A DNA stretch of 64,000 bases from an uncultured bacterium (GTDB taxonomy: Bacteria > Acidobacteriota > HRBIN11 > JAKEFK01). Below are positions 1 to 64,000 of this stretch, piece after piece. The position numbers and the translations under genes are program-made. The stretch is taken from NCBI GenBank assembly GCA_963777505.1, contig CAVZQN010000004.1, forward strand, positions 1,504,001 to 1,568,000, given 5' to 3'. The notes below the pieces were generated by a model. The model searched no databases. It was not told the origin of the DNA and saw only the letters and a program-made list of their open reading frames with translations. The stretch's first letter is position 1; every line of letters begins with the position of its first letter.

Positions 1-330
1 ATCTTCTCCGTGATTTCCTTCAGTACCCGAGAGGCCGAAAATGCGTTCCTTTAGAATTGCATCGCGCCCATTCCAAAGTGATAATGCAAAACAAATTTTT
101 TGATGACGATCTGATAAGCCTGCAATTCCATCTTCATTCCAGCGGTAGCTACGCGAACGTGCATGATCATGCGGAAAATAATTCCATACGATTCCTTCAG
201 CGCTGTAATCCTCGCGAACTGTTCCCCATGCGCGCTCACTGAGATAAGGTCCCCAGCGTTTCCAATGCTCCTTTCGGTTTTCAGATGCTTCCAGTCTTCT
301 TTCTTCTTCCGTTAGTTTTCGTTCAATCAT
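1..330 (-). CDS. Glucosidase, GH63/MGH1-like family (N-terminal part; gene runs off window start)
   Basis: Not in the ORF track. Manual translation from ATG at 330: [43 protein letters not shown]...[15 protein letters not shown]...[18 protein letters not shown], the conserved N-terminus of this family. Confidence 0.85.
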
Positions 331-397
331 TTTTTACCGATCCGTCATAATTTTCAGCGAGGCTCAGCCGGCCAGTGGCCAGCGTTACAAAACCGAT

Positions 398-937
398 TCA
401 GTACGTTACGCCGCCTGAAACAACAAACGCCATTACTTTTGCGCTTTCAGCATTTAGGGAGCGTACAGAACTTTTTGGATACAAAATCAGATTTCCCGCA
501 AAATTGTAGGATTGCGGAAAATAAATGGCGACTTCATTTTGGAGATCGAATTGTTCAAGCGATTCCCGCGTCATAAAACCAATTGCCATAACACCGCTGC
601 CAGGAATCAGTTCGACAACGACTGGCCTATCGAATCTTTTCCGTTCGCCAACAAAAGCAGTCATGATGTCTTTTACCGATGAATGAAGGAGCTTAACGAA
701 CGGTAAGCGGTTCAGAATAGACTCAAGAAATCGAAGCAAGCTTCGTGTTAGGAAATTTGAAGCGAGAAAGCCAACGAGTGTTATTCCGGTCAGAATAACA
801 AGGAATCCTGCGCCTGCCCAAGGGAGGGGTAACCAGTTGTCTACTATTACGAAAGCCTTGTAAATTACATACACCGTTATGGCAACAGGGACGACAAAAA
901 TGAGACCTTCGAAAAAGTACCGTACAATCCGCTTCAT
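398..937 (-). CDS. DUF502 family membrane protein
   Basis: 179 aa, two N-terminal TM segments, LPFVKLLHSSVKD, RFDRPVVV, FVVSGGV terminus. Confidence 0.85.
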   Translation of the reverse strand: MKRIVRYFFEGLIFVVPVAITVYVIYKAFVIVDNWLPLPWAGAGFLVILTGITLVGFLASNFLTRSLLRFLESILNRLPFVKLLHSSVKDIMTAFVGERKRFDRPVVVELIPGSGVMAIGFMTRESLEQFDLQNEVAIYFPQSYNFAGNLILYPKSSVRSLNAESAKVMAFVVSGGVTY

Positions 938-990
938 GCTTCCTCCATCAAATATCGTCCTCGCAAACTACTCACGAGGCGCCGAATAAC

Positions 991-999
991 TGCTATAAT
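991..999 (+). promoter_or_regulatory. Extended -10 promoter element (TGnTATAAT)
   Basis: TGCTATAAT about 20 nt upstream of the ATG at 1021. Confidence 0.55.
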
Positions 1000-1020
1000 A
1001 AGGAATTTTGAGGGGTGACC

Positions 1021-2178
1021 ATGAGGCTCCATAACTTATTAGCAGCAGCCGTAATAACTCTCGTTTTCTGTCAGCTAGCCTATTCAAAAGAATGGTATCA
1101 GTTTTATGAAGATGGGAAAAAGGCCGTTGAAAAGAACAATTGTGCCGAAGGAACCAAGGCGCTTAAGGAAGCTATTCAGAAAAATCCCAAAGCAGATTTA
1201 AAAGCCAGACCCTATGGAACGATTCCATGGGAATATATTCCGCATTTTTATCTTGCAAAATGTGCTGTCCAAAGTGGCGACTACGCGGCTGCTGAAATGT
1301 ACATTGAAGAAGCGAAGAAAATCGACATGTTCTCTTCGTCAAAAGCCACGGAATTTCGAACGATGGTTAAAACTGTTCAAGATAATCTCAAGTCGCGTCC
1401 AACTGGAAATCAAATAGCACAGAACCAAAATCAAAATACAAATCCCAATCCCAATCCACCCGTGACTCAACCAAACATCACGAAACCGCCTGTAACCACA
1501 AACCCTTCGGTCGCTCCGAATGCTGAAGCCACAAAATTGGCAGCGATTAATCGAACTTTAGATGAGGCTCAATCAGCGTATGCGTCGGGTGATTATGATG
1601 AAGCACGAAATGCAGCGAATCGTGTGTTGATGCTAGATCGAAATAATCGTGAAGCTAATAGATTATTGTCACAGATTTCAAGCAAGGAAGGCGCAGAATT
1701 AGCGTCGCAGGCAAAAAAGCAAAAAATTGATGAAGTCAGACGCGCTATGAATCGTGGAGATCTGAGTGTTGCGGAAAGTTCGATCATTCAATTGCGCTCC
1801 GAATATCCAGGGGATCGTACAATTGAATCATTGGCGAATGAAATTCAACAAAAACGCTCATCACAAATGCAGAGTATGGGTGAAGCGGCAAAGCGTAAAG
1901 ATAATGAACGTCAGGTAATTCGAGCCTACTTCGAAGGTAAATATGTAGCCGCTGAACAATTTGCAGATACGTATCTATCCGAATATCCGAATAGCTGGAG
2001 GCTTCATTTCTATAAGGGATGTGCTCTTGCTGCACAAGGACTTACGGATCAAAATAATAAAGAATCCAGATTGGCACTGGCGCGTGCAGCGTTTCGTAAA
2101 GCACGCCAGAGCGGAGGGGATATCAAACAGCCACCTGAGGTTTCACCAAAAATTTGGGACATTTATAGAAATTCGTAA
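1021..2178 (+). CDS. Exported TPR-repeat protein with N/Q/P-rich linker
   Basis: Signal-peptide-like N-terminus, several TPR-like helical repeats, low-complexity linker; GAGGGG before ATG 1021 (ORF track starts at GTG 1015). Confidence 0.75.
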   Translation: MRLHNLLAAAVITLVFCQLAYSKEWYQFYEDGKKAVEKNNCAEGTKALKEAIQKNPKADLKARPYGTIPWEYIPHFYLAKCAVQSGDYAAAEMYIEEAKKIDMFSSSKATEFRTMVKTVQDNLKSRPTGNQIAQNQNQNTNPNPNPPVTQPNITKPPVTTNPSVAPNAEATKLAAINRTLDEAQSAYASGDYDEARNAANRVLMLDRNNREANRLLSQISSKEGAELASQAKKQKIDEVRRAMNRGDLSVAESSIIQLRSEYPGDRTIESLANEIQQKRSSQMQSMGEAAKRKDNERQVIRAYFEGKYVAAEQFADTYLSEYPNSWRLHFYKGCALAAQGLTDQNNKESRLALARAAFRKARQSGGDIKQPPEVSPKIWDIYRNS

Positions 2179-2190
2179 GAGGGGAACTGA

Positions 2191-4983
2191 ATGATCTGTC
2201 AGAAATGCGGAACTTCGATCCGTGAGGATGCGAAATTCTGTGCCAATTGTGGAACACCTGCAGGCCAGCCTGAAGTCGACCCTCGTCTATATGGAATTGA
2301 GAAAGCTCTCAATTTCAAATACAAAATCATCAAAAAAATTGGTGTTGGTGGATTTGCCGAAGTCTATCTCGGTGAACATACACAACTCGGACGACAAGTT
2401 GCGATCAAAATTCTAAGGCATGGTTTTGCCGGCGAAGATGAAATGATCGAACGATTTCGCCGTGAATCAAAATCTGCTGCAAAACTCTCCCATCCAAACA
2501 TCATCGACATTTATGATGTCGGCGAGAATGACGGTACTTATTACTTCGTTATGAAGTATGTTGAAGGCGAAACCCTGGGAAAGAAGATGCAGCGCGATCG
2601 TAAAGTCGCACCGCAAGAAGCTGTCTCTATCATTAAACAAGTTGCGGATGCGCTTGCATATGCACACGATCATGATGTTATTCATCGTGACATTAAGCCA
2701 GCGAATGTAATGCTGGATCAATACAAGAAACCAATATTAATGGATTTTGGAATCGCTCGCGTTCAATTCGAAGGCAATCTTACAAAAACGGGCACACTGA
2801 TGGGCACGCCTCATTACTTGCCGCCCGAACAACCATTAGGACGTCCTGTGGATGGGCGCAGTGATACGTATAGTCTCGGCATCATGTTTTATGAAATGCT
2901 GGCTGGAAGACCGCCATTTCATGATGAAAATTCCGTAACGCTGATTTTCAAGCATATCAACGAAGCCCCTCCTCCGCTCATTGATGCAAATCCAGAGCTG
3001 GCTCCGGAATTGTGCAGCGTCGTTCATAAGATGATTGAAAAGCTTCCAGAGAATCGCCATCAAACTGCGTCTGAAGTTGTCGATGCATTGGATGCATTAT
3101 CAGATTTGTATCCAATGAACACTCCAACATCAGGACGTGGTGGTCGTACAAGTGGAGGATCCACACGCAATACAGACCAGCTTTTGCAGCTTGCAAAAGA
3201 CAATTTGGAACTGCAGAAATTTGATAAGGCGATTGAGATTTATGCAACGATCGTCAAACGTGATCCTGAAAATCCTGTCGCAAAACAGGCAGTAGACGAT
3301 ATGTCATCGATTCTGGTCGATAGAATGCAAAAACATGTCGATGGTCACCAGTTTACTGAAGCAAGAATGATGTTAACGCAGCTCACAAAATTGCCGGGCG
3401 GTTCAGATGCAGCTTCTGAAATGAGAGTAGCTCTTGAGAGTGCTGAGCAAAGTCATGCAAAGGAATCCGAATTTCGAAATCATTTGAATGCTGCAAAAGT
3501 AGCTTTAGATCACGAAAATGCATCGGGCGCAATCGATAAACTTACGAAGGCATTGATCGTTGATCCTGCGAATCATGAAGCGCAAACAATGCTGAAACAT
3601 GCGCGAGCGCTGTATGAGTCCAATCGACAGAAAGCTGAATATGCTAATGCGTATTCCGAAGCGGAATATTACTTCGAGAAAAGTTCCTATGATCAAGCTC
3701 TCATTGCCGTCCGCAAGGCACTCGACATTGAAAATGATCCACAAGCAGTCGAAATGCATGACAGGATTCAGGCTGCCCAAAAAGAAAAAGCCTACAAGCA
3801 ATCTGAACAAGAAAGAATTCTTGCCGATGTCGATCAATTGTGTGAAAGCTTGGATTTTGACGGCGCACTGGATGTTTTGAACAAAGCCAAACAGGATTTA
3901 CCGGTTTTTGTTGAATCCAAGACTCGTGTTGTGGATCGCAACCACAATTTGTACCTGCAATTTGCACGAGCCAAAGAGAGTTTTCAATCGCGGTCCTGGG
4001 TAGATGCTGTAGAGCTATTCAGTGAATTTTTGGAGAAAAAACCTCCATATGATTTCCAGGTCTTTTATGGTTTACGCAAGGAAGCCGAAGAATCATTGAA
4101 GCTTGCTGAAAAAGAATCATCAATGGTAGATGCCGGCACTGAAAAGCGTAACAAACAAGCGATCAGTGCGCGTTTGAAAAGTGTAGATACTTTTCTGCGC
4201 ATGGGACAGTATGAACAAGCAAAACAGGAGTGTTTAGGGATCTTAAAAACATATCCTGGAGATGCTGAAGCCGAAAAGAAGTTGAAAGAGATTGAAGCAG
4301 TTCTCGCGCCGGCAAAAATTGATACAGATGAAATAAAAAAGATGGCGAAGGGTACTCCGGAGTATTCAAGCCAGACAGTTCAAGTGCCTGTACCTTCCGG
4401 ACGCGTACCGGTGGTGCCTCCAGCTCCTCCACCTCCACCTCGGCGCGCCGAACGGAAAACTCCAGCACCACAAGCTCCCGTGCCGGCCACAAAACCTGTT
4501 CCACCATCTCCAAAAGTTGCAGATCCCGTTCAACGATCAGTAGAAGCAACCGAGCCACGTTCCTTCCCGTTGAATTTTGTTCTCGGTGGTGTTGGTGTGC
4601 TGCTGTTAGTTGGCTTTCTCGCAATTTTTCTCTGGCCCCGCGATAAGGATGTGCCAGAAAATACAACGACAACCGTACCGACCGGACCTCCGAAAACTGA
4701 CCCAACAACCAATGTTCCGCCTGTGATTCCTACAATCAGTGTATCCATTGATGTCCTTCCATGGGCAAAGGTAAATATTTCAGGCGGAGGGTTAAAGGAA
4801 AGTATTACAGATACAACTCCAGCCATCATTTCACTGCCTCCAGGAAGATACGTTTTTGTATTTGAAAATCCGGATCTTCGAACATTTAAAGAAGAAGTCG
4901 ACGTCAATGAAAACAGCCGCAGCTTCAACTTCGCATTTCGTGACTTTGATGCTGGAAAAGTTGCTGACTCCCTCGTAGAATAG
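2191..4983 (+). CDS. Membrane Ser/Thr protein kinase (zinc ribbon-kinase-TPR-Pro-rich-TM-small beta domain)
   Basis: CxxC...CxxC N-terminus; GVGGFAEVY, VAIK, HRDIKPAN, DFG, GTPHYLPPE all intact; TPRs; one TM helix near residue 800. Confidence 0.92.
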   Translation: MICQKCGTSIREDAKFCANCGTPAGQPEVDPRLYGIEKALNFKYKIIKKIGVGGFAEVYLGEHTQLGRQVAIKILRHGFAGEDEMIERFRRESKSAAKLSHPNIIDIYDVGENDGTYYFVMKYVEGETLGKKMQRDRKVAPQEAVSIIKQVADALAYAHDHDVIHRDIKPANVMLDQYKKPILMDFGIARVQFEGNLTKTGTLMGTPHYLPPEQPLGRPVDGRSDTYSLGIMFYEMLAGRPPFHDENSVTLIFKHINEAPPPLIDANPELAPELCSVVHKMIEKLPENRHQTASEVVDALDALSDLYPMNTPTSGRGGRTSGGSTRNTDQLLQLAKDNLELQKFDKAIEIYATIVKRDPENPVAKQAVDDMSSILVDRMQKHVDGHQFTEARMMLTQLTKLPGGSDAASEMRVALESAEQSHAKESEFRNHLNAAKVALDHENASGAIDKLTKALIVDPANHEAQTMLKHARALYESNRQKAEYANAYSEAEYYFEKSSYDQALIAVRKALDIENDPQAVEMHDRIQAAQKEKAYKQSEQERILADVDQLCESLDFDGALDVLNKAKQDLPVFVESKTRVVDRNHNLYLQFARAKESFQSRSWVDAVELFSEFLEKKPPYDFQVFYGLRKEAEESLKLAEKESSMVDAGTEKRNKQAISARLKSVDTFLRMGQYEQAKQECLGILKTYPGDAEAEKKLKEIEAVLAPAKIDTDEIKKMAKGTPEYSSQTVQVPVPSGRVPVVPPAPPPPPRRAERKTPAPQAPVPATKPVPPSPKVADPVQRSVEATEPRSFPLNFVLGGVGVLLLVGFLAIFLWPRDKDVPENTTTTVPTGPPKTDPTTNVPPVIPTISVSIDVLPWAKVNISGGGLKESITDTTPAIISLPPGRYVFVFENPDLRTFKEEVDVNENSRSFNFAFRDFDAGKVADSLVE

Positions 4984-5004
4984 TCGTAACAGTTTTGCAA
5001 ACCT

Positions 5005-5475
5005 ATGAATCGTTTCACGTTCTTTTTGTTGTGTCTTTTTCTTTCTGTAACAGCTTCTGTATTCGGAATTGAATCTGGTATCAACGTTTATGGCTTTTCG
5101 TATCATCCGGAACGAACCGATTCACAAGGAAATGGATTTCAAGAATGGAATCCAGGTGTGGGTTATCATGCAACATTACGAGAAACACATCACTCCATTC
5201 TTTTTGCGGATGCGGGAGTATTTTTAAATTCGCTGAGCAGTCCCACTTTGTTTTCCGCGGCGGGGGCTGAGTTAAAAATTCATAACGGAATAAGCGCTGG
5301 ACTATTTGGCGCTCTTATTTACAGCCGTGCTTACAATTTCGGAAAGCCTATCGTGGCTCCGCTCCCATCTTTATCGTTTCGGCACGGTCAATTCAGATTT
5401 AATGCGACATACTTTCCAAAGTACAAGCAGAATGAAAATGCAGCATTCGGCTTTTCGTTCACCTGGTTTCCATAA
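5005..5475 (+). CDS. Small outer-membrane beta-barrel protein, PagP-like
   Basis: Signal peptide, SYH...QEWNPGVG motif, alternating beta-strand pattern, aromatic C-terminus. Confidence 0.55.
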   Translation: MNRFTFFLLCLFLSVTASVFGIESGINVYGFSYHPERTDSQGNGFQEWNPGVGYHATLRETHHSILFADAGVFLNSLSSPTLFSAAGAELKIHNGISAGLFGALIYSRAYNFGKPIVAPLPSLSFRHGQFRFNATYFPKYKQNENAAFGFSFTWFP

Positions 5476-5502
5476 CACTACTCTGCTGTCCAAGGAGTGA
5501 AG

Positions 5503-6315
5503 ATGAAGTTCTATGTGAGTCTCATAGCGTTCCTATTCATCCATTCGTCTGCTTTTGCGGAAGTTTCTTCATCCGTTTCGATGTTTCAATATCACCCTGA
5601 ACGGATCAAGGTAGGTACCGTGTATCACTATACAAAATCAAATTTGGATGGAACAAAGCCGGCAACAGTTTCGATATACATCAAAGCAGCTGATACTCTT
5701 GAAGTCTATAAAGCCGAAGAGGAAGTCATCGATGCGGCTCACATCATCGCAAAAATGGACTGGACATCATTTTCAGCGTCTGAGTTAGATTCAGGTCATC
5801 TACTTAAAGATGGAACTCGCAAGCCTGTAGCAACTCTGACACTTTCAAAGGCAGACAATACGCTTCAAGTCCGGATCAAGGATCAAAATGGCAGCACAGC
5901 AATCAATCATTATCCGGTACACATCTACAACTTTGATTTCATCAGCTTCAATTACATACTCCGCCATCTAAAGGATCCAACAAAAACTTTTGAGATTGGG
6001 ATCGCTGATCCGATTTTTCAAGGCGAAGGATTGATCAAATACAAAGGGAAAGTAAAAATTGAATTCGCCGGCGAAGCTCCGTGTCATCAAACAACATGCC
6101 GCAAATACAGAATTACCGGCGAACCATTTGGTGACAAAGAAGGTTTCATGTGGGTAAATAAAAAGGAAGGCTATGCTGAGAACATAGAAGTCCCCGTTCC
6201 GGACAATCCTGATTGGAACAGTTTTAAGTTTGAATTGAAAAAGGTTGAGCAAATGACGCCGGCACAATGGGAGACTTATAAGAAAAACAACATTGGCCGA
6301 AAACCGTATCCTTAG
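5503..6315 (+). CDS. Exported hypothetical protein
   Basis: About 270 aa, signal peptide ending AFA, AAGGAG before ATG 5503. Confidence 0.75.
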   Translation: MKFYVSLIAFLFIHSSAFAEVSSSVSMFQYHPERIKVGTVYHYTKSNLDGTKPATVSIYIKAADTLEVYKAEEEVIDAAHIIAKMDWTSFSASELDSGHLLKDGTRKPVATLTLSKADNTLQVRIKDQNGSTAINHYPVHIYNFDFISFNYILRHLKDPTKTFEIGIADPIFQGEGLIKYKGKVKIEFAGEAPCHQTTCRKYRITGEPFGDKEGFMWVNKKEGYAENIEVPVPDNPDWNSFKFELKKVEQMTPAQWETYKKNNIGRKPYP

Positions 6316-6326
6316 TGTCTTTGCGG

Positions 6327-7671
6327 TTAAAACAAAAATAGATACGCAAGGAGCATTGCGGCAGCGGCACCAACGAGTGTGTTCATAAAGTTAATAATTT
6401 CATTATCAACAATCTTCATTTGTTCCAACGTTGCGCCAAGATAACTTTCAACAGTCGTCCCGATAAATCCAGCAACAACACAGATCCATCCGATCGTAAT
6501 ATTAATGGAGCCTAGCAAGATTCCGATACCGCATAGCACTGCGGATGCAACGATTCCTGCGAAGGTTCCTTCAAGCGAAACTGCACCTTCAGTTCCCACC
6601 GGAACGGGACGCAAAGTTGTAATCAGGATTGGATGTTTGCCAAGCACCTGACCAATTTCGCTGCTGACCGTATCTGCAGCTGCAGTAGCGAACGCTCCGA
6701 AAAATCCAGCAATAAAAATCAGTCCCTTATTTTCGGGAGAGAGCATCGCCAGAATCGCCAGGAATGCTCCCACAGAACAATTTGCCACTGCATTTTTCCA
6801 GCCTCTCGCGCCGCCTTTCTCTTGTGCAACTCCCATCGCTTTTTTGCGGGAGTATCCAAACTTGGTTGATGCTGATCCAAGAAAAAAGAACGTGAACAGA
6901 ATTATGAAAAGTTGATAACCACCAAATGTGTAAATTGTTGTTCCGATTAGTAACCCGCTAGCAAAGCCTGAAAAATTTACCATTCGTGCCGCGAAGGATG
7001 CGCCTGCCAAAGCTAGATTGATTGCAAAGCCCCACATGAAATTATGCAAAATTTGATCTTGATTTATGAAAACCAAGCTCGGATCGATTTGATTCAAGGC
7101 CAGCATAAAGAAGCCGGCGGAAATAGGAACTGTGAGATTATCGTTTAATCCGGAAGGAACTGTTTCAATCAGCGCTGCAAGTAATGTTGCAAGTACAGGG
7201 AATCATGATTCCATACCAAATCAAAGGTTCCGGGATCGTCTTCCTGATCCAGAATGTAAAGAACACAGCAGCTGCGCTGCCGAAAATAAAAAAAGCAATC
7301 GAACCTGCATAACTCCGCTCTGTGTTCCAGGGAATTTTTGCCGTTCCATACTTCTTTCCAACAAGCGATGCCATGCCGTCACCCCATGCCATGATTCCCC
7401 AGGCAGCGCCAACAATGTAAAGGTGATGTGGAAGTAATAAAATCAGAACTAAAACCGAAAAGGGATATAAAAGGATTCCAATTGGATAGCCACGCTGATG
7501 ATCATCATCTCGATATAAATGTTTTCCCCCAACTCGCGGCAAAATCAGAAAATTAAAGATGAATGCACAAAGAGCAATCAGGGCGCTCTGCCACCAGTTC
7601 AACCATCGTAAAAGAAATGCAAAGCCACTGGATCCAATGTGAACAGCCTTCCTCTTCAGTTCCGAATTCAT
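6327..7671 (-). CDS. Phytol/dolichol-kinase-like (CTP-dependent) domain fused to DUF92 (VTE6-like) domain; split by a +1 frameshift near 7198-7200
   Basis: 5' ORF has ELKRKAVH, WGDGMASLVG and RSYAGS. Removing one G from GGG at 7198-7200 gives IPVLATLLAALIETVPSGLNDNLTVP in frame with the DUF92 ORF (RGWKNAVAN, ADTVSSEIG, VPVGTEGAVSLEG). Confidence 0.8.
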
Positions 7672-7705
7672 GGAATTATTTTCACCACAAAGACGCAAAG
7701 ATTAC

Positions 7706-8695
7706 TTAATTTTTTACGTAGCCTTCGTTCTTGAGCCAGCCGATCATTTCGATTAAGCCATCTTTTAAAGATGTGATTGAGTAACCCAATTCATTAATTG
7801 CACGACTACTGTCATAAGCCCAGCTCAGTTTATAAATTTCGACAACTTCGTGAGTCAAGAGTGAAGGCTCGCGTCCGAATATTTTCGCAAGCAAATATTC
7901 TCCGTAACCTGCCATCTTGGCCATGCTGAATGGCATGTTCATCGCTGGCGGTTTTTTCCCCGTTACTTCGTGCACAGTCTTGTAAAAGGATTCACCTGTA
8001 TGATTCTCGCCCCCAAGAATATAACGATTTGAAGGCGGAGTGTTTTCGATGACTTTAACAAAACCATTGACAACATCCTGAACAAAAACGTAAGACCATG
8101 CTTTGAGCGGCAATCCAAAAGGCATCTTTCCATTCAAGAAAGGAATGAGATTTTTTGCAACAATATTTCCATACGTTAAATTTCCGGGTCCATAAATAAC
8201 GGCTGGATACAATATGTATAACGGAAATCCTTCTTGTTGAAGTTTCCTCGCTTTTTGATCGGCCAGATATTTTGTTCGCTCATAATCATTGTGCAAAACA
8301 TTGCTGCGGCGCGCATCATCTTCTTTCAACAGTGTTCCATTGGAAGGTCCAAGCGCGATAAATGAAGATGCGTAAATGAATTTCTGGATGCCTGCGTCGG
8401 CTGACATACGGATCGCCTTTTCAGTTGCATCCACATTGACACGGTCGAATTGCGCGCTGTCACGTGCCCACATCTTTACAAGTGCGGCAATATGAACAAA
8501 TACATCTTGATCTCGCAGTGCTGACTGATACGTTACAGGGGATTCAATTTCGCCTTTGACAATCTTCACACCTTCGGGAAAGGAAAGTTTTTCCGGTGAA
8601 CGAACAAGTGTAGTAATTGCATGTCCGCGTTGGTGAAGTGTTTTTAGTAGTTCGTTGCCAAGGAAGCCGGTAGCGCCCGTCATGAAAATATTCAT
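7706..8695 (-). CDS. Extended SDR oxidoreductase, farnesol dehydrogenase (FLDH)/HpnA-like
   Basis: TGATGFLG, YERTK catalytic motif, SSFIALG, LYPAVIYGPGNLT. Confidence 0.8.
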   Translation of the reverse strand: MNIFMTGATGFLGNELLKTLHQRGHAITTLVRSPEKLSFPEGVKIVKGEIESPVTYQSALRDQDVFVHIAALVKMWARDSAQFDRVNVDATEKAIRMSADAGIQKFIYASSFIALGPSNGTLLKEDDARRSNVLHNDYERTKYLADQKARKLQQEGFPLYILYPAVIYGPGNLTYGNIVAKNLIPFLNGKMPFGLPLKAWSYVFVQDVVNGFVKVIENTPPSNRYILGGENHTGESFYKTVHEVTGKKPPAMNMPFSMAKMAGYGEYLLAKIFGREPSLLTHEVVEIYKLSWAYDSSRAINELGYSITSLKDGLIEMIGWLKNEGYVKN

Positions 8696-9663
8696 GAAAC
8701 GGAAACTCCTTGAACTTTCATTTGCCAGTATTCAAATAAATCCTTCAAAGTGGTCCGCAAATCATACATGGGCCTCCAACCTGTTTGAGTTGTCAGTTTT
8801 TCGTGGCTTCCCAGGATGAGCGGCATGTCTACCGGACGAAATAAAGCGGAGTCTATTTCTACTTGAAAAGGTTTTCCGGAAAGGTCAATCAAGAGATGGA
8901 GAACTTCTTCAATTGATGGCGCTTTTCCTGAACAGACATTGTAAGGCTCACCAGGTTCACCGCTGTTTAGGATCGTGCTATAGGCTCTCACGACATCACG
9001 GACATCAGTGAAATCGCGGCGTGCTGATAGGTTTCCAACATGAATGCGATGAGGAGGTGGCTGGCCTGTCGCTATTGCGATCTGATAGGCAAAAGCGGAA
9101 CAAACAAAAGTCTCTTTTTGCCTCGGACCTGTGTGATTAAAAGCCCTGCAAATGTATACAGGTAGTTTTTCCGCACGCGCATACTGCATACCAAGAATTT
9201 CCTGAGCGATTTTACTTACCGCATAGGGCGAAGCGGGGGAGAGTGGAAAATCTTCTTTAATCGGTTGCTTTTCAGTGGGAACAATACCGTAAGCTTCGGC
9301 GGATCCTACCAACAGAACTTTAGGAAAGGCAGTCAATGAACGGCATGCTTCAAGCAAGTTAAAAGAACCAATAAAATTTGTCTCCATCGTCGCTCTACGA
9401 TGCGTCCACGATTCATGCACATGGGCAAGCCCTGCAAGATGATAAACAACTTCAGGTTTCACCAGCCTTAGAATCTTCTTTAAACGTGAAGCCTTAAGAA
9501 TATCTTCGCGATAAATCTGAATGCGCGGATGATCTTCAAGATGTTGAACTGCATGAGTAGGATGGATGATTCCTACAATCTGCACATCCGGATCTTTCAT
9601 CAGAAGATCGACTAGGTGGCTGCCAACAAAACCAGCAAGACCCGTGATAACAACTGTTTTCAT
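8692..9663 (-). CDS. GDP-mannose 4,6-dehydratase / GDP-4-keto-6-deoxymannose reductase (Rmd)-like SDR
   Basis: TGLAGFVG, GSAEAYG, SPYAVSK, FNHTGPRQ, GNLSARRDFTDVRD. Confidence 0.85.
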   Translation of the reverse strand: MKTVVITGLAGFVGSHLVDLLMKDPDVQIVGIIHPTHAVQHLEDHPRIQIYREDILKASRLKKILRLVKPEVVYHLAGLAHVHESWTHRRATMETNFIGSFNLLEACRSLTAFPKVLLVGSAEAYGIVPTEKQPIKEDFPLSPASPYAVSKIAQEILGMQYARAEKLPVYICRAFNHTGPRQKETFVCSAFAYQIAIATGQPPPHRIHVGNLSARRDFTDVRDVVRAYSTILNSGEPGEPYNVCSGKAPSIEEVLHLLIDLSGKPFQVEIDSALFRPVDMPLILGSHEKLTTQTGWRPMYDLRTTLKDLFEYWQMKVQGVSVS

Positions 9664-9678
9664 AATCTCTGTCTCTTA

Positions 9679-9728
9679 GTAGGGGCCGCCCTTGTGGCGG
9701 CCCGGGCGACCACAAGGGTCGCCCCTAC
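9679..9728. repeat. GTAG-type REP doublet (inverted pair)
   Basis: GTAGGGGCCGCCCTTGTGGCGGCCC-GGGCGACCACAAGGGTCGCCCCTAC. Confidence 0.8.
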
Positions 9729-9747
9729 AAACTCTGCGGTTATAGAG

Positions 9748-10710
9748 TTAGCGGATTTGTTCGCGCCAGTAATCTACGATATCACCAAGAGTCTTTTTGA
9801 AAGGAATTTGTGGTTTCCAACCAGTTGCTTTGTGAAACTTTGAAAAATCGCCTTTCAAAAGTGGAACATCGGAAGGACGCAAACGTGCAGGATCCTGTTT
9901 CACTTCGATTTGTAATCCTGTATGTCCGATTACCATACTGAGTAGATCGCGAATCGAAATCGCGTCTCCTGTGCAAATGTTGTAGACCTCACCTGGTTCG
10001 CATTTTTCCAGCGAAAGCCAATAGGCCTTCACCATGTCACGAACATCCGTAAAGTCGCGCTCTGCATCCAGATTCCCAACATAGATCACCGGCGGACGTT
10101 TCTTTCTCTCAATTTCAACAGCCTGTTTACTGAAGTTGGAGCAAACAAAAACTTCGCCGCGCCGAGGTCCTGTATGGTTAAAGCCTCGCGTACGAACTGC
10201 TTTAATTCCGTAAGACATGAAATACTGATATGCCAGATAGTCCTGTCCGACTTTGCTGACTGCATAAGGGCTCAGTGGCCGCAAGGGATTGTTTTCAGTA
10301 ATCGGAACTTCATCGGGATGCACCATTCCATATTCTTCACTCGAACACGCAATCTGCACCCAGCAATCCAGAAGTTTCGATTCGCGCAATGCCTCAAAAA
10401 TGTTTAATTGTCCAATGATATTTGTGCTTAACGATTCCGCAGGAGCGTTCCATGAACTTGGCACAAAACTTTGGGCTGCAAGATGGAAAATTTTGTCAGG
10501 CCGCACATCGGCAATCAGTGCTTTTACAGAAGATGCATCTACGAGATTGCATTCCATCACATTTACTTTATCCAGTAGATGTTCGATGTTTTCCATTCTG
10601 CTGCGCCATCTTCGGATCCCAAAAATTTCGACTCCGGGATGTTCTCGTAAGATGTATTCAGCGAGATGGCTGCCGGCAAAGCCGGTAATTCCTGTTATTA
10701 AGACTCTCAA
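9748..10710 (-). CDS. GDP-mannose 4,6-dehydratase-like SDR
   Basis: TGITGFAG, HLAAQSFV, SSEEYG, SPYAVSK, FNHTGPRRGEVFV; TTG start. Confidence 0.88.
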   Translation of the reverse strand: MRVLITGITGFAGSHLAEYILREHPGVEIFGIRRWRSRMENIEHLLDKVNVMECNLVDASSVKALIADVRPDKIFHLAAQSFVPSSWNAPAESLSTNIIGQLNIFEALRESKLLDCWVQIACSSEEYGMVHPDEVPITENNPLRPLSPYAVSKVGQDYLAYQYFMSYGIKAVRTRGFNHTGPRRGEVFVCSNFSKQAVEIERKKRPPVIYVGNLDAERDFTDVRDMVKAYWLSLEKCEPGEVYNICTGDAISIRDLLSMVIGHTGLQIEVKQDPARLRPSDVPLLKGDFSKFHKATGWKPQIPFKKTLGDIVDYWREQIR

Positions 10711-10751
10711 TGAAATCCTCCAGATCTACCTCAACCAGAAAGACGCAGGAG

Positions 10752-11636
10752 CTATGATCGCAATTCGTATTCGTTGGCTTTCAGGTATGCAATGTATTCC
10801 GCTGTACTCTGTTGCCAGGTACGCGGTGTCTGACCTGTGGTTCGAATGTAATGCGAACAGCTCAAAACCGAGTAATTCGGCCGCTTTGCCGGCGTAGGCA
10901 AACTGTCATTTTTAACAGGTTCTACAGAATTGTTCAAGCCATACAATCTCAAAATTGTTTCAGCTTGCTCATGACGGCTGCATTCACCGGTATTGGAGAA
11001 GTGGTAAGTGCCTGTGCATTTGAGGGATAGAAGCTTCAGAACGGCAGCCGCAACATCGCCGGCGTAAGTCGGTGCGCCTATTTGATCTATCGGCGCTTGA
11101 ACTTTTCCCCCGGCAAAAGCTCGTTTCAGTATCTTTTTGGCGAAGTTGTCACCATTTCTGCCGAAAATCCAGGAAGTTCGTATGATCAGAAACGAACCGC
11201 CGCCAGCAAGGATTTGTTTTTCGCCTTCCAGCTTCGTGACTCCGTAATAATTGACTGGATTTGGTGGATGATTTTCCACGTATGGAGTGCTGTTACTGCC
11301 TTCAAAAATATAATCGGTGGAAAAATGAACCAGAAGTGAAGAATATTTTTTGCAAAGCGCAGAAAGGTGGCCGGGTGCTTGCGCATTTACAACGAAAGCG
11401 GTTTCCCGAAATTTTTCACAATCATCAACACGAGTGAATGCGGCTGCATTCAATACAAATTCGGGTTTATGTCTTAAGAATACTTTTTCAACTTCAAGAT
11501 AATCCGTAATATCGAGTTCTTGATGCTGAAATTCAGCAAGTTGCGCTCCGGAACAAGCGCGTGATAAGGCACTTCCAATCATGCCGCCGGCGCCCAGCAG
11601 CAAAATACGACGCCCTAGCGTGGGCGAATCTGCCAT
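10752..11636 (-). CDS. rfbD: dTDP-4-dehydrorhamnose reductase
   Basis: GAGGMIG, NAAAFTRVD, STDYIF, YGVTKLEGE, DQIGAPT, AKRPNYS. Confidence 0.93.
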   Translation of the reverse strand: MADSPTLGRRILLLGAGGMIGSALSRACSGAQLAEFQHQELDITDYLEVEKVFLRHKPEFVLNAAAFTRVDDCEKFRETAFVVNAQAPGHLSALCKKYSSLLVHFSTDYIFEGSNSTPYVENHPPNPVNYYGVTKLEGEKQILAGGGSFLIIRTSWIFGRNGDNFAKKILKRAFAGGKVQAPIDQIGAPTYAGDVAAAVLKLLSLKCTGTYHFSNTGECSRHEQAETILRLYGLNNSVEPVKNDSLPTPAKRPNYSVLSCSHYIRTTGQTPRTWQQSTAEYIAYLKANEYELRS

Positions 11637-12649
11637 GCTCCCTCCGTAATGGTTCCATAATGTTTCGTGTAAAAGTCGTTAAAATCCTTTTGCCGTTCGC
11701 GAATTCTCTTCCACCAACCTTCGTTTGCTGCATACCAGTCAACTGTTGATTTCAATCCATTTTCGAGCGACCAATCAGGCTTCCATCCAAGGGCGCGAAG
11801 CCGCGAACTATCCAGTGAATACCTGCGATCATGTCCCGGACGATCCGCTACATGTTGAATCAAAGAATCCGGCTTTCCAAGTAAGTTCAGGATTTCTGTT
11901 GTAATTTCCATGTTGGTGCATTCCTGATTTGCACTGACGTTATAAACTTCACCGGCCATTCCATGTTCCAACAAGAATAACAATGCGGAACAATGATCGC
12001 GGACATATAGCCAATCGCGAACTTGTTTTCCATCTCCATAAACGGGAACGTTCATGTTTTGAATCGCGTTCGTTATGAAAAGCGGAATTAACTTTTCAGG
12101 ATATTGATTTGGACCATAGTTATTGCAAGATCGTGTGATAACAACAGGCAAGTCATAAGTCTTAAAGTAAGAATATGCGAGCCGGTCCGCTCCCGCTTTA
12201 CTCGCAGAATAGGGATTAGCGGGCATCAAGTTATCATCTTCGGTAAATGAGCCCTGTTCACGGCTGCCGTAGACTTCATCCGTAGAAATGTGAATGAACT
12301 TTTTAATGTTGTATTTGCGTGCAGCTTCAAGCAAAACATACGTGCCATAAACATCCGTTCGGATAAATGCTTCGGCGCCATAGATGGATCGATCTACAAA
12401 TGATTCAGCTGCAAAATGAACGACAACGTCGCATGCCGACATAGCATGATCTACAGCTTTTGCATCGCAGATGTCACCCTGAATGAAGCTATAACGCGAA
12501 TCAGATTTAAGATCTTCAAGGTTTTCGAGATTGCCTGCGTACGTCAGCAAATCAAGATTTGTAACTTCGGCGGTTTTATCAGCTTCAAGGAGAGCATGCA
12601 CAAAATGGCTGCCAATGAACCCCGCCCCGCCTGTAACCAGATATTTCAT
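11615..12649 (-). CDS. rfbB: dTDP-glucose 4,6-dehydratase
   Basis: TGGAGFIG, LTYAGN, HFAAES, STDEVYG, YSASKA, NNYGPNQYPEKLIP, DRPGHDRRY. Confidence 0.95.
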   Translation of the reverse strand: MKYLVTGGAGFIGSHFVHALLEADKTAEVTNLDLLTYAGNLENLEDLKSDSRYSFIQGDICDAKAVDHAMSACDVVVHFAAESFVDRSIYGAEAFIRTDVYGTYVLLEAARKYNIKKFIHISTDEVYGSREQGSFTEDDNLMPANPYSASKAGADRLAYSYFKTYDLPVVITRSCNNYGPNQYPEKLIPLFITNAIQNMNVPVYGDGKQVRDWLYVRDHCSALLFLLEHGMAGEVYNVSANQECTNMEITTEILNLLGKPDSLIQHVADRPGHDRRYSLDSSRLRALGWKPDWSLENGLKSTVDWYAANEGWWKRIRERQKDFNDFYTKHYGTITEGAWQIRPR

Positions 12650-12733
12650 AAAATTAAAAATGAAAAATCAAAAATAAAAAATGAGGAACTCTTCTCTCTG
12701 TTTTTGATCTTTTATTTTTCATTTTTAATTTTA
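12649..12733. repeat. Inverted array of AAAAT(C/G/T/A)A heptamers
   Basis: TAAAATTAAAAATGAAAAAT...ATTTTTCATTTTTAATTTTA fills the rfbA-rfbB spacer; same type at 19483-19555. Confidence 0.75.
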
Positions 12734-13804
12734 GTAAATATCAATCAGACTGTTATCTCCCACCAGAAATCGATAGACCTGCGGTGGACGATCGCTTCGT
12801 GCAATGCGCGTATTCATGCCTATCAGACTATCCTCTACACGCCGGTTGAGATGCAAGAGCTTGCTGCCACGAAGAACGATGCTATGTTGAAGTTCACTTC
12901 CACGAATCTCACATTGATCCTGAATCGAAGTAAATGGACCTACGAATGAATTTTCAATAACTGTATTTTCTCCAACGATTGCCGGACCTCGAATAGTACT
13001 TCCAATAATTTTTGCGCCCTTTCCGATTTCAACACGGCCATCAATCCGTGAAGCTGAATCAACTTCACCGTGAATTCCGCGTTGCAATGTTTCCAGGATC
13101 AATCGATTCGCTTCAAGCATATCGTCCAGCTTTCCTGTATCTTTCCACCATCCATCTACAATGTGCGGCTCAACACGATAACCTTTATCGATCAAATATT
13201 GAATTGCATCTGTAATTTCAAGTTCGCCGCGCCATGAAGGTTTCAAAATTTTCTCAGTTTCAAAAATATGATGATCAAACATGTACACACCGACAAGCGC
13301 CCAATTGCTACGTGGAGCTTTCGGTTTTTCTTCCAAACGGATAACGCGATTTTCCTCTAATTCCGCAACACCAAATTGTTCAGGATTCGGAACTGAAGCA
13401 AGCAAGATCTGAGAATTCGGCTTCGACTTCCGAAAATCATCGATTAATGATTCAATTCCATTTTTAAGAAGGTTATCACCGAGATACATAACAAAAGGAG
13501 ATTCTTTTAAGAATTTCTTTGCTGTAAAAACTGCATGTGCCAGACCGAGAGGTTCAGGTTGATCGATGTATGTGATCTTTGCACCCCAGCGGCTGCCATC
13601 ACCGACGGCTTCAACAACTTCATCTTTCGTTTCACCAACAATAATTCCGATATCGCGAATTCCTGCATTTGTTAACGCTTCAATCCCATAAAAAAGGATC
13701 GGTTTATTCGCCACTGGCATGAGTTGTTTTGCGCGGGTGTAAGTGAGAGGGCGGAGTCTTGTGCCTTTTCCTCCGCTTAAAATGAGTCCTTTCAGTTCCA
13801 TCAT
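12731..13804 (-). CDS. rfbA: Glucose-1-phosphate thymidylyltransferase, long form
   Basis: GGKGTRLRPLT, KQLMPVANKP, LGLAHA, RGELEITDA, C-terminal hexapeptide repeats. Confidence 0.92.
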   Translation of the reverse strand: MMELKGLILSGGKGTRLRPLTYTRAKQLMPVANKPILFYGIEALTNAGIRDIGIIVGETKDEVVEAVGDGSRWGAKITYIDQPEPLGLAHAVFTAKKFLKESPFVMYLGDNLLKNGIESLIDDFRKSKPNSQILLASVPNPEQFGVAELEENRVIRLEEKPKAPRSNWALVGVYMFDHHIFETEKILKPSWRGELEITDAIQYLIDKGYRVEPHIVDGWWKDTGKLDDMLEANRLILETLQRGIHGEVDSASRIDGRVEIGKGAKIIGSTIRGPAIVGENTVIENSFVGPFTSIQDQCEIRGSELQHSIVLRGSKLLHLNRRVEDSLIGMNTRIARSDRPPQVYRFLVGDNSLIDIY

Positions 13805-13810
13805 CAGGCG

Positions 13811-16165
13811 CTAGAATCGGCGCGGAGGGGTGCCACTGCGGAAATCAACGAGACTCCCAAGATTCGGAAGGCTAACTGTAAACGTAAATTGGTTCTCATC
13901 GCGTCGGAAAGAATCATCCCCAAAATCAAATCGTCTCCACTCCATGCCTACGGTAAAACAATCATCATTGTAAAGGAAGCCGGCTGAATTGCGATACACT
14001 TTCTTCTCCAAGAAATCGTAATCAAACTCACCCGTAAATACAAATCTGTTCTTTAGAATGCCAAAGCCCCCATTTAAACGAACCTGGTGAGCATCCGCGC
14101 GGGTTCGGATTCCTTCGATACGAACTCGATTCGAATAGTTGTAGCTGACATTTGCATACCAACGTTCCTGATCCCTCAATGTCGAGCCAACATTGATATT
14201 TGTGATCTGTTTTTCGTAAACATCGTAGTCAATTCCAAAATCGATGTTGTAATTAACGCTTGGGTTTATCCGTAAATCTGAGCTAATGGGTGACATGGGT
14301 CGAAGCTCTGGAAACCTCTCTACATCAAAACGATCCGATTGCATCGAATAACTTTGTGATAGCCGCCATGAAATTAATTCCCATGGAGATTCAATCTCTT
14401 CTTCATAGGGTGTTGGATTGTAATATTGATATTCGTCTGGGTCATATTCTTCTGGTTCTTTGATTGGACGTTTTGAATAAAGTAAGTTTGTGATCCCAAA
14501 TGTAACTACATTCAAACCAAAAATATCATCGACATCATCAATTCTCAGTATGTTTGCAATTTCTTCGATATCCTGAATGTAACGATACGTAACCTGAGGC
14601 TCAATCGCGTGCTTCCATTTCTTGGAATAGGCCATATTTGGAGTGTCAAAGATTTTCGAAAAATTTGGACCGCGTAAATCTAATGCCATGTCCATATATT
14701 TTCGCGTCACGGCATCGTCTAGAATAACAGGAACATCACGTGATCCCGTCGCTTCTTGCTGTTGAGCGCTATAGTGCGTTACGCGATAGCCGAACCCTGG
14801 TGTAAGTGTCAGCCAGGATAGATATGTCATCGGAAATGAAATACCTGGAAACATATCGTAACGCTGATACTTGGAACTTAACTCGGAGCTGCCAAGTAGA
14901 TCGCTTCTACCAAGGTAGCTTGCCGATCCAGTGAAAGTCCAGAATAGACCAGTCGGCCCGATTTCCTGACTGCGTGCTTGAAATTCGAGTTCAGGCAAAT
15001 GAAAAAGTTGAACTTCGCGGGATCTTGAAAATTGCGTTTCAGAAAAGTCACCTAACAGGTTCATACTGTAATAAGACCAGTTACGCGTAAGAAATCCTTG
15101 TGCGCGCTGCTGTCTGCGCGCGGACCCCGCAAAACTGTTGTCTGCATCTTGAATGTATTCGAAACTGCTGAATACATCTGCCACACCAGCTACACGAAAA
15201 TCTTTTGGAAGATCATGTTTTACGTCTGCGTTTAATGTCCACTGTGGCCCTAATTCCTGATCGTCGGCATAATAGTATCTGGTAGAGCCTCCCGATTTTT
15301 CTCCTGTTGCATAACGGTATTCCGCGCCGCCAGCCCAGCCGCGAATTGCCCAATGATCGACCCAATATGTGCTATCCATCGAACGGCCCATCGCCCAGAA
15401 AAAAGAACCACCAACCCAGAATCCTTTACTGTCGTTGGGTCCAAATCCTGGAAACAGAAAACCAGTCGCTCGGTCACGTTTAATCGGCCAGATCATGTAA
15501 GGTGAATAAAAAATCGGAACTGTCTTTGCCTTTAAAGTAAAGTTCTTAAAGTGAGCATACTCGTTGAACGTTAAGCGTGTTGTGGTTGTTTTTAATTGCC
15601 AGTGCGGGAGAATCTGCGAACATTCGGTAAAGACCCCATCGTAAATCTTGTATTCATCTTCACCTAGCTTATCTAGCTTGGTGCCCCAGAAGAAAAATTG
15701 GGGAGGAACATAGCCAAAAACGTTATACATGGTTCCAGTCTGGTCCTCCATGTTCATTTCGAGCTTTTCACCCGTAATCCGTTGTCCTTCTTGATCCAAC
15801 ACTACATTTCCTGTAGCAATCAATTGCTTCGTAGCGGTGTCATACTCGGCTCGATCGGATTGAAGGCGGACCCCTTTGTACGCGATGTCGACGTAGCCTT
15901 CTAAGATGAAATAATTCGGCCTTACTTCATCCTGTGTTTGTGATGAAATGTGGAGTTGTTCTGTAAAATCAGATTTGGGAAGGGTTCCATAGCTCCCAAG
16001 TTCTTCACGGTTAGGATCGATGCTGTTTGTACCCGTGCCTTGAGATTCAGTTGGATAGACTCCGCCTGTCTCTTCCTCATCTTCTTCATCGCTTTGGGAG
16101 AAAACAAGATTGAAAAACAGGAGAGAAAATATTGTTATAAGAAGTGCCACCCGTGCAAGCTTCAT
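13811..16165 (-). CDS. lptD: LPS assembly protein LptD
   Basis: Signal peptide, OstA-like domain (ATGNVVL, FTECS..PHW), PIFYSPY, RATGFLFP, KHAIEPQVTYRY, beta-barrel. Confidence 0.88.
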   Translation of the reverse strand: MKLARVALLITIFSLLFFNLVFSQSDEEDEEETGGVYPTESQGTGTNSIDPNREELGSYGTLPKSDFTEQLHISSQTQDEVRPNYFILEGYVDIAYKGVRLQSDRAEYDTATKQLIATGNVVLDQEGQRITGEKLEMNMEDQTGTMYNVFGYVPPQFFFWGTKLDKLGEDEYKIYDGVFTECSQILPHWQLKTTTTRLTFNEYAHFKNFTLKAKTVPIFYSPYMIWPIKRDRATGFLFPGFGPNDSKGFWVGGSFFWAMGRSMDSTYWVDHWAIRGWAGGAEYRYATGEKSGGSTRYYYADDQELGPQWTLNADVKHDLPKDFRVAGVADVFSSFEYIQDADNSFAGSARRQQRAQGFLTRNWSYYSMNLLGDFSETQFSRSREVQLFHLPELEFQARSQEIGPTGLFWTFTGSASYLGRSDLLGSSELSSKYQRYDMFPGISFPMTYLSWLTLTPGFGYRVTHYSAQQQEATGSRDVPVILDDAVTRKYMDMALDLRGPNFSKIFDTPNMAYSKKWKHAIEPQVTYRYIQDIEEIANILRIDDVDDIFGLNVVTFGITNLLYSKRPIKEPEEYDPDEYQYYNPTPYEEEIESPWELISWRLSQSYSMQSDRFDVERFPELRPMSPISSDLRINPSVNYNIDFGIDYDVYEKQITNINVGSTLRDQERWYANVSYNYSNRVRIEGIRTRADAHQVRLNGGFGILKNRFVFTGEFDYDFLEKKVYRNSAGFLYNDDCFTVGMEWRRFDFGDDSFRRDENQFTFTVSLPNLGSLVDFRSGTPPRRF

Positions 16166-16256
16166 GTCAAACAATTCACACCTTACCACGTGAGCTATTC
16201 TTTTTCAATGAAATCTCAGCGGCTCAGCGCTGGAAATTCAAGTACAATTTCAGTTG

Positions 16257-17033
16257 ATGGAATGGATCGACGCGCATACTCATCTTGATTCTGACGATTT
16301 ATATATTCAAAAAGACGCAGTGATGGAGCGAGCTCTGACTGCTGGCATCGAAGGAGTGCTTCAAGTGAATAGTGAAGCAACTCCAGTAAGCATGCAGCGT
16401 TCAGCGGAAATTCTTAATGCTGATTCAAAGTTAAAACGATGGGGCGCATTTGGGATTCATCCGCATCAGGCGAGTCAGTACAGCGAATCACTCGAAGAAG
16501 AGTTGATGAAGTTCTTGCGCCTTCCAAATGTAATTGCACTTGGCGAAATTGGATTGGATTTTTATTACGATCATTCACCGCGCGAAGTACAGGAGCAAGT
16601 ATTTCAAAAACAATTACAACTTTCTTTGAAACTGAATTTGCCTGTTGTGATTCATTGCAGAGATGCGTACCCACGGTTAGCTCAGCTTTTGAAAATGGAA
16701 CAACCCAATTGGAGCGGAATGATTCATTGTTTTACAGGAAACCAGGAGGAAATGGAGCCGTTGCTGGAACTCGGTTTTCATATTTCATTCTCTGGAATTC
16801 TGACATTTCGAAGTGCTGGAGAATTACAGAAAGCAGCAGCGGCCGCACCACTCAATCGAATTCTCGTTGAAACTGATGCACCGTTTCTTGCGCCAGTGCC
16901 AAAACGGGGAAAAACGAACGAACCAGCATTCGTTGTAAATACAGGAAGCTTTCTCGCAAGCCTCCGAGGTATTTCAGCGGTGGAAATCGCAGAACAAACT
17001 TCTAAGAATTTCCGAAGCCTATTCCGTATTTAG
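16257..17033 (+). CDS. tatD: TatD family metal-dependent hydrolase
   Basis: DAHTHL, GIHPH, GEIGLD, IHCR, HCFTG, ETDAPFL. Confidence 0.93.
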   Translation: MEWIDAHTHLDSDDLYIQKDAVMERALTAGIEGVLQVNSEATPVSMQRSAEILNADSKLKRWGAFGIHPHQASQYSESLEEELMKFLRLPNVIALGEIGLDFYYDHSPREVQEQVFQKQLQLSLKLNLPVVIHCRDAYPRLAQLLKMEQPNWSGMIHCFTGNQEEMEPLLELGFHISFSGILTFRSAGELQKAAAAAPLNRILVETDAPFLAPVPKRGKTNEPAFVVNTGSFLASLRGISAVEIAEQTSKNFRSLFRI

Positions 17034-17156
17034 AACCACGGATACACACTGATGCACACGGATGTTTTATAAGTTCAAATCCGTGTTTATCTGTGTTTGT
17101 GGTTAAGAAAATCCGTGTTTATCTGTGTATCTGGTTAAATTAAGATCCGCGGTTAA
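17034..17156. repeat. 10-bp-period palindromic intergenic repeat
   Basis: AACCACGGATACACACTGATGCACACGGAT followed by two inverted ATCCGTGTTTATCTGTGT..GGTTAA copies and a partial third. Confidence 0.75.
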
Positions 17157-17165
17157 ATCTCCAAC

Positions 17166-17194
17166 TTGACGTAGACGGCGTCTCCCATTATATT
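17166..17194 (+). promoter_or_regulatory. Sigma-70-type promoter of fur
   Basis: TTGACG(17166)-17 bp-TATATT(17189). Confidence 0.7.
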
Positions 17195-17209
17195 GAAAAT
17201 GATTTTCAA
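17193..17209. promoter_or_regulatory. Fur box (autoregulatory)
   Basis: Perfect 8-1-8 palindrome TTGAAAAT-G-ATTTTCAA overlapping the -10/+1 region of fur. Confidence 0.8.
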
Positions 17210-17218
17210 GAATTTATC

Positions 17219-17677
17219 ATGGAAGAAGAAATACAGGTATTACGAGATCATTTAAATAAGAAGCGGCTGAAAAAAACATCGCAGCGCGAAACGATCCTTG
17301 AAGTTTTTCTGCAGGCCAAGCGGCATGTAACAGTTGAAGAACTTCACAACCTTGTAAGGTATCGCGATCCCAGCATCGGGCTAACGACTGTTTATCGGAC
17401 GATGAAACTTTTTTGCGAATGTAATCTTGCACGCGCGAATTATTTCCAGGAAGGTCGCGTTCGATATGAACCGCAGCATAAAACTGCACATCATGATCAC
17501 ATGATTTGTTTGAATTGCGGCGAAGCTCTGGAATTTGTAAACGATCAAATCGAACGCTTGCAAGAAAAGATGGCAGCTAAATATGGTTTCCATATGACGA
17601 ACCATCGAATGGAAATCTTTGGCTACTGTAAAGATTGCAGAAGAACCTCCAAACGCGCCGAAACTGAGCTTTTGTAA
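17219..17677 (+). CDS. fur: Ferric uptake regulator family transcriptional repressor
   Basis: TSQRETIL, GLTTVYRT, HHDHMICLNCG, GYCKDC. Confidence 0.93.
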   Translation: MEEEIQVLRDHLNKKRLKKTSQRETILEVFLQAKRHVTVEELHNLVRYRDPSIGLTTVYRTMKLFCECNLARANYFQEGRVRYEPQHKTAHHDHMICLNCGEALEFVNDQIERLQEKMAAKYGFHMTNHRMEIFGYCKDCRRTSKRAETELL

Positions 17678-17688
17678 TTTAGCTCACT

Positions 17689-17711
17689 TTGAAAATGATA
17701 ATCATTTGCAA
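17689..17711. promoter_or_regulatory. Second Fur box downstream of fur
   Basis: GAAAATGATAATCATTTGC (17691-17709) matches 16/19 of GATAATGATAATCATTATC, flanked by TT/AA. Confidence 0.75.
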
Positions 17712-17915
17712 CGTAAACTCTTGAATTCAAACGGTTTATATTCGCGATACGCTTATTCCTTCATTATAAAACCAGCTGCAACTCTGAGGAAAAACGACTC
17801 GTGCGCCTCATTCGATGGTCCGGTCGATGTGATTTTGACCTAGCAATGAACTCAAAGATAGAAACAGAAATCCTAAATTTTGCATTCACGATTCCGCATT
17901 CCGAATTTTAAAAAG

Positions 17916-17945
17916 TTGACAGTTTAAAATCTGCCTCGTTATAAT
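17916..17945 (+). promoter_or_regulatory. Consensus sigma-70 promoter upstream of HNH leader
   Basis: TTGACA(17916)-18 bp-TATAAT(17940). Confidence 0.8.
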
Positions 17946-17955
17946 GATCAGTCGT

Positions 17956-18048
17956 ATGTTGAGCTTGAAGTTGAAGCGATCGAAACGAACTAATCCGTTC
18001 CGATTTCTCAGTATAAGCAGCAGCAATAATTCTCCCACTATCAGGTGA
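17956..18048 (+). CDS. Putative 30-aa leader peptide (MLSLKLKRSKRTNPFRFLSISSSNNSPTIR)
   Basis: ATG just after the predicted +1; TGA falls inside the terminator hairpin; no Shine-Dalgarno sequence. Confidence 0.35.
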   Translation: MLSLKLKRSKRTNPFRFLSISSSNNSPTIR

Positions 18049-18065
18049 TGGTGGGATTTTTTTTT
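18033..18065 (+). terminator. Intrinsic terminator directly upstream of the HNH gene
   Basis: TCCCACTATC-AGGT-GATGGTGGGA 10-bp stem (one G-U) followed by T9. Confidence 0.85.
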
Positions 18066-18076
18066 GGTTTACAAAG

Positions 18077-18649
18077 ATGATTACTCAACATAACTTGAAG
18101 GAAACAATACCGGCTCCATTCACCTCTGCGAGCCGATTGAGTTCTCGTGTACTCGTTCTTAATTCAACATATGAACCAGTTCATATCTGCAATGTAAGGC
18201 GAGCTGTCGTAATGATCTTTAAGGGAGTTGCAGTACTTCAAGAATCAGCACACTTCAATTTGCGATCGATCAGCGCATCGATTCCTGCTCCATCTGTAAT
18301 CAGATTGCTGCAGTTTATTCACATTCCTTATAAAAGGAAGCTCGCATCAAAAAATAATATTCTGATTCGCGATCGTTACGTTTGTCAGTATTGTGGCAAG
18401 ACTCTGAAATCTCAAGAAGTAACGCTGGATCATATCCTTCCGAAATCCCGTGGAGGAGTATCAAGCTGGGAAAATCTTGCCGCTTGTTGTTCGCGCTGCA
18501 ATGTAAAGAAGGGGAGCCGACTGCCCGAAGAAGCAGGCCTCACACTCCTTCGCGATCCGCGGAATGGATCTTCTTTTCACTTTCTTCATTTACTTCGTCA
18601 TTATGGTAGCGTTGATGAAAAGTGGAGAAAGTACCTGTTCTATTCCTGA
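18077..18649 (+). CDS. HNH endonuclease (McrA/COG1403-like)
   Basis: VLVLNSTYEP, PSVIRL, RDRYVCQYCG, TLDHILPKSRGG, WENLAACCSRCNVKKG. Confidence 0.92.
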   Translation: MITQHNLKETIPAPFTSASRLSSRVLVLNSTYEPVHICNVRRAVVMIFKGVAVLQESAHFNLRSISASIPAPSVIRLLQFIHIPYKRKLASKNNILIRDRYVCQYCGKTLKSQEVTLDHILPKSRGGVSSWENLAACCSRCNVKKGSRLPEEAGLTLLRDPRNGSSFHFLHLLRHYGSVDEKWRKYLFYS

Positions 18650-18674
18650 CGATTCCCTAAATTAGGAGCACCTC

Positions 18675-19415
18675 ATGTCTACAGGCATAAAAGTTCTTTT
18701 GATTGGATGCATTTCTGTTGTTGTGGTTACTGTGCTTGCGCTCGGAGTTGGTGGATATTTCGTTCAAAACTGGTGGTCAGAAAAAAGTAAAACAATCGAA
18801 AACGTTATTGGAACTGAAGATAGTGAATACGGAAAAAAAGTAGCAGAGCTCAATCAAAAATATCCATTTAAGGAACCCGCCGATAACATTGTTCGCGAAG
18901 AAAGACTTCAACGCTTTTTAGCCGTGCGGAAAGATATGGATGTCATATACAAGCAACATGAAGCTGAAATAAAACAGATCGGTGACAACACTAATACACC
19001 TTCGGATGCTCTTAAAGGCGTGGCTTTTTTAAACGATTTACGACTCGCACAAGTTAAAGCCTTGCAGGCTCAAAGTATGAGCAAAGATGAATACACATAC
19101 TTAACTCAGATGGTGTACGTAAACTGGCTTGCAATGATGGCCAATGAAGCTCTTCAAGGACAAAAGTCAGCGGTTGACCAGCTCAAATCTTCGATCGAGC
19201 AAATCGATCAACAATTAAAAGATCCTAACCTTACAGAAGATCAACGGCAGCAGCTTCAATTAACGAAAGATTCTCTTCAGGCGCAACTTGAAACGCTTGG
19301 ACAAGTAGAACAAGGGCTGAAAACCATACCGAAAGAAAATATCGCGCTGTTCAAGAAATACGATCAAGAAATCAGGCAGAACGAGATGACGGGACTAGAA
19401 TTTTTGGGATTCTAG
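18675..19415 (+). CDS. Membrane-anchored helical/coiled-coil hypothetical protein
   Basis: 246 aa, AGGAG SD, single N-terminal TM, Q-rich coiled coil. Confidence 0.75.
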   Translation: MSTGIKVLLIGCISVVVVTVLALGVGGYFVQNWWSEKSKTIENVIGTEDSEYGKKVAELNQKYPFKEPADNIVREERLQRFLAVRKDMDVIYKQHEAEIKQIGDNTNTPSDALKGVAFLNDLRLAQVKALQAQSMSKDEYTYLTQMVYVNWLAMMANEALQGQKSAVDQLKSSIEQIDQQLKDPNLTEDQRQQLQLTKDSLQAQLETLGQVEQGLKTIPKENIALFKKYDQEIRQNEMTGLEFLGF

Positions 19416-19450
19416 ATCTACAAAGGGAAAAGTTTTTCTGCTTGGACAAG

Positions 19451-19555
19451 GCAGGGGAGCAGGGGAGCAGGGGAGCAGGGAGAAAATAAAAAATAAAAAT
19501 CAAAGATCAAAAATGAGAGCTTGGTTTTTGATTTTTTATTTTTCATTTTTTATTT
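19451..19555. repeat. (GCAGGGGA)n octamer tandem plus inverted AAAAT(C/A)A heptamer array
   Basis: Three GCAGGGGA and one GCAGGGA at 19451-19481, then A-rich/T-rich heptamer arms, between convergent genes. Confidence 0.75.
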
Positions 19556-20168
19556 GTAATAGTTTGCCGCCGCGATAAAGCAAATACATAGCAATTATTT
19601 GGATCACATGATACAGATCATTGTGATTGAAATGCTGATGCAGCGTAAATCCCGAAAGTTGAATTCCTGCCGCAACAAACGACACTAAAATCCCCGCACT
19701 GATCCATGCCGAAAAAGGCGCATGCCACCGGAAGATACACAGCGCCAGTATGAGAATCATAGCCGGAACATAGTCATAGATGACATATTTGAAGTCACTT
19801 GTTCGGGCTATGAAAATAATAAATACAGAGAATTGAATCCATGCCAGTACAAGCAAGATACGCCGCGGCAAGTCTTTCAACGTCGCATAGGCGGTTGATG
19901 AAAGCATGAACAAGGTTGAAACGCCAACTGCGTAGAGTGTGATCTTCCAAAGAAGTTTGTAAATAGATTCCGGTAAAGAACGAATAAATCCATGACAGGT
20001 GCCGCCAGTAATTGCAGCAATAGCTATCACAAAAAAGGCGAGCGCCCAGAACTTAATCGTAATTTCGCGATCGCGCGCTGCCTGTCTGCTGAGAAGTACG
20101 GCAAACACAAAAGTTTCTATTGCAAGAATGTAATCAGTGAGGACTGTTACGGGTTCTGTGATTGCCAC
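19536..20168 (-). CDS. 7-TM membrane protein (DUF6962-like)
   Basis: EPVTVLTDY, GGTCHG, FNHNDLYH conserved His motifs. Confidence 0.75.
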   Translation of the reverse strand: MAITEPVTVLTDYILAIETFVFAVLLSRQAARDREITIKFWALAFFVIAIAAITGGTCHGFIRSLPESIYKLLWKITLYAVGVSTLFMLSSTAYATLKDLPRRILLVLAWIQFSVFIIFIARTSDFKYVIYDYVPAMILILALCIFRWHAPFSAWISAGILVSFVAAGIQLSGFTLHQHFNHNDLYHVIQIIAMYLLYRGGKLLQIKNEK

Positions 20169-20183
20169 AACCTTGCGTTGGAT

Positions 20184-20687
20184 TTATGCCTGGCGGAATT
20201 CAGAACTGCCGCACTCCTGGCATGCAGAAAGTTTTCGCCGGCGTTTTATCTCTTGAATCTTACTGCAACTGTTACACAGAAATACGCCACGATCTACGAT
20301 TTGTCCGGAATGATACGTGACTTTATCTGAAAAAGATGCTTCGAGATTTTCTGCTGCTTTTTTGATTCCTGCAGCTAGATTTTCAAGAATTTGTACGCCA
20401 ATTTCTCTCCCTTTCTTAAATGAATTATCAACCTTAATACGCTCTTTTGCGCTGTTGAGAGAATCAACCGTTTGTTGCCAGTTAGCCTGGATTCTTGAAT
20501 GAAATTGGTCGACTTTTTCTTTGCCGTATTTCTTTTCAAGCCTTGCTCGCACTGCTTCCGACACACGATCAAATTCACGCTTTGTTACACGTCCAGCGGT
20601 ACGAAGTCCCTCTTCAAGCAAAATCAGGAATTCATCCTGAACGCTACGAGATGATCTTTTCTTTTCTTTCTTCTCTTTCGTCGGCAT
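20184..20687 (-). CDS. Helical protein with C-terminal zinc ribbon (DUF1451-like)
   Basis: YHSGQIVDRGVFLCNSC...CQECGSSEF; GGAG SD before ATG 20687. Confidence 0.7.
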   Translation of the reverse strand: MPTKEKKEKKRSSRSVQDEFLILLEEGLRTAGRVTKREFDRVSEAVRARLEKKYGKEKVDQFHSRIQANWQQTVDSLNSAKERIKVDNSFKKGREIGVQILENLAAGIKKAAENLEASFSDKVTYHSGQIVDRGVFLCNSCSKIQEIKRRRKLSACQECGSSEFRQA

Positions 20688-21252
20688 ATTCAATCTCCTC
20701 CTTCCCGTTTGTGAGCGTCCTGCTGCTCCCGATCCTCAGGAATATCTTTAGATAGTTCGCAGCGGAAATAAGGGAGATCGCTACAGTCACCCATAATAAG
20801 AAACGTCCGAAACGCTCCCAGGGTTCAATGTAAGTATCTGCGACAATTAAAACGACAATTGTGCAGACCTGACAAACTGTCTTTAGCTTACCGAGCATAT
20901 TGGCAGGCATCAGGTAGCCTTTTGATAGTGCAATACTTCGAATTCCACTAACGGCAAACTCGCGACCGACAATAATGACAACCATCCATGCGGGAGCCAG
21001 ATTTAGCTCTACCAGAGAAATGAAGGCTGAAGATACGAGCAATTTATCAGCAATTGGATCAAGAAGCTTTCCGAATGCAGTTACTTGATTCCTTTTGCGG
21101 GCAAAATATCCATCGAAGAAATCGGTTAATGCCGCTATAACAAAAATGCAGACGCCATAAATCTCTTTTCCATCAATCTTGGTAAGTAAGATGACAACGA
21201 GAAAAGGGGTTAAGAAGATTCGGCTTAAAGTGAGTGTATTTGGGAGATTCAA
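20644..21252 (-). CDS. pgsA: CDP-diacylglycerol--glycerol-3-phosphate 3-phosphatidyltransferase
   Basis: NLPNTLTLSRI, TDFFDGYFARK, GKLLDPIADK, REFAVSGIR. Confidence 0.93.
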   Translation of the reverse strand: MNLPNTLTLSRIFLTPFLVVILLTKIDGKEIYGVCIFVIAALTDFFDGYFARKRNQVTAFGKLLDPIADKLLVSSAFISLVELNLAPAWMVVIIVGREFAVSGIRSIALSKGYLMPANMLGKLKTVCQVCTIVVLIVADTYIEPWERFGRFLLWVTVAISLISAANYLKIFLRIGSSRTLTNGKEEIEYADEREERKEKIIS

Positions 21253-21382
21253 ATTGAAGGCCTCAAGACAAATCTATAATACATCAAGGCACAATAGAAA
21301 GTTGATTTAGGGGGGAATTGTTTTTTAAGACCAAGTTCTTTATTCTAGAAATAATAGACCGGAAATCCGTGTCCGGGCGGAG

Positions 21383-21925
21383 GTGATTGTGTACCAGGAA
21401 AGCATTGATTTATCACATCTTCCGGCGGAGGGGCTAAATATTGACAGGCAAGTTCATTTGAATGCCTGGAGAATTAAAGAGCCTGATTGGGAAAGCCGAT
21501 CTGATCTGGTTTTTGATCTATTTATCAGTGGGAATCAAAGAAAAGCACTGGTTCGTGGAAAGTTTACTGCAGGAATCACAGCCCATTGTGATCGATGTTT
21601 GCAGTCATTTGATGTCGACTTGAGCCGTAGTTTTCGAGTGACCTATCTTGAGCCTGATGCTGAGCGCTTTGCACGTGAAGAAGTAGAATTATCGGATAGT
21701 GAACTCGAAGTTTCTTACATGGATAAATCCTATTTGCCATTGCATGATATGCTTCGGGAGCAGATTTATCTGTCACTGCCGATGAAGTTTTTATGTTCGG
21801 TAGATTGTAAGGGACTGTGTCCACATTGCGGTGCAAATTTGAATGAAGTAGAATGTGACTGCGATCAGGACCAGATGGATCCTCGCTGGGCTTCGTTAAA
21901 GGCGATAGCGAACGATCCTAACTAA
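21383..21925 (+). CDS. yceD: YceD/DUF177 family protein
   Basis: CDRCL, LPMKFLCSVDCKGLCPHCGANLN, DPRW; precedes rpmF. Confidence 0.9.
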   Translation: MIVYQESIDLSHLPAEGLNIDRQVHLNAWRIKEPDWESRSDLVFDLFISGNQRKALVRGKFTAGITAHCDRCLQSFDVDLSRSFRVTYLEPDAERFAREEVELSDSELEVSYMDKSYLPLHDMLREQIYLSLPMKFLCSVDCKGLCPHCGANLNEVECDCDQDQMDPRWASLKAIANDPN

Positions 21926-21996
21926 TCCAATCCCCAGAGACGCAGTAAGGCGCACCGTATGAGGTGCGCATTCTTATTCTAGAGGTAATTACAGAT

Positions 21997-22185
21997 ATGC
22001 CAAATCCAAAACGGAGACATTCAAAAACACGCGGTCGAAAGAGAAGGACGCATGACGCTTTAACTGCTGCTCGTCTTTCGGAATGTCCAAATTGTCATGA
22101 ATTGAGAGTTGCACACCGGATTTGTCCGCATTGTGGGCATTTTGCCGGGCGTGAATATATTCCTGAAAAACAGGCCGAAAAATAG
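21997..22185 (+). CDS. rpmF: 50S ribosomal protein L32
   Basis: MPNPKRRHSKTRGRKRRTH, CPNC...HRICPHCG; GAGGT SD. Confidence 0.95.
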   Translation: MPNPKRRHSKTRGRKRRTHDALTAARLSECPNCHELRVAHRICPHCGHFAGREYIPEKQAEK

Positions 22186-22191
22186 ACGTCA

Positions 22192-23169
22192 ATGCCTGAT
22201 GATGTAACGATTTCTGTGGATGGGATGGGAGGCGATTTTGCGCCACAGAACATTGTTTCTGGTTGTGTTCAGGCAGTTAACGAAACGGGGATCCGGGTTC
22301 TCCTAACCGGCCCCGAAGATCGGATGAAGGAAGAGTTAGCCCACCATCAATATCCTGTCGAACGGATTTCAGTGGTTCATGCTCCTGAAGTTGTCACAAT
22401 GGATGATCAACCTACAACCGCAGTTCGCAAGAAACGCAATTCCTCAATGCGAGTTGCAGTAGATTTAGCGGCTGAAGGTAAAACAGATGGGATTATTAGC
22501 GCCGGTAATACTGGCGCTATGTATGCAACGGTTAAATTCATTATTGGAGCCTTGCCTGGAATTGATAGACTTCCTTTAGCGGCATGGTTTCCGCATCCAA
22601 CCGGACGTTCCATCGTTTTAGATGTAGGCGCCAATGTGGATTGCAAACCGCGTCATCTTCTGGAATTTGCTTTAATGGGCTCAATCTTCGCTCAGGAAAT
22701 TTTTAACATTCCTTCACCCCGCATCGGATTACTCAACATCGGCCATGAAGATGCAAAAGGGAATGATCTGACTCGCGAAACTTTTCCATTGCTTAAGCAA
22801 AGCGATCTTAATTTCATTGGTAATGTTGAAGGAAATGATGTTTTTAAAGGTACAGCTGACGTTTACGTTTGTGATGGCTTCATCGGCAATGTGGCTTTGA
22901 AGGTCAGCGAAAGCTTGATAGAAACTATTTTTCATTTGTTACAGGACGAAATTCAGCAACAACCTAAAATTGGTAAAGTATTAACACGTTATTTTGATTA
23001 TTCTGAATATGGTGGAGCTCCTTTGCTTGGAGCGCGGATTCCAAGTTTCGTATGCCATGGCAAATCGAGTTCTAAAGCAATTAAGAATGCAATTCGAGTT
23101 GCGGAAGAATTTTGCAGTCATAAAGTAAATGAAAGAATTGACCGCAAGATTTCCCGGCTGAATTCGTGA
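22192..23169 (+). CDS. plsX: Phosphate acyltransferase
   Basis: DGMGGDFAP, SAGNTGA, LDVGANVD, FIGNVEG, CDGFIGNVALK, CHGKS. Confidence 0.95.
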   Translation: MPDDVTISVDGMGGDFAPQNIVSGCVQAVNETGIRVLLTGPEDRMKEELAHHQYPVERISVVHAPEVVTMDDQPTTAVRKKRNSSMRVAVDLAAEGKTDGIISAGNTGAMYATVKFIIGALPGIDRLPLAAWFPHPTGRSIVLDVGANVDCKPRHLLEFALMGSIFAQEIFNIPSPRIGLLNIGHEDAKGNDLTRETFPLLKQSDLNFIGNVEGNDVFKGTADVYVCDGFIGNVALKVSESLIETIFHLLQDEIQQQPKIGKVLTRYFDYSEYGGAPLLGARIPSFVCHGKSSSKAIKNAIRVAEEFCSHKVNERIDRKISRLNS

Positions 23170-23212
23170 AGCCGGGTTCCGAATTTTGACTCATGAAATG
23201 GATTGATGAATT

Positions 23213-24145
23213 ATGGCAAAAATTGCAGTTGTATTTCCCGGCCAGGGATCTCAAAACGTTGGGATGGGACGGGATTTCTATGATCGATATCCGCGAGCAC
23301 GCGGTGTATTTGAAGAAGCGGATCGTGCTTTAAAACGTCCCTTGAGCAAACTGTGTTTTGAAGGTCCGCAAGAAGAATTACAGCTTACGGAAAATACTCA
23401 ACCAGGATTATTAACAGTAAGTATCGCGATTTGGTCGCTGCTCAATGAGGTACTTCAGCCTGATTTTGTAGCAGGACACAGTCTTGGCGAATACACAGCA
23501 CTAACAGCAGCGGGTGCTTTGCGGTTTTCAGATGCGGTCAGATTAGTTCGCCGGCGTGGTGAATTTATGCAGCAGGCAGTGCCTGTTGGTCAGGGTGCGA
23601 TGCTTGCAGTCCTCGGCGCAGAGCCAGAAAAAGTCGAAGCACTCTGTAATGAAGCAGCGCAAGGACAGATCCTTTCCCCTGCGAATTTTAATTGCCCTGG
23701 ACAAATTGTTATTGCTGGTCATTCTGAAGCCATTCGCCGCGCCGCAGAAATGGCTCAAGCGATGGGAATCAAACGAACAATTCCGCTTGCAGTCAGTGCA
23801 CCCTTTCATTGTGCTTTAATGAAGCCAGCACAAGAAAACATGATGCCCGTAATCCAAGAACAGACATTCTATCCACTTAAATTTCCGCTCGTTACAAATG
23901 TTGATGCGTCCGTCGCTCAACTTCCGGAAAGAGTGCGCGATGCTTTGATCCGCCAGATCCCAAATCCTGTACTATGGTGGCAATCGATTGATTTACTGAT
24001 CCGCGAAGGAGTCAATACGTTTATCGAAGTAGGTGCCGGAAAAGTATTGACCGGAATGATCCGAAAAGTTTCGCGCGATGTTCAAACATTCAATGTTGAA
24101 AATGTAGACGACTATGAACAACTTCGCGCAAAATATCAAAGTTAA
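23213..24145 (+). CDS. fabD: Malonyl-CoA-ACP transacylase
   Basis: FPGQGSQ, GHSLGEY, VSAPFH. Confidence 0.95.
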   Translation: MAKIAVVFPGQGSQNVGMGRDFYDRYPRARGVFEEADRALKRPLSKLCFEGPQEELQLTENTQPGLLTVSIAIWSLLNEVLQPDFVAGHSLGEYTALTAAGALRFSDAVRLVRRRGEFMQQAVPVGQGAMLAVLGAEPEKVEALCNEAAQGQILSPANFNCPGQIVIAGHSEAIRRAAEMAQAMGIKRTIPLAVSAPFHCALMKPAQENMMPVIQEQTFYPLKFPLVTNVDASVAQLPERVRDALIRQIPNPVLWWQSIDLLIREGVNTFIEVGAGKVLTGMIRKVSRDVQTFNVENVDDYEQLRAKYQS

Positions 24146-24171
24146 ATTCTGCATCTCTGTGGTTTAATTCA

Positions 24172-24912
24172 ATGATGCTTAAAGAACGTTTAACAGTCGT
24201 AACTGGAGCAACTCGTGGAATCGGCCGCGCGATCGCATTGGAAGCTGCACGAAATGGCTCCGATGTAGTCTTATTTGGCCGGAACGAAGATCTTCTCGCC
24301 AGTGCAAAAGCCGAAATTGAAAGCATTGGACGAAGAGCTCTATCTCTTCCCGTTAATGTTGCAAAACAAAATGAGGTTGATGAAGTCTTTAAAACCGTTC
24401 TGAAAGAATTTCCTAAAATTGATTTCCTGGTAAATAATGCCGGTGTGACCCGCGATAATCTCTTACTGACTATGAAGCCGGAAGAATGGAATGATGTCCT
24501 TGAAACCAACCTGAACGGAGTTTATCACTGTAGTAAGGCCGTTCTCAGATCTATGATGAAGCAAAAATATGGAAAGATTGTTAACATAACTTCGATTGCC
24601 GGAATTACAGGAAATCCAGGTCAAACGAATTATTCGGCTTCAAAAGCCGGAGTGATCGGATTTACTAAAGCGTTGGCGAAAGAAATGGGAAAGCGTAATA
24701 TCTGTGTGAATGCAATTGCGCCTGGAATGATCGAAACCGATATGACTGTTTCACTCCCTGAAGAGCTGAAGAAACAGTATATGGAATCGATTCCTCTTGG
24801 ACGGTTCGGAAGAGCTGAAGAAGTAGCAGCACTCACAATCTTTTTGCTTTCTTCAGCAGCCGACTATATTACAGGGCAGACCTTCGCTATTGACGGCGGC
24901 CTTCAAATGTAA
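24172..24912 (+). CDS. fabG: 3-oxoacyl-ACP reductase
   Basis: TGATRGIG, NNAGVTRD, YSASKAG, fab gene context. Confidence 0.95.
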   Translation: MMLKERLTVVTGATRGIGRAIALEAARNGSDVVLFGRNEDLLASAKAEIESIGRRALSLPVNVAKQNEVDEVFKTVLKEFPKIDFLVNNAGVTRDNLLLTMKPEEWNDVLETNLNGVYHCSKAVLRSMMKQKYGKIVNITSIAGITGNPGQTNYSASKAGVIGFTKALAKEMGKRNICVNAIAPGMIETDMTVSLPEELKKQYMESIPLGRFGRAEEVAALTIFLLSSAADYITGQTFAIDGGLQM

Positions 24913-24979
24913 TATTTAAGTTTTTGGATTTTTACATCCGCTCTACGCGGACAATCCGCACAAACGACGGAGGACAAGA

Positions 24980-25210
24980 ATGGAAATCGCTGAAAAGGTA
25001 AAAGGTATCGTTACAGAACAATTAGGTGTGGATGCAGAGGAAGTAACACCAGAAGCAGCATTTATTGAGGACTTAGGGGCGGACTCTCTCGACACCGTTG
25101 AACTTGTAATGGCTTTTGAGGAAGAATTCGGAATTGTAATTCCGGATGAAGAGGCTGACAAGATTCGTACCGTAGGCCAGGCAATAAAATATATTGAAGA
25201 GCATAGTTAG
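24980..25210 (+). CDS. acpP: Acyl carrier protein
   Basis: [20 protein letters not shown]. Confidence 0.97.
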
Positions 25211-25218
25211 GAGGCCTT

Positions 25219-26460
25219 TTGGACCGCAGAGTTGTAATTACCGGAGTGGGGATGGTCTCTCCAATTGGGATTGGTACTGCAGCAAATTGGAATGGGCTGG
25301 TTGAAGGAAGATGCGGAATTTCAACAATTACGCGTTTTGATACGACTGACTACACCACTACGATTGCTGGTGAAATAAAAAATTTTGATCCTGCCGATTA
25401 CATTCCCAAAAAAGAAATTAAGAAAATGGATCTTTTTATCCATTACGCAATCGCAGCTTCAGATTTTGCTTTTCAAGATTCGGGCTTAAAAGTCGATTCC
25501 ACGAACGCTCCGCGCATTGGTGTTTATATCGGATCCGGTATTGGAGGATTCGGTGTCATTGAAGCGACACACAAAGCCCTTTTGGAAGGTGGTCCGCGAA
25601 AGATCTCTCCGTTTTTTATTCCTGCTTCCATTGTAAATCTTGCATCAGGCTGGGTTTCGATCCGGATTGGTGCGAAAGGTCCCAACTCAGCCACCTGTAC
25701 CGCTTGCACAACCGGTGCGCATGCAATTGGCGATGCATTTAAGATCGTTGCGCGTGGTGATGCAGATGTCATGATTGCCGGAGGATCAGAAGGCTGCATT
25801 ACACCTTTAGGAATCGGTGGATTTTGCGCAATGCGTGCTTTGTCTACACGAAATGATGAACCAGAAAAGGCAAGCCGTCCATTTGATAAAGATCGTGACG
25901 GATTTGTAATGGGCGAAGGCGCCGGAATTCTAATTTTGGAATCTCTTGAAAGTGCTCAAAAACGGAATGCACGCATCTATGCAGAAGTCGTTGGATACGG
26001 AATGTCCGGGGATGCTTTTCATATTACAGCACCATCTGAAGATGGTGATGGTGCGATTCGTGTTATGCAATTAACTATAAAAGATGCGGGAATTTCACCG
26101 CGTGAAGTGGATTACATTAATGCGCATGGAACATCGACACCATTTAATGATCGCGCGGAAACAATGGCAATAAAAAAAGTATTTGGAGATCATGCCAAAA
26201 AATTAGCCATAAGTTCAACGAAATCGATGACCGGCCATTTGCTTGGAGCTGCTGGAGGGTTGGAGAGCGCAATTATGGCTTTAGCGATTCACCATCAGAC
26301 TGCGCCGCCTACCATAAATCTTGATAACCCTGATCCGGATTGCGATCTTGATTATGTTCCTCATCACAGCCGGAAAATGGAAATTCGATACGCCCTATCC
26401 AATTCTTTTGGTTTCGGCGGCACCAATGGCGCCTTATTATTTAAAAGATATCCTGACTAA
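25219..26460 (+). CDS. fabF: Beta-ketoacyl-ACP synthase II
   Basis: TACTTG, NAHGTST, TGHLLGAAG, NSFGFGGTN; TTG start after GGAGG. Confidence 0.96.
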   Translation: MDRRVVITGVGMVSPIGIGTAANWNGLVEGRCGISTITRFDTTDYTTTIAGEIKNFDPADYIPKKEIKKMDLFIHYAIAASDFAFQDSGLKVDSTNAPRIGVYIGSGIGGFGVIEATHKALLEGGPRKISPFFIPASIVNLASGWVSIRIGAKGPNSATCTACTTGAHAIGDAFKIVARGDADVMIAGGSEGCITPLGIGGFCAMRALSTRNDEPEKASRPFDKDRDGFVMGEGAGILILESLESAQKRNARIYAEVVGYGMSGDAFHITAPSEDGDGAIRVMQLTIKDAGISPREVDYINAHGTSTPFNDRAETMAIKKVFGDHAKKLAISSTKSMTGHLLGAAGGLESAIMALAIHHQTAPPTINLDNPDPDCDLDYVPHHSRKMEIRYALSNSFGFGGTNGALLFKRYPD

Positions 26461-26461
26461 A

Positions 26462-26533
26462 GTAGGGGCGGGTCTAAGACCCGCCCGCCAGCCCTTATAA
26501 AAACACACGGGCGGGTCTTAGACCCGCCCCTAC
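26462..26533. repeat. GTAG-type REP doublet
   Basis: GTAGGGGCGGGTCTAAGACCCGCCC...GGGCGGGTCTTAGACCCGCCCCTAC; near-identical arms at 59991-60066. Confidence 0.85.
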
Positions 26534-26545
26534 GTAGGAAAACTG

Positions 26546-27319
26546 ATGAATATCATTGTTTTTGTTAAACAAGTACCAGATACGGCCACGCGAATTAAGA
26601 TCGGTGCAGGTGGAAAAAATATTGATGAGGCGGATGTCACATGGATTATTTCACCCTATGATGACTTTGCGCTTGAAGAAGCGCTTAAGATCAAAGAAAG
26701 CAAGGGTTCAGGAAAGGTAACTGTAGTGAGTCTGGGGCCTGAAAGAGCCTCAACATCTTTGCGCAATGCACTTGCGATGGGAGCCGATGAGGCAGTTCAT
26801 GTCAACGATCCGGCTGTTGATGGAAGTGATGCATTTGTCACCGCTCAAGTTCTTGCGGCTGTTGCAAAAGCACGACCGTTCGACATTTTATTCTTTGGAA
26901 AAATGGGCGTCGGAATGGATCAATCCCAGGTTCCTTCAATGGTCGCAGAAATATTGAATCTTCCGCAGGTGACTCAGATTGCTAAACTTGAAGTAGGCGA
27001 TGGTACTGTCACAGCCCATCGTGAAGTCGAAGGAGCAACCGAAACCGTAGAATCCCCTCTCCCTGTTGTTTTAGCGGCAGAGAAGGGTTTGAATGAGCCT
27101 CGTTATCCTAGCTTGAAAGGGATCATGGCCGCAAAAAAGAAACCAGTGGAAACGGTTACGCTTGCCTCATTAGGCGTGGCTGTTGCGAATCCTTCAGTGA
27201 CAGTCTTAAACATTTCACTTCCTCCCGAGCGGCAGGGGGGTAAAATTCTGACGGGTGATCCGCAGGATACCGTAAAAGAGTTAGTAAACCTTCTTCATAA
27301 CGAAGCAAAAGTAATATGA
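26546..27319 (+). CDS. etfB: Electron transfer flavoprotein beta subunit
   Basis: VKQVPDT, ALAMGAD, NEPRYPSLKGIMAAKKK. Confidence 0.95.
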   Translation: MNIIVFVKQVPDTATRIKIGAGGKNIDEADVTWIISPYDDFALEEALKIKESKGSGKVTVVSLGPERASTSLRNALAMGADEAVHVNDPAVDGSDAFVTAQVLAAVAKARPFDILFFGKMGVGMDQSQVPSMVAEILNLPQVTQIAKLEVGDGTVTAHREVEGATETVESPLPVVLAAEKGLNEPRYPSLKGIMAAKKKPVETVTLASLGVAVANPSVTVLNISLPPERQGGKILTGDPQDTVKELVNLLHNEAKVI

Positions 27320-27329
27320 GAATAGTACT

Positions 27330-28313
27330 ATGAGTATAGTAACATTTATTGAAGTACGGGACGGACAGGCAAAGAAGGCTTCGTTAGAAGCGCTTTCCGA
27401 AGCAAGGAGACAGGCCGATCAAAAAGGCTTGAAATCAATCGCTGTCGTTGTTGGTTCGCCGGCGGAGTTAGCGGTTCAAAAGGTATCAGGTTACAAGCCT
27501 GATAAAATTCTTGTTGCAGATGACCCTTTATTTAGTTCCTATTCGGCCGAGAGTTATTCCGCGGCTCTAGCTGCTGCCGTTAAGCAGGAAAATGCCCGCG
27601 CGATTTTTGTATCTGCTACTTCGATGGGCAAAGAAGTAGTAGCACGGACAGCCGCGAAGTTTCAGACAAGCGTACTGTCTGATATTGTCGCGCTTGAATG
27701 GGGTGATTCAATCAAAGCACGGCGTCCAGTTTATTCAGGCAAAGCCTATGCCGAAGTTGAGTCAAAAGGTGATAAACCTGTATTCATTTCTTTAAGGCCC
27801 AATGTATTTCCCGCTGCTTCACCGGATTCATCACACAAACCGGAAACCGCTAAGTTGGATGCTGGGATTACTCCGGATCAGGTCCGCGCTAAAGTGAAAG
27901 AAGTACACAAAACAGTGAATGATACTGTTGAACTCACTGAAGCTGAAATTATTGTTTCGGGAGGGCGTGGTTTGAAGGGTCCTGAAAATTTTCATCTCAT
28001 TAACGAACTTGCAAGCGTTTTAAATGCAGCTGTCGGTGCCTCGCGTGCAATTGTTGATGCTGGATGGGTGGATCATCAACTTCAGGTCGGCCAGACTGGA
28101 AAAGTTGTTTCGCCAACGTTATATATTGCTGCAGGTATCTCAGGTGCAATTCAACATCTCGCAGGCATGTCCTCTTCTAAGTATATTGTGGCGATTAACA
28201 AGGACCCTGATGCACCGATTTTCAAACTTGCAAATTACGGAATCGTGGGAGATGTTTTTCAGATCCTTCCGGCTTTGACTGAGGAAATCAGGAAGTTAAA
28301 GAGCGAAAGTTAA
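27330..28313 (+). CDS. etfA: Electron transfer flavoprotein alpha subunit
   Basis: VSGGRG, GASRA, QVGQTGK, GISGAIQH, AINKD. Confidence 0.95.
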   Translation: MSIVTFIEVRDGQAKKASLEALSEARRQADQKGLKSIAVVVGSPAELAVQKVSGYKPDKILVADDPLFSSYSAESYSAALAAAVKQENARAIFVSATSMGKEVVARTAAKFQTSVLSDIVALEWGDSIKARRPVYSGKAYAEVESKGDKPVFISLRPNVFPAASPDSSHKPETAKLDAGITPDQVRAKVKEVHKTVNDTVELTEAEIIVSGGRGLKGPENFHLINELASVLNAAVGASRAIVDAGWVDHQLQVGQTGKVVSPTLYIAAGISGAIQHLAGMSSSKYIVAINKDPDAPIFKLANYGIVGDVFQILPALTEEIRKLKSES

Positions 28314-28329
28314 CACCCAGGTAAAAACT

Positions 28330-28677
28330 GTGTTAGAGATTGAAACGAAAGTCATCAATCCCGATGAAAATGTCGTATTGATTCAGGTGAAAGGCAGAAT
28401 CGCTTCAGGCGGTGTTGGCAAACTTGAGCAACAACTTGATGATTATGGAAGCGGCAAACCTATCAAATTAATTCTTGATCTTCATGAAGCCGAAGCCATC
28501 GACAGTCAGGGTGTAGGAATGCTGATTAAGGCTCGTTTCGATATCGTTAACAACGGCGGGAAGATTGTTTTACTAGGGCTTACTGACCGTGTTCGTGCTG
28601 TGCTTCGCATCTCTGGGTTAGAAGAATATTTTCTGATTGCACCGGATGAAGCGAAAGCCCTTGAGTTAATCAAATAA
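28330..28677 (+). CDS. STAS-domain anti-sigma factor antagonist
   Basis: 115 aa, LILDL...IDSQGVGML with phospho-acceptor Ser. Confidence 0.85.
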   Translation: MLEIETKVINPDENVVLIQVKGRIASGGVGKLEQQLDDYGSGKPIKLILDLHEAEAIDSQGVGMLIKARFDIVNNGGKIVLLGLTDRVRAVLRISGLEEYFLIAPDEAKALELIK

Positions 28678-28710
28678 ATCCTTAACCGCAAAGACTCAAA
28701 GGGCCAGTTC

Positions 28711-29334
28711 TTAACTCTTCACATAAATTGAGGCTTCTTTCTTGAGCTCGGCCAGCCATTCTTTTGTTCTTTCTTGAACGCGCGATTCAGCCAGCTTTGA
28801 TTGAATCAATTCAAAAGCTTCCGCAAAGGGGGGCACTTTTTCTCCTTTGAGTTCCAATTCCGGCTTAAGAACTTCATTGTAGTGAGCTTCAGCATCTTCA
28901 ATTCTGACATTTACGAAGGGACGGAAGCGAATGTTTATGAATTCACGAATGCTGAGTTGTTCGCGAACTTCACGATCAAAATCTTCATAATTCATTCCAA
29001 TCGAATTCAGGAACAGGAGGAATTCTTCCGGGCCGCCTAATTTTCTGGTAAAAGATTCCACGACTTCCTGAATCATTTCACGAGAAACAGTTGGCGGTGG
29101 CTGTCGTTCAATCTGTTGAATGACAAGATGATGATTGATTCTCTGCTCAAGTGGAGTTGGCGCGGGAGGAAGTCCAGAAACATTAAGTGCTAGCTTTTCC
29201 GTTGCGCTTACTTCACTGTGTGTGATGATTTGTTCGTCAACAATGGCTGAGATCTGATCAAGAATCACTGCTGAAGAAAGCGCAGGCGTTGTAAGAATAA
29301 AAGTAAAAATTGAAAGTACAATCTTAAAAAGCAT
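28711..29334 (-). CDS. SurA N-terminal-domain-like periplasmic chaperone (no PPIase domain)
   Basis: Signal peptide, LDQISAIVDEQIITHSEV, WLAELKKEASIY C-terminus. Confidence 0.75.
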   Translation of the reverse strand: MLFKIVLSIFTFILTTPALSSAVILDQISAIVDEQIITHSEVSATEKLALNVSGLPPAPTPLEQRINHHLVIQQIERQPPPTVSREMIQEVVESFTRKLGGPEEFLLFLNSIGMNYEDFDREVREQLSIREFINIRFRPFVNVRIEDAEAHYNEVLKPELELKGEKVPPFAEAFELIQSKLAESRVQERTKEWLAELKKEASIYVKS

Positions 29335-32152
29335 GTCCTACCGACAAAAAGAATTCTGATGCGCTTTCACGTATGGGTGTAAAACGCCGATCCAATTTAT
29401 ATCCCCAATCCAATGTCAGCGGTCCAATTGGTGTTTGATATCGCAAGCCTAAACCCGCAGTCTCTCTCATCCCATCAAAACTGACATCCTCAATCAATTC
29501 GAATGCTGAACCATAATCTATGAAAACAATACCAGCTAGAGATTTAAACAGCGGAAAGCGATATTCAAGGTTTGCGATGACGACTGCATTTCCGCCAAGA
29601 GGCTCTCCATTTTCATCGAGCGGTCCTGCCGTATCGAGTTCAAAGCCGCGAATAGTTCTCCCGCCGCCTGCAAAAAAGCGCCGCGAAAGAGGCAGCTCTA
29701 CAGTTTCGCGGAAACCATGCGCAAGCCCGATACGAAGTGATGAGGCAATTACAGAAGTGTCTCGCACTGTCAAAAAATATTGAAGTTGATTGAACGATTT
29801 CAGGAAATCTGTTTCGGAACCAAGTACATTGGTTGACCATTCTAAACTGGTACTGAAGAATGTGCCGTGATACGGATCGATCTGATTGTCTCGCGAGTCG
29901 CGAACATAGGATCCTGTAACGCTGGAGATATGAATATCTAAAAAGCGCCGTTCCTCCGGTGTCAGTTCGGGTGTGCCTTTGTTATTAATATCTTCAAAGG
30001 CATATGTGAAGAAAAGCGAACTCAGTGGAGGTGGTTTTTGACCCACTTCACGAAATGTGGGATCGATTGATAATTTCTTTTCGATCAAAAGGGTTGTACC
30101 AAAAAGACTGTATGAGAACGTATCTCTGGGTGAACGATTCTCATAGATGCCTGAGACAACTAAAGGTGTTCTTTCACCGAGTAAATGCGGATCATTTAAA
30201 GTCAGCAATCCACGGCCTTCGTTAAAACCTCCGCGAGCTTGAAGCGCAATAATTCGATCCAATCCGAGCCAATTTCGATTCGAAATTGAAAACACGCCAT
30301 TCAGTTTGTTGTATGATTCGAATCCACCTCCGTAGGTAATCGTATATGGCCTTGATTCAACTAACCGGATTCGAAGAGGTTGATGAGGTCTCAAGTTATC
30401 CGGACGTGGTATTTCGATATCAACACGATCAAATATTTCCAGCGCATAAAGTTTGCTTTGACTCGCCGCAATTTTTCGAAGGCTTAAAGGATCGTCTTCC
30501 TGAAAAAGAAGTGTCTTCTGGACAATCCCTAATTTTGTACGGTAATTCCCGCTGACTACGATACGATCTACAAAAATCTGTTCGCCTTCAGTAATGTTGT
30601 ATTCAATGATCGCTCGTGTTTTATCGCGCGAAAGTAATATCCGGTTAACTGCCTGCATCTGCGGATATCCGCGCTCAGAATAAAGGGCTACAATGAAGCG
30701 CGAATCATTTTTGATTTCCGATTCGCTGACAGGATTTCCAACTTTTTGCGAAAGCCGCTCCATCAACTCTTCGGACGAAATCACTTCATTACCTATAAAC
30801 CTGTATTCAGCAAGCAGAACCTGTGGTCCTTCATCAATTGCAAGCGCAACGTCTATTTTTCGATCTGTGGCCCGCCGGATAACTTCGGTTCTTGCAAATC
30901 GAGCAAACAAGAATCCACGTTCCCGGTAGGCTGCAAGTATTTTTGATTGGTCTGTTTCAAAATCCCTTTGAACAAGATGCTTTGAACGTAGCCCGCTTTC
31001 CTTTGTTGAAATCAAATCCAAAATTTCCTCTTCAGAAAGATTTTGGTTACCTGAAATAGAAATGTCTGCAACTTCATATTTTGGACCCGGCTCAATTTCA
31101 TAACGAATGAGGATGCTTTCATTTGTCAGAATTTTCTTGTATTCGATTTCTGCATCGTAATATCCTTTCCGTTGAAGAAGCGGTGTCAGATTCCGCTTTC
31201 CTTCTTCAAGAGTATCGTCGTTATAACTATGTTCAACGCGTATTGGAATATTTTCATTAATTTCATTCTGGGAAAGTTTTAAGCCTTCAACTTCCAACGT
31301 AAGCGGCTTTCCTGCATTGATTTCAATTTCAATATGAATCCGATTCGACGCATCGACTTCCTTTTTCTTTTCAATGATTTCATGTTCAAGAAATCCGCGT
31401 TTGTCATACAACTCTTCAATGCGTTCCAGATCGCGCTTAAATTTGTGGGGCCGAAAACGGTGTCCTGGAGTTGACTTCATTAAAGAGCTGAGAGTGTGAT
31501 GAGGGAAGTGGGGAGATCCTGAAAAGACAAGTTCACTAACATATATCGGCTGACCTGGATTGACGAAATATGTAACCTCTGTTCGCTTCTCCGAACGCAA
31601 CAAAAGTACGTCCGGTGTAACTCGCGCTTGAAGATAACCATCGTTTTGAAGGGCTTCCAGAAGTTGTTCTCTTCCTTTTAAGACTTTTTCAGGAAGATAT
31701 GGTTCAAACTTTCTCAACGTTAAAGCCTTTTTGATTTTCCTATAAGATGGTCCGCCCTCGCCTTTTACTTTGATGGATTGAAAACGATAAATCAGTCTGA
31801 GGATAAACGTGAGTTCTACGCGGTCCTCTTTCTTTTGAGCATCAACAAGAATGTTGGAAAAGTTTCCAGTTGCGTATAGAAGTTCAATTGATTTCCGTAC
31901 CTTGGATGTAGTGAGAATGTCAACGTTCGGAGTGAATTCAATCAAATCCAACAAAACCTGTTTGTTGATTGGTCCATCAGCTTGAACGTGAATTGCCCCT
32001 ACTTTGAGAAATTGATATTGCGCTAAAACTTCGGCAGATGCGGTAGTAGTTTGAGCGGTTGCGGCAGCCGGGATTTGAAGAATAATCAGTGCTGTAAAAA
32101 GAAATAGGGCGCGATTATTCAAATGTCTTAGTAACAAGAATATCAATTCCAT
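29324..32152 (-). CDS. Omp85 family outer-membrane protein (TamA/BamA-like) with multiple POTRA domains
   Basis: Repeated POTRA motifs, RFFAGGGRTIRGF lid-lock, GLRYQTPIGP, C-terminal Phe; true start may be TTG 32122. Confidence 0.9.
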   Translation of the reverse strand: MELIFLLLRHLNNRALFLFTALIILQIPAAATAQTTTASAEVLAQYQFLKVGAIHVQADGPINKQVLLDLIEFTPNVDILTTSKVRKSIELLYATGNFSNILVDAQKKEDRVELTFILRLIYRFQSIKVKGEGGPSYRKIKKALTLRKFEPYLPEKVLKGREQLLEALQNDGYLQARVTPDVLLLRSEKRTEVTYFVNPGQPIYVSELVFSGSPHFPHHTLSSLMKSTPGHRFRPHKFKRDLERIEELYDKRGFLEHEIIEKKKEVDASNRIHIEIEINAGKPLTLEVEGLKLSQNEINENIPIRVEHSYNDDTLEEGKRNLTPLLQRKGYYDAEIEYKKILTNESILIRYEIEPGPKYEVADISISGNQNLSEEEILDLISTKESGLRSKHLVQRDFETDQSKILAAYRERGFLFARFARTEVIRRATDRKIDVALAIDEGPQVLLAEYRFIGNEVISSEELMERLSQKVGNPVSESEIKNDSRFIVALYSERGYPQMQAVNRILLSRDKTRAIIEYNITEGEQIFVDRIVVSGNYRTKLGIVQKTLLFQEDDPLSLRKIAASQSKLYALEIFDRVDIEIPRPDNLRPHQPLRIRLVESRPYTITYGGGFESYNKLNGVFSISNRNWLGLDRIIALQARGGFNEGRGLLTLNDPHLLGERTPLVVSGIYENRSPRDTFSYSLFGTTLLIEKKLSIDPTFREVGQKPPPLSSLFFTYAFEDINNKGTPELTPEERRFLDIHISSVTGSYVRDSRDNQIDPYHGTFFSTSLEWSTNVLGSETDFLKSFNQLQYFLTVRDTSVIASSLRIGLAHGFRETVELPLSRRFFAGGGRTIRGFELDTAGPLDENGEPLGGNAVVIANLEYRFPLFKSLAGIVFIDYGSAFELIEDVSFDGMRETAGLGLRYQTPIGPLTLDWGYKLDRRFTPIRESASEFFLSVGHAF

Positions 32153-35100
32153 ATCGTGGGCGTTCGTCCTTGTACGCAGTTATCTGAATTTCATCAGTCA
32201 GCCTATATTGAAGCAGAATAATTTCTTCTGCGACAGTGAACACATTCGTAGAGTATGTGACAGAAAAATCAGAAGAGATATCCTTTTCTAAGGTGACACG
32301 TGCTGCCGCGGATTGGGTAGTATCACGTTCAACAAAGATCGGGTCAATTTGAAAGCGTTCAAGACCGAAGACACGTTTGAACTCGCGCTCCAATGGCGAG
32401 GTAATGGGACTTGCAATAAAGTCGGAAAGTTGCTGCCCCGCAATTAAAGCGGCAGTATCTTGTACAGTGCTGCGTGTATATCCGCCTCCCAATAGAGCAT
32501 AAATGTCATCTCTTGGCAGAGGTGGGTCGGAACTGATTTCATGATAAATACGATCAAAAGTTCCTGTGAAGTTTAAAGCAATGTTGTATTCTCGCACTCG
32601 TGTTTCTGCGAAAAATGTCATCTGAGCTTCTATGCGATAGGGATTTTGAAAATCAAGACTTCCACGCGTAACTTTGTATTCGCGATCTCGAAAGGTAATA
32701 GTACCTTCCGTAACATCAAGACGTCCAACCAGAACGGGATTATCAAGCGTGCCAATAAGATTTAAGTCAGCGGAGCTGCTCACGTTTGCAAAATTATTTC
32801 GCACCATCAGGTTCCCATCCGATCGGATTCTTATATTGAGCTTGATTGGATTTTTTGCTGCAGCTGCGCCAGGAAGACCAGCAAAAGAAGGTACGCGTGC
32901 GTAGGTGAAAAGATCCGGAGTTTCTTCAAAACTTCGGACATAAAGGCCTTGAAGAACATTGATTTCACCAACGAGGTAACTGGCATCAGACTGTCCTTGC
33001 AAATGAAGTTCTGCATCTACGGTACTTCGAAGACCTTCGGGAAAATGAATACGGATCCTTTCCGCGTATAAATCAAAACGATATGTTTGGAAGGAATATC
33101 CTTTCAGAACTGCAGAACCTCCGGCCGTAAGTTTCCCGCCGCTACTATTGGCTTGAAGCGATTGAAGTGTGATGTTTTTGTTTTTGAAGCTGACAAGAGC
33201 AGTAATGTCAGTAAGCGAGTTTGGAAAACTGAAATGACGGAAGAAACCGTTGTCGATTTCAAGCGCACCTGTCAATGCAGGGTCCTGAGTTGTACCTGTA
33301 ATTGAAATTCGTGCGGTTGTAACGCCGCTTGCGTTTATTTCCTTATCAAATTCTGAAAGAATTTCGAGGCCTATATCAGCCGCAAGATTCAGATCCATTC
33401 TCCATCCTTCACGTGGGTAGATATTTCCGGTAAGCTCAATGCTTGAATACGGCCCATTGAGCAGGCTGTCGGTTATTTCAATGACTTCGTCTGACAGTCT
33501 GATCTTTAACGGGCGTGCCTCTTTGAATTGGAGTCCAGCGAATTCGATTTGTATTGTATTGAGCGACCCTTCAAGGTGATCAATTTTCATCGGGTTCAAA
33601 TTTCCGGCGGTTTGGAAGCTTCCACCAAGCACTCCTACAAGATTTTCCACTTCAGGAAAATAGGCATGGGAAATGATTTCTAACGGAAAACTTTGTACAT
33701 CCATCTCTGCTTTGAATGGTAACAGTCCACTCAATTCCATTTCAGCAAGCATTGTACTTTTGATGCCTCGTGCAATTCCTGATGCTGCTATTTTCAAGTT
33801 TTCGTTAATTAACTGAATATCCCCAACAACATCTCCATATAACTCACCGCGATATTTCAAATCCTGAATCGAAAGGAAACCGGTGATTTGTGGTTGCGTA
33901 ATTGTGCCTTTTCCGTTTCCCGATGCAGAACCGAGTCCGCTCATTTCAATTCCGCTCCGTTTGAGCACCTGTAGTTTTTCAATCGGAATATTTTCTGCGG
34001 AAAATTCTACATTGTAATCATAATTTTCGAGGGTTAGATCACCGGAGGCTGTTGCAGATCCTCCATCGATAAACACTGTGATTTCGCGTAATCCAATTGA
34101 GTCAGGAAAAAATAGAACTTTTCCCTTGCCGCGCTGCCATTGCTCACCATAAAAAATACCAGGACCAGACTCAAATTCGGTTTGTCCTTCCAGCGCTTCA
34201 AAAAATCCTTTCAGTGTTATCGTGGCATTTACATTCGTTTCAATTGGAAGAACTAGATCGAAAGCTCCTGCAATGTCTTTTGCAGGATAGTTGTTGACTG
34301 AGCCTTCAAGTTCCAGGGCATCTTCCGTGCCGAGCCTTTTGTCGCCGAGAAAGAATTTTACGCGCGCCTGGCCTGTCGCATGTCCGGTACGCATACGCGA
34401 ATCAAAAACTTCAATCAGGTGGTCATAAAATAGAACTTCCGCTTCCACCTGGTCCATTAAGACACCGTGATAAGTCGTTTCACGGCCGATTACATTTCCA
34501 ATGATTCTTGGCCGGAATGGACTCCAAACGGTTTCAATAAGCCTCCCTTCAAAATCCGCTTTTCCCGTTACACGCCAAAATTCTTGCTCGCTTGCCGGGT
34601 CGTTACGGAAGTATGCAAACAGGTGATGGAAAATCAGATCGATTTCAGGAATTTTTTCAGAGTGCGAACGTACCATCAAATCTGCTTGTCCGGACATATC
34701 GATTGTGCCTTCAACTTCAGTTCTTGTATAAGGCGTTTGAGTAATCGATTGAATATTCCGCAGCTGCTTCCCTTCGATTCGGAAAGTGGTTTCGTTCTTG
34801 ACAGGCAAAACAAAGGGCTGGGAGTATAACGAATTATCGAAATCGCTTGTTTCTGCAGCTGTTGGCAAGTCTGGCCGCTTGCGCAGTTGTGGGTTCCAGC
34901 ATGAATTTAAAGTCTCCATTCATTTCTTTAAACCGGCCTTCTTCCCAGGTCATGTCTGCCGAACCGGAACCTTTCACAGGGAGAATGAGATTTTTCATGC
35001 GGACAAAATCGCCTAACTTCCTGCCATCCCAGTTGTTAAACTTTGCATCAGTCTTATAAATGGATTTTCCTTTCAATGGTGCAACGGAAAAATTACCATC

Positions 35101-36108
35101 GTAATTTCCTTCGAACATATTGGCTTTGATGTTCGTCACATTGAGCCAATTGTCCGTCATATCCAGATCGAATTCTGCACGGTCGATTGGCAAAGAATAA
35201 AAAATGAAATTCTTGAAATTTCCACGACCTTGCATTCGGAAACGGCTGAATGTTCCTTTGTAAACGGCGCGGTAATTTCCCCATCCTGACATTTCAGGAC
35301 CGAGGTGGAACATTTTCTTTGCCTGATCGATGCTTAGACGCGATCGGATCCTGAAATCAAAGAAAGGATCTTTCAGGTTGTACATTTCTCCGGTCATATA
35401 AAATTTGGATTGATTGGATAAAACATCGAGACGTTGAAACAGGATCCGGCCGCCAATGATTTGATAATTGGACTTCAAGTCAAATTTGAAAAACTCAAAG
35501 TTCTGAATCTTTAGATAGCCATCTTTGAAGTTTGTAGTCGCCCGGTAATTTTTTTGTTTCTTATCGTACTCGGCGAACGTCTCCAAATCTGTAACTGAAA
35601 AAGAAACCGGAACGCGCCTTTGGTCAACGATTACGGTCATGTTATCGCAATCGACTTTATTGATAACGAAATCTACTCCGCCTTTTTTTTGTTCCTTTCG
35701 TGGCTTTGTTTTGGGCCAGTTGTTTCCGCCTTCTTTGTAGAAGACTATGTTGATCTCCGGTTTATCCAAGCGAACTTCAGAGATTCGGAGCTTACCGCGA
35801 AATGCGTGCCGCCACGAGACATCGGCATAGATTGCACGGGCACGAAAGAATTCCTTATCCGGACTTCTGGGATCATTTCCAATAACAAAATCGTTGAGCT
35901 GAACATCCAGAAAAAATGGATTGAACGAAACAGATCCGACGGTGATTTTTCTATCGATGGCTTTGCCAAGCCGTTCCTGAATCTGTCTTTTGATGAATTG
36001 ATCGAAATAGTTACTGTTGAGGAAAATGGCAAGAGCGATAAAAATGAACGCAGTCGTGATCAGAATAATTTTGACTGCTTTGGCTGAGAAATGAAAAACC
36101 CGCTTCAT
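32115..36108 (-). CDS. TamB/AsmA-like translocation and assembly module protein; split by a +1 frameshift near 34891-34893
   Basis: N-terminal TM plus AsmA-like region (34834-36108) and DUF490-type C-terminus (SSDPPL; 32115-34919). Deleting one G from GGG joins FMLEP to QLRKRPDLP. Confidence 0.85.
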
Positions 36109-36283
36109 CCAGTTGTTTCTCTAGCAGCACCCAGTGGTACTTATATATCCTTTTCTCGAAAATACAAAGGTACTGCCTAACTACAACTTGTGCCAGTGGA
36201 AGCGCTATCTCGCATCTCTCATCTCTCATCAATTTCTAAAAACCCCATCATTCTGCATTCACACACAGTGTATAATTACCGCA

Positions 36284-37636
36284 ATGAAGACTTTCCCGGT
36301 CAGCAAGATCAGGATTTTCCGGCGTTGGATCAGCTTGCTGGAAATTGAGGGTAAGACTCAATACCTTCGTGAATTGGAAATGTGGCTGAAGAGCTTCGAA
36401 CGCTACTTCAGTGTTGCAAATCTTCCACTATCTGAAGATGAACATCGGCAATCAACTCTTCGCGATTATTCAGAAGAAGTTAAAATCGTAAGCGATGTCA
36501 TCTTTCGCGTTTCTCAGCTTTGCACTCTTCTTTTATCAGAAGAACAGGTGAGTTATTCAAGTTTTGCCAAATATATCGAAAACTCGCTTCGGCAGGATTA
36601 CTTTACAGACAGCTACATTCGCAAACTGATCCGCGATCAGCGTCCTGTTCGCAACATGAATCTTTTAATGGAAGCACTTCTGGATGTACGAACTCTCATC
36701 ATCGAATTATCGCGTCTAAGTAAGATTCCCTATTTAAGCTTTGCAAGTGTTGGCAGAATTATTAATCGGGAAATAAGGAAAGGCGTTTATTTTGACTTTT
36801 TCCTTGATCGAAAGTTCGAAACCTTTTTTGATAAAGTAAGTAATCCGCATATCGTTCGGATCGTTAAGTCAATTCAAATACCGCAGTATAAGCGTTCTAT
36901 CGCGGTCATATTTCTTGAATTTTTCAGGGTATTAAGATATCTCCACGCCGTGACAATGCAGATGCAGGATGCTCACGCGCTCAAGCGATCACTTCTGATC
37001 TTTTCACTGATTCAAGCTGAATTGAAGTGGATCATTTTGTATTTGGATGAACAGTATCTTCGCAAGGAACATCCGGATTCAAACTTTACGGAGTTGATTG
37101 ATGGAGTTAAGTATTCGCTTTCAATGGAGTTGAAGAAAGTCATGCGCCGTGAGTTGCTTGGAACGGCGGGGCTTCGTCAATACGATTTGATTTACACGAA
37201 AATCCAAAACAGCCAGGGGATTTTGTTGAATTCGGTTCAGCAAATCGTTTTTTCCATTGCTCATTACTTTGATCCAAGACTTGAAGGACATGAAATTTTT
37301 CCAGACTACGTTACGAGGCTTGATCAATCCATTAAGCTGCGATCGGATATTTACGAGCTTCGTCACTTTATCGGGAAAATTTTGAGAGAAGGAGATTTAA
37401 TGGAATTGGCTGCCATCATCAAAAAGATTGAATGGTTCCGCATTGGCAGCATGAAGTTTCTTATGTACAAAGATTGGGTTGATTTTGACAACTTTTATCA
37501 CGAAATTCAGGCCTGCAGAACGAGCGGAAATTTGAACTTTTCTCTTCATCGCCTTTATACTTTTCTTACCACTTTGATCAAAGAGGTAAATAAGCGCTCA
37601 ATCTTGTCCAATTACCCACTGGAAAAGCCTCTATAG
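36284..37636 (+). CDS. Cytoplasmic all-alpha hypothetical protein
   Basis: Long ORF (450 aa from ATG 36284; TATAAT at 36271); no recognised motif. Confidence 0.75.
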   Translation: MKTFPVSKIRIFRRWISLLEIEGKTQYLRELEMWLKSFERYFSVANLPLSEDEHRQSTLRDYSEEVKIVSDVIFRVSQLCTLLLSEEQVSYSSFAKYIENSLRQDYFTDSYIRKLIRDQRPVRNMNLLMEALLDVRTLIIELSRLSKIPYLSFASVGRIINREIRKGVYFDFFLDRKFETFFDKVSNPHIVRIVKSIQIPQYKRSIAVIFLEFFRVLRYLHAVTMQMQDAHALKRSLLIFSLIQAELKWIILYLDEQYLRKEHPDSNFTELIDGVKYSLSMELKKVMRRELLGTAGLRQYDLIYTKIQNSQGILLNSVQQIVFSIAHYFDPRLEGHEIFPDYVTRLDQSIKLRSDIYELRHFIGKILREGDLMELAAIIKKIEWFRIGSMKFLMYKDWVDFDNFYHEIQACRTSGNLNFSLHRLYTFLTTLIKEVNKRSILSNYPLEKPL

Positions 37637-37643
37637 TTATTTT

Positions 37644-37815
37644 GTAGCTACGCGGGAAAGGCAGGGGAGCAGAGGTGCAAGGGAGCAGGGGAGAGTGCAA
37701 GGATTAATTTCTTTTTAGCTTCGCGCAAACTTTGAGCGAAGCTACAAACAACTTAATGATTTCACTCTCCCTTTCTCCCCTGCTCCCTTTCTCCCCTGCA
37801 TTCGGGCGAAGCTAC
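37644..37815. repeat. Nested palindromic element (GTAG...CTAC ends, GCAGGGGA arms, central hairpin)
   Basis: GTAGCTACGC...GCGAAGCTAC ends; GCAGGGGA repeats mirrored by TCCCCTGC; centre TAGCTTCGCGCAAACTTTGAGCGAAGCTA. Confidence 0.7.
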
Positions 37816-37838
37816 TAACGAACTTATCCCTTGAAATA

Positions 37839-37867
37839 TTGACTTCACGTCCATACTTTTGTATAGT
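37839..37867 (+). promoter_or_regulatory. Sigma-70 promoter of rplU operon
   Basis: TTGACT(37839)-17 bp-TATAGT(37862). Confidence 0.7.
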
Positions 37868-37899
37868 TCTCGGTTCATACAATTTTGGAGGTAGGAGAA

Positions 37900-38211
37900 G
37901 TGTACGCAATCATTGAGAATGGCGGGAAGCAATATAAAGTTGCCCCTGGCGATATCGTCAAGCTTGAAATTGGCGAAGAGAAACAGGGATCCCGCTTTGA
38001 ACCGGGAACTTTATTATTTCTTTTCAACGATCAGGATTATTTTGCAGGCGATAAAATTCCCGCAAAAGCAAAGGTCGAAGCTTCAGTAGTGGAGACTGGC
38101 AAAGACAAAAAGGTTCTTATATTCAAGAAAAAACGCCGCAAACAATATCAACGTACTAATGGACATCGCCAGCAGTTTATGCGTGTGCGGATTGAATCGA
38201 TTAGCTGGTAG
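37900..38211 (+). CDS. rplU: 50S ribosomal protein L21
   Basis: YAIIENGGKQYKV, KKKRRK, GHRQ; GTG start after AGGAG. Confidence 0.95.
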   Translation: MYAIIENGGKQYKVAPGDIVKLEIGEEKQGSRFEPGTLLFLFNDQDYFAGDKIPAKAKVEASVVETGKDKKVLIFKKKRRKQYQRTNGHRQQFMRVRIESISW

Positions 38212-38244
38212 AAACGGGAATCAAAGAGAAAGTGAGGAAATATT

Positions 38245-38505
38245 ATGGCTCATAAAAAAGGGCAAGGCAGTTCAAGAAATGGCCGAGATAGCCAGCCAAA
38301 ATTTCTGAGTGTTAAAAGATTTGCCGGCCAATATGTACTCGGTGGCAGCATTTTGGTCCGTCAACGTGGGACGCGATTTAAGCCTGGTTCATTTGTGGGA
38401 ATGGGTCGCGATCATACACTCTTCGCGTTAAGAGATGGCGTAGTTCATTTCGAAGATAAAGGCAGCTCAGGTCGTTACATTAGCATCCACCCTGCAGAGA
38501 ATTAA
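38245..38505 (+). CDS. rpmA: 50S ribosomal protein L27
   Basis: [32 protein letters not shown]. Confidence 0.97.
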
Positions 38506-38561
38506 TAACATCAGTGAGGATCGGAAGATTCCGATCCTCCCTTCCTTATTCTAAAAATCCA

Positions 38562-39560
38562 ATGTTCATTGATGAAGCCAAGATACACATCCAGGCAGGT
38601 CGTGGTGGACGTGGTTGTGTCAGCTTTCGCCGTGAAAAATTTGTTCCTCGTGGCGGTCCCGATGGAGGAGATGGCGGAAAAGGTGGAAATGTTTTTCTTA
38701 AAGCTTCAAGCAGATTGAATACACTCTTAGACTTTCGCTATCGTAAGCATTTCAAATCGGAACGCGGTCTGCATGGCAAAGGCAGCAATCAAACAGGGCG
38801 ATCCGCAGAAGACATTTGGATAGTAGTCCCACGCGGAACTGTTGTACGCGATGCTGAGTCCGGTGAAACCATTGCAGATCTCGATCAGGATGGTGCAACG
38901 ATTCTTGTAGCTCGCGGGGGAAGAGGTGGACGTGGAAATTCTCATTACGTTACTTCTTCATCGCAGGCTCCTGAGTTTGCCCAGGATGGTGAGCCAGGAG
39001 AAGAGCGTACGTTGGAGTTAGAATTAAAACTTCTTGCAGACGCAGGATTGGTCGGCTTACCGAATGCCGGTAAATCAACACTTCTTTCAAGAATCTCGGC
39101 TGCTCGACCAAAAATTGCAGCATACCCTTTCACCACACTTGCACCTCTGCTGGGTGTAGTTCGGCTCGATGAGAACTTATCGATGGTAGTCGCGGATATT
39201 CCTGGGTTAATTGAAGGTGCCTCGTCAGGTCATGGACTCGGCTTACAGTTTCTCAGGCATATTGAGCGCACCCGTATCCTGCTTCACTTAATCGATATCT
39301 CTGATGAACAGCCCGAAGAGCCGACTGAACGATTTAAGGTGATACGCAATGAAATGGCTCAATATGGTCATGGAATTAATTCCAAAGCGCAGATCATAGT
39401 CGGGACTAAACTCGATGCAATGAATGAAAAACGATTGAAGCAGCTTCAGAATTTTGCAAAGCGTCAAGAGATTCCTTTCGTTGCAATCTCAGCAGTCACA
39501 GGTGAAGGCATCGATGAACTCCTGCAATTAATGAGACGCGAGTTTGTAAACCCGTCATAA
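38562..39560 (+). CDS. obgE: GTPase Obg/CgtA
   Basis: MFIDEA, FRREKFVPRGGPDGGDGG, GLPNAGKST, YPFTT, DIPG. Confidence 0.96.
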   Translation: MFIDEAKIHIQAGRGGRGCVSFRREKFVPRGGPDGGDGGKGGNVFLKASSRLNTLLDFRYRKHFKSERGLHGKGSNQTGRSAEDIWIVVPRGTVVRDAESGETIADLDQDGATILVARGGRGGRGNSHYVTSSSQAPEFAQDGEPGEERTLELELKLLADAGLVGLPNAGKSTLLSRISAARPKIAAYPFTTLAPLLGVVRLDENLSMVVADIPGLIEGASSGHGLGLQFLRHIERTRILLHLIDISDEQPEEPTERFKVIRNEMAQYGHGINSKAQIIVGTKLDAMNEKRLKQLQNFAKRQEIPFVAISAVTGEGIDELLQLMRREFVNPS

Positions 39561-39568
39561 TAAGACTT

Positions 39569-40186
39569 ATGCGGATTGGAATCTTTGGCGGCACTTTTGA
39601 CCCGCCCCATTTCGGACACCTCGTTCCGGTAGAGTCCGTTGTTCAAGAGGTGAGTCTGGATGCAGTCCATTACATGCCCGCTTATATACCGCCCCACAAA
39701 AGAAATGAGCTGTTAACCGACCCATACCACAGGACTGCAATGCTTGCGCTCGCCATTCAGCACTATCCAAAATACCGCCTGCTACCTCTTGAACTTGATA
39801 AGGGGAAAGTGTCCTTTACGGTAGATACAATCCGGGAAGTTAGACAACTACAGGCGCCTGAGGATACCTTTTATTTCATAATCGGTACAGATTCATTCCT
39901 GGAAATCGATACCTGGTACGAATATGAAAATTTGATTCAATTGTGCAATTTTATTATCATTAATCGCGGAACCGGGGAAACGGAACTGATCGAAAAGTTA
40001 AAGTACCTGGAAACGACACTGCATCAAAATCTGAAAGATACATTCCATTTCGCATCAAACGCGATTTTTCCAATTTCTTCAACAGAAATCCGCGCAGCCG
40101 CTGCTGAAGGCAAATCATTAAAAGGACTTGTTCCTGATGAAGTTGCTAATTATATTCAACGGCATGCGCTATATCAGCGGAGGTGA
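39569..40186 (+). CDS. nadD: Nicotinate-nucleotide adenylyltransferase
   Basis: GGTFDPPHFGH, PPHK, ISSTEIR. Confidence 0.95.
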   Translation: MRIGIFGGTFDPPHFGHLVPVESVVQEVSLDAVHYMPAYIPPHKRNELLTDPYHRTAMLALAIQHYPKYRLLPLELDKGKVSFTVDTIREVRQLQAPEDTFYFIIGTDSFLEIDTWYEYENLIQLCNFIIINRGTGETELIEKLKYLETTLHQNLKDTFHFASNAIFPISSTEIRAAAAEGKSLKGLVPDEVANYIQRHALYQRR

Positions 40187-40563
40187 AACTCACAATTTTG
40201 AATAAAGAATTGCAAACAGTGATCGAATCTGTGCAAGAAAAAAAAGCACGAGAGATTACGGTTCTCGACTTGAAGGGAATTGCGTCATTTACAGATTATT
40301 TCGTTCTCTGCAATGGAGAATCAGAACCGCAAATCAAATCGATTTTCAAAAATATTGATGAAAAGATGTCTGCACTCGGGATCAATCCAGATCATGTGGA
40401 AGGTCGTGCGGAAAATGGATGGGTTTTGATGGACTATGATGATTTTGTGGTTCATATCTTCTCGCCGGAGAAACGTACGTACTATGATTTAGAAAGGTTA
40501 TGGGCCGATGTTCCTCGTTTGAAAGTAGATGAGGAACCGGCGCTAAAGACCGTTGTAAGGTGA
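40183..40563 (+). CDS. rsfS: Ribosome silencing factor
   Basis: DYFVLC, WVLMDY, VVHIF, YYDLERLW. Confidence 0.95.
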   Translation: MKLTILNKELQTVIESVQEKKAREITVLDLKGIASFTDYFVLCNGESEPQIKSIFKNIDEKMSALGINPDHVEGRAENGWVLMDYDDFVVHIFSPEKRTYYDLERLWADVPRLKVDEEPALKTVVR

Positions 40564-40620
40564 ATTCTCGCTACAAAGAGCACTTAAAGGTAAAATGGAC
40601 TCTGTGCCTTTGTGGTGAAT

Positions 40621-41586
40621 ATGCTGCTGGATGAAATTCAGACTCGAAGTTCGGCTTTTTCCAGCACATTAGCTTTAATACGGCGCGTTTCCAGTACAGA
40701 TACAAATATTTTGCTGGCCGGAGAAACGGGCAGTGGAAAGGATTTTGTTGCCGGTTTGATTCACGACGCAAGCCCCCGCCGTTCTGCCCCTTTTCTAAAA
40801 ATTGACTGCGCTTCAATTCCATCCTCACTCGCTGAAAGCGAATTCTTTGGCTATGAAAAAGGAGCTTTTAGCGACGCTTATCAATCAAGAACAGGAAAAC
40901 TAAGACTCGCTGACGGCGGTACTCTTTATTTCGACGGCATCAATCATTTACCCGCAAGAATTCAATCCAAACTCCTTCGATTTGTTCAGGAGCGAAATGT
41001 TGAACCCCTTGGAGGTACCAGAACATATTCCGTGGATTGCCGGTTGATCGCTTCTTGCACCGCACCAGTCAAAACATGCTTGAAAGAAAAACAATTGCGT
41101 GAAGATTTGTACTTCAGATTGGCAGGTGTACTGATTGAACTTCCGCCTCTTAAAAATAGGATTGAAGATCTGGAAATTCTAATCTCAAATATTTTGGAAG
41201 AATTGTCACAGAAGTATCGGAAAAACCCCGCCGTATCCGAGAATTCGATGAAATTGTTAAAAGAATATGCATGGCCTGGAAATATTCGCGAACTGCGTAA
41301 TGTTTTGGAGCGCGCTGTCATTCATGGCAATCATCCGATTCAGCCGGGCGACTTAGTTTTTAATCAATCTGCAGCCGATGCTTCGTACCTGGCTCACGCT
41401 GCGGATCGGATGATTAGTCTAGAAGATCTTGAAAGCAGGTATATTACCGAAGTTTTAAGGCACGTTCGAGGTCATCTTGGAAAAGCGGCCACAATCTTAA
41501 ACATCAATCGCAAAACGCTGCTTGAAAAACGGAAAAAATACGGGGTTCAGATTCACCACAAAGGCACAAAGAAGAATAAACAATGA
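40621..41586 (+). CDS. Sigma-54-interaction (bEBP) AAA+ protein with Fis-type HTH, no sensory domain, degenerate motifs
   Basis: GETGSGKD, ESEFFGYEKGAFSDA, TLYFDGI (Walker B E>G), REDLYFRL, WPGNIRELRN, C-terminal HTH. Confidence 0.85.
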   Translation: MLLDEIQTRSSAFSSTLALIRRVSSTDTNILLAGETGSGKDFVAGLIHDASPRRSAPFLKIDCASIPSSLAESEFFGYEKGAFSDAYQSRTGKLRLADGGTLYFDGINHLPARIQSKLLRFVQERNVEPLGGTRTYSVDCRLIASCTAPVKTCLKEKQLREDLYFRLAGVLIELPPLKNRIEDLEILISNILEELSQKYRKNPAVSENSMKLLKEYAWPGNIRELRNVLERAVIHGNHPIQPGDLVFNQSAADASYLAHAADRMISLEDLESRYITEVLRHVRGHLGKAATILNINRKTLLEKRKKYGVQIHHKGTKKNKQ

Positions 41587-42023
41587 AGGTGCGCGTTCTG
41601 TGGCCAGGCAAAACAAAGCACAAACATTTTCGGGATGCTGTTGATGATTATTCCAGCCGTATCAAGCATTTCGTCCCATTTGAAATTATCGAAACTAAAG
41701 AGCATTCCGCAGTAGATCGGAATCAAAAACGGAGAGTCAGGCTGGAAAGTAAAGCCTTAAAAAATGCCGCAGGCAAAAGCATCGTAGTTCTTGATCCGGG
41801 CGGAAAACAGCTCACCTCCGAGGATTTTGCATTCTGGATCGAAAAACAGAATAAAGACGTTGATTTTATTGTCGGAGGACCTGCCGGGTTAGACATTGAA
41901 AATGCAACCCTAAAGTTGAGTCTTTCAAAATGGACCATCCCCCATGATTTAGTCCGTGTTGTGCTCCTGGAGCAGATTTACAGGGCATTTACCATCCTGA
42001 AAAACATCCCTTACCACAAATAA
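41583..42023 (+). CDS. rlmH: 23S rRNA pseudouridine-1915 N3-methyltransferase
   Basis: FIVGGPAG, LSLSKWTIPH, LLEQIYRA, PYHK. Confidence 0.95.
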   Translation: MKVRVLWPGKTKHKHFRDAVDDYSSRIKHFVPFEIIETKEHSAVDRNQKRRVRLESKALKNAAGKSIVVLDPGGKQLTSEDFAFWIEKQNKDVDFIVGGPAGLDIENATLKLSLSKWTIPHDLVRVVLLEQIYRAFTILKNIPYHK

Positions 42024-42142
42024 ATCAATAAATTAGCAATTCCTAAACTTTGTCCTATATTTTGAAAGTTGTCTTTTAATATGAATTTGACTATCATTTG
42101 TCATTCATTTTTTGGTAATTCCGAACTTGAGGGAGATTTTAG

Positions 42143-42502
42143 ATGGATAAGAGACATCTCGAAAAATACCGCAAAAGATTAGATGAAAAGCGGCAGGAAA
42201 TCGTAAGGGATTTCCAGAAGAATGTGAACTATAGAAAAGAATCAGTTGCGGATGATGGCACACAGGACATTGCGGATAAAGCCAACATGGCCTACAACAA
42301 AGAATTTATCTTCAGCCTGACTGACGCTGAGCGCGACTTATTGTCGTTGATTGAAGACGCTATCAAGCGGGTTGAAGATGGGGAGTTCGGAGTATGCTCA
42401 TCCTGCGAAAGTGACATAAAGACTACAAGGCTTGAAGCCGTACCCTGGGCTAAATATTGCTTGAATTGCCAGGAGTTGCAGGAACAGGGCTTATTGGATT
42501 AA
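42143..42502 (+). CDS. dksA: DksA/TraR family zinc-finger regulator
   Basis: DIADKA (DxxDxA), CSSC...RLEAVPWAKYCLNCQ. Confidence 0.88.
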   Translation: MDKRHLEKYRKRLDEKRQEIVRDFQKNVNYRKESVADDGTQDIADKANMAYNKEFIFSLTDAERDLLSLIEDAIKRVEDGEFGVCSSCESDIKTTRLEAVPWAKYCLNCQELQEQGLLD

Positions 42503-42513
42503 ATTATGTATGA

Positions 42514-43870
42514 ATGAGTGGGAGACTGGGGCTGGCGATTGCGTCACTGCTCATTCTTATTTTCTTCTTAATTCTCGCGGGGCTCGATCAGCGTACACAC
42601 CTTTTTGACCTTCGCTTTCTTCAAGTTGAAACTTCGCTTTACTTTGTTTCAATCATTGTTTTGGGTTTAGGCGCATTTTTGATGTTTCTATTTGTTTCTG
42701 CGCTTTCTCCATTCCGTTCACGTAAATCTTTTGAAAATCAGCAGATAGCTCTTAAAAAATATTCAACATCAGATGTGATCCGTTCTGCTGAAATTGCATT
42801 GCTTGCCGGCGATACGGAGCGTGCTGCCAATTTACTATCGCAAGTTGCACCTGAGCATCCAGAGATGTGGCTTGCAAAAAAGTTATCGGGTGATCTGGCA
42901 GTAATGACAGGCGAGTCGATGAAGGCGGAACAGTTGTATCAACTGAGTATCGGCGAAGCATCCGGTGAAAATCAGGTACCCGCTCTTCTTTCATTGGCAG
43001 GAATTTGTTTGGCTGAGGAACGGCTTGATGAAGCAGATGATTTGTACAAACGGATCCATCGGATTCTACCCGGTGCAATCGAACCGCTTTTAAGATTGCG
43101 AGGCATCGCCGTTCAAAGCGAAAAATGGAATGAAGCTTTGGGATGGCAGGAAATTCTGGAACGCGAATTTCGAAAAGATGGAGAGGAAGCCTCCGAGCAG
43201 TTAATAGAAGGTGCAGGGATTCGATGCGAGCTCGCCCGCGCGGAATTAGAAAATGGTTCAGCAAAGAACGCTTCTGCATTGATAAAACATGTTTGCAGAA
43301 TGACTGAGAATTATCCGGCTGCTTATCTTATAAACGGCGAAATACAAAAACAGATTTCGGGTCCTTCTTCAGCATATCGTATTTGGGATCGCGGTTTTCA
43401 AAAGACATTCAATCCTGCGCTTTTGCTCTGCATTGGAGATTTTTTTCTGGATAGTGGTCTGCCGGAACGTGCGATCGAATACTTTCAGTCGGCCGTGCGA
43501 ATGAAACCAGATCCTGCACTTCAATTTTGTTTGGCGGATCTCCATTCACGCCTTGAAATGAATAATGAAGCAATCAAGTTGTTTGAGAATCTGGTTCAAA
43601 GCTATCCTTCATGGCCGTTGCCGTCTAAAAGCCTTGCGAGTTTGTATCGTAAAACGGGCAAGACCGCGGAAGCGGCATGCTTTATATGCGAAGCTCATGG
43701 ATAAAGTGGATATAATACTACAATGGCAGTGTTACAATTGTAGTATGTCCTATTCCATTTATAGCGGCTATTGCAAGGAATGCGGGCAGTGGAATACAAT
43801 TCAGTTTAATCAAGAACAGGCGGGGTTCGGAGTTAAAGATGAACAGAACCACGCCGTTATCCGTTATTAG
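42514..43870 (+). CDS. LapB/YciM-like TPR protein with C-terminal rubredoxin-type zinc ribbon; split by a +1 frameshift near 43678
   Basis: Two N-terminal TMs, TPRs; removing one base at about 43678 continues into ALYAKLMDK...WQCYNC...CKECGQWNTI. Confidence 0.7.
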
Positions 43871-44597
43871 GCAATTCTCGCTTCCACTGAATCAACTTCG
43901 CAAATCATTTTTGGCGCTTCTATTTCCATGGTCCTGCCCAGGATGCAATACACTGCTCGTATATCCGCGCGTCTTATGTGAAGCCTGTGAGCTGCTGCTG
44001 CCAAGAATCCATGCGCCTTTCTGCAAACGATGTGGATCGCCTTTTCCGGAGTATTGGCGAGTAAAAATCTGCGCGGAATGTAAACTTCAAAAACCAATAG
44101 TGACTGCGATCAGGTCCGCATTTCATTATGAAGAGCTGGCTGCTCAAATGATTAAGGAAGCAAAATATATGAGAAAGGGGCGTTATCTTCGCTACTTTGC
44201 AGAAATGCTTTTTGTTCTGGCGCGGACTGAATTTCCTGCTTCGATTAAAGCGGTAGTGCCCGTACCGTTGCATCGAAGCAAGCAATGGAATCGGACCTTT
44301 AATCAAGCTGAAATTCTTGCTCGTGGAATTGCGGACTTATGGGGTATTCCCGTTTGGAATGTTTTGAGGAAAAGTAAAATCACGTTGCCTCAAAGTTCTC
44401 TGTCAGGAACTGTCAGGCGGTTGAATTTGCAAAATACATTTCAATTCCGAACGAACAACAAGAGATATAACTCCGTCTTGCTTGTTGATGATGTGATCAC
44501 GACAGGGAGTACACTTCGTGAATGTTCCCGAATTCTCAAACGAAATGGTGTCAGGCGAGTCTTTGGTGTCACAATTGCTCGGGCCGAACTGCGCTGA
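43839..44597 (+). CDS. comF: ComF family double-zinc-ribbon phosphoribosyltransferase
   Basis: LFPWSCPGC, VPVPLH, FNQAE, LLVDDVITTGST. Confidence 0.9.
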   Translation: MNRTTPLSVIRQFSLPLNQLRKSFLALLFPWSCPGCNTLLVYPRVLCEACELLLPRIHAPFCKRCGSPFPEYWRVKICAECKLQKPIVTAIRSAFHYEELAAQMIKEAKYMRKGRYLRYFAEMLFVLARTEFPASIKAVVPVPLHRSKQWNRTFNQAEILARGIADLWGIPVWNVLRKSKITLPQSSLSGTVRRLNLQNTFQFRTNNKRYNSVLLVDDVITTGSTLRECSRILKRNGVRRVFGVTIARAELR

Positions 44598-44644
44598 CTC
44601 TCACCCTTTATGGTTCAATTTAGCTGTGGTAACGTAAGCGATTC

Positions 44645-45604
44645 ATGAATTGGAGCAAGAGCTATGTTTTGAAAAAAATTGCAGAAATGCGGATGGAAGA
44701 ATTCATCGCATATCTTTTTTTCATCCCATGTCTTGCAATTACAATGCGTGCGAACTTTCACTTTTGGCTGGAAGGTTTTGGTCACGGTAGGAGAATCGTA
44801 AGCGGTCTCTGGAGAATTGCAATTGTCGCGCTGCTGATGCCTCTGATTCCATATCTGGCTCGAAAAGCGACTGGCTCACGATTTTTTACGATTGTCAGAA
44901 ATTCGCTTCCCTTTTTGATCGCCATTGCAATCTATACAAACCTGCATGACACAATTCACTTTGTGAATCCGAATGATGTTGCCGACTGGTTTTTGACAGC
45001 GGATATCTGGTTATTTGGAGTTGAACCAACGATCTGGGCTCAGAAATTTTATAAACCCTGGCTCACCGAATTGCTTTCGTTTTTCTATGCCGTTTATCTA
45101 CCTTTGACCATCCTGCTTCCATTAGTGTTGTATATCAAGAAGCAAGATTTACAGGCAAGACAAACTCTAGTTGGAATTGTTTTGTGTTTTTATTGGGGTT
45201 ATGTTCTTTACATTCTGTTTCCGACGGTGCCGCCGCGATTATGGATTGCTGATCAATACACATTGAATCTGGAAGGCGGGCTCCTTCATTCAACGCAACG
45301 AGCGATGGTTTCCATAACTCCGTCAAGCTCTCGTGCCGCCTTTCCTTCACTGCATGCAGGCATTACTTTGCTTTCTTTGCTGTATTCCTGGCGTTTTATC
45401 AGGAAACTTTTTTGGTTCTTATTACCGCTTGCGATTGGGCTTCATGTTGCGACAATTTATTTGCGGCATCATTACATTGTCGATTGGTTTGCGGGGTGGG
45501 GTCTGGGAATTTTGTCCTACAAATATTCGCCAGCATGGGATCGCGCTTGGGAGAAATTCCGAAAAACTCTAAGATCACGAATGGAAACTGGCGTGTTATC
45601 ATAA
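44645..45604 (+). CDS. PAP2-superfamily membrane enzyme (AUR1/IPC-synthase-like)
   Basis: Multi-TM; FPTVPP, AFPSLH, YLRHHYIVD motifs. Confidence 0.82.
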   Translation: MNWSKSYVLKKIAEMRMEEFIAYLFFIPCLAITMRANFHFWLEGFGHGRRIVSGLWRIAIVALLMPLIPYLARKATGSRFFTIVRNSLPFLIAIAIYTNLHDTIHFVNPNDVADWFLTADIWLFGVEPTIWAQKFYKPWLTELLSFFYAVYLPLTILLPLVLYIKKQDLQARQTLVGIVLCFYWGYVLYILFPTVPPRLWIADQYTLNLEGGLLHSTQRAMVSITPSSSRAAFPSLHAGITLLSLLYSWRFIRKLFWFLLPLAIGLHVATIYLRHHYIVDWFAGWGLGILSYKYSPAWDRAWEKFRKTLRSRMETGVLS

Positions 45605-45608
45605 GCGA

Positions 45609-46724
45609 ATGCTGAAGCATCTATTAGTTCTGATGCTTTCGTTTTATCCGTTATTTTTGGAGGCACTTGAGACCCTCATTGTTCCTCGATCGGATCTGCC
45701 GCTAAAGAAAAGCTACATTTTTTCTGACCCATCTCGCAGCGAATTGATTCTCTTTTACGAAAAATTAACCAAACCATCATCCACTTTAATCGTCGAAAGG
45801 AGACGCGTTGGGGATCGTACGGTTATTGCAAAGTTTTCTTTGCGCTTGGAGCCCGGTCAAACAACACGTCTGGCTGACTATGTTCCAGGAAATTCGGTTA
45901 TTCTGGCCCTGGTTCAACATAATAAGTCTCAAGCCCTATTCACTCTATCAATTAATGTTTTAAGCCGAGGAGTGATTCGTTCATCATTGTTCACGATTGA
46001 AGAGGCAAGGAGGGCTGATCGTTCGCTGCGCCGCTTGTCGGTGGCAGGGATGATCTGGGACAAACGGGCAAGTAAGGAATCCCTCGTAATTAATGCATCG
46101 GCAGAAGAAAACACCGTTGCATTTCTTGCATCAATCGATGCTTCAGGACGGCGTATTGGAACCCCATCTCCGCTTAACAAAAGGCAGAAACATACTGACC
46201 TTGCAGTGAATAGCTGTGCGTCCACAATGGCATCCACAACAGAGACATCGATTCGCATCCTAAATGGAAATCGCGCTCGTAGTCTGATTACGCCTGAAGA
46301 AATATCATTCGATCCAGAATTATGTAGATACGCGGTGATCCGGCGTCCTTTTGACGAAATTCCCGAAATCTACTTTCTGGATGCTTCACTGAACACACAA
46401 GACTTTTTTACTCTTCCCGGTGCCGTGGCTCAAGGATTAATTGAGGAGTCACGAAATCAGCTGATTTATTCCCCGGAACGCAATAGCTTTTTCTATCCGA
46501 CAGCGGATGACCATGCAAAAATCTCACTGAGTGAAATTACTCAGAATGGAGTTAAGTTCGACGTCATTTCTACATCAATTGATTCGTCCAGCGTTTCCAT
46601 TACGACCGTTGGTGATCAGGTATTTCTACTGATTTCCGGATTAAGAGTTCGAACATTTGAACGGATTCATCAACTGATCCTTATTTCGGTGCCCCCTCCG
46701 ACGGGCACTGGTCCAATTCAATGA
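45609..46724 (+). CDS. Exported hypothetical protein
   Basis: 371 aa ORF, signal-peptide-like start, beta-rich; no recognised motif. Confidence 0.6.
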   Translation: MLKHLLVLMLSFYPLFLEALETLIVPRSDLPLKKSYIFSDPSRSELILFYEKLTKPSSTLIVERRRVGDRTVIAKFSLRLEPGQTTRLADYVPGNSVILALVQHNKSQALFTLSINVLSRGVIRSSLFTIEEARRADRSLRRLSVAGMIWDKRASKESLVINASAEENTVAFLASIDASGRRIGTPSPLNKRQKHTDLAVNSCASTMASTTETSIRILNGNRARSLITPEEISFDPELCRYAVIRRPFDEIPEIYFLDASLNTQDFFTLPGAVAQGLIEESRNQLIYSPERNSFFYPTADDHAKISLSEITQNGVKFDVISTSIDSSSVSITTVGDQVFLLISGLRVRTFERIHQLILISVPPPTGTGPIQ

Positions 46725-46769
46725 GGTGTGATGACGAAAAATAATTGTGATAACATTAAAAACCAGCGG

Positions 46770-46845
46770 GCGGGCATAACTCAGTTGGTAGAGTGCAAGC
46801 TTCCCAAGCTTGATGTCGCGGGTTCGAACCCCGTTGCCCGCTCCA
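46770..46845 (+). tRNA. tRNA-Gly (CCC)
   Basis: GCGGGCA/TGCCCGC acceptor stem, CAAGC-TTCCCAA-GCTTG anticodon arm, GGTTCGAACC, encoded CCA; 76 nt. Confidence 0.96.
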
Positions 46846-46864
46846 GAAACCTAATTACTGAGGG

Positions 46865-47447
46865 ATGGCTAATATGAAATTTTTTGACAACAAAAAAGAC
46901 AACAATGTGCCTCAACCCGAAACGCCTGCGCCTCCAGCTCCAGCTCCGGTACAGCAGCAGCAACCAAGACCTGCGGAGACAAGAGTAGCTCCTCCGGCTC
47001 CTGCTCCTGTCTCCTTCTCAAGCTCCAGCTCAGGTACCTTCACCTGCACCGGTTATGCAAAAACGCGGAAGCAGTACGATAATCGGAACCCTAATCACGA
47101 TTCGCGGTGACATCTCAGCTGAAGAAACCGTCACTATCGAAGGCTCCGTGGATGGGACCATAGAAACAACTCAGAACGTTATTGTAGCTCCTGAAGGCAG
47201 AGTTCGTGCTGATATCCGCGCATCAGTCGTTACAATTTCAGGCCGCGTAAAAGGGGATGTCTATGCGACTCACAAAGTTGACTTAACAGCTTCCGGACAA
47301 CTTGAGGGAAATATTCACGCTCCAAAACTTGCGATCGCTGAATCCGCGATGTTTAGAGGAAGCATCGATATGAGCCCACCGTCACCATCAAATCAGCCGA
47401 AAGGTGAAAGAAAGCTTCAACCTGAAGGTGAGCTGGTAAAGAACTAA
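46865..47447 (+). CDS. Bactofilin (polymer-forming cytoskeletal protein) with Pro-rich N-terminal tail; +1 frameshift near 47010
   Basis: Beta-helix repeats (IRGDI, IEGSVDGTI, ISGRVKGDV, AMFRGSIDM). The PA-rich tail continues PSQAPAQVPSPAPVMQ if one T at about 47010 is removed. Confidence 0.85.
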
Positions 47448-47462
47448 ATCGTTGTAAATAAG

Positions 47463-48955
47463 ATGAGCGTTCCTCGTTTCCGGAATCTGATTCGTGGAGA
47501 ATGGGTAGATTCCGTCTCCGGACGCACATTTTCTGACATCAATCCTGCCGATACGACGAGAAGTGTGCGGAGACTTTGCCGACAGCTCTCCTGAGGATTC
47601 ATTGGCAGCCGTTGATGCCGCACGTTCCGCATTTCAAAGTTGGCGTTTAACTCCTGCACCACGCCGTGCTGAAATCCTGTACCGCGCAGCTGAAATGATT
47701 GTTCGGCAAAAGGATGATCTTGCGCGTGATATGACGCGTGAAATGGGAAAAGTTTTCAAAGAAGCGGCCGGGGATGTTCAGGAAGCCATCGATATGACCT
47801 ATTACATTGCAGGTGAGGGACGCAGACTCCATGGTCATACAACGCCATCAGAGCTTCCGAACAAATATATGATGTCCCAGCGGGTACCGATTGGTGTGGC
47901 TGCAATGATTACACCCTGGAATTTTCCGATGGCGATTCCATCCTGGAAGATTGTGCCTGCTCTTGTCGCTGGAAATACAGTTGTTCTTAGACCTTCCCCC
48001 GAAGCTCCATTATCAGCCCATCATTTCGTTCGGATTCTCCATGAAGCAGGTATTCCACCCGGCGTCATCAATCTTGTAACTTCTTCTGGAAAAGAAGCTG
48101 CCGAGACGCTTGTTTCTCATCCGGATGTTCCAATCGTTTCATTTACCGGCAGCACACGTACCGGACAAATCATTAATGAGATGGCTGCACCAAAGTTTAA
48201 ACGGATTTCGCTTGAGATGGGCGGCAAAAATGCAATTCTCATTATGGATGATGCCGACCTGGATCTTGCAGCCGATGGCGCTCTTTGGGGCGGCTTTGGA
48301 ACTACAGGACAGCGTTGCACTGCAGCAAGCCGTTTGATAGTTCATGAAAGTATTCATGACTCTTTCCTGGAACGTTTTTTGCCGCGTGTAAAAGCGCTGC
48401 GTGTCGGAAATGGATTGGAGCCCAATGTCGATATGGGTCCTTGCATTAATGAAATACAGCTAAAAAAAGTTGAATCTTACGTTCAAACCGGGCGCGACGA
48501 AGGAGCGAAGCTGCTATGCGGTGGTGAACGCTTGAAGGGACAAACCTATGATCATGGTTATTTCTATTCCCCAACCGTATTCACCGATGTGACACGTCAA
48601 GATGAAAATTGCAAAGGAAGAAATATTCGGGCCAGTCGTTTCTGTGCTTCGCTGCAAAAATCTGGATGATGCAATTGAAATTTGTAACGGGACTGAATAT
48701 GGACTTTCAAGCTCGATCTATACAGGGAATGTTCATAATGCTTTTCGCGCGATGAGAGATTTGAACACAGGTATCACCTACATCAACGCTCCTACGATCG
48801 GCGCTGAAGTACATCTTCCATTCGGCGGGACCAAGCAGACAGGCAACGGACACCGGGAAGGAGGTCCAACTGTTCTGGATCTATACACCGAATGGAAAAC
48901 AATTTATGTAGATTTCAGCGGCCGCCTTCAAAAAGCACAAATCGACCCTCCTTAA
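47463..48955 (+). CDS. Aldehyde dehydrogenase family protein; two +1 frameshifts (about 47556 and 48600)
   Basis: Frame 1 [14 protein letters not shown]...INPADT; frame 2 [24 protein letters not shown]; frame 3 [17 protein letters not shown]. Confidence 0.88.
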
Positions 48956-48985
48956 TCCTCTGCGTCTCTGCGGTAAATTACAAAC

Positions 48986-49783
48986 ATGAATTGGCGATTG
49001 TTGATCCATCAGAATCTATATGGTGCGCGCCAGATGGCAATTGATGAAGCCTTGTACCGTTCCGCAATTGATATTGAACAACCAACACTCAGGCTTTACA
49101 CATGGCTGCAACCAACTTTGTCACTTGGCTATTTTCAAGACTACAAAAGGGTTGTATGCGAGCCTTATATCGTGCATAATAATATACATGTAGTACGACG
49201 ACTTACTGGCGGACGTGCCGTACTACACGATTTGGAGATGACATATGCGGTTGCGGCTCCGCTGGAACGAGGGGTTTTTCAAAACTGCACTTTGCAGGAA
49301 ACATATCAATTGATCGCTAAGGCACTGGACCTTGCATTGCAGAATCTGGGTGTAAAACGTTCTGCTATTTCCATGAAATCAGACGGGGGAAATAATAAAT
49401 CCAAAAAGCCTCAGTGCTTTGTTTCAGTCTCTCGCTATGAGCTGGCAGAAAACGACAAGAAAATTGTGGGCAGCGCACAAAAGCGTTCGCGCGATCGCTT
49501 TCTGCAGCATGGTTCAATTCTTCTGGATTTCAATCGCGAGCTGCAACGTGGCTGCGTGAATGATCCTGATCCGCAAATAGAAGAGAAGATCGCTCCACTT
49601 CGATGGATTCTTGGACGCACACCCGATTTTAATGAAGTCAGAAATCATGTTGTAGCCGGTTTTGAAGAAGTCTTCAACACAAGAATCGACGAGTCGCGCT
49701 TGCAACCAGCTGAAGAACAATTAGTGCGCGAATTGGAATTGAAATATCAAAGCGACGACTGGAATATCCGCGGATGCAAATAA
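48986..49783 (+). CDS. Lipoate-protein ligase family / octanoyltransferase LipM-like
   Basis: QMAIDEAL, LRLYTW, RRLTGGRAVLH, KKIVGSAQ, LQHGSI. Confidence 0.9.
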   Translation: MNWRLLIHQNLYGARQMAIDEALYRSAIDIEQPTLRLYTWLQPTLSLGYFQDYKRVVCEPYIVHNNIHVVRRLTGGRAVLHDLEMTYAVAAPLERGVFQNCTLQETYQLIAKALDLALQNLGVKRSAISMKSDGGNNKSKKPQCFVSVSRYELAENDKKIVGSAQKRSRDRFLQHGSILLDFNRELQRGCVNDPDPQIEEKIAPLRWILGRTPDFNEVRNHVVAGFEEVFNTRIDESRLQPAEEQLVRELELKYQSDDWNIRGCK

Positions 49784-51690
49784 AGAATTTTCACGTTATT
49801 AAGAGCCTGGAGCGGAATACATTATCCGAACTATTTCTAGGCCGCCATCTCCATGAAAATTATTTCGTAAAAATCAGGCTCTACGATCAGCTCAGCATTA
49901 CAAACGAAGAAGTTCGTGAAGCCATTCTTCAGCGTTTGCGTAATTCCTATCAAATGCGGCACCGAAATATTCTCGCCACGCTCGATTATGGTGTGGAAGG
50001 CCGATACATGTATCAGATCCAGGAGCACATGGATTACGGCACACTCGAAGATTTGATGGAGAAAACGACTACAATTCCGCCTGAGATTGCTGCGTTTATC
50101 CTTCAAGAAGTTTTGCGTGGTTTACAATACGCGCACAGCATCGGTATTTTTCACGGAATGTTGAATCCTGCCAAAGTACTGTTATCAAACAATGGTGTCG
50201 TTAAGATTGATGATTTTCAGTTCCTTGATCTGAAAAACACGTTCATAAAGCAGGTTCAAACGCGGATTAAACGAAAACAACAAATGTATCTGGCGCCTGA
50301 ACATTTATTAGGAAAGGAAGCGGACCATCGTTGTGATCTTTTTTCTTCTGGCGTCATCACTTACAAAATGCTTTCAGGTCAGCATCCATTTCTGGAAGAA
50401 AGATCAGAGTGGACCACAATGCAGATTACAGCTTGCAATGCAAAACTCCTGTTTGAGCTTGATCCTACTTTGCCGGCTGTTCTTGAAGAGTTAGTCGAAG
50501 GGATGATTGAAAAAGAATTAAGCAAACGTCTTCAGAATGCAGAAGATGCTCTTCACAAACTCGATGGTTATGTGGACCATTTTGGTGATGTCCGTTCGTA
50601 TGAAGTTCTTGCGAATTTCTTGAAGAAACCTGCTCAGTCGGTTGAACAGTTAAATATTCTTCGTTCGGAAGAATACATTCAGCAGGCTGAACAATTTCAG
50701 TTGCAAGAACAATGGGATCGGGCTTTGATCGCCTTATCGCGGGCTCAGTTTTTGAGGCCCAAAGAAAAAACAATTGATGCTGAGATTAAATCGGTTTGCA
50801 CGAGATTAGGCTACAATCAGGGTGATCAGTCCGATCCCAAAATTGTTCAACTCGAACAATCTCTGCGTGCCAATCCGGAAAATATTCAGATTTTGCAGCG
50901 TTTAGCAACACTTGCAAAATCACGCGGTGAATTAATTCAATGTGTAGGTTATTACAAACGGATCTTAAAAATTGCGCCGGGAGATACATTTGCGGCAACT
51001 CAAATCAGACAAATCCTACAAACGCAGGATAAGGATGCGGTTCTGTCGCCAAACGATGCGAAATGGGTTCGCTGGCAGGATTTTTACAGGCGCAAAGAGC
51101 GTCCGATTTGGCAGAATTGGAGCGCATTGCAGGGCAATTTTACACTTGCAGCAATGGTTCTGATGTTTGCTATAACAATCACCGGTCTTCATGTTCTTAA
51201 ACTGATTCCGAAAACATCCATAGCTTCGGCTATGACAATGCAAGTTCCATCGTATTCTTCTCAGGTTGTAGCGAATCAAAAAATTAATGGCATTTGTGAA
51301 CAGGCAATTGCGAATTATAAGCAGGGTGAAATTGAAGAAGCGATCGAAATTCTTTCGAAGACTCCGCTCATTCCAAAAGGGACTGCTGCAGCAAAAGCAA
51401 GATTACTGCTTGCCCGTTATTGGCTTGAATTGGATCATGATGAGGCAGCCATAAAAGCTCTTGAAGCGATCGATCTTCCAAGCGCAGATTTCCCTCAAAA
51501 AATAGCCGCCTACAGAATGAAAGCTGAAGCCTATCGCAGACAAAAGCGATATGGCCATGCTATCGATCAGTACATCAACATAAAAGCTTTGCCTGGACTC
51601 TCAATTTCGATGCGCGAAGAAGCCGATCGAAAGATTGAAGTATTGCAAAATGAAGCCGTGCCAGCTGCCCAATCCGACAGCCTCCCCTAA
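49774..51690 (+). CDS. Membrane pseudokinase with TPR repeats
   Basis: Kinase fold (HRNIL, YLAPE, DLFSSG) but no Gly loop, HRD>HGM, DFG>DFQ; TPRs on both sides of a TM helix. Confidence 0.8.
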   Translation: MQIKNFHVIKSLERNTLSELFLGRHLHENYFVKIRLYDQLSITNEEVREAILQRLRNSYQMRHRNILATLDYGVEGRYMYQIQEHMDYGTLEDLMEKTTTIPPEIAAFILQEVLRGLQYAHSIGIFHGMLNPAKVLLSNNGVVKIDDFQFLDLKNTFIKQVQTRIKRKQQMYLAPEHLLGKEADHRCDLFSSGVITYKMLSGQHPFLEERSEWTTMQITACNAKLLFELDPTLPAVLEELVEGMIEKELSKRLQNAEDALHKLDGYVDHFGDVRSYEVLANFLKKPAQSVEQLNILRSEEYIQQAEQFQLQEQWDRALIALSRAQFLRPKEKTIDAEIKSVCTRLGYNQGDQSDPKIVQLEQSLRANPENIQILQRLATLAKSRGELIQCVGYYKRILKIAPGDTFAATQIRQILQTQDKDAVLSPNDAKWVRWQDFYRRKERPIWQNWSALQGNFTLAAMVLMFAITITGLHVLKLIPKTSIASAMTMQVPSYSSQVVANQKINGICEQAIANYKQGEIEEAIEILSKTPLIPKGTAAAKARLLLARYWLELDHDEAAIKALEAIDLPSADFPQKIAAYRMKAEAYRRQKRYGHAIDQYINIKALPGLSISMREEADRKIEVLQNEAVPAAQSDSLP

Positions 51691-51752
51691 TTTTCTCTGT
51701 GCCTCCGCGGTTAAAATGTAATAAGATACCCACTTTACTTTTAGGAGGGCCA

Positions 51753-52892
51753 ATGGGTTTTTCAACTGATGCGATTCACGGCGGCCAGGAGCCAGATCCG
51801 GCTACTGGAGCAGTAACAGTTCCGATTTATCAAACCTCAACATTCGTTCAACAAGGCTTGGGCAAACATAAAGGCTTTGAATATGCCCGCACTTCAAATC
51901 CTACGCGTCTTGCACTGGAAAAAAATATCGCAGTACTCGAACATGGGTTCGCAGGATTTGGATTTTCATCGGGAATGGCGTCGATTACGACTGCGCTCCT
52001 TTTGCTAAGGTCCGGGGATCACGTAATTGTTACCGACAACGTATATGGCGGAACGTATCGCGTCTTTACGCAGGTGCTTTCCAACCTGGGCCTGGAATTC
52101 AGTTTTATTGATACTTCAAATCTTGAAAATATTCGAAATGAATCACGTCCGAATACCCGTATGGTATTTATAGAGACACCGACGAATCCGCTGCTGACGC
52201 TAACTGATCTACGGCTCACTGCCAGCTACTGCAAAGAAATGAATTTTTTGTTAGTGGTGGACAACACATTCATGAGTCCCTATTTTCAGCGGCCCATAAC
52301 ATTGGGAGCTGATATTGTTCTTCATAGCAGCACAAAATACTTAAACGGCCACAGTGATGGAGTCGGGGGTGTGATGGTTGTTGCAACTGAAGAATTGGCA
52401 GCGAAGATGGGATTCCTTCAAAATTCAGTCGGGGCAGTGCTCGCACCGTTTGAAGCATTTCTCGTTTTACGAGGCATTAAGACTCTCGCTCTTCGGATGG
52501 AAAAGCACAATGAAAATGCAGCCAGCATCGCCGAATACTTGCAGCATGTGAAGAAAGTACAACATGTTTACTATCCGGGATTATCGACGCATCCACAGCA
52601 TGAGCTGGCGCGGAAGCAATGTTCAGGATTTGGCGGGATGATTTCATTTGATGTTGGCAGTCTTGAGAAAGCAAAAACTGTTGCTGAGTCTGTAAGAATA
52701 TTTGCACTTGCAGAAAGTTTAGGTGGTGTGGAGTCGTTGATAGGACATCCTGTCACGATGACACATGCGAGTATTCCAAAAGACAAACGGCTTCAAATGG
52801 GATTAACAGATGGAATCGTCAGACTTTCTGTTGGTATTGAAGATGTGGAAGATTTGATTGGTGATCTTGGTTATGCTTTGGATCAGATATAG
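51753..52892 (+). CDS. Cystathionine gamma-synthase/lyase (PLP-dependent trans-sulfuration enzyme)
   Basis: PIYQTST, YARTSNPT, ETPTNP, DNTF, HSSTKYLNGHSD, AESLGGVESL; GGAGG SD. Confidence 0.93.
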   Translation: MGFSTDAIHGGQEPDPATGAVTVPIYQTSTFVQQGLGKHKGFEYARTSNPTRLALEKNIAVLEHGFAGFGFSSGMASITTALLLLRSGDHVIVTDNVYGGTYRVFTQVLSNLGLEFSFIDTSNLENIRNESRPNTRMVFIETPTNPLLTLTDLRLTASYCKEMNFLLVVDNTFMSPYFQRPITLGADIVLHSSTKYLNGHSDGVGGVMVVATEELAAKMGFLQNSVGAVLAPFEAFLVLRGIKTLALRMEKHNENAASIAEYLQHVKKVQHVYYPGLSTHPQHELARKQCSGFGGMISFDVGSLEKAKTVAESVRIFALAESLGGVESLIGHPVTMTHASIPKDKRLQMGLTDGIVRLSVGIEDVEDLIGDLGYALDQI

Positions 52893-52916
52893 GTACCGCC
52901 GTTCTACTTAGTACCC

Positions 52917-52950
52917 GCAGGGGAGCAGGGGTGCGGAGGAGCAGGGGAGC
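52917..52950. repeat. GCAGGGGA-type short tandem repeat
   Basis: GCAGGGGAGCAGGGGTGCGGAGGGAGCAGGGGAGC. Confidence 0.65.
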
Positions 52951-53023
52951 CTACCGCATCGCGTATGGCTCTCGCCTTTTTCTCGAGGAGAGTTTATAAT
53001 ACGAAAACGTAGCTGGAGATTTC

Positions 53024-54418
53024 ATGATCCGTTTTGGAACGGCTGGGTGGCGCGGCATTATTAGTGACGAATTTACATTCAGTAATGTTCGTCTTGTTTC
53101 ACAAGCAATTGCAAATTACATTTCGCGTGAACGTCCGCCAGGAAAGGGAGTCGTTATTGGGTATGACACCCGATTCTTATCCGAAAAATTTGCGCGTGAA
53201 TGTGCCCGCATCGTATCCAATAATCGGATCCCTGCGTATCTTGTTGACCGGGATGCGCCCACACCTGCGCTTGCTTCTGCGATTATGCGAAAAGAGGCGC
53301 AAGCCGGGATAAACTTCACTGCCAGTCATAATCCACCTGAATATAGCGGCTTAAAATTATCGACGCATAAAGGAGCTGCAGCACTTCCCGATGTAACAGA
53401 ACAGATTGAAAGAGAAATCCGCAAGCTTGAATCTCATCCGCCATCTTTTTATTACCTTGATGAAGCGTTGATCGAAGAATTTTCACCACAAGAAGCGTAC
53501 TTGAACCTTTTAAACAACACAGTGAAGTTTGATCGTCTCACTCCATCACTTAAGATCGCCGTGGATACTCTTTGGGGCACAGCTCGTGATTATTTAGAAC
53601 GGTATTTAATTGAAAGAGGTTGTGCGGTCGAAGTTCTTCATAATTTCAGAGATCCATATTTTGGAGGATATGGTCCGGAAGCATCGGATGAGAATCTACA
53701 GGAATTAAAATCGCTTGTTACATCCAAGCAGTTCCATCTCGGTGTTGCAACCGACGGTGACGCCGATCGGTTTGGCATTATTGATTCAGATGGAACGTAC
53801 ATAACTCCGAATGATACTCTCGCACTCCTTCTAGATTATCTGGTTCAGGATCGTAAGTGGAAAGGGAGTGTTGCTCGAAGTGTGGCAACAACTCATTTGA
53901 TTGACGCGATTGCAAAGAAGCACGGACTGCCGGTCCTTGTGACGCCTGTCGGATTCAAATATCTAGCTGAATTGTTCTTAGATCAAAAAATTATTCTAGG
54001 ATGTGAAGAGAGTGCAGGATTGTCTGTGCAAGGGCATCTACCTGAGAAAGATGGAATTTTAACGTGCCTTCTTGTTGCTGAAATGGTTGCGACACGGCAA
54101 GAGAGTTTACGCAGTCAGTTGGATCAACTTTTCCGTACATATGGTTATAGAGTGAACCAGCGAAAGAGTTACAAATTTTCGGAACAACTTGGAAAGCGCG
54201 TTCATGAACTGGCTGCACATCCTCCAAAAACGTTTAACGGAAAACAGGTCACTAATGTAAACACGATTGATGGTTTAAAGATGATCATGGAGGATGGGAG
54301 CTGGGTGCTTGCTCGGATTTCAGGCACCGAACAACTTGTGCGGGTTTATGCGGAAAGCGACAATCAGGAAGCACTTCAGCGATTAATGAAGAGTACTGAA
54401 GCGTTAATACATCAATGA
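53024..54418 (+). CDS. Phosphoglucomutase/phosphomannomutase
   Basis: FGTAGWRG, TASHNP, DGDADR, CEESAG, RISGTE. Confidence 0.93.
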   Translation: MIRFGTAGWRGIISDEFTFSNVRLVSQAIANYISRERPPGKGVVIGYDTRFLSEKFARECARIVSNNRIPAYLVDRDAPTPALASAIMRKEAQAGINFTASHNPPEYSGLKLSTHKGAAALPDVTEQIEREIRKLESHPPSFYYLDEALIEEFSPQEAYLNLLNNTVKFDRLTPSLKIAVDTLWGTARDYLERYLIERGCAVEVLHNFRDPYFGGYGPEASDENLQELKSLVTSKQFHLGVATDGDADRFGIIDSDGTYITPNDTLALLLDYLVQDRKWKGSVARSVATTHLIDAIAKKHGLPVLVTPVGFKYLAELFLDQKIILGCEESAGLSVQGHLPEKDGILTCLLVAEMVATRQESLRSQLDQLFRTYGYRVNQRKSYKFSEQLGKRVHELAAHPPKTFNGKQVTNVNTIDGLKMIMEDGSWVLARISGTEQLVRVYAESDNQEALQRLMKSTEALIHQ

Positions 54419-54726
54419 ACGAAATTAAGAAAAAGGAAAAACGGAAATTCCCTGGCTTACTTGTAATCTGCGCTGCAGTCGCTCTTTCATTTACATTAAG
54501 TTTCTTTTTTGGACAAAGCGGAATTATCCGTTTGCGTGAGCTGAATGCTGAGTATGACAGAGTGCTAATGGAGAATTACAGACTCGCTCTTGAAAATAAG
54601 AAGTCTGCAGATGAAATTAAGCGATTGAGACACGATCCTGCTCTCGTTGAAAAGATAGCACGCGAAGAACTGCAATACGTTTCCCCTCAAGATACAGTCC
54701 TCATCGTTCCCGAAGAGAAGAATTAA
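54415..54726 (+). CDS. ftsB: Septum formation initiator FtsB/DivIC family
   Basis: Short TM, coiled coil, EKIAREEL motif. Confidence 0.85.
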   Translation: MNEIKKKEKRKFPGLLVICAAVALSFTLSFFFGQSGIIRLRELNAEYDRVLMENYRLALENKKSADEIKRLRHDPALVEKIAREELQYVSPQDTVLIVPEEKN

Positions 54727-54754
54727 CCGCAAAGACGCAAAAGCAGAACTTTCC

Positions 54755-54783
54755 TTGACCTTGAGGTTAGTGATACCTATAAT
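54755..54783 (+). promoter_or_regulatory. Sigma-70 promoter of tRNA-Met
   Basis: TTGACC(54755)-17 bp-TATAAT(54778). Confidence 0.8.
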
Positions 54784-54794
54784 GGTTGTTTCAT

Positions 54795-54868
<74 letters not shown>

Positions 54869-54874
54869 TTGTTG

Positions 54875-54962
54875 GGCCGCAAGGAACCGCAAAGGCCGCA
54901 AAGTTTTCTTTGTGAAATTTGCAGTCCTTGCGGCCTTTTGCTTTAACCGCCAAGATGCAAAG
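54875..54962. repeat. Palindromic cluster of CCGCAAAG-family repeats
   Basis: GGCCGCAAGGAACCGCAAAGGCCGCAAAG...TTTGCAGTCCTTGCGGCC then TTAACCGCCAAGATGCAAAG. Confidence 0.7.
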
Positions 54963-55409
54963 ATGAACAATAAGACACTTCAAAAAACATCAACCACAAT
55001 CAACTTAATCTGGGCAGCATTATTCGGCTCCACATTCATTTATTTGATTATTGCCTTTATGCTCTCACGCAGTGGATGGAAGCCTGTCGCAGATCGTGGA
55101 CTCTACCTGACTTTGATGGGCGTTCTTATGGCCATCTCGTTAATTGATGTCATGTTTGTTTCCTGGTTAAAGAAGAAATCTTTTACTGAAGAAATTACAC
55201 CAATTGCGGTTGGAGAAGCTCAACGAAGGTTTATCGTTAGCCGAAGTGTTTTGCTTTTCGCGCTCTCTGAAGTTCCAGCTATTTTGGGTCTGGTAATCTT
55301 TTTTCTTTCAGGAAATCTGCTGATCCTACTCTCATTCTGGGGACTTTCGTTCATTTCCTTTCTAATCGCCCGACCCCCAGGCGATCTTCTTGATCACGCC
55401 GACCGTTAG
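54963..55409 (+). CDS. Four-TM hypothetical membrane protein
   Basis: 148 aa from ATG 54963; FALSEVPAILGLV; upstream ORF extension is repeat-derived. Confidence 0.7.
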   Translation: MNNKTLQKTSTTINLIWAALFGSTFIYLIIAFMLSRSGWKPVADRGLYLTLMGVLMAISLIDVMFVSWLKKKSFTEEITPIAVGEAQRRFIVSRSVLLFALSEVPAILGLVIFFLSGNLLILLSFWGLSFISFLIARPPGDLLDHADR

Positions 55410-55448
55410 TTTCGAGAGAAATTGTGAAATTAGTTCCTAGCGTCACCA

Positions 55449-55574
55449 GACTGTCGATTTGAGTTTTAAGATACTGCCGAGGAGCGGAGGAGCAGAAGTG
55501 CGGAGGACAATCGTTACCCCGCTCCCCTGCTCCTCAGCTCCCACTGCTCGCTTCTAAGGCTCAGATCGATAATC
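55449..55574. repeat. Long imperfect palindrome with GGAGCAG/CTGCTCC arms between convergent genes
   Basis: GACTGTCGATTTGAGTTTTAAGA pairs with TCTAAGGCTCAGATCGATAATC; inner GAGGAGCGGAGGAGCAG vs CCGCTCCCCTGCTCCTC. Confidence 0.65.
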
Positions 55575-55611
55575 TCGCGTCACCGCCGGGGGCTAGAGCT
55601 TTTGCTACTAC

Positions 55612-57375
55612 CTACCGCAGCAAAGAGAAGGATGGATCTGTGTAAACCGGTTTGCCCTTGAACAAAGTCAGAATTACTAATGCTTCTGAAATTTCAGAAG
55701 GTGGAACTTCAAAAACATTATTTGATAGAACAATTAAGTCCGCGGACTTTCCAGTTTCCAGACTTCCTGTTTCCTTTTCCCAAAAGTTTGCGTGAGCTCC
55801 ACCAATTGTGTAAGCAGCAATTGCTGTAGGTAGATCAAGACGTTCATCGGGAATGAATACTTCAGTGTCACTCTTTGCCCCTTCATAATTCATACGCGTC
55901 ACAGCTACTTCAATCCCTTCAAGTGGATTCACTGAAGAAACATTCCAATCACTTCCCATCGCCATCACAGCACCTGTATTGGCAACGCTTTTCATCGGAT
56001 AAATCCAGCGTGATCGATCAGGTCCCAATCTTGGAATTGTGAGATCGGTGATATACGCATCTGCGAACCCCCAAAGTGGCTGAAAGCAGGGAATAGCGCC
56101 AATCTTAGCAAATCGTGGAACGTCACCTGGGTCGATCAATTCAATATGCGCCAGAAGAGGGCGTGCATCACGGGGTCCATTCTGTTTGCGTGCGGATTCC
56201 AGGGCATTTAATGCAATCCGGACTGCACGGTCGCCAATCGCATGAAAATGGATCTGAAACTTTTCCTTATCCAATAGCTCAACAAAGGGGTTCAGTATTT
56301 CAGGTTCCCAGATCAACTTTCCAGTGTCGTCTCCTTTATCCAGATAGGGATGCAGCATTGCAGCTGTATGAGCTTCTATCACACCATCCTCAAAAATCTT
56401 GATAGAAGTTGGGGAAAAATTTTTAGTGCGGAAATCTTCGCGAAGCTTTTTAAAGGCGATCACCTGATCCAGAATTTTTTTCAAATCCCCATCTGGATCC
56501 GCAAGCATTGCGCCAGTGACTCTTGCATTAAGAATTCCACGCTTTTCGGCTTCGCTGTATGTCATGATCCCGCCTTGAATGAAATATTCGCCGGGTAAGA
56601 TATCTGCAGTCACAACTGCATCTTGATATCCAGTGATACCAAAGCGGTGCATTTCCTTTAAAGCTTTTTGAAGGCCTGTAAGGCTTTCTTCTAGTGTGGC
56701 TCTGGGAGCATGTTTTTGCACAAGATCGATTGCAGTTTCACGCAAAGTTCCGGTAGGCTCTCTATTTGCATTGCGTTCGATGCGTCCATCCTTTGGATCG
56801 GGAGTATCTTTGGTTACTCCCGAAACTTCCAACGCTTTTGAATTAGCCCATGCAGAATGACCATCTGCGCCAGTGATCAACGCCGGACGATCTGGTGCAA
56901 TTGCATCGAGCCATTCCTTTTGTGGATTCGCCTGCGGAAATGCCGGCAAGGCCCATCCACTTCCAAGAAGCCATGCGGCATCAGGAGTTGCTTTCGCACA
57001 TTCCGTTAACTTTGCCAGAATTTGCTCCTTGTTTTCCAACCCAAGGACATCACACCGATCCATACTTACGCCCGCTTCGACTGGATGAACATGTGAATCG
57101 ATGAATGACGGCATCACAAATTTTCCACGAAGATCAATGGATTGTGTGCTTTCGTCTAACCAGGGAGCTATGCCCGCATCTTCGCCAATGTAAATAATTT
57201 TCCCATCCTGTATTGCAATTGATTCAGCCCATGAACGCGAGGAATTCATCGTGTAAATTTTGCCATTTCGTAATGCAAGGTTGGCCTTTTTCTCAGCTTT
57301 GGGAGTGTCTTTCAAAGCTGCAGCGAATGATGCAAGGACTAAACAGGGCAGAAGCACCAACAACCACTTTTTCAT
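55612..57375 (-). CDS. Exported amidohydrolase (YtcJ/amidohydrolase-3 family)
   Basis: Signal peptide, DSHVH, DGHSAWANSKAL, HAIGDRA, GSDW, GSLETGKSAD. Confidence 0.92.
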   Translation of the reverse strand: MKKWLLVLLPCLVLASFAAALKDTPKAEKKANLALRNGKIYTMNSSRSWAESIAIQDGKIIYIGEDAGIAPWLDESTQSIDLRGKFVMPSFIDSHVHPVEAGVSMDRCDVLGLENKEQILAKLTECAKATPDAAWLLGSGWALPAFPQANPQKEWLDAIAPDRPALITGADGHSAWANSKALEVSGVTKDTPDPKDGRIERNANREPTGTLRETAIDLVQKHAPRATLEESLTGLQKALKEMHRFGITGYQDAVVTADILPGEYFIQGGIMTYSEAEKRGILNARVTGAMLADPDGDLKKILDQVIAFKKLREDFRTKNFSPTSIKIFEDGVIEAHTAAMLHPYLDKGDDTGKLIWEPEILNPFVELLDKEKFQIHFHAIGDRAVRIALNALESARKQNGPRDARPLLAHIELIDPGDVPRFAKIGAIPCFQPLWGFADAYITDLTIPRLGPDRSRWIYPMKSVANTGAVMAMGSDWNVSSVNPLEGIEVAVTRMNYEGAKSDTEVFIPDERLDLPTAIAAYTIGGAHANFWEKETGSLETGKSADLIVLSNNVFEVPPSEISEALVILTLFKGKPVYTDPSFSLLR

Positions 57376-57408
57376 AACGGCTCCTCTTTACGTCTCTGCG
57401 GTAAAAAG

Positions 57409-58137
57409 TTATTGAATAATTTTGCGAAGCATCAAGCCCCACCATGGGGCAAGCAATGCTTTGATTACGAGATCAAGAGCGATTCCTGTAATAGCAGCCC
57501 AGAAAAACGGACGTATTTCTGAATAATTGTAATCTCTTTTCACAATTTTACAGATGGTAGGTTCTGCAAGAATCACTCCCAGGATGACAAACGAAATAAC
57601 ACGAATCACTGACCAGGGGTGCCATCCCATCATTGAGGCGAGCAATGGATCAGAAGATGCAGCGATCAGCGATCCCACGTAATAACTCATGTAATTCATC
57701 AAGAATGCACCCATCAATAACGATAAGAAGCCGGCAGATAAAGCGGAAAGAACACAAAAAATAATGAGATGCACTAAATGCAGCGGAATAAATTTCGCAG
57801 GATTTCCTTCAGATCCTACTCCCGTACGGATCCACTGAAACATTTCTTGTTTGTATGTGGAACCATAAAAAATAGATGCGTTTGCGAGTTCCGGAAAATT
57901 CACAACAGCCCATGTCGTAATGACACCCATGCATAACGCCCAAAAAAGCATTGCGCCGAAGGCTCTCGGACGTCTTTCATCGACAAGAAGTTTATACATA
58001 ACCGGATATGGAATAAGAACATTCAATACCGGCAGCAAATATTGATTGGAAACCCAGAATCCGATTGCTGTAGATAAAACCGTCCCGATCAGCAAGTAGA
58101 AAAACAGAGCCGGCGAATAGACCAGCTTATTCAACAT
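57409..58137 (-). CDS. Multi-TM membrane protein (SpoIIM-like possible)
   Basis: 242 aa, 6-7 hydrophobic segments; overlaps the pfkB stop. Confidence 0.7.
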   Translation of the reverse strand: MLNKLVYSPALFFYLLIGTVLSTAIGFWVSNQYLLPVLNVLIPYPVMYKLLVDERRPRAFGAMLFWALCMGVITTWAVVNFPELANASIFYGSTYKQEMFQWIRTGVGSEGNPAKFIPLHLVHLIIFCVLSALSAGFLSLLMGAFLMNYMSYYVGSLIAASSDPLLASMMGWHPWSVIRVISFVILGVILAEPTICKIVKRDYNYSEIRPFFWAAITGIALDLVIKALLAPWWGLMLRKIIQ

Positions 58138-59056
58138 CCGTAGTACCAGAATGAAGGTGAGTCATTCTTAGAAACTCACGAAGACGAGTCTGCAGATTTT
58201 CGCGCGTGAGTTGTGCAAGCTTTTCCACGCTGAATCCTTCAACACAAAAAGAGGCAGCAATATTTCCAAACATCATCGCCTTTTGAATCGAAGGAAGATC
58301 AATCCGTTTTTGTGCTGCAAGGTAGCCAACAAATCCTCCGGCGAATGTATCGCCAGCGCCTGTGGGATCAATTACATTTTCAAGAGGGAATGCTGGAATT
58401 GCAAAAATCTCACCTTGCTGCGTAAAAAGAATTGCTCCATAGCCACCACGTTTTATCAATAACGAAAATTTCCCCATCTTTAAAACGCTTTTTGCGCCAC
58501 GAATTACATTGTGATCGCCACTCAACATTTGCGCTTCTTCTTCGGAAATAATGAAAAAATCCACCCGCTTTAATACTTTTTCAAGGTCCGGTCGCGCGTT
58601 TACGATCCATAGGTTCATCGTGTCACAGCAAACCAGTTCAGGTTTTTCAAGTTGATCCAGTACTTTGAGCTGCAAATCCGGATTGATGTTTGCAAGAAAT
58701 GCTACTGGAGTGTTGCGATAGGATTGCGGGAGTTCAGCTTTGAATTCTTCAAGTACATTTAATTGAGTTTCAATTGTGTGGCGAACGTTCATATTTTCTT
58801 CGTATTCGCCGGTCCATCGAAAAGTTCTACCTTCCGAACGTACAAGTCCCTCTATATTAATTCCTCGTTCTTCAAACAAGCGAATATATTGATTGGGAAA
58901 GTCCTTTCCAACAATAGCGACAAGATTTATCTTTGCGAATAAGTGTGCAGCCATTGCAAAAAATGTTGCTGAGCCTCCAAGTACCTCTGGCGCTTCAGCT
59001 AACGGAGTCTTGATTGAATCAAATGCAACGGTCCCAATGACAACAATCGAACTCAT
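58127..59056 (-). CDS. PfkB family carbohydrate/nucleoside kinase
   Basis: LGGSATF, DPTGAGDTFAGG. Confidence 0.92.
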   Translation of the reverse strand: MSSIVVIGTVAFDSIKTPLAEAPEVLGGSATFFAMAAHLFAKINLVAIVGKDFPNQYIRLFEERGINIEGLVRSEGRTFRWTGEYEENMNVRHTIETQLNVLEEFKAELPQSYRNTPVAFLANINPDLQLKVLDQLEKPELVCCDTMNLWIVNARPDLEKVLKRVDFFIISEEEAQMLSGDHNVIRGAKSVLKMGKFSLLIKRGGYGAILFTQQGEIFAIPAFPLENVIDPTGAGDTFAGGFVGYLAAQKRIDLPSIQKAMMFGNIAASFCVEGFSVEKLAQLTRENLQTRLREFLRMTHLHSGTTDVE

Positions 59057-59068
59057 AGTGCGTCTCCT

Positions 59069-59932
59069 TTATTTAACGTACTTTCCGACAATCAAATCCA
59101 GATCCTTCAGCGTCTTTTCCGAAACATGCACTTTCTCAGTAATTACACCGCTTGCAAGAGCTGTAGCGCATTCACACTCTCTGCTGATGGGAAAACCTTG
59201 AACGATCGTTCGCAAAATCGTTCGCGCGTTGTTAACGTTTTTCATCAGGGTCGCGATGACTGCATCGATTGTGACAACTTCTTCCGATTCATGCCAGCAA
59301 TCAAAGTCTGTCACAAGAGCCATTGTTGCGTAACAGATTTCTGCTTCGCGCGCGAGTTTTGCTTCAGGCATATTGGTCATTCCAATGATATCAACACCCC
59401 ACTGGCGATAGATTCGTGATTCACCCTTCGTGGAAAATTGAGGCCCTTCAATGCAAATATACGTGCCGCCTTTATGTGTCGTGACTCCGTTCGCGCGGCA
59501 GCTTTTTTCGATCAGCGATGCAAGATGCGGACAAACAGGATTTGCAAGGCCAACATGACCAACAATCCCATTGCCAAAGAATGTGCCGATACGGTGTTTC
59601 GTATTGTCATAAAACTGGTCCGGCACAACAAAATCCAGCGGCTTGATATGCTCTTTCATGCTTCCCACTGCGCTGACTGAAACGAGCCACTCAACCCCGA
59701 GTTTTTTGAAGCCATAAATATTGGCTCTGTAATTGATGTCCGTTGGTGTGATTCGATGACCCCGGCCATGCCTGGAAAGAAATGCAATCTTTTTGTCTCC
59801 AAGAATTCCTAGAATAAAGGCATCCGAAGGCTCACCAAACGGCGTGTTAATTCTTACCTCTTCGACGTCTTTCAATTCGTTCATCTGGTAAAGACCACTT
59901 CCTCCGATTACGCCTATTTTTACTTCAGTCAT
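59069..59932 (-). CDS. mtnP: S-methyl-5'-thioadenosine phosphorylase
   Basis: IGGSGLY, RHGRGH, EGPQFST, GMTNMPEAKLAREAE, VTDFDCW. Confidence 0.93.
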   Translation of the reverse strand: MTEVKIGVIGGSGLYQMNELKDVEEVRINTPFGEPSDAFILGILGDKKIAFLSRHGRGHRITPTDINYRANIYGFKKLGVEWLVSVSAVGSMKEHIKPLDFVVPDQFYDNTKHRIGTFFGNGIVGHVGLANPVCPHLASLIEKSCRANGVTTHKGGTYICIEGPQFSTKGESRIYRQWGVDIIGMTNMPEAKLAREAEICYATMALVTDFDCWHESEEVVTIDAVIATLMKNVNNARTILRTIVQGFPISRECECATALASGVITEKVHVSEKTLKDLDLIVGKYVK

Positions 59933-59990
59933 AGTGTGCCTCCACGACGTTTTTTAAGCGTTCCATCATAAAACGAATTGGATTTAAAAA

Positions 59991-60066
59991 GTAGGGGCGG
60001 GTCTAAGACCCGCCCGAATGGAATGTGCCAATAATATATACGGGCGGGTCTAAGACCCGCCCCTAC
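59991..60066. repeat. GTAG-type REP doublet
   Basis: GTAGGGGCGGGTCTAAGACCCGCCC...GGGCGGGTCTAAGACCCGCCCCTAC. Confidence 0.85.
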
Positions 60067-60103
60067 TATGCATTTTCCTCTCGAATAGCCTATACTTTGG
60101 AGT

Positions 60104-60904
60104 ATGAAAATCGCGCTTCTTCTTTGTTTCCTTCTTGCTGTCAGCAGCGTTGGAGCAGTGAGTGTTGACCAAATTGGGAAGCTGGCTGAATTAAAAACAA
60201 AAGATGATTTAATCCTCGAACTTGTCCAAAGGGAGGGATTGGATCGCTCTTTGACCGCTGAAGATATTATTTTGCTGCGGGAAAAAGGTGTCAGTGAACG
60301 TGTCATTGAATATCTAATGAATCTTTCGCCAAGTGAAAGCAAAATAATGCCGAAACAAGAAGGAGAATCCGTTTACATCACGAAGGACCTTCGTGCTTTT
60401 CAAACAAGAGACAAGAAAGGCAAACCGATTCTAATGGTTACCAACCTGGATGAAAACGGCAAAAGAATGGGGCCACCGCCGCCGCCTAATCCTGAACCGG
60501 AAGTTGTTCGCGAAACAGCACCGCCTTCCCGTGAAGTACTCGTTACTGTTCGGCACGAAGAACCGCAACGATATGAAGACGATGAGGAATATCAAGAAGA
60601 CCCATATTATGATTCTGGAATTCCTTTATATCCGGAATACGGCGGAGGTTATTATCCGTACTATCCATATTATCCGGTAAAGCCGGATCATCGCCGTCGC
60701 GAGAAATTCGGACGTGATCATTACAATTACGACAAACCGTGGGGCGCTCCTGCCGCGAGGAATTCACAATCAAGATCAAATAATCATTCAGGAACACAAA
60801 ATCGTTTTCAACCGATGAACAATTCACGACCACAAAATCACACACGAACACAGACGGTTGCGCCTAAATCTCCGAGCGCAGGTACAAGTTCACGACACAA
60901 GTGA
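60104..60904 (+). CDS. Exported hypothetical protein with Pro/Tyr-rich disordered C-terminus
   Basis: Signal peptide, LTAEDIILLREKGVSERVI helical motif, YYPYYPYYP. Confidence 0.7.
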   Translation: MKIALLLCFLLAVSSVGAVSVDQIGKLAELKTKDDLILELVQREGLDRSLTAEDIILLREKGVSERVIEYLMNLSPSESKIMPKQEGESVYITKDLRAFQTRDKKGKPILMVTNLDENGKRMGPPPPPNPEPEVVRETAPPSREVLVTVRHEEPQRYEDDEEYQEDPYYDSGIPLYPEYGGGYYPYYPYYPVKPDHRRREKFGRDHYNYDKPWGAPAARNSQSRSNNHSGTQNRFQPMNNSRPQNHTRTQTVAPKSPSAGTSSRHK

Positions 60905-62181
60905 TAGACTCATCACTTTTTCTTGTTCTTGCTCTTATTGCTCTCGCATTCCAAACCCTTACACTCTACCTCTTTCTTTTTGAACCAGGACTCGAATATC
61001 GAATTGCCCGAAGGCCTAAAATGTCGTCGGCACCAGAAGATTGTTTCCCTGTGCTTGAAGCTTTAAGCAGCTCGCCTACATATAAGAAGAACAAGATCGA
61101 AGTGCTGACGAATGGTGATTCTTACTATGAGGCGGAACTTGATGCTATCCAAAAAGCAAAACACAGCATCCATCTTGAAGCATACATTTTTAATAAGGGT
61201 AAATTAACGAAGCGGTTCTTGAAAGTACTAACAGAAAGAGCAAAAGCGGGAGTCGCAGTGAGAGTCGTTGTGGATGCAATCGGTAATTTCCTTACACCGA
61301 ATAGCTATTTTGACGAACTAAAAAAAGCTGGCGGTAAAGTTGAATGGTATCATCCGTTTCGACTTCATTTAATACCAAGATTAAACAATCGTACGCATCG
61401 CGAGCTTATTATTGTGGATGGTAAAGTTGGTTTTATGGGTGGCTCAGGTTTTGCCGATCAATGGGCTTACGGAAAGCGCGGCCATCCAAAGTGGCGGGAT
61501 ACCATGGTGCGAGTAGAGGGTCCAGCGGTACGCGGGCTTCAATCGACATTTACCGAGAACTGGCTCGAATCTTCGGGTGAAATTATCACATGTAAAGAAT
61601 GTTTTCCGGTATTGGAAGCAAAAGGTGATGTTACTGCTCTTGTTGTGGACAGTTCGCCATCGGCAGGACGTTCAACTAGATCGCGTGTTATTTTTCAGGC
61701 TGTGTTGGCGTGCGCTTCAAAGAGTGTCTGTATCGCAACACCTTATTTTTTACCTGATGCAGGTGCACGAAAAGAAATGATCGATGGCGTGAATCGTGGT
61801 GTGAAGATTCGGATTATTACGCCCGGGCACAAATCGGATCATCTTTTGACAAGACATTCCAGCAGGCGTCTTTATGGCGATTTGTTGAAAGCAGGCGTAC
61901 GCATTTTTGAGTATCAACCAACGATGATGCATGCAAAAATCATGATTATCGATGATCTCTGCAGCGTTGTTGGTTCGACAAATTTTGATAATCGATCATT
62001 TGGTCTAAATGATGAAACAAACCTGATTGGATTTGATAAAGCTTTTGCCGCGCGTTTGATGGAAGACTTCGAAAAAGATGTTGAAAATAGCGAAGAAATC
62101 ACTTTAGAGGAATGGAAAAATCGATCTATAGCTGAGAAAGTAGTTGAAAATGCTGGCAGGATCTTAGAAAGGCAGCAATGA
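60901..62181 (+). CDS. cls: Cardiolipin synthase-like phospholipase D
   Basis: NNRTHRELIIVDG and MHAKIMIIDD HKD-type motifs, WRDT, TPYFLP, GSTNFDNRSF. Confidence 0.88.
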   Translation: MIDSSLFLVLALIALAFQTLTLYLFLFEPGLEYRIARRPKMSSAPEDCFPVLEALSSSPTYKKNKIEVLTNGDSYYEAELDAIQKAKHSIHLEAYIFNKGKLTKRFLKVLTERAKAGVAVRVVVDAIGNFLTPNSYFDELKKAGGKVEWYHPFRLHLIPRLNNRTHRELIIVDGKVGFMGGSGFADQWAYGKRGHPKWRDTMVRVEGPAVRGLQSTFTENWLESSGEIITCKECFPVLEAKGDVTALVVDSSPSAGRSTRSRVIFQAVLACASKSVCIATPYFLPDAGARKEMIDGVNRGVKIRIITPGHKSDHLLTRHSSRRLYGDLLKAGVRIFEYQPTMMHAKIMIIDDLCSVVGSTNFDNRSFGLNDETNLIGFDKAFAARLMEDFEKDVENSEEITLEEWKNRSIAEKVVENAGRILERQQ

Positions 62182-62933
62182 AATCCGGAATATCGAAACC
62201 ATTACACGTTGTGACATACAACATCCATAAGGCTCGTGGACTGGATGGTAGAACGCGGCCGGATCGTATTGCCAATGTACTTAAAAAGTTGAATGCTGAC
62301 GTCATTGCGCTACAGGAAGTTGTAAGCATGGCCGACAAGAATCCAGAAGAGAATCAGGCTGAGTACATTGCTCATGAGCTTGGCATGAGTTATTGCTGCG
62401 GCGAAAATCGCAAACATAAAGGCGGAAGTTATGGCAACGTAATTCTGAGCCGGCTTCCAATTGTGAATTACAAAAATCACGATTTAAGCGTTCATGGCCG
62501 CGAAAGACGCGGCGTCTTGCGCGCTGATTTGGAATTTGAACAGTCTTTGCTACATGTATTTAATGTTCATCTCGGTACCGCATTTCTGGAACGACGAAGT
62601 CAAGCCCGCAGGTTACTTACATCTACAATTTTGTTGGATGAACAATTGATCGGTACGCGTCTTCTATTAGGCGATTTTAACGAGTGGACTCGCGGATTGG
62701 TTTCAAAAATGCTTTCTGAACGGATGGCAGCTGTCGATGTTAAAAAACATCTAAAACGATCAAAGACGTATCCGGGAATCCTTCCATTTCTACATCTGGA
62801 TCATATTTATCACGATCCGCCACTCAAGGTGAAGAATCTCAAAGTTGAAAGGAGTCGAGAGACACTGATTGCATCCGATCATTTGCCTCTGTCTGCAGAA
62901 TTTGTAATCGAACAAGTTGTGGCAGGAAAGTAA
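62178..62933 (+). CDS. Endonuclease/exonuclease/phosphatase family protein (YbhP-like)
   Basis: TYNIHK, ALQEV, GDFNEW, LDHIY, SDHLP. Confidence 0.9.
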   Translation: MKSGISKPLHVVTYNIHKARGLDGRTRPDRIANVLKKLNADVIALQEVVSMADKNPEENQAEYIAHELGMSYCCGENRKHKGGSYGNVILSRLPIVNYKNHDLSVHGRERRGVLRADLEFEQSLLHVFNVHLGTAFLERRSQARRLLTSTILLDEQLIGTRLLLGDFNEWTRGLVSKMLSERMAAVDVKKHLKRSKTYPGILPFLHLDHIYHDPPLKVKNLKVERSRETLIASDHLPLSAEFVIEQVVAGK

Positions 62934-62953
62934 CGCCGGTGCCTCGCCAGCCT

Positions 62954-64000
62954 TCACTCGTATCGCAAGGCGATGTTGGGATCGACCTGGGTTGCTTTGC
63001 GCGCAGGAATATAGCTCGCTGATATTGCAACGGCTCCAAGTAAGAAGGAAATCAAGATATACGTCACCGGATCCGTTGGGCTCACTTCAAAGAGTAAGCT
63101 TGTCACGAACCGGGTCAATAGTGCGGCACACACAATACCGATCGTTAGTCCGATTGCTGTAAGAACAACACTCTGACCAACAACCAGCTTTAAGATTTCA
63201 CTTTTACGCGCGCCAAGAACCATACGAAGCCCAATTTCGTGAACACGTTGTGCAACAGAGTAAGAAATCACACCATAGATTCCAACTGCAGCCAGCAACA
63301 ATGCAACGAAAGCAAAAATGGCCAGCAGGATCGTTGTAAATCGAGGCTCAGCCATGGATTTTGAAACAACCTCTTCCATTGTTTTGACCGTTGCTAATGG
63401 AAGATTGCGATCCATCGATTGAATATCTGACTTAATAATGCCTAAGAGCTGCGAAGGGTTCGATCGGGTTCGAACAATTAGGGTGCCCATTCTTATCGAT
63501 GCAAACGGGACATCAATCAGCGGAAAATACATTTGAGACTCAGGGCTCTGGCTGAGATTTGAGTTTTTCACATCCCCAACTACACCAACGATTTCTCTCC
63601 AAATCTGTGGTCCAAGGTTAACATTGATCCGTTTTCCAATCGGATCAACATCAGGCCAGTATTTGCGTGCCATCGTTTCATTGATAATCACGGCTCCTTC
63701 TGATTTTTCTTGATCTTGTTTTAAGAAAAATCTCCCGTTGCGTAGCGGAATTTTCAAGGTTCGGAAATAATCCTCACTAACGAGATTATAGAAAGCGCTA
63801 TGAATGTCATTGGTTTTGCCTTCAAGTTCGAACCCCCAATTACTGTCGGAATTATATAAAGGCAAAAAGACGGCTTGAGCTGCAGATTCAACTTCATTTA
63901 GTGATTTGATGCGATCCAGTAATTGCGTATAAAACGCTGCAGCATCCGAAGTTCTGGGATAACGAGTCTCCGGTAAATCAAACCGGACCATCAAAATATT
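62954..64000 (-). CDS. ABC transporter permease, ADOP/MacB-like (C-terminal part; 5' end outside window)
   Basis: GIYGVISYSVAQRVHEIGLRMVLGA, IPARKATQVDPNIALRYE. Confidence 0.92.
   Translation of the reverse strand, partial: NILMVRFDLPETRYPRTSDAAAFYTQLLDRIKSLNEVESAAQAVFLPLYNSDSNWGFELEGKTNDIHSAFYNLVSEDYFRTLKIPLRNGRFFLKQDQEKSEGAVIINETMARKYWPDVDPIGKRINVNLGPQIWREIVGVVGDVKNSNLSQSPESQMYFPLIDVPFASIRMGTLIVRTRSNPSQLLGIIKSDIQSMDRNLPLATVKTMEEVVSKSMAEPRFTTILLAIFAFVALLLAAVGIYGVISYSVAQRVHEIGLRMVLGARKSEILKLVVGQSVVLTAIGLTIGIVCAALLTRFVTSLLFEVSPTDPVTYILISFLLGAVAISASYIPARKATQVDPNIALRYE

Follow-up and report, generated by a model that had tools for sequence, protein, structure and literature searches.

A candidate prenol activation-and-transfer module pairs an FLDH-type reductase with a kinase-DUF92 fusion in Acidobacteriota

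Judged by their sequences and by the company that they keep, an extended SDR and a kinase-DUF92 fusion encoded side by side in the genome of an uncultured, soil-type acidobacterium probably supply a dedicated membrane prenyltransferase, whose gene lies elsewhere in the genome, with an isoprenoid diphosphate that they make from the free aldehyde or alcohol. We interpret these genes as a putative prenol activation-and-transfer module (SDR, double kinase and UbiA) tied to lptD and sugar-nucleotide genes, a reading to which we give somewhat better than an even chance, and of which the window (the whole 64-kb stretch of DNA that was analysed) holds two of the three genes. In this mechanism the SDR, probably using NADPH, would reduce an isoprenoid aldehyde to the alcohol, and the fusion would act as one membrane protein whose N-terminal SEC59/DGK1/VTE5-type domain phosphorylates the prenol (by homology to VTE5/FOLK) and whose C-terminal DUF92/VTE6-type domain takes the prenyl phosphate to the diphosphate (by homology to VTE6). 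The dedicated UbiA-family prenyltransferase would then use the diphosphate on an acceptor. An initial annotation of this DNA had proposed the steps from prenal through prenol and prenyl phosphate to prenyl diphosphate, and this proposal has been strengthened in part, by kinase-family homology, by conserved pairing of the genes and by the separation of the SDR from HpnA. The third partner, an orphan UbiA prenyltransferase, was overlooked there.

To our knowledge, the genetic definition of prenol salvage, in which an alcohol becomes first the monophosphate and then the diphosphate, is limited to plants, cyanobacteria and Plasmodium. VTE5 and FOLK are phytol and farnesol kinases, VTE6 is a phytyl-phosphate kinase of the DUF92/COG1836 family, and the users of the product are HPT/VTE2, ChlG and MenA. 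As set out in the relevant passages of PMC13415981, the plant route leads through FCLY to farnesal, through FLDH to farnesol, and on through FOLK/VTE5 and then VTE6; passages of the same paper and of PMC9782597 give the salvage logic of plants and cyanobacteria as two phosphorylations followed by prenyl transfer. A 2026 review, in its section on the topic, counts all known prenol kinases as coming from photosynthetic organisms and Plasmodium and calls them 'missing' elsewhere (PMC13022625). Our literature search, covering titles, abstracts and selected passages, returned no description of the module in non-photosynthetic bacteria. If our reading is right, prenol and prenyl-phosphate kinases would here be seen for the first time outside photosynthetic lineages and apicomplexans. 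The gene set, widespread among bacteria of soils and sediments, joins the two kinase types in a single protein, together with a dedicated prenyltransferase and a reductase of FLDH type. It would make it possible to test how DUF92 enzymes work, which substrates the bacterial VTE5-type kinases accept, and whether Acidobacteriota contain an undescribed envelope lipid.

All module and neighbour genes between 6327 and 16189 of the 64-kb window lie on the minus strand (Table 1). The setting that the initial annotation had described as an lptD-rfb-gmd block was recovered with Pfam and NCBIfam, which identified LptD, RmlA, RmlB, RmlD and gmd-like genes. Two genes of the row belong to the GDP_Man_Dehyd family, both under the NCBIfam cut-off for gmd (188.6 bits to TIGR01472, cut-off 415, for the Gmd-like gene at 9748..10710).

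Table 1. Positions of the module genes, the frame break and the neighbouring genes within the window.
Feature	Position	Strand	Remarks
Kinase-domain end (NDNLTVP) and DUF92 (VTE6-type) domain of the fusion	6327..7203	-	+1 frame; called ORF from ATG 7106
N-terminal SEC59/DGK1/VTE5-type putative prenol-kinase domain of the fusion	7165..7671	-	ATG at 7671; frameshift ends frame early at 7165
GGG run (CCC in the gene), one base too many	7198..7200	+ strand letters	breaks the kinase-DUF92 fusion
Extended SDR, probably FLDH-type	7706..8695	-	intact ORF, 329 aa
Second SDR, GDP_Man_Dehyd family	8692..9663	-	upstream of the module SDR in many loci
Gmd-like NDP-sugar 4,6-dehydratase	9748..10710	-	PF16363 4.7e-82; 63-69% identity across classes
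RmlD, dTDP-4-dehydrorhamnose reductase	10752..11636	-	TIGR01214 285.7 bits, above cut-off 224
RmlB	11615-12649	-	TIGR01181 452.2 bits, above cut-off 365.1
RmlA, long form	12731-13804	-	TIGR01208 491.4 bits, above cut-off 320.25
LptD, head of the minus-strand row	13811..16189	-	PF04453 2.3e-22

As called, the fusion is split into ORFs 7165-7698 (177 aa) and 6327-7106 (259 aa), and alignment with homologs places the kinase start at ATG 7671 rather than at the ORF limit of 7698. The 177-aa kinase ORF carries the motifs RKAVH and GDG, and NDNLTVP is read in the frame of the DUF92 ORF, ahead of its ATG at 7106, so that a +1 shift is needed within about 7165-7205; the +1 open frame of the remainder covers 291 aa. 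We located the extra base to the GGG at 7198-7200, its position being fixed no tighter than about 7165-7205. With one four-letter step at 7198-7200, the repaired fusion reads through 447 aa with no stop and aligns gapless at the junction with 18 full-length homologs of 445-470 aa. The arrangement seen by the initial annotation, an SDR upstream of a kinase-DUF92 fusion once one G is removed, is thereby confirmed by ORFs, Pfam and homolog alignment. Among 8000 proteins scored, 1935 matched the fusion at E <= 0.001 and were mostly 445-470 aa long, which makes the kinase-DUF92 fusion the normal form of the gene.

The two domains of the fusion are homologous to proteins of the VTE5 and VTE6 types, as judged from profile matches and conserved motifs. 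For the C-terminal half this comes from Pfam, where the DUF92 ORF matches PF01940 at 2.8e-58 (197.7 bits, gathering cut-off 27.5); it scores 194.0 bits to TIGR00297 of NCBIfam, under the cut-off of 205.85, with the 259-aa ORF taken alone, and it is the sole DUF92 in the genome. The 177-aa kinase ORF had no match in Pfam or NCBIfam, and the homology of the N-terminal half was seen with a profile of 32 N-domains, which found 7 full-length standalone proteins (E 1e-11 to 4.5e-20) and at least one in each of the 5 cyanobacterial genomes searched, the matches spanning positions 2-191 of 192. Cluster names for 5 of these 7 read 'SEC59/DGK1/VTE5 family', 'diacylglycerol/polyprenol kinase family' or 'phytol kinase'. 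Residues R7, H11, G97, D98, G99, D177, N178 and P182 do not vary among 19 fusions or among the 32 N-domains, and the motifs RKxxH, GDG and DN..VP, which we take to define the SEC59/DGK1/VTE5 kinases, recur in the cyanobacterial matches. The Pfam model CTP_transf_1 (PF01148) reached 1 of 19 fusions at E 9.5e-4 and 1 of 36 further relatives at 0.015; in this genome and in 5 cyanobacteria it matches CdsA only, and since it thus misses the cyanobacterial VTE5-type proteins too, it is too narrow a model for the N domain.

The N domain is predicted at a pLDDT of 93.4, and a Foldseek search of the model against the PDB returned nothing at E <= 0.001 (CdsA 4q2g, probability 0.89, E 0.18); the fusion profile, run against PDB sequences, found a chance match only (E 0.42). 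CarS and CdsA are CTP-dependent intramembrane enzymes. VIA-align of the model gave Z 7.2 for CarS 5guf (rmsd 2.8, 103 residues, 19% identity), Z 5.8 for CdsA 4q2e and Z 7.6 for a TRIC channel, and Z 5.8-7.6 is a range that helical bundles reach by chance.

The one-base break noticed by the initial annotation stands, and its nature can be read further: the extra G at 7198-7200 is most probably an assembly error, because an intact copy exists elsewhere, in an assembly that breaks the SDR instead. That copy, the protein P0002, is identical to the repaired fusion at 445 of 447 residues (99.5%), and its 444,816-base contig carries the SDR only as a 203-aa piece (P0216). The contig of a relative of about 96% similarity loses register exactly at 7198, which fits the reading GG. 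It is rather improbable that the fusion is truly broken in this strain and that the module is here a recent pseudogene. The letters of the assembly, GGG, do place a stop in frame, and no sequencing run with the exact DNA was found (best share of sampled words 0.10), the run sequence that covers the GGG being 151-base contigs of relatives; a same-genus genome (G046), at about 70% DNA identity, is too distant for base-level comparison at the break. Recent decay is nonetheless hard to square with a gene that has no further defects, with the identity to the intact copy, with the break in the neighbouring SDR of the other assembly, and with the lack of an internal stop in 46 of 46 further full-length copies from the sampled genomes of the phylum. 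An aldehyde dehydrogenase is a second conserved gene that is frame-broken in the 64-kb window, and two such breaks are the pattern of assembly indels. The split ORFs should thus probably be annotated as one intact gene with a probable assembly indel.

The SDR (7706-8695) matches Pfam Epimerase at 1.2e-25 and 3Beta_HSD at 2.7e-19, and it has the glycine-rich NAD(P) motif and the catalytic YxxxK of an extended SDR. Across 32 SDR orthologs G7, G10 and G13 (GxxGxxG), the catalytic S-Y-K triad (S110/S111, Y138 and K142) and R32 are invariant. An arginine after strand 2 goes with NADP(H) preference in SDRs, and the invariant R32 suggests NADP(H) as the cofactor here. The FLDH-like segments that the initial annotation had quoted (SSFIALG, YERTK, LYPAVIYGPGNLT and FLNGKMP) are present in the translation. 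That the protein is of FLDH type is probable, on the strength of automatic names and of a look-alike found by language model: JGI names the SDR orthologs 'farnesol dehydrogenase' and names true HpnA and the paralog in the same genome 'dihydroflavonol-4-reductase', and the nearest named cluster of the protein atlas (332 aa) is 80% Eukaryota, mostly Streptophyta, at a language-model likeness of 0.99. The best solved relative in the PDB is 3wj7 (140 bits).

HpnA (TIGR03466) is the closest NCBIfam model to the SDR and its sister group in a quick tree, and the two can nevertheless be told apart. The SDR matches the model over its full length at 191.7 bits, under the cut-off of 367.65, whereas true HpnA scores 423-505 bits and occurs in 21 of 151 Acidobacteriota genomes. 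In the quick IQ-TREE tree, whose taxa were fusion-adjacent SDRs, HpnA and the sugar enzymes of the operon, one branch with an SH-aLRT of 96 splits 32 fusion-adjacent SDRs from 14 HpnA, and the SDR clade and HpnA group together (support 99) away from RmlB, the gmd-like gene and the second SDR. HpnA is a hopanoid-associated sugar epimerase, and in this genome (95.9% complete) neither an HpnA over the cut-off nor a squalene-hopene cyclase domain was found. Score and phylogeny thus set the SDR apart from HpnA, and phylogeny sets it apart from the sugar dehydratases of its own operon as well; of the comparison with FLDH and HpnA that the initial annotation had proposed, the HpnA side leaves the SDR outside the HpnA clade.

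The pairing of SDR and fusion, on which the initial annotation had built, is widely kept. Of 60 related loci (those with at least 1000 nt of upstream sequence), 46 have the SDR as the immediate upstream neighbour of the fusion, on the same strand. Any match to the fusion at E <= 1e-15 occurs in 73 of the 151 sampled genomes of the phylum, which are kin rather than independent samples, and the full fusion in 47, with the SDR adjacent in 30 and elsewhere in the genome in 5. An SDR ortholog, taken as at least 296 bits (a line drawn after the scores had been seen) to a profile built from SDRs picked for adjoining fusions, was found in 32 genomes, and all 32 also carry the fusion. The ortholog is absent from 12 of the 47 full-fusion genomes, so that the SDR appears dispensable for the kinases. 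Fusion hosts are non-photosynthetic and belong to Acidobacteriota, Planctomycetota and others.

Downstream of the fusion, 28 of 59 called ORFs belong to one family, and PF01040 was found in 7 of 7 members scanned. This UbiA ortholog occurs exactly once each in 54 of the 151 genomes, 44 of them with the full fusion and 9 with a shorter fusion type (co-occurrence in 53 of 54), and in 28 genomes its gene lies at most 1500 nt downstream of the fusion. It is present in 0 of 12 DUF92-only genomes. Family f29 accounts for 8 DUF92-only genomes, most of which carry true HpnA, and the module SDR and the UbiA partner are missing from these 8. In the genome studied here the gene is on another contig, outside the window (G000:C1:198704-199615), and matches PF01040 at 133.8 bits (cut-off 34.2); its neighbourhood (MoaC/MoCF, sulfatase-TPR and uncharacterised genes) gave no hint of the acceptor. 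Residues N63, D67, D71, K188, D189, D192 and D196, which include both Asp-rich motifs, do not vary among 22 orthologs. Among NCBIfam families the UbiA partner comes closest, always under threshold, to the PRK12884 prenyltransferase, ChlG, DGGGPS and HPT. A role in archaeal-type diether synthesis found no support, and GGGPS/PcrB (PF01884) was not found in this genome.

The sugar genes around the pair raise another function, in which the SDR would reduce no prenal and would act with the upstream genes on an NDP-6-deoxyhexose or a polyprenyl-phosphate-linked sugar. (The product on such a scheme would be an envelope glycolipid, whose lipid part the kinases and UbiA would provide or alter.) The start of the SDR overlaps the stop of the second SDR (8692..9663) as ATGA, from which the SDR and this upstream GDP_Man_Dehyd-family gene appear translationally coupled. 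Of 56 ORFs called directly upstream of the SDR, 37 encode an NDP-sugar-type SDR or RmlD, 29 of 80 related loci have LptD upstream on the same strand, and the extended-SDR fold is one that sugar epimerases share. Even so, we think a sugar substrate unlikely, given the placement of the SDR clade in the quick tree, apart from the sugar enzymes, the confinement of its orthologs to kinase-fusion genomes, the 10 loci in which the SDR-fusion pair has no sugar genes within 5 kb, and the automatic names and atlas cluster that point to FLDH-type proteins.

Less probable still, and in our view very unlikely, is that the fusion recycles the general glycan carrier for LPS or O-antigen, from undecaprenol to undecaprenyl phosphate or diphosphate, although it stands at the end of the lptD-rmlABD-gmd-like row and its N domain falls in the polyprenol/dolichol kinase family. 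The undecaprenyl carrier works as the monophosphate, and a second phosphorylation to the diphosphate would run in the wrong direction for it. A general carrier function should be near-universal, not patchy as the fusion is across the 151 genomes, and the near one-to-one occurrence with a dedicated UbiA would be superfluous in a carrier cycle; the nearest UbiA families, moreover, take C20 donors. The initial annotation had suggested that the module recycles a polyprenyl carrier or else precursors of quinones or hopanoids; this finds no support in a patchy module that has its own UbiA, in a genome in which no squalene-hopene cyclase was found.

Compared with plant and cyanobacterial salvage, the prenol module that we favour shares both kinase families and a UbiA-family user of the product, but differs in that the acidobacterial kinases are on one polypeptide, the hosts are non-photosynthetic, the UbiA falls under every NCBIfam cut-off, and the genes stand with lptD and sugar-nucleotide genes. 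Its SDR resembles Arabidopsis FLDH (At4g33360) in being an extended SDR about 330 aa long that contains TGxxGxxG and YxxxK, in the JGI name of its orthologs and, in the pathway logic given in passages of PMC13415981, in its place before the prenol kinase. It differs in that FLDH is described there as NAD(H)-using, while R32 suggests NADP(H). Plant farnesal comes from prenylcysteine lyase, and no such aldehyde source is known for the acidobacterial module.

Because the module stands at the end of a row of lptD and sugar-nucleotide genes, its product is most likely a cell-envelope lipid. Going further, we tentatively suggest, as an idea with well under an even chance, that many non-photosynthetic bacteria make an undescribed prenylated envelope lipid, perhaps glycosylated, by way of the reductase, the fused double kinase and the orphan UbiA. 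A UbiA of the ChlG/DGGGPS/HPT branch would then attach the prenyl group of the diphosphate to an acceptor, and the link to LptD and 6-deoxyhexose genes would allow for an isoprenoid lipid of the outer membrane that bears rhamnose or another sugar. The taxa that this suggestion takes in are Acidobacteriota, some Planctomycetota, Fischerbacteria and Nitrospinota.

Two proteins that looked like Rosetta-stone fusions of SDR and kinase (P0296 and P0243) were rejected as frame or extension artefacts of gene calling, the SDR similarity of P0296 being gone past residue 174 and P0243 having none.

The initial annotation had placed the candidate prenol-activating pair at the end of an lptD-rfb-gmd block, and ORF calls with profile scans of the window bear this out: the minus-strand gene row is unbroken from LptD to the fusion ORFs, with LptD, RmlABD, a gmd-like gene and a second SDR directly upstream of the pair. 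The second SDR's stop overlaps the start of the pair's SDR in an ATGA, and 34 bases separate the latter's stop from the ATG at 7671, at which homologs of the fusion gene begin. LptD is found upstream, in the same orientation, in 29 of 80 related loci, which were taken from one-genome-per-species contigs and covered with only 6 kb of flank. The genes seen repeatedly between it and the SDR are RmlA, RmlD, the second SDR and the gmd-like gene, the last with 63-69% identity across classes; 10 loci carry the pair without sugar genes within 5 kb.

Gene row ending in the SDR-fusion pair, in window positions
Feature	Position	Strand	Remark
LptD	13811-16189	-	
RmlA-long	12731-13804	-	
RmlB	11615-12649	-	
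RmlD	10752-11636	-	
gmd-like dehydratase	9748-10710	-	
second SDR, GDP_Man_Dehyd family	8692-9663	-	
extended SDR of the pair	7706-8695	-	
kinase-like ORF, first fusion part	7165-7698	-	carries RKAVH and GDG; 177 aa
DUF92 ORF, second fusion part	6327-7106	-	

Evaluating these 80 loci, we found 66 with kinase and DUF92 domains and 14 with DUF92 alone (12 Cyanobacteria, 2 Planctomycetota). Adjacency of the pair, whose conservation the initial annotation had raised as a point to check, is kept: of the 60 loci whose upstream sequence reaches 1000 nt or more, 46 have an SDR ortholog (34-70% identity) immediately upstream in the same orientation and 14 do not. Carriers of the pair belong to Thermoanaerobaculia, Vicinamibacteria, Holophagales and Polarisedimenticolia, with two Planctomycetota and one Fischerbacteria record besides. 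We also evaluated 151 evenly drawn Acidobacteriota genomes, one of them unpublished (G029), using the same set in four profile searches. The fusion matched at E <= 1e-15 in 73 genomes, which comprised 47 with the full-length fusion, 10 with the shorter family-f21 type, 4 with other partial forms and 12 with DUF92 alone, and an SDR profile of 32 orthologs, trained on fusion-adjacent SDRs, matched 59 of the 151 at E <= 1e-60. Among the 47 full-fusion genomes, the SDR adjoins the fusion upstream in 30, lies on another contig in 5 (367-393 bits) and is absent or merely HpnA-like in 12; leaving out G029 gives 30 of 46 adjacent and 11 absent. All 32 genomes with an SDR match of at least 296 bits, a line set after the scores were seen, carry the full fusion, the genomes in these co-occurrence counts being kin and not independent samples. 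Apparent SDR-kinase fusions or N-terminally extended kinases in the database (P0296, P0243) proved to be gene-calling artefacts in GC-rich DNA, and such entries could mislead domain-architecture surveys.

Relative to the 177-aa ORF with RKAVH and GDG, the fusion gene continues in the +1 frame, which contains NDNLTVP and the DUF92 domain. One four-letter step beside a CCC run (GGG at 7198-7200, plus strand) yields a stop-free protein of 447 aa that aligns with 18 homologs (445-470 aa) with no gap at the junction, in agreement with the earlier proposal that removing one extra G joins the kinase domain to DUF92. A large protein search returned 1935 proteins at E <= 0.001 among 8000 scored, and the full-length proteins among the 120 matches listed are fusions of similar size. 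The best match (P0002) is intact, sharing 445 of 447 residues with the repaired fusion. Its 444,816-base contig shows just a C-terminal piece of the SDR (P0216, 203 aa, 100% identity over 201 residues), so that the two assemblies, of nearly the same organism, break different genes of the pair. A public sequencing run gave a 151-base contig, ~96% alike, that belongs to a relative and not to this strain; its register is lost exactly at 7198, leaving 11 letters loose, which is the behaviour expected of a GG copy. None of the other 46 full-length fusion copies in the 151-genome sample has an internal stop, and only the source genome shows '1 TGA'. We hold the break at 7198-7200 to be quite probably an assembly indel.

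An aldehyde dehydrogenase at 47563-48955 (+) is the second conserved gene of the window with a broken frame. Its ORF at 47563-48666 (+) covers positions 21-363 of 461 of the Pfam Aldedh profile, the remainder, including the EEIFGPV motif, lies in another frame at 48593-48955 (+), and the break falls near 48585-48600, with no obvious homopolymer there. Outside the window, on contig C1 (L121, 13054-14560), a 167-aa ORF covers a Ser/Thr protein kinase domain only as far as position 148 of the 263-position profile, and a 324-aa ORF without a family match begins 29 nt after it; this split may be another frame break of the assembly.

The earlier assignment of kinase-type and DUF92 domains to one gene held up, DUF92 through PF01940 (197.7 bits) and the N domain through matches to SEC59/DGK1/VTE5-named proteins. 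TIGR00297 reached 194 bits on the truncated DUF92 ORF, just below its 205.85 cut-off, and the C domain shares 36-45% identity with standalone DUF92 proteins of the 14 DUF92-only loci. The N domain had no Pfam or NCBIfam match; PF01148 matches 1 of 19 fusions and also misses cyanobacterial VTE5-type proteins. A profile of 32 fusion N-domains found one or two standalone proteins in each of five cyanobacterial genomes (228-251 aa, whole profile, E 1e-11 to 4.5e-20), and 5 of these 7 matches were traced to clusters, which bear the names 'SEC59/DGK1/VTE5 family protein', 'diacylglycerol/polyprenol kinase family protein' and, from JGI, 'phytol kinase'. Searched against 1.84 billion representatives, the profile matched 7618 proteins at E <= 0.001, some of them standalone forms of ~190-240 aa. 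With an AlphaFold model of the N domain (pLDDT 93.4), Foldseek returned nothing at E <= 0.001, and VIA-align gave CTP-dependent CarS (Z 7.2, rmsd 2.8, 19% identity over 103 residues, within 82-195 of the model), with CdsA (Z 5.8) and a TRIC channel (Z 7.6) likewise among the top rows. The modelled likeness to CTP-dependent CarS/CdsA is suggestive, not decisive. Three planctomycete loci encode the kinase and DUF92 domains as separate adjacent genes. At such split Planctomycetota loci (L061 1847-3751; upstream ORFs of L044 and L046), a conserved ~640-aa gene replaces the SDR upstream, with a type I phosphodiesterase/nucleotide pyrophosphatase domain in 1 of 3 scanned.

The SDR is intact and of the extended type (GxxGxxG, S110/S111, Y138, K142), with R32 after the second strand invariant across 32 orthologs. 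Arginine at that position points to NADP(H) in SDRs, and its invariance suggests NADP(H) as the likely cofactor here. The best NCBIfam model was HpnA, a hopanoid-associated sugar epimerase, at 191.7 bits versus a 367.65 cut-off, whereas true HpnA scored 423-505 bits in 21 of the 151 genomes with a clear gap beneath; the source genome (5.2 Mb, 14 contigs, 95.9% complete), which related records assign to Acidobacteriota, had neither an HpnA above cut-off nor a squalene-hopene cyclase domain. In a quick IQ-TREE phylogeny of 50 rows, none a plant FLDH, the 32 fusion-adjacent SDRs and 14 HpnA are separated by branches with SH-aLRT 96, which bears on the HpnA part of the comparison raised by the initial annotation, and the two sets form a group (support 99) that excludes the operon's second SDR, its gmd-like gene and RmlB. 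Automatic JGI labels name the orthologs 'farnesol dehydrogenase' or 'NAD+-dependent farnesol dehydrogenase', and true HpnA and the source genome's HpnA-like paralog 'dihydroflavonol-4-reductase'. The nearest named protein-atlas cluster, a language-model look-alike (score 0.99, 332 aa), is 80% eukaryotic, with Streptophyta in the majority. Among solved structures, 3wj7 ('putative oxidoreductase', 140 bits) is the best relative, and cinnamoyl-CoA reductases come next at ~40 bits. A second HpnA-like SDR lies outside the window at G000:C4:1677895-1678863 (L082; 222 bits, below cut-off), conserved in the family, named dihydroflavonol-4-reductase by JGI and on a very long branch of the tree.

Clustering of the ORFs immediately following the fusion (n=59 loci) revealed one family in 28, all 7 scanned members of which are UbiA prenyltransferases (PF01040, 1e-29 to 5e-45). 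The nearest NCBIfam families, all sub-cut-off, are PRK12884 prenyltransferase, chlorophyll synthase ChlG, DGGGP synthase and homogentisate phytyltransferase, and the two Asp-rich motifs show no variation across 22 orthologs. Exactly one ortholog occurs in each of 54 of the 151 genomes (323-595 bits), including 44 of 47 full-fusion, 9 of 10 shorter-type and 0 of 12 DUF92-only genomes, and one genome (G050) without the fusion; the gene lies at most 1500 nt downstream of the fusion in 28 genomes (25 same strand, 3 reported opposite). The source genome's ortholog (459.8 bits) is on a different contig, at C1:198704-199615; its neighbourhood is uninformative and its JGI label, 4-hydroxybenzoate polyprenyltransferase, is generic. 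No GGGPS/PcrB was found in that genome. In family f21 (e.g., G109:C45:13475-14686), the shorter fusion covers profile positions 4-386 only, is in two pieces in 4 genomes, always has the UbiA gene ~240-340 nt downstream and has no SDR ortholog.

A prenol activation-and-transfer module is the best-supported explanation for the SDR, the fusion and the orphan UbiA. The SDR would reduce an isoprenoid aldehyde to the alcohol, which, by homology, the VTE5-type domain would turn into the monophosphate and DUF92, like VTE6, into the diphosphate, and synteny and co-occurrence point to the UbiA as the putative transferase of the prenyl group to an acceptor. Precedent for this step order comes from plant prenol salvage, in which prenylcysteine lyase yields farnesal and FLDH, FOLK/VTE5 and VTE6 follow (PMC13415981; PMC9782597). 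The surrounding envelope genes suggest that the product is an isoprenoid lipid, either glycosylated or of the outer membrane. A 2026 review places all known prenol kinases in photosynthetic organisms and Plasmodium (PMC13022625), and the titles and abstracts returned by full-text literature searches held no description of the module in non-photosynthetic bacteria.

Elsewhere in the window, further outer-membrane biogenesis machinery is encoded at 29327-34919 (-): an Omp85/BamA-like protein of 942 aa with five POTRA repeats and, after it, a TamB-like protein of 934 aa. Convergent to the fusion gene, at 5005-6315 (+), lie weak PagP-like (E 8.8e-5) and DUF3108-like (E 5.9e-4) ORFs, both below cut-off, which may be outer-membrane lipid-modifying proteins. 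A fatty-acid synthesis row at 22192-26457 (+) comprises PlsX-like, FabD-like acyltransferase, FabG-like reductase and beta-ketoacyl synthase genes.
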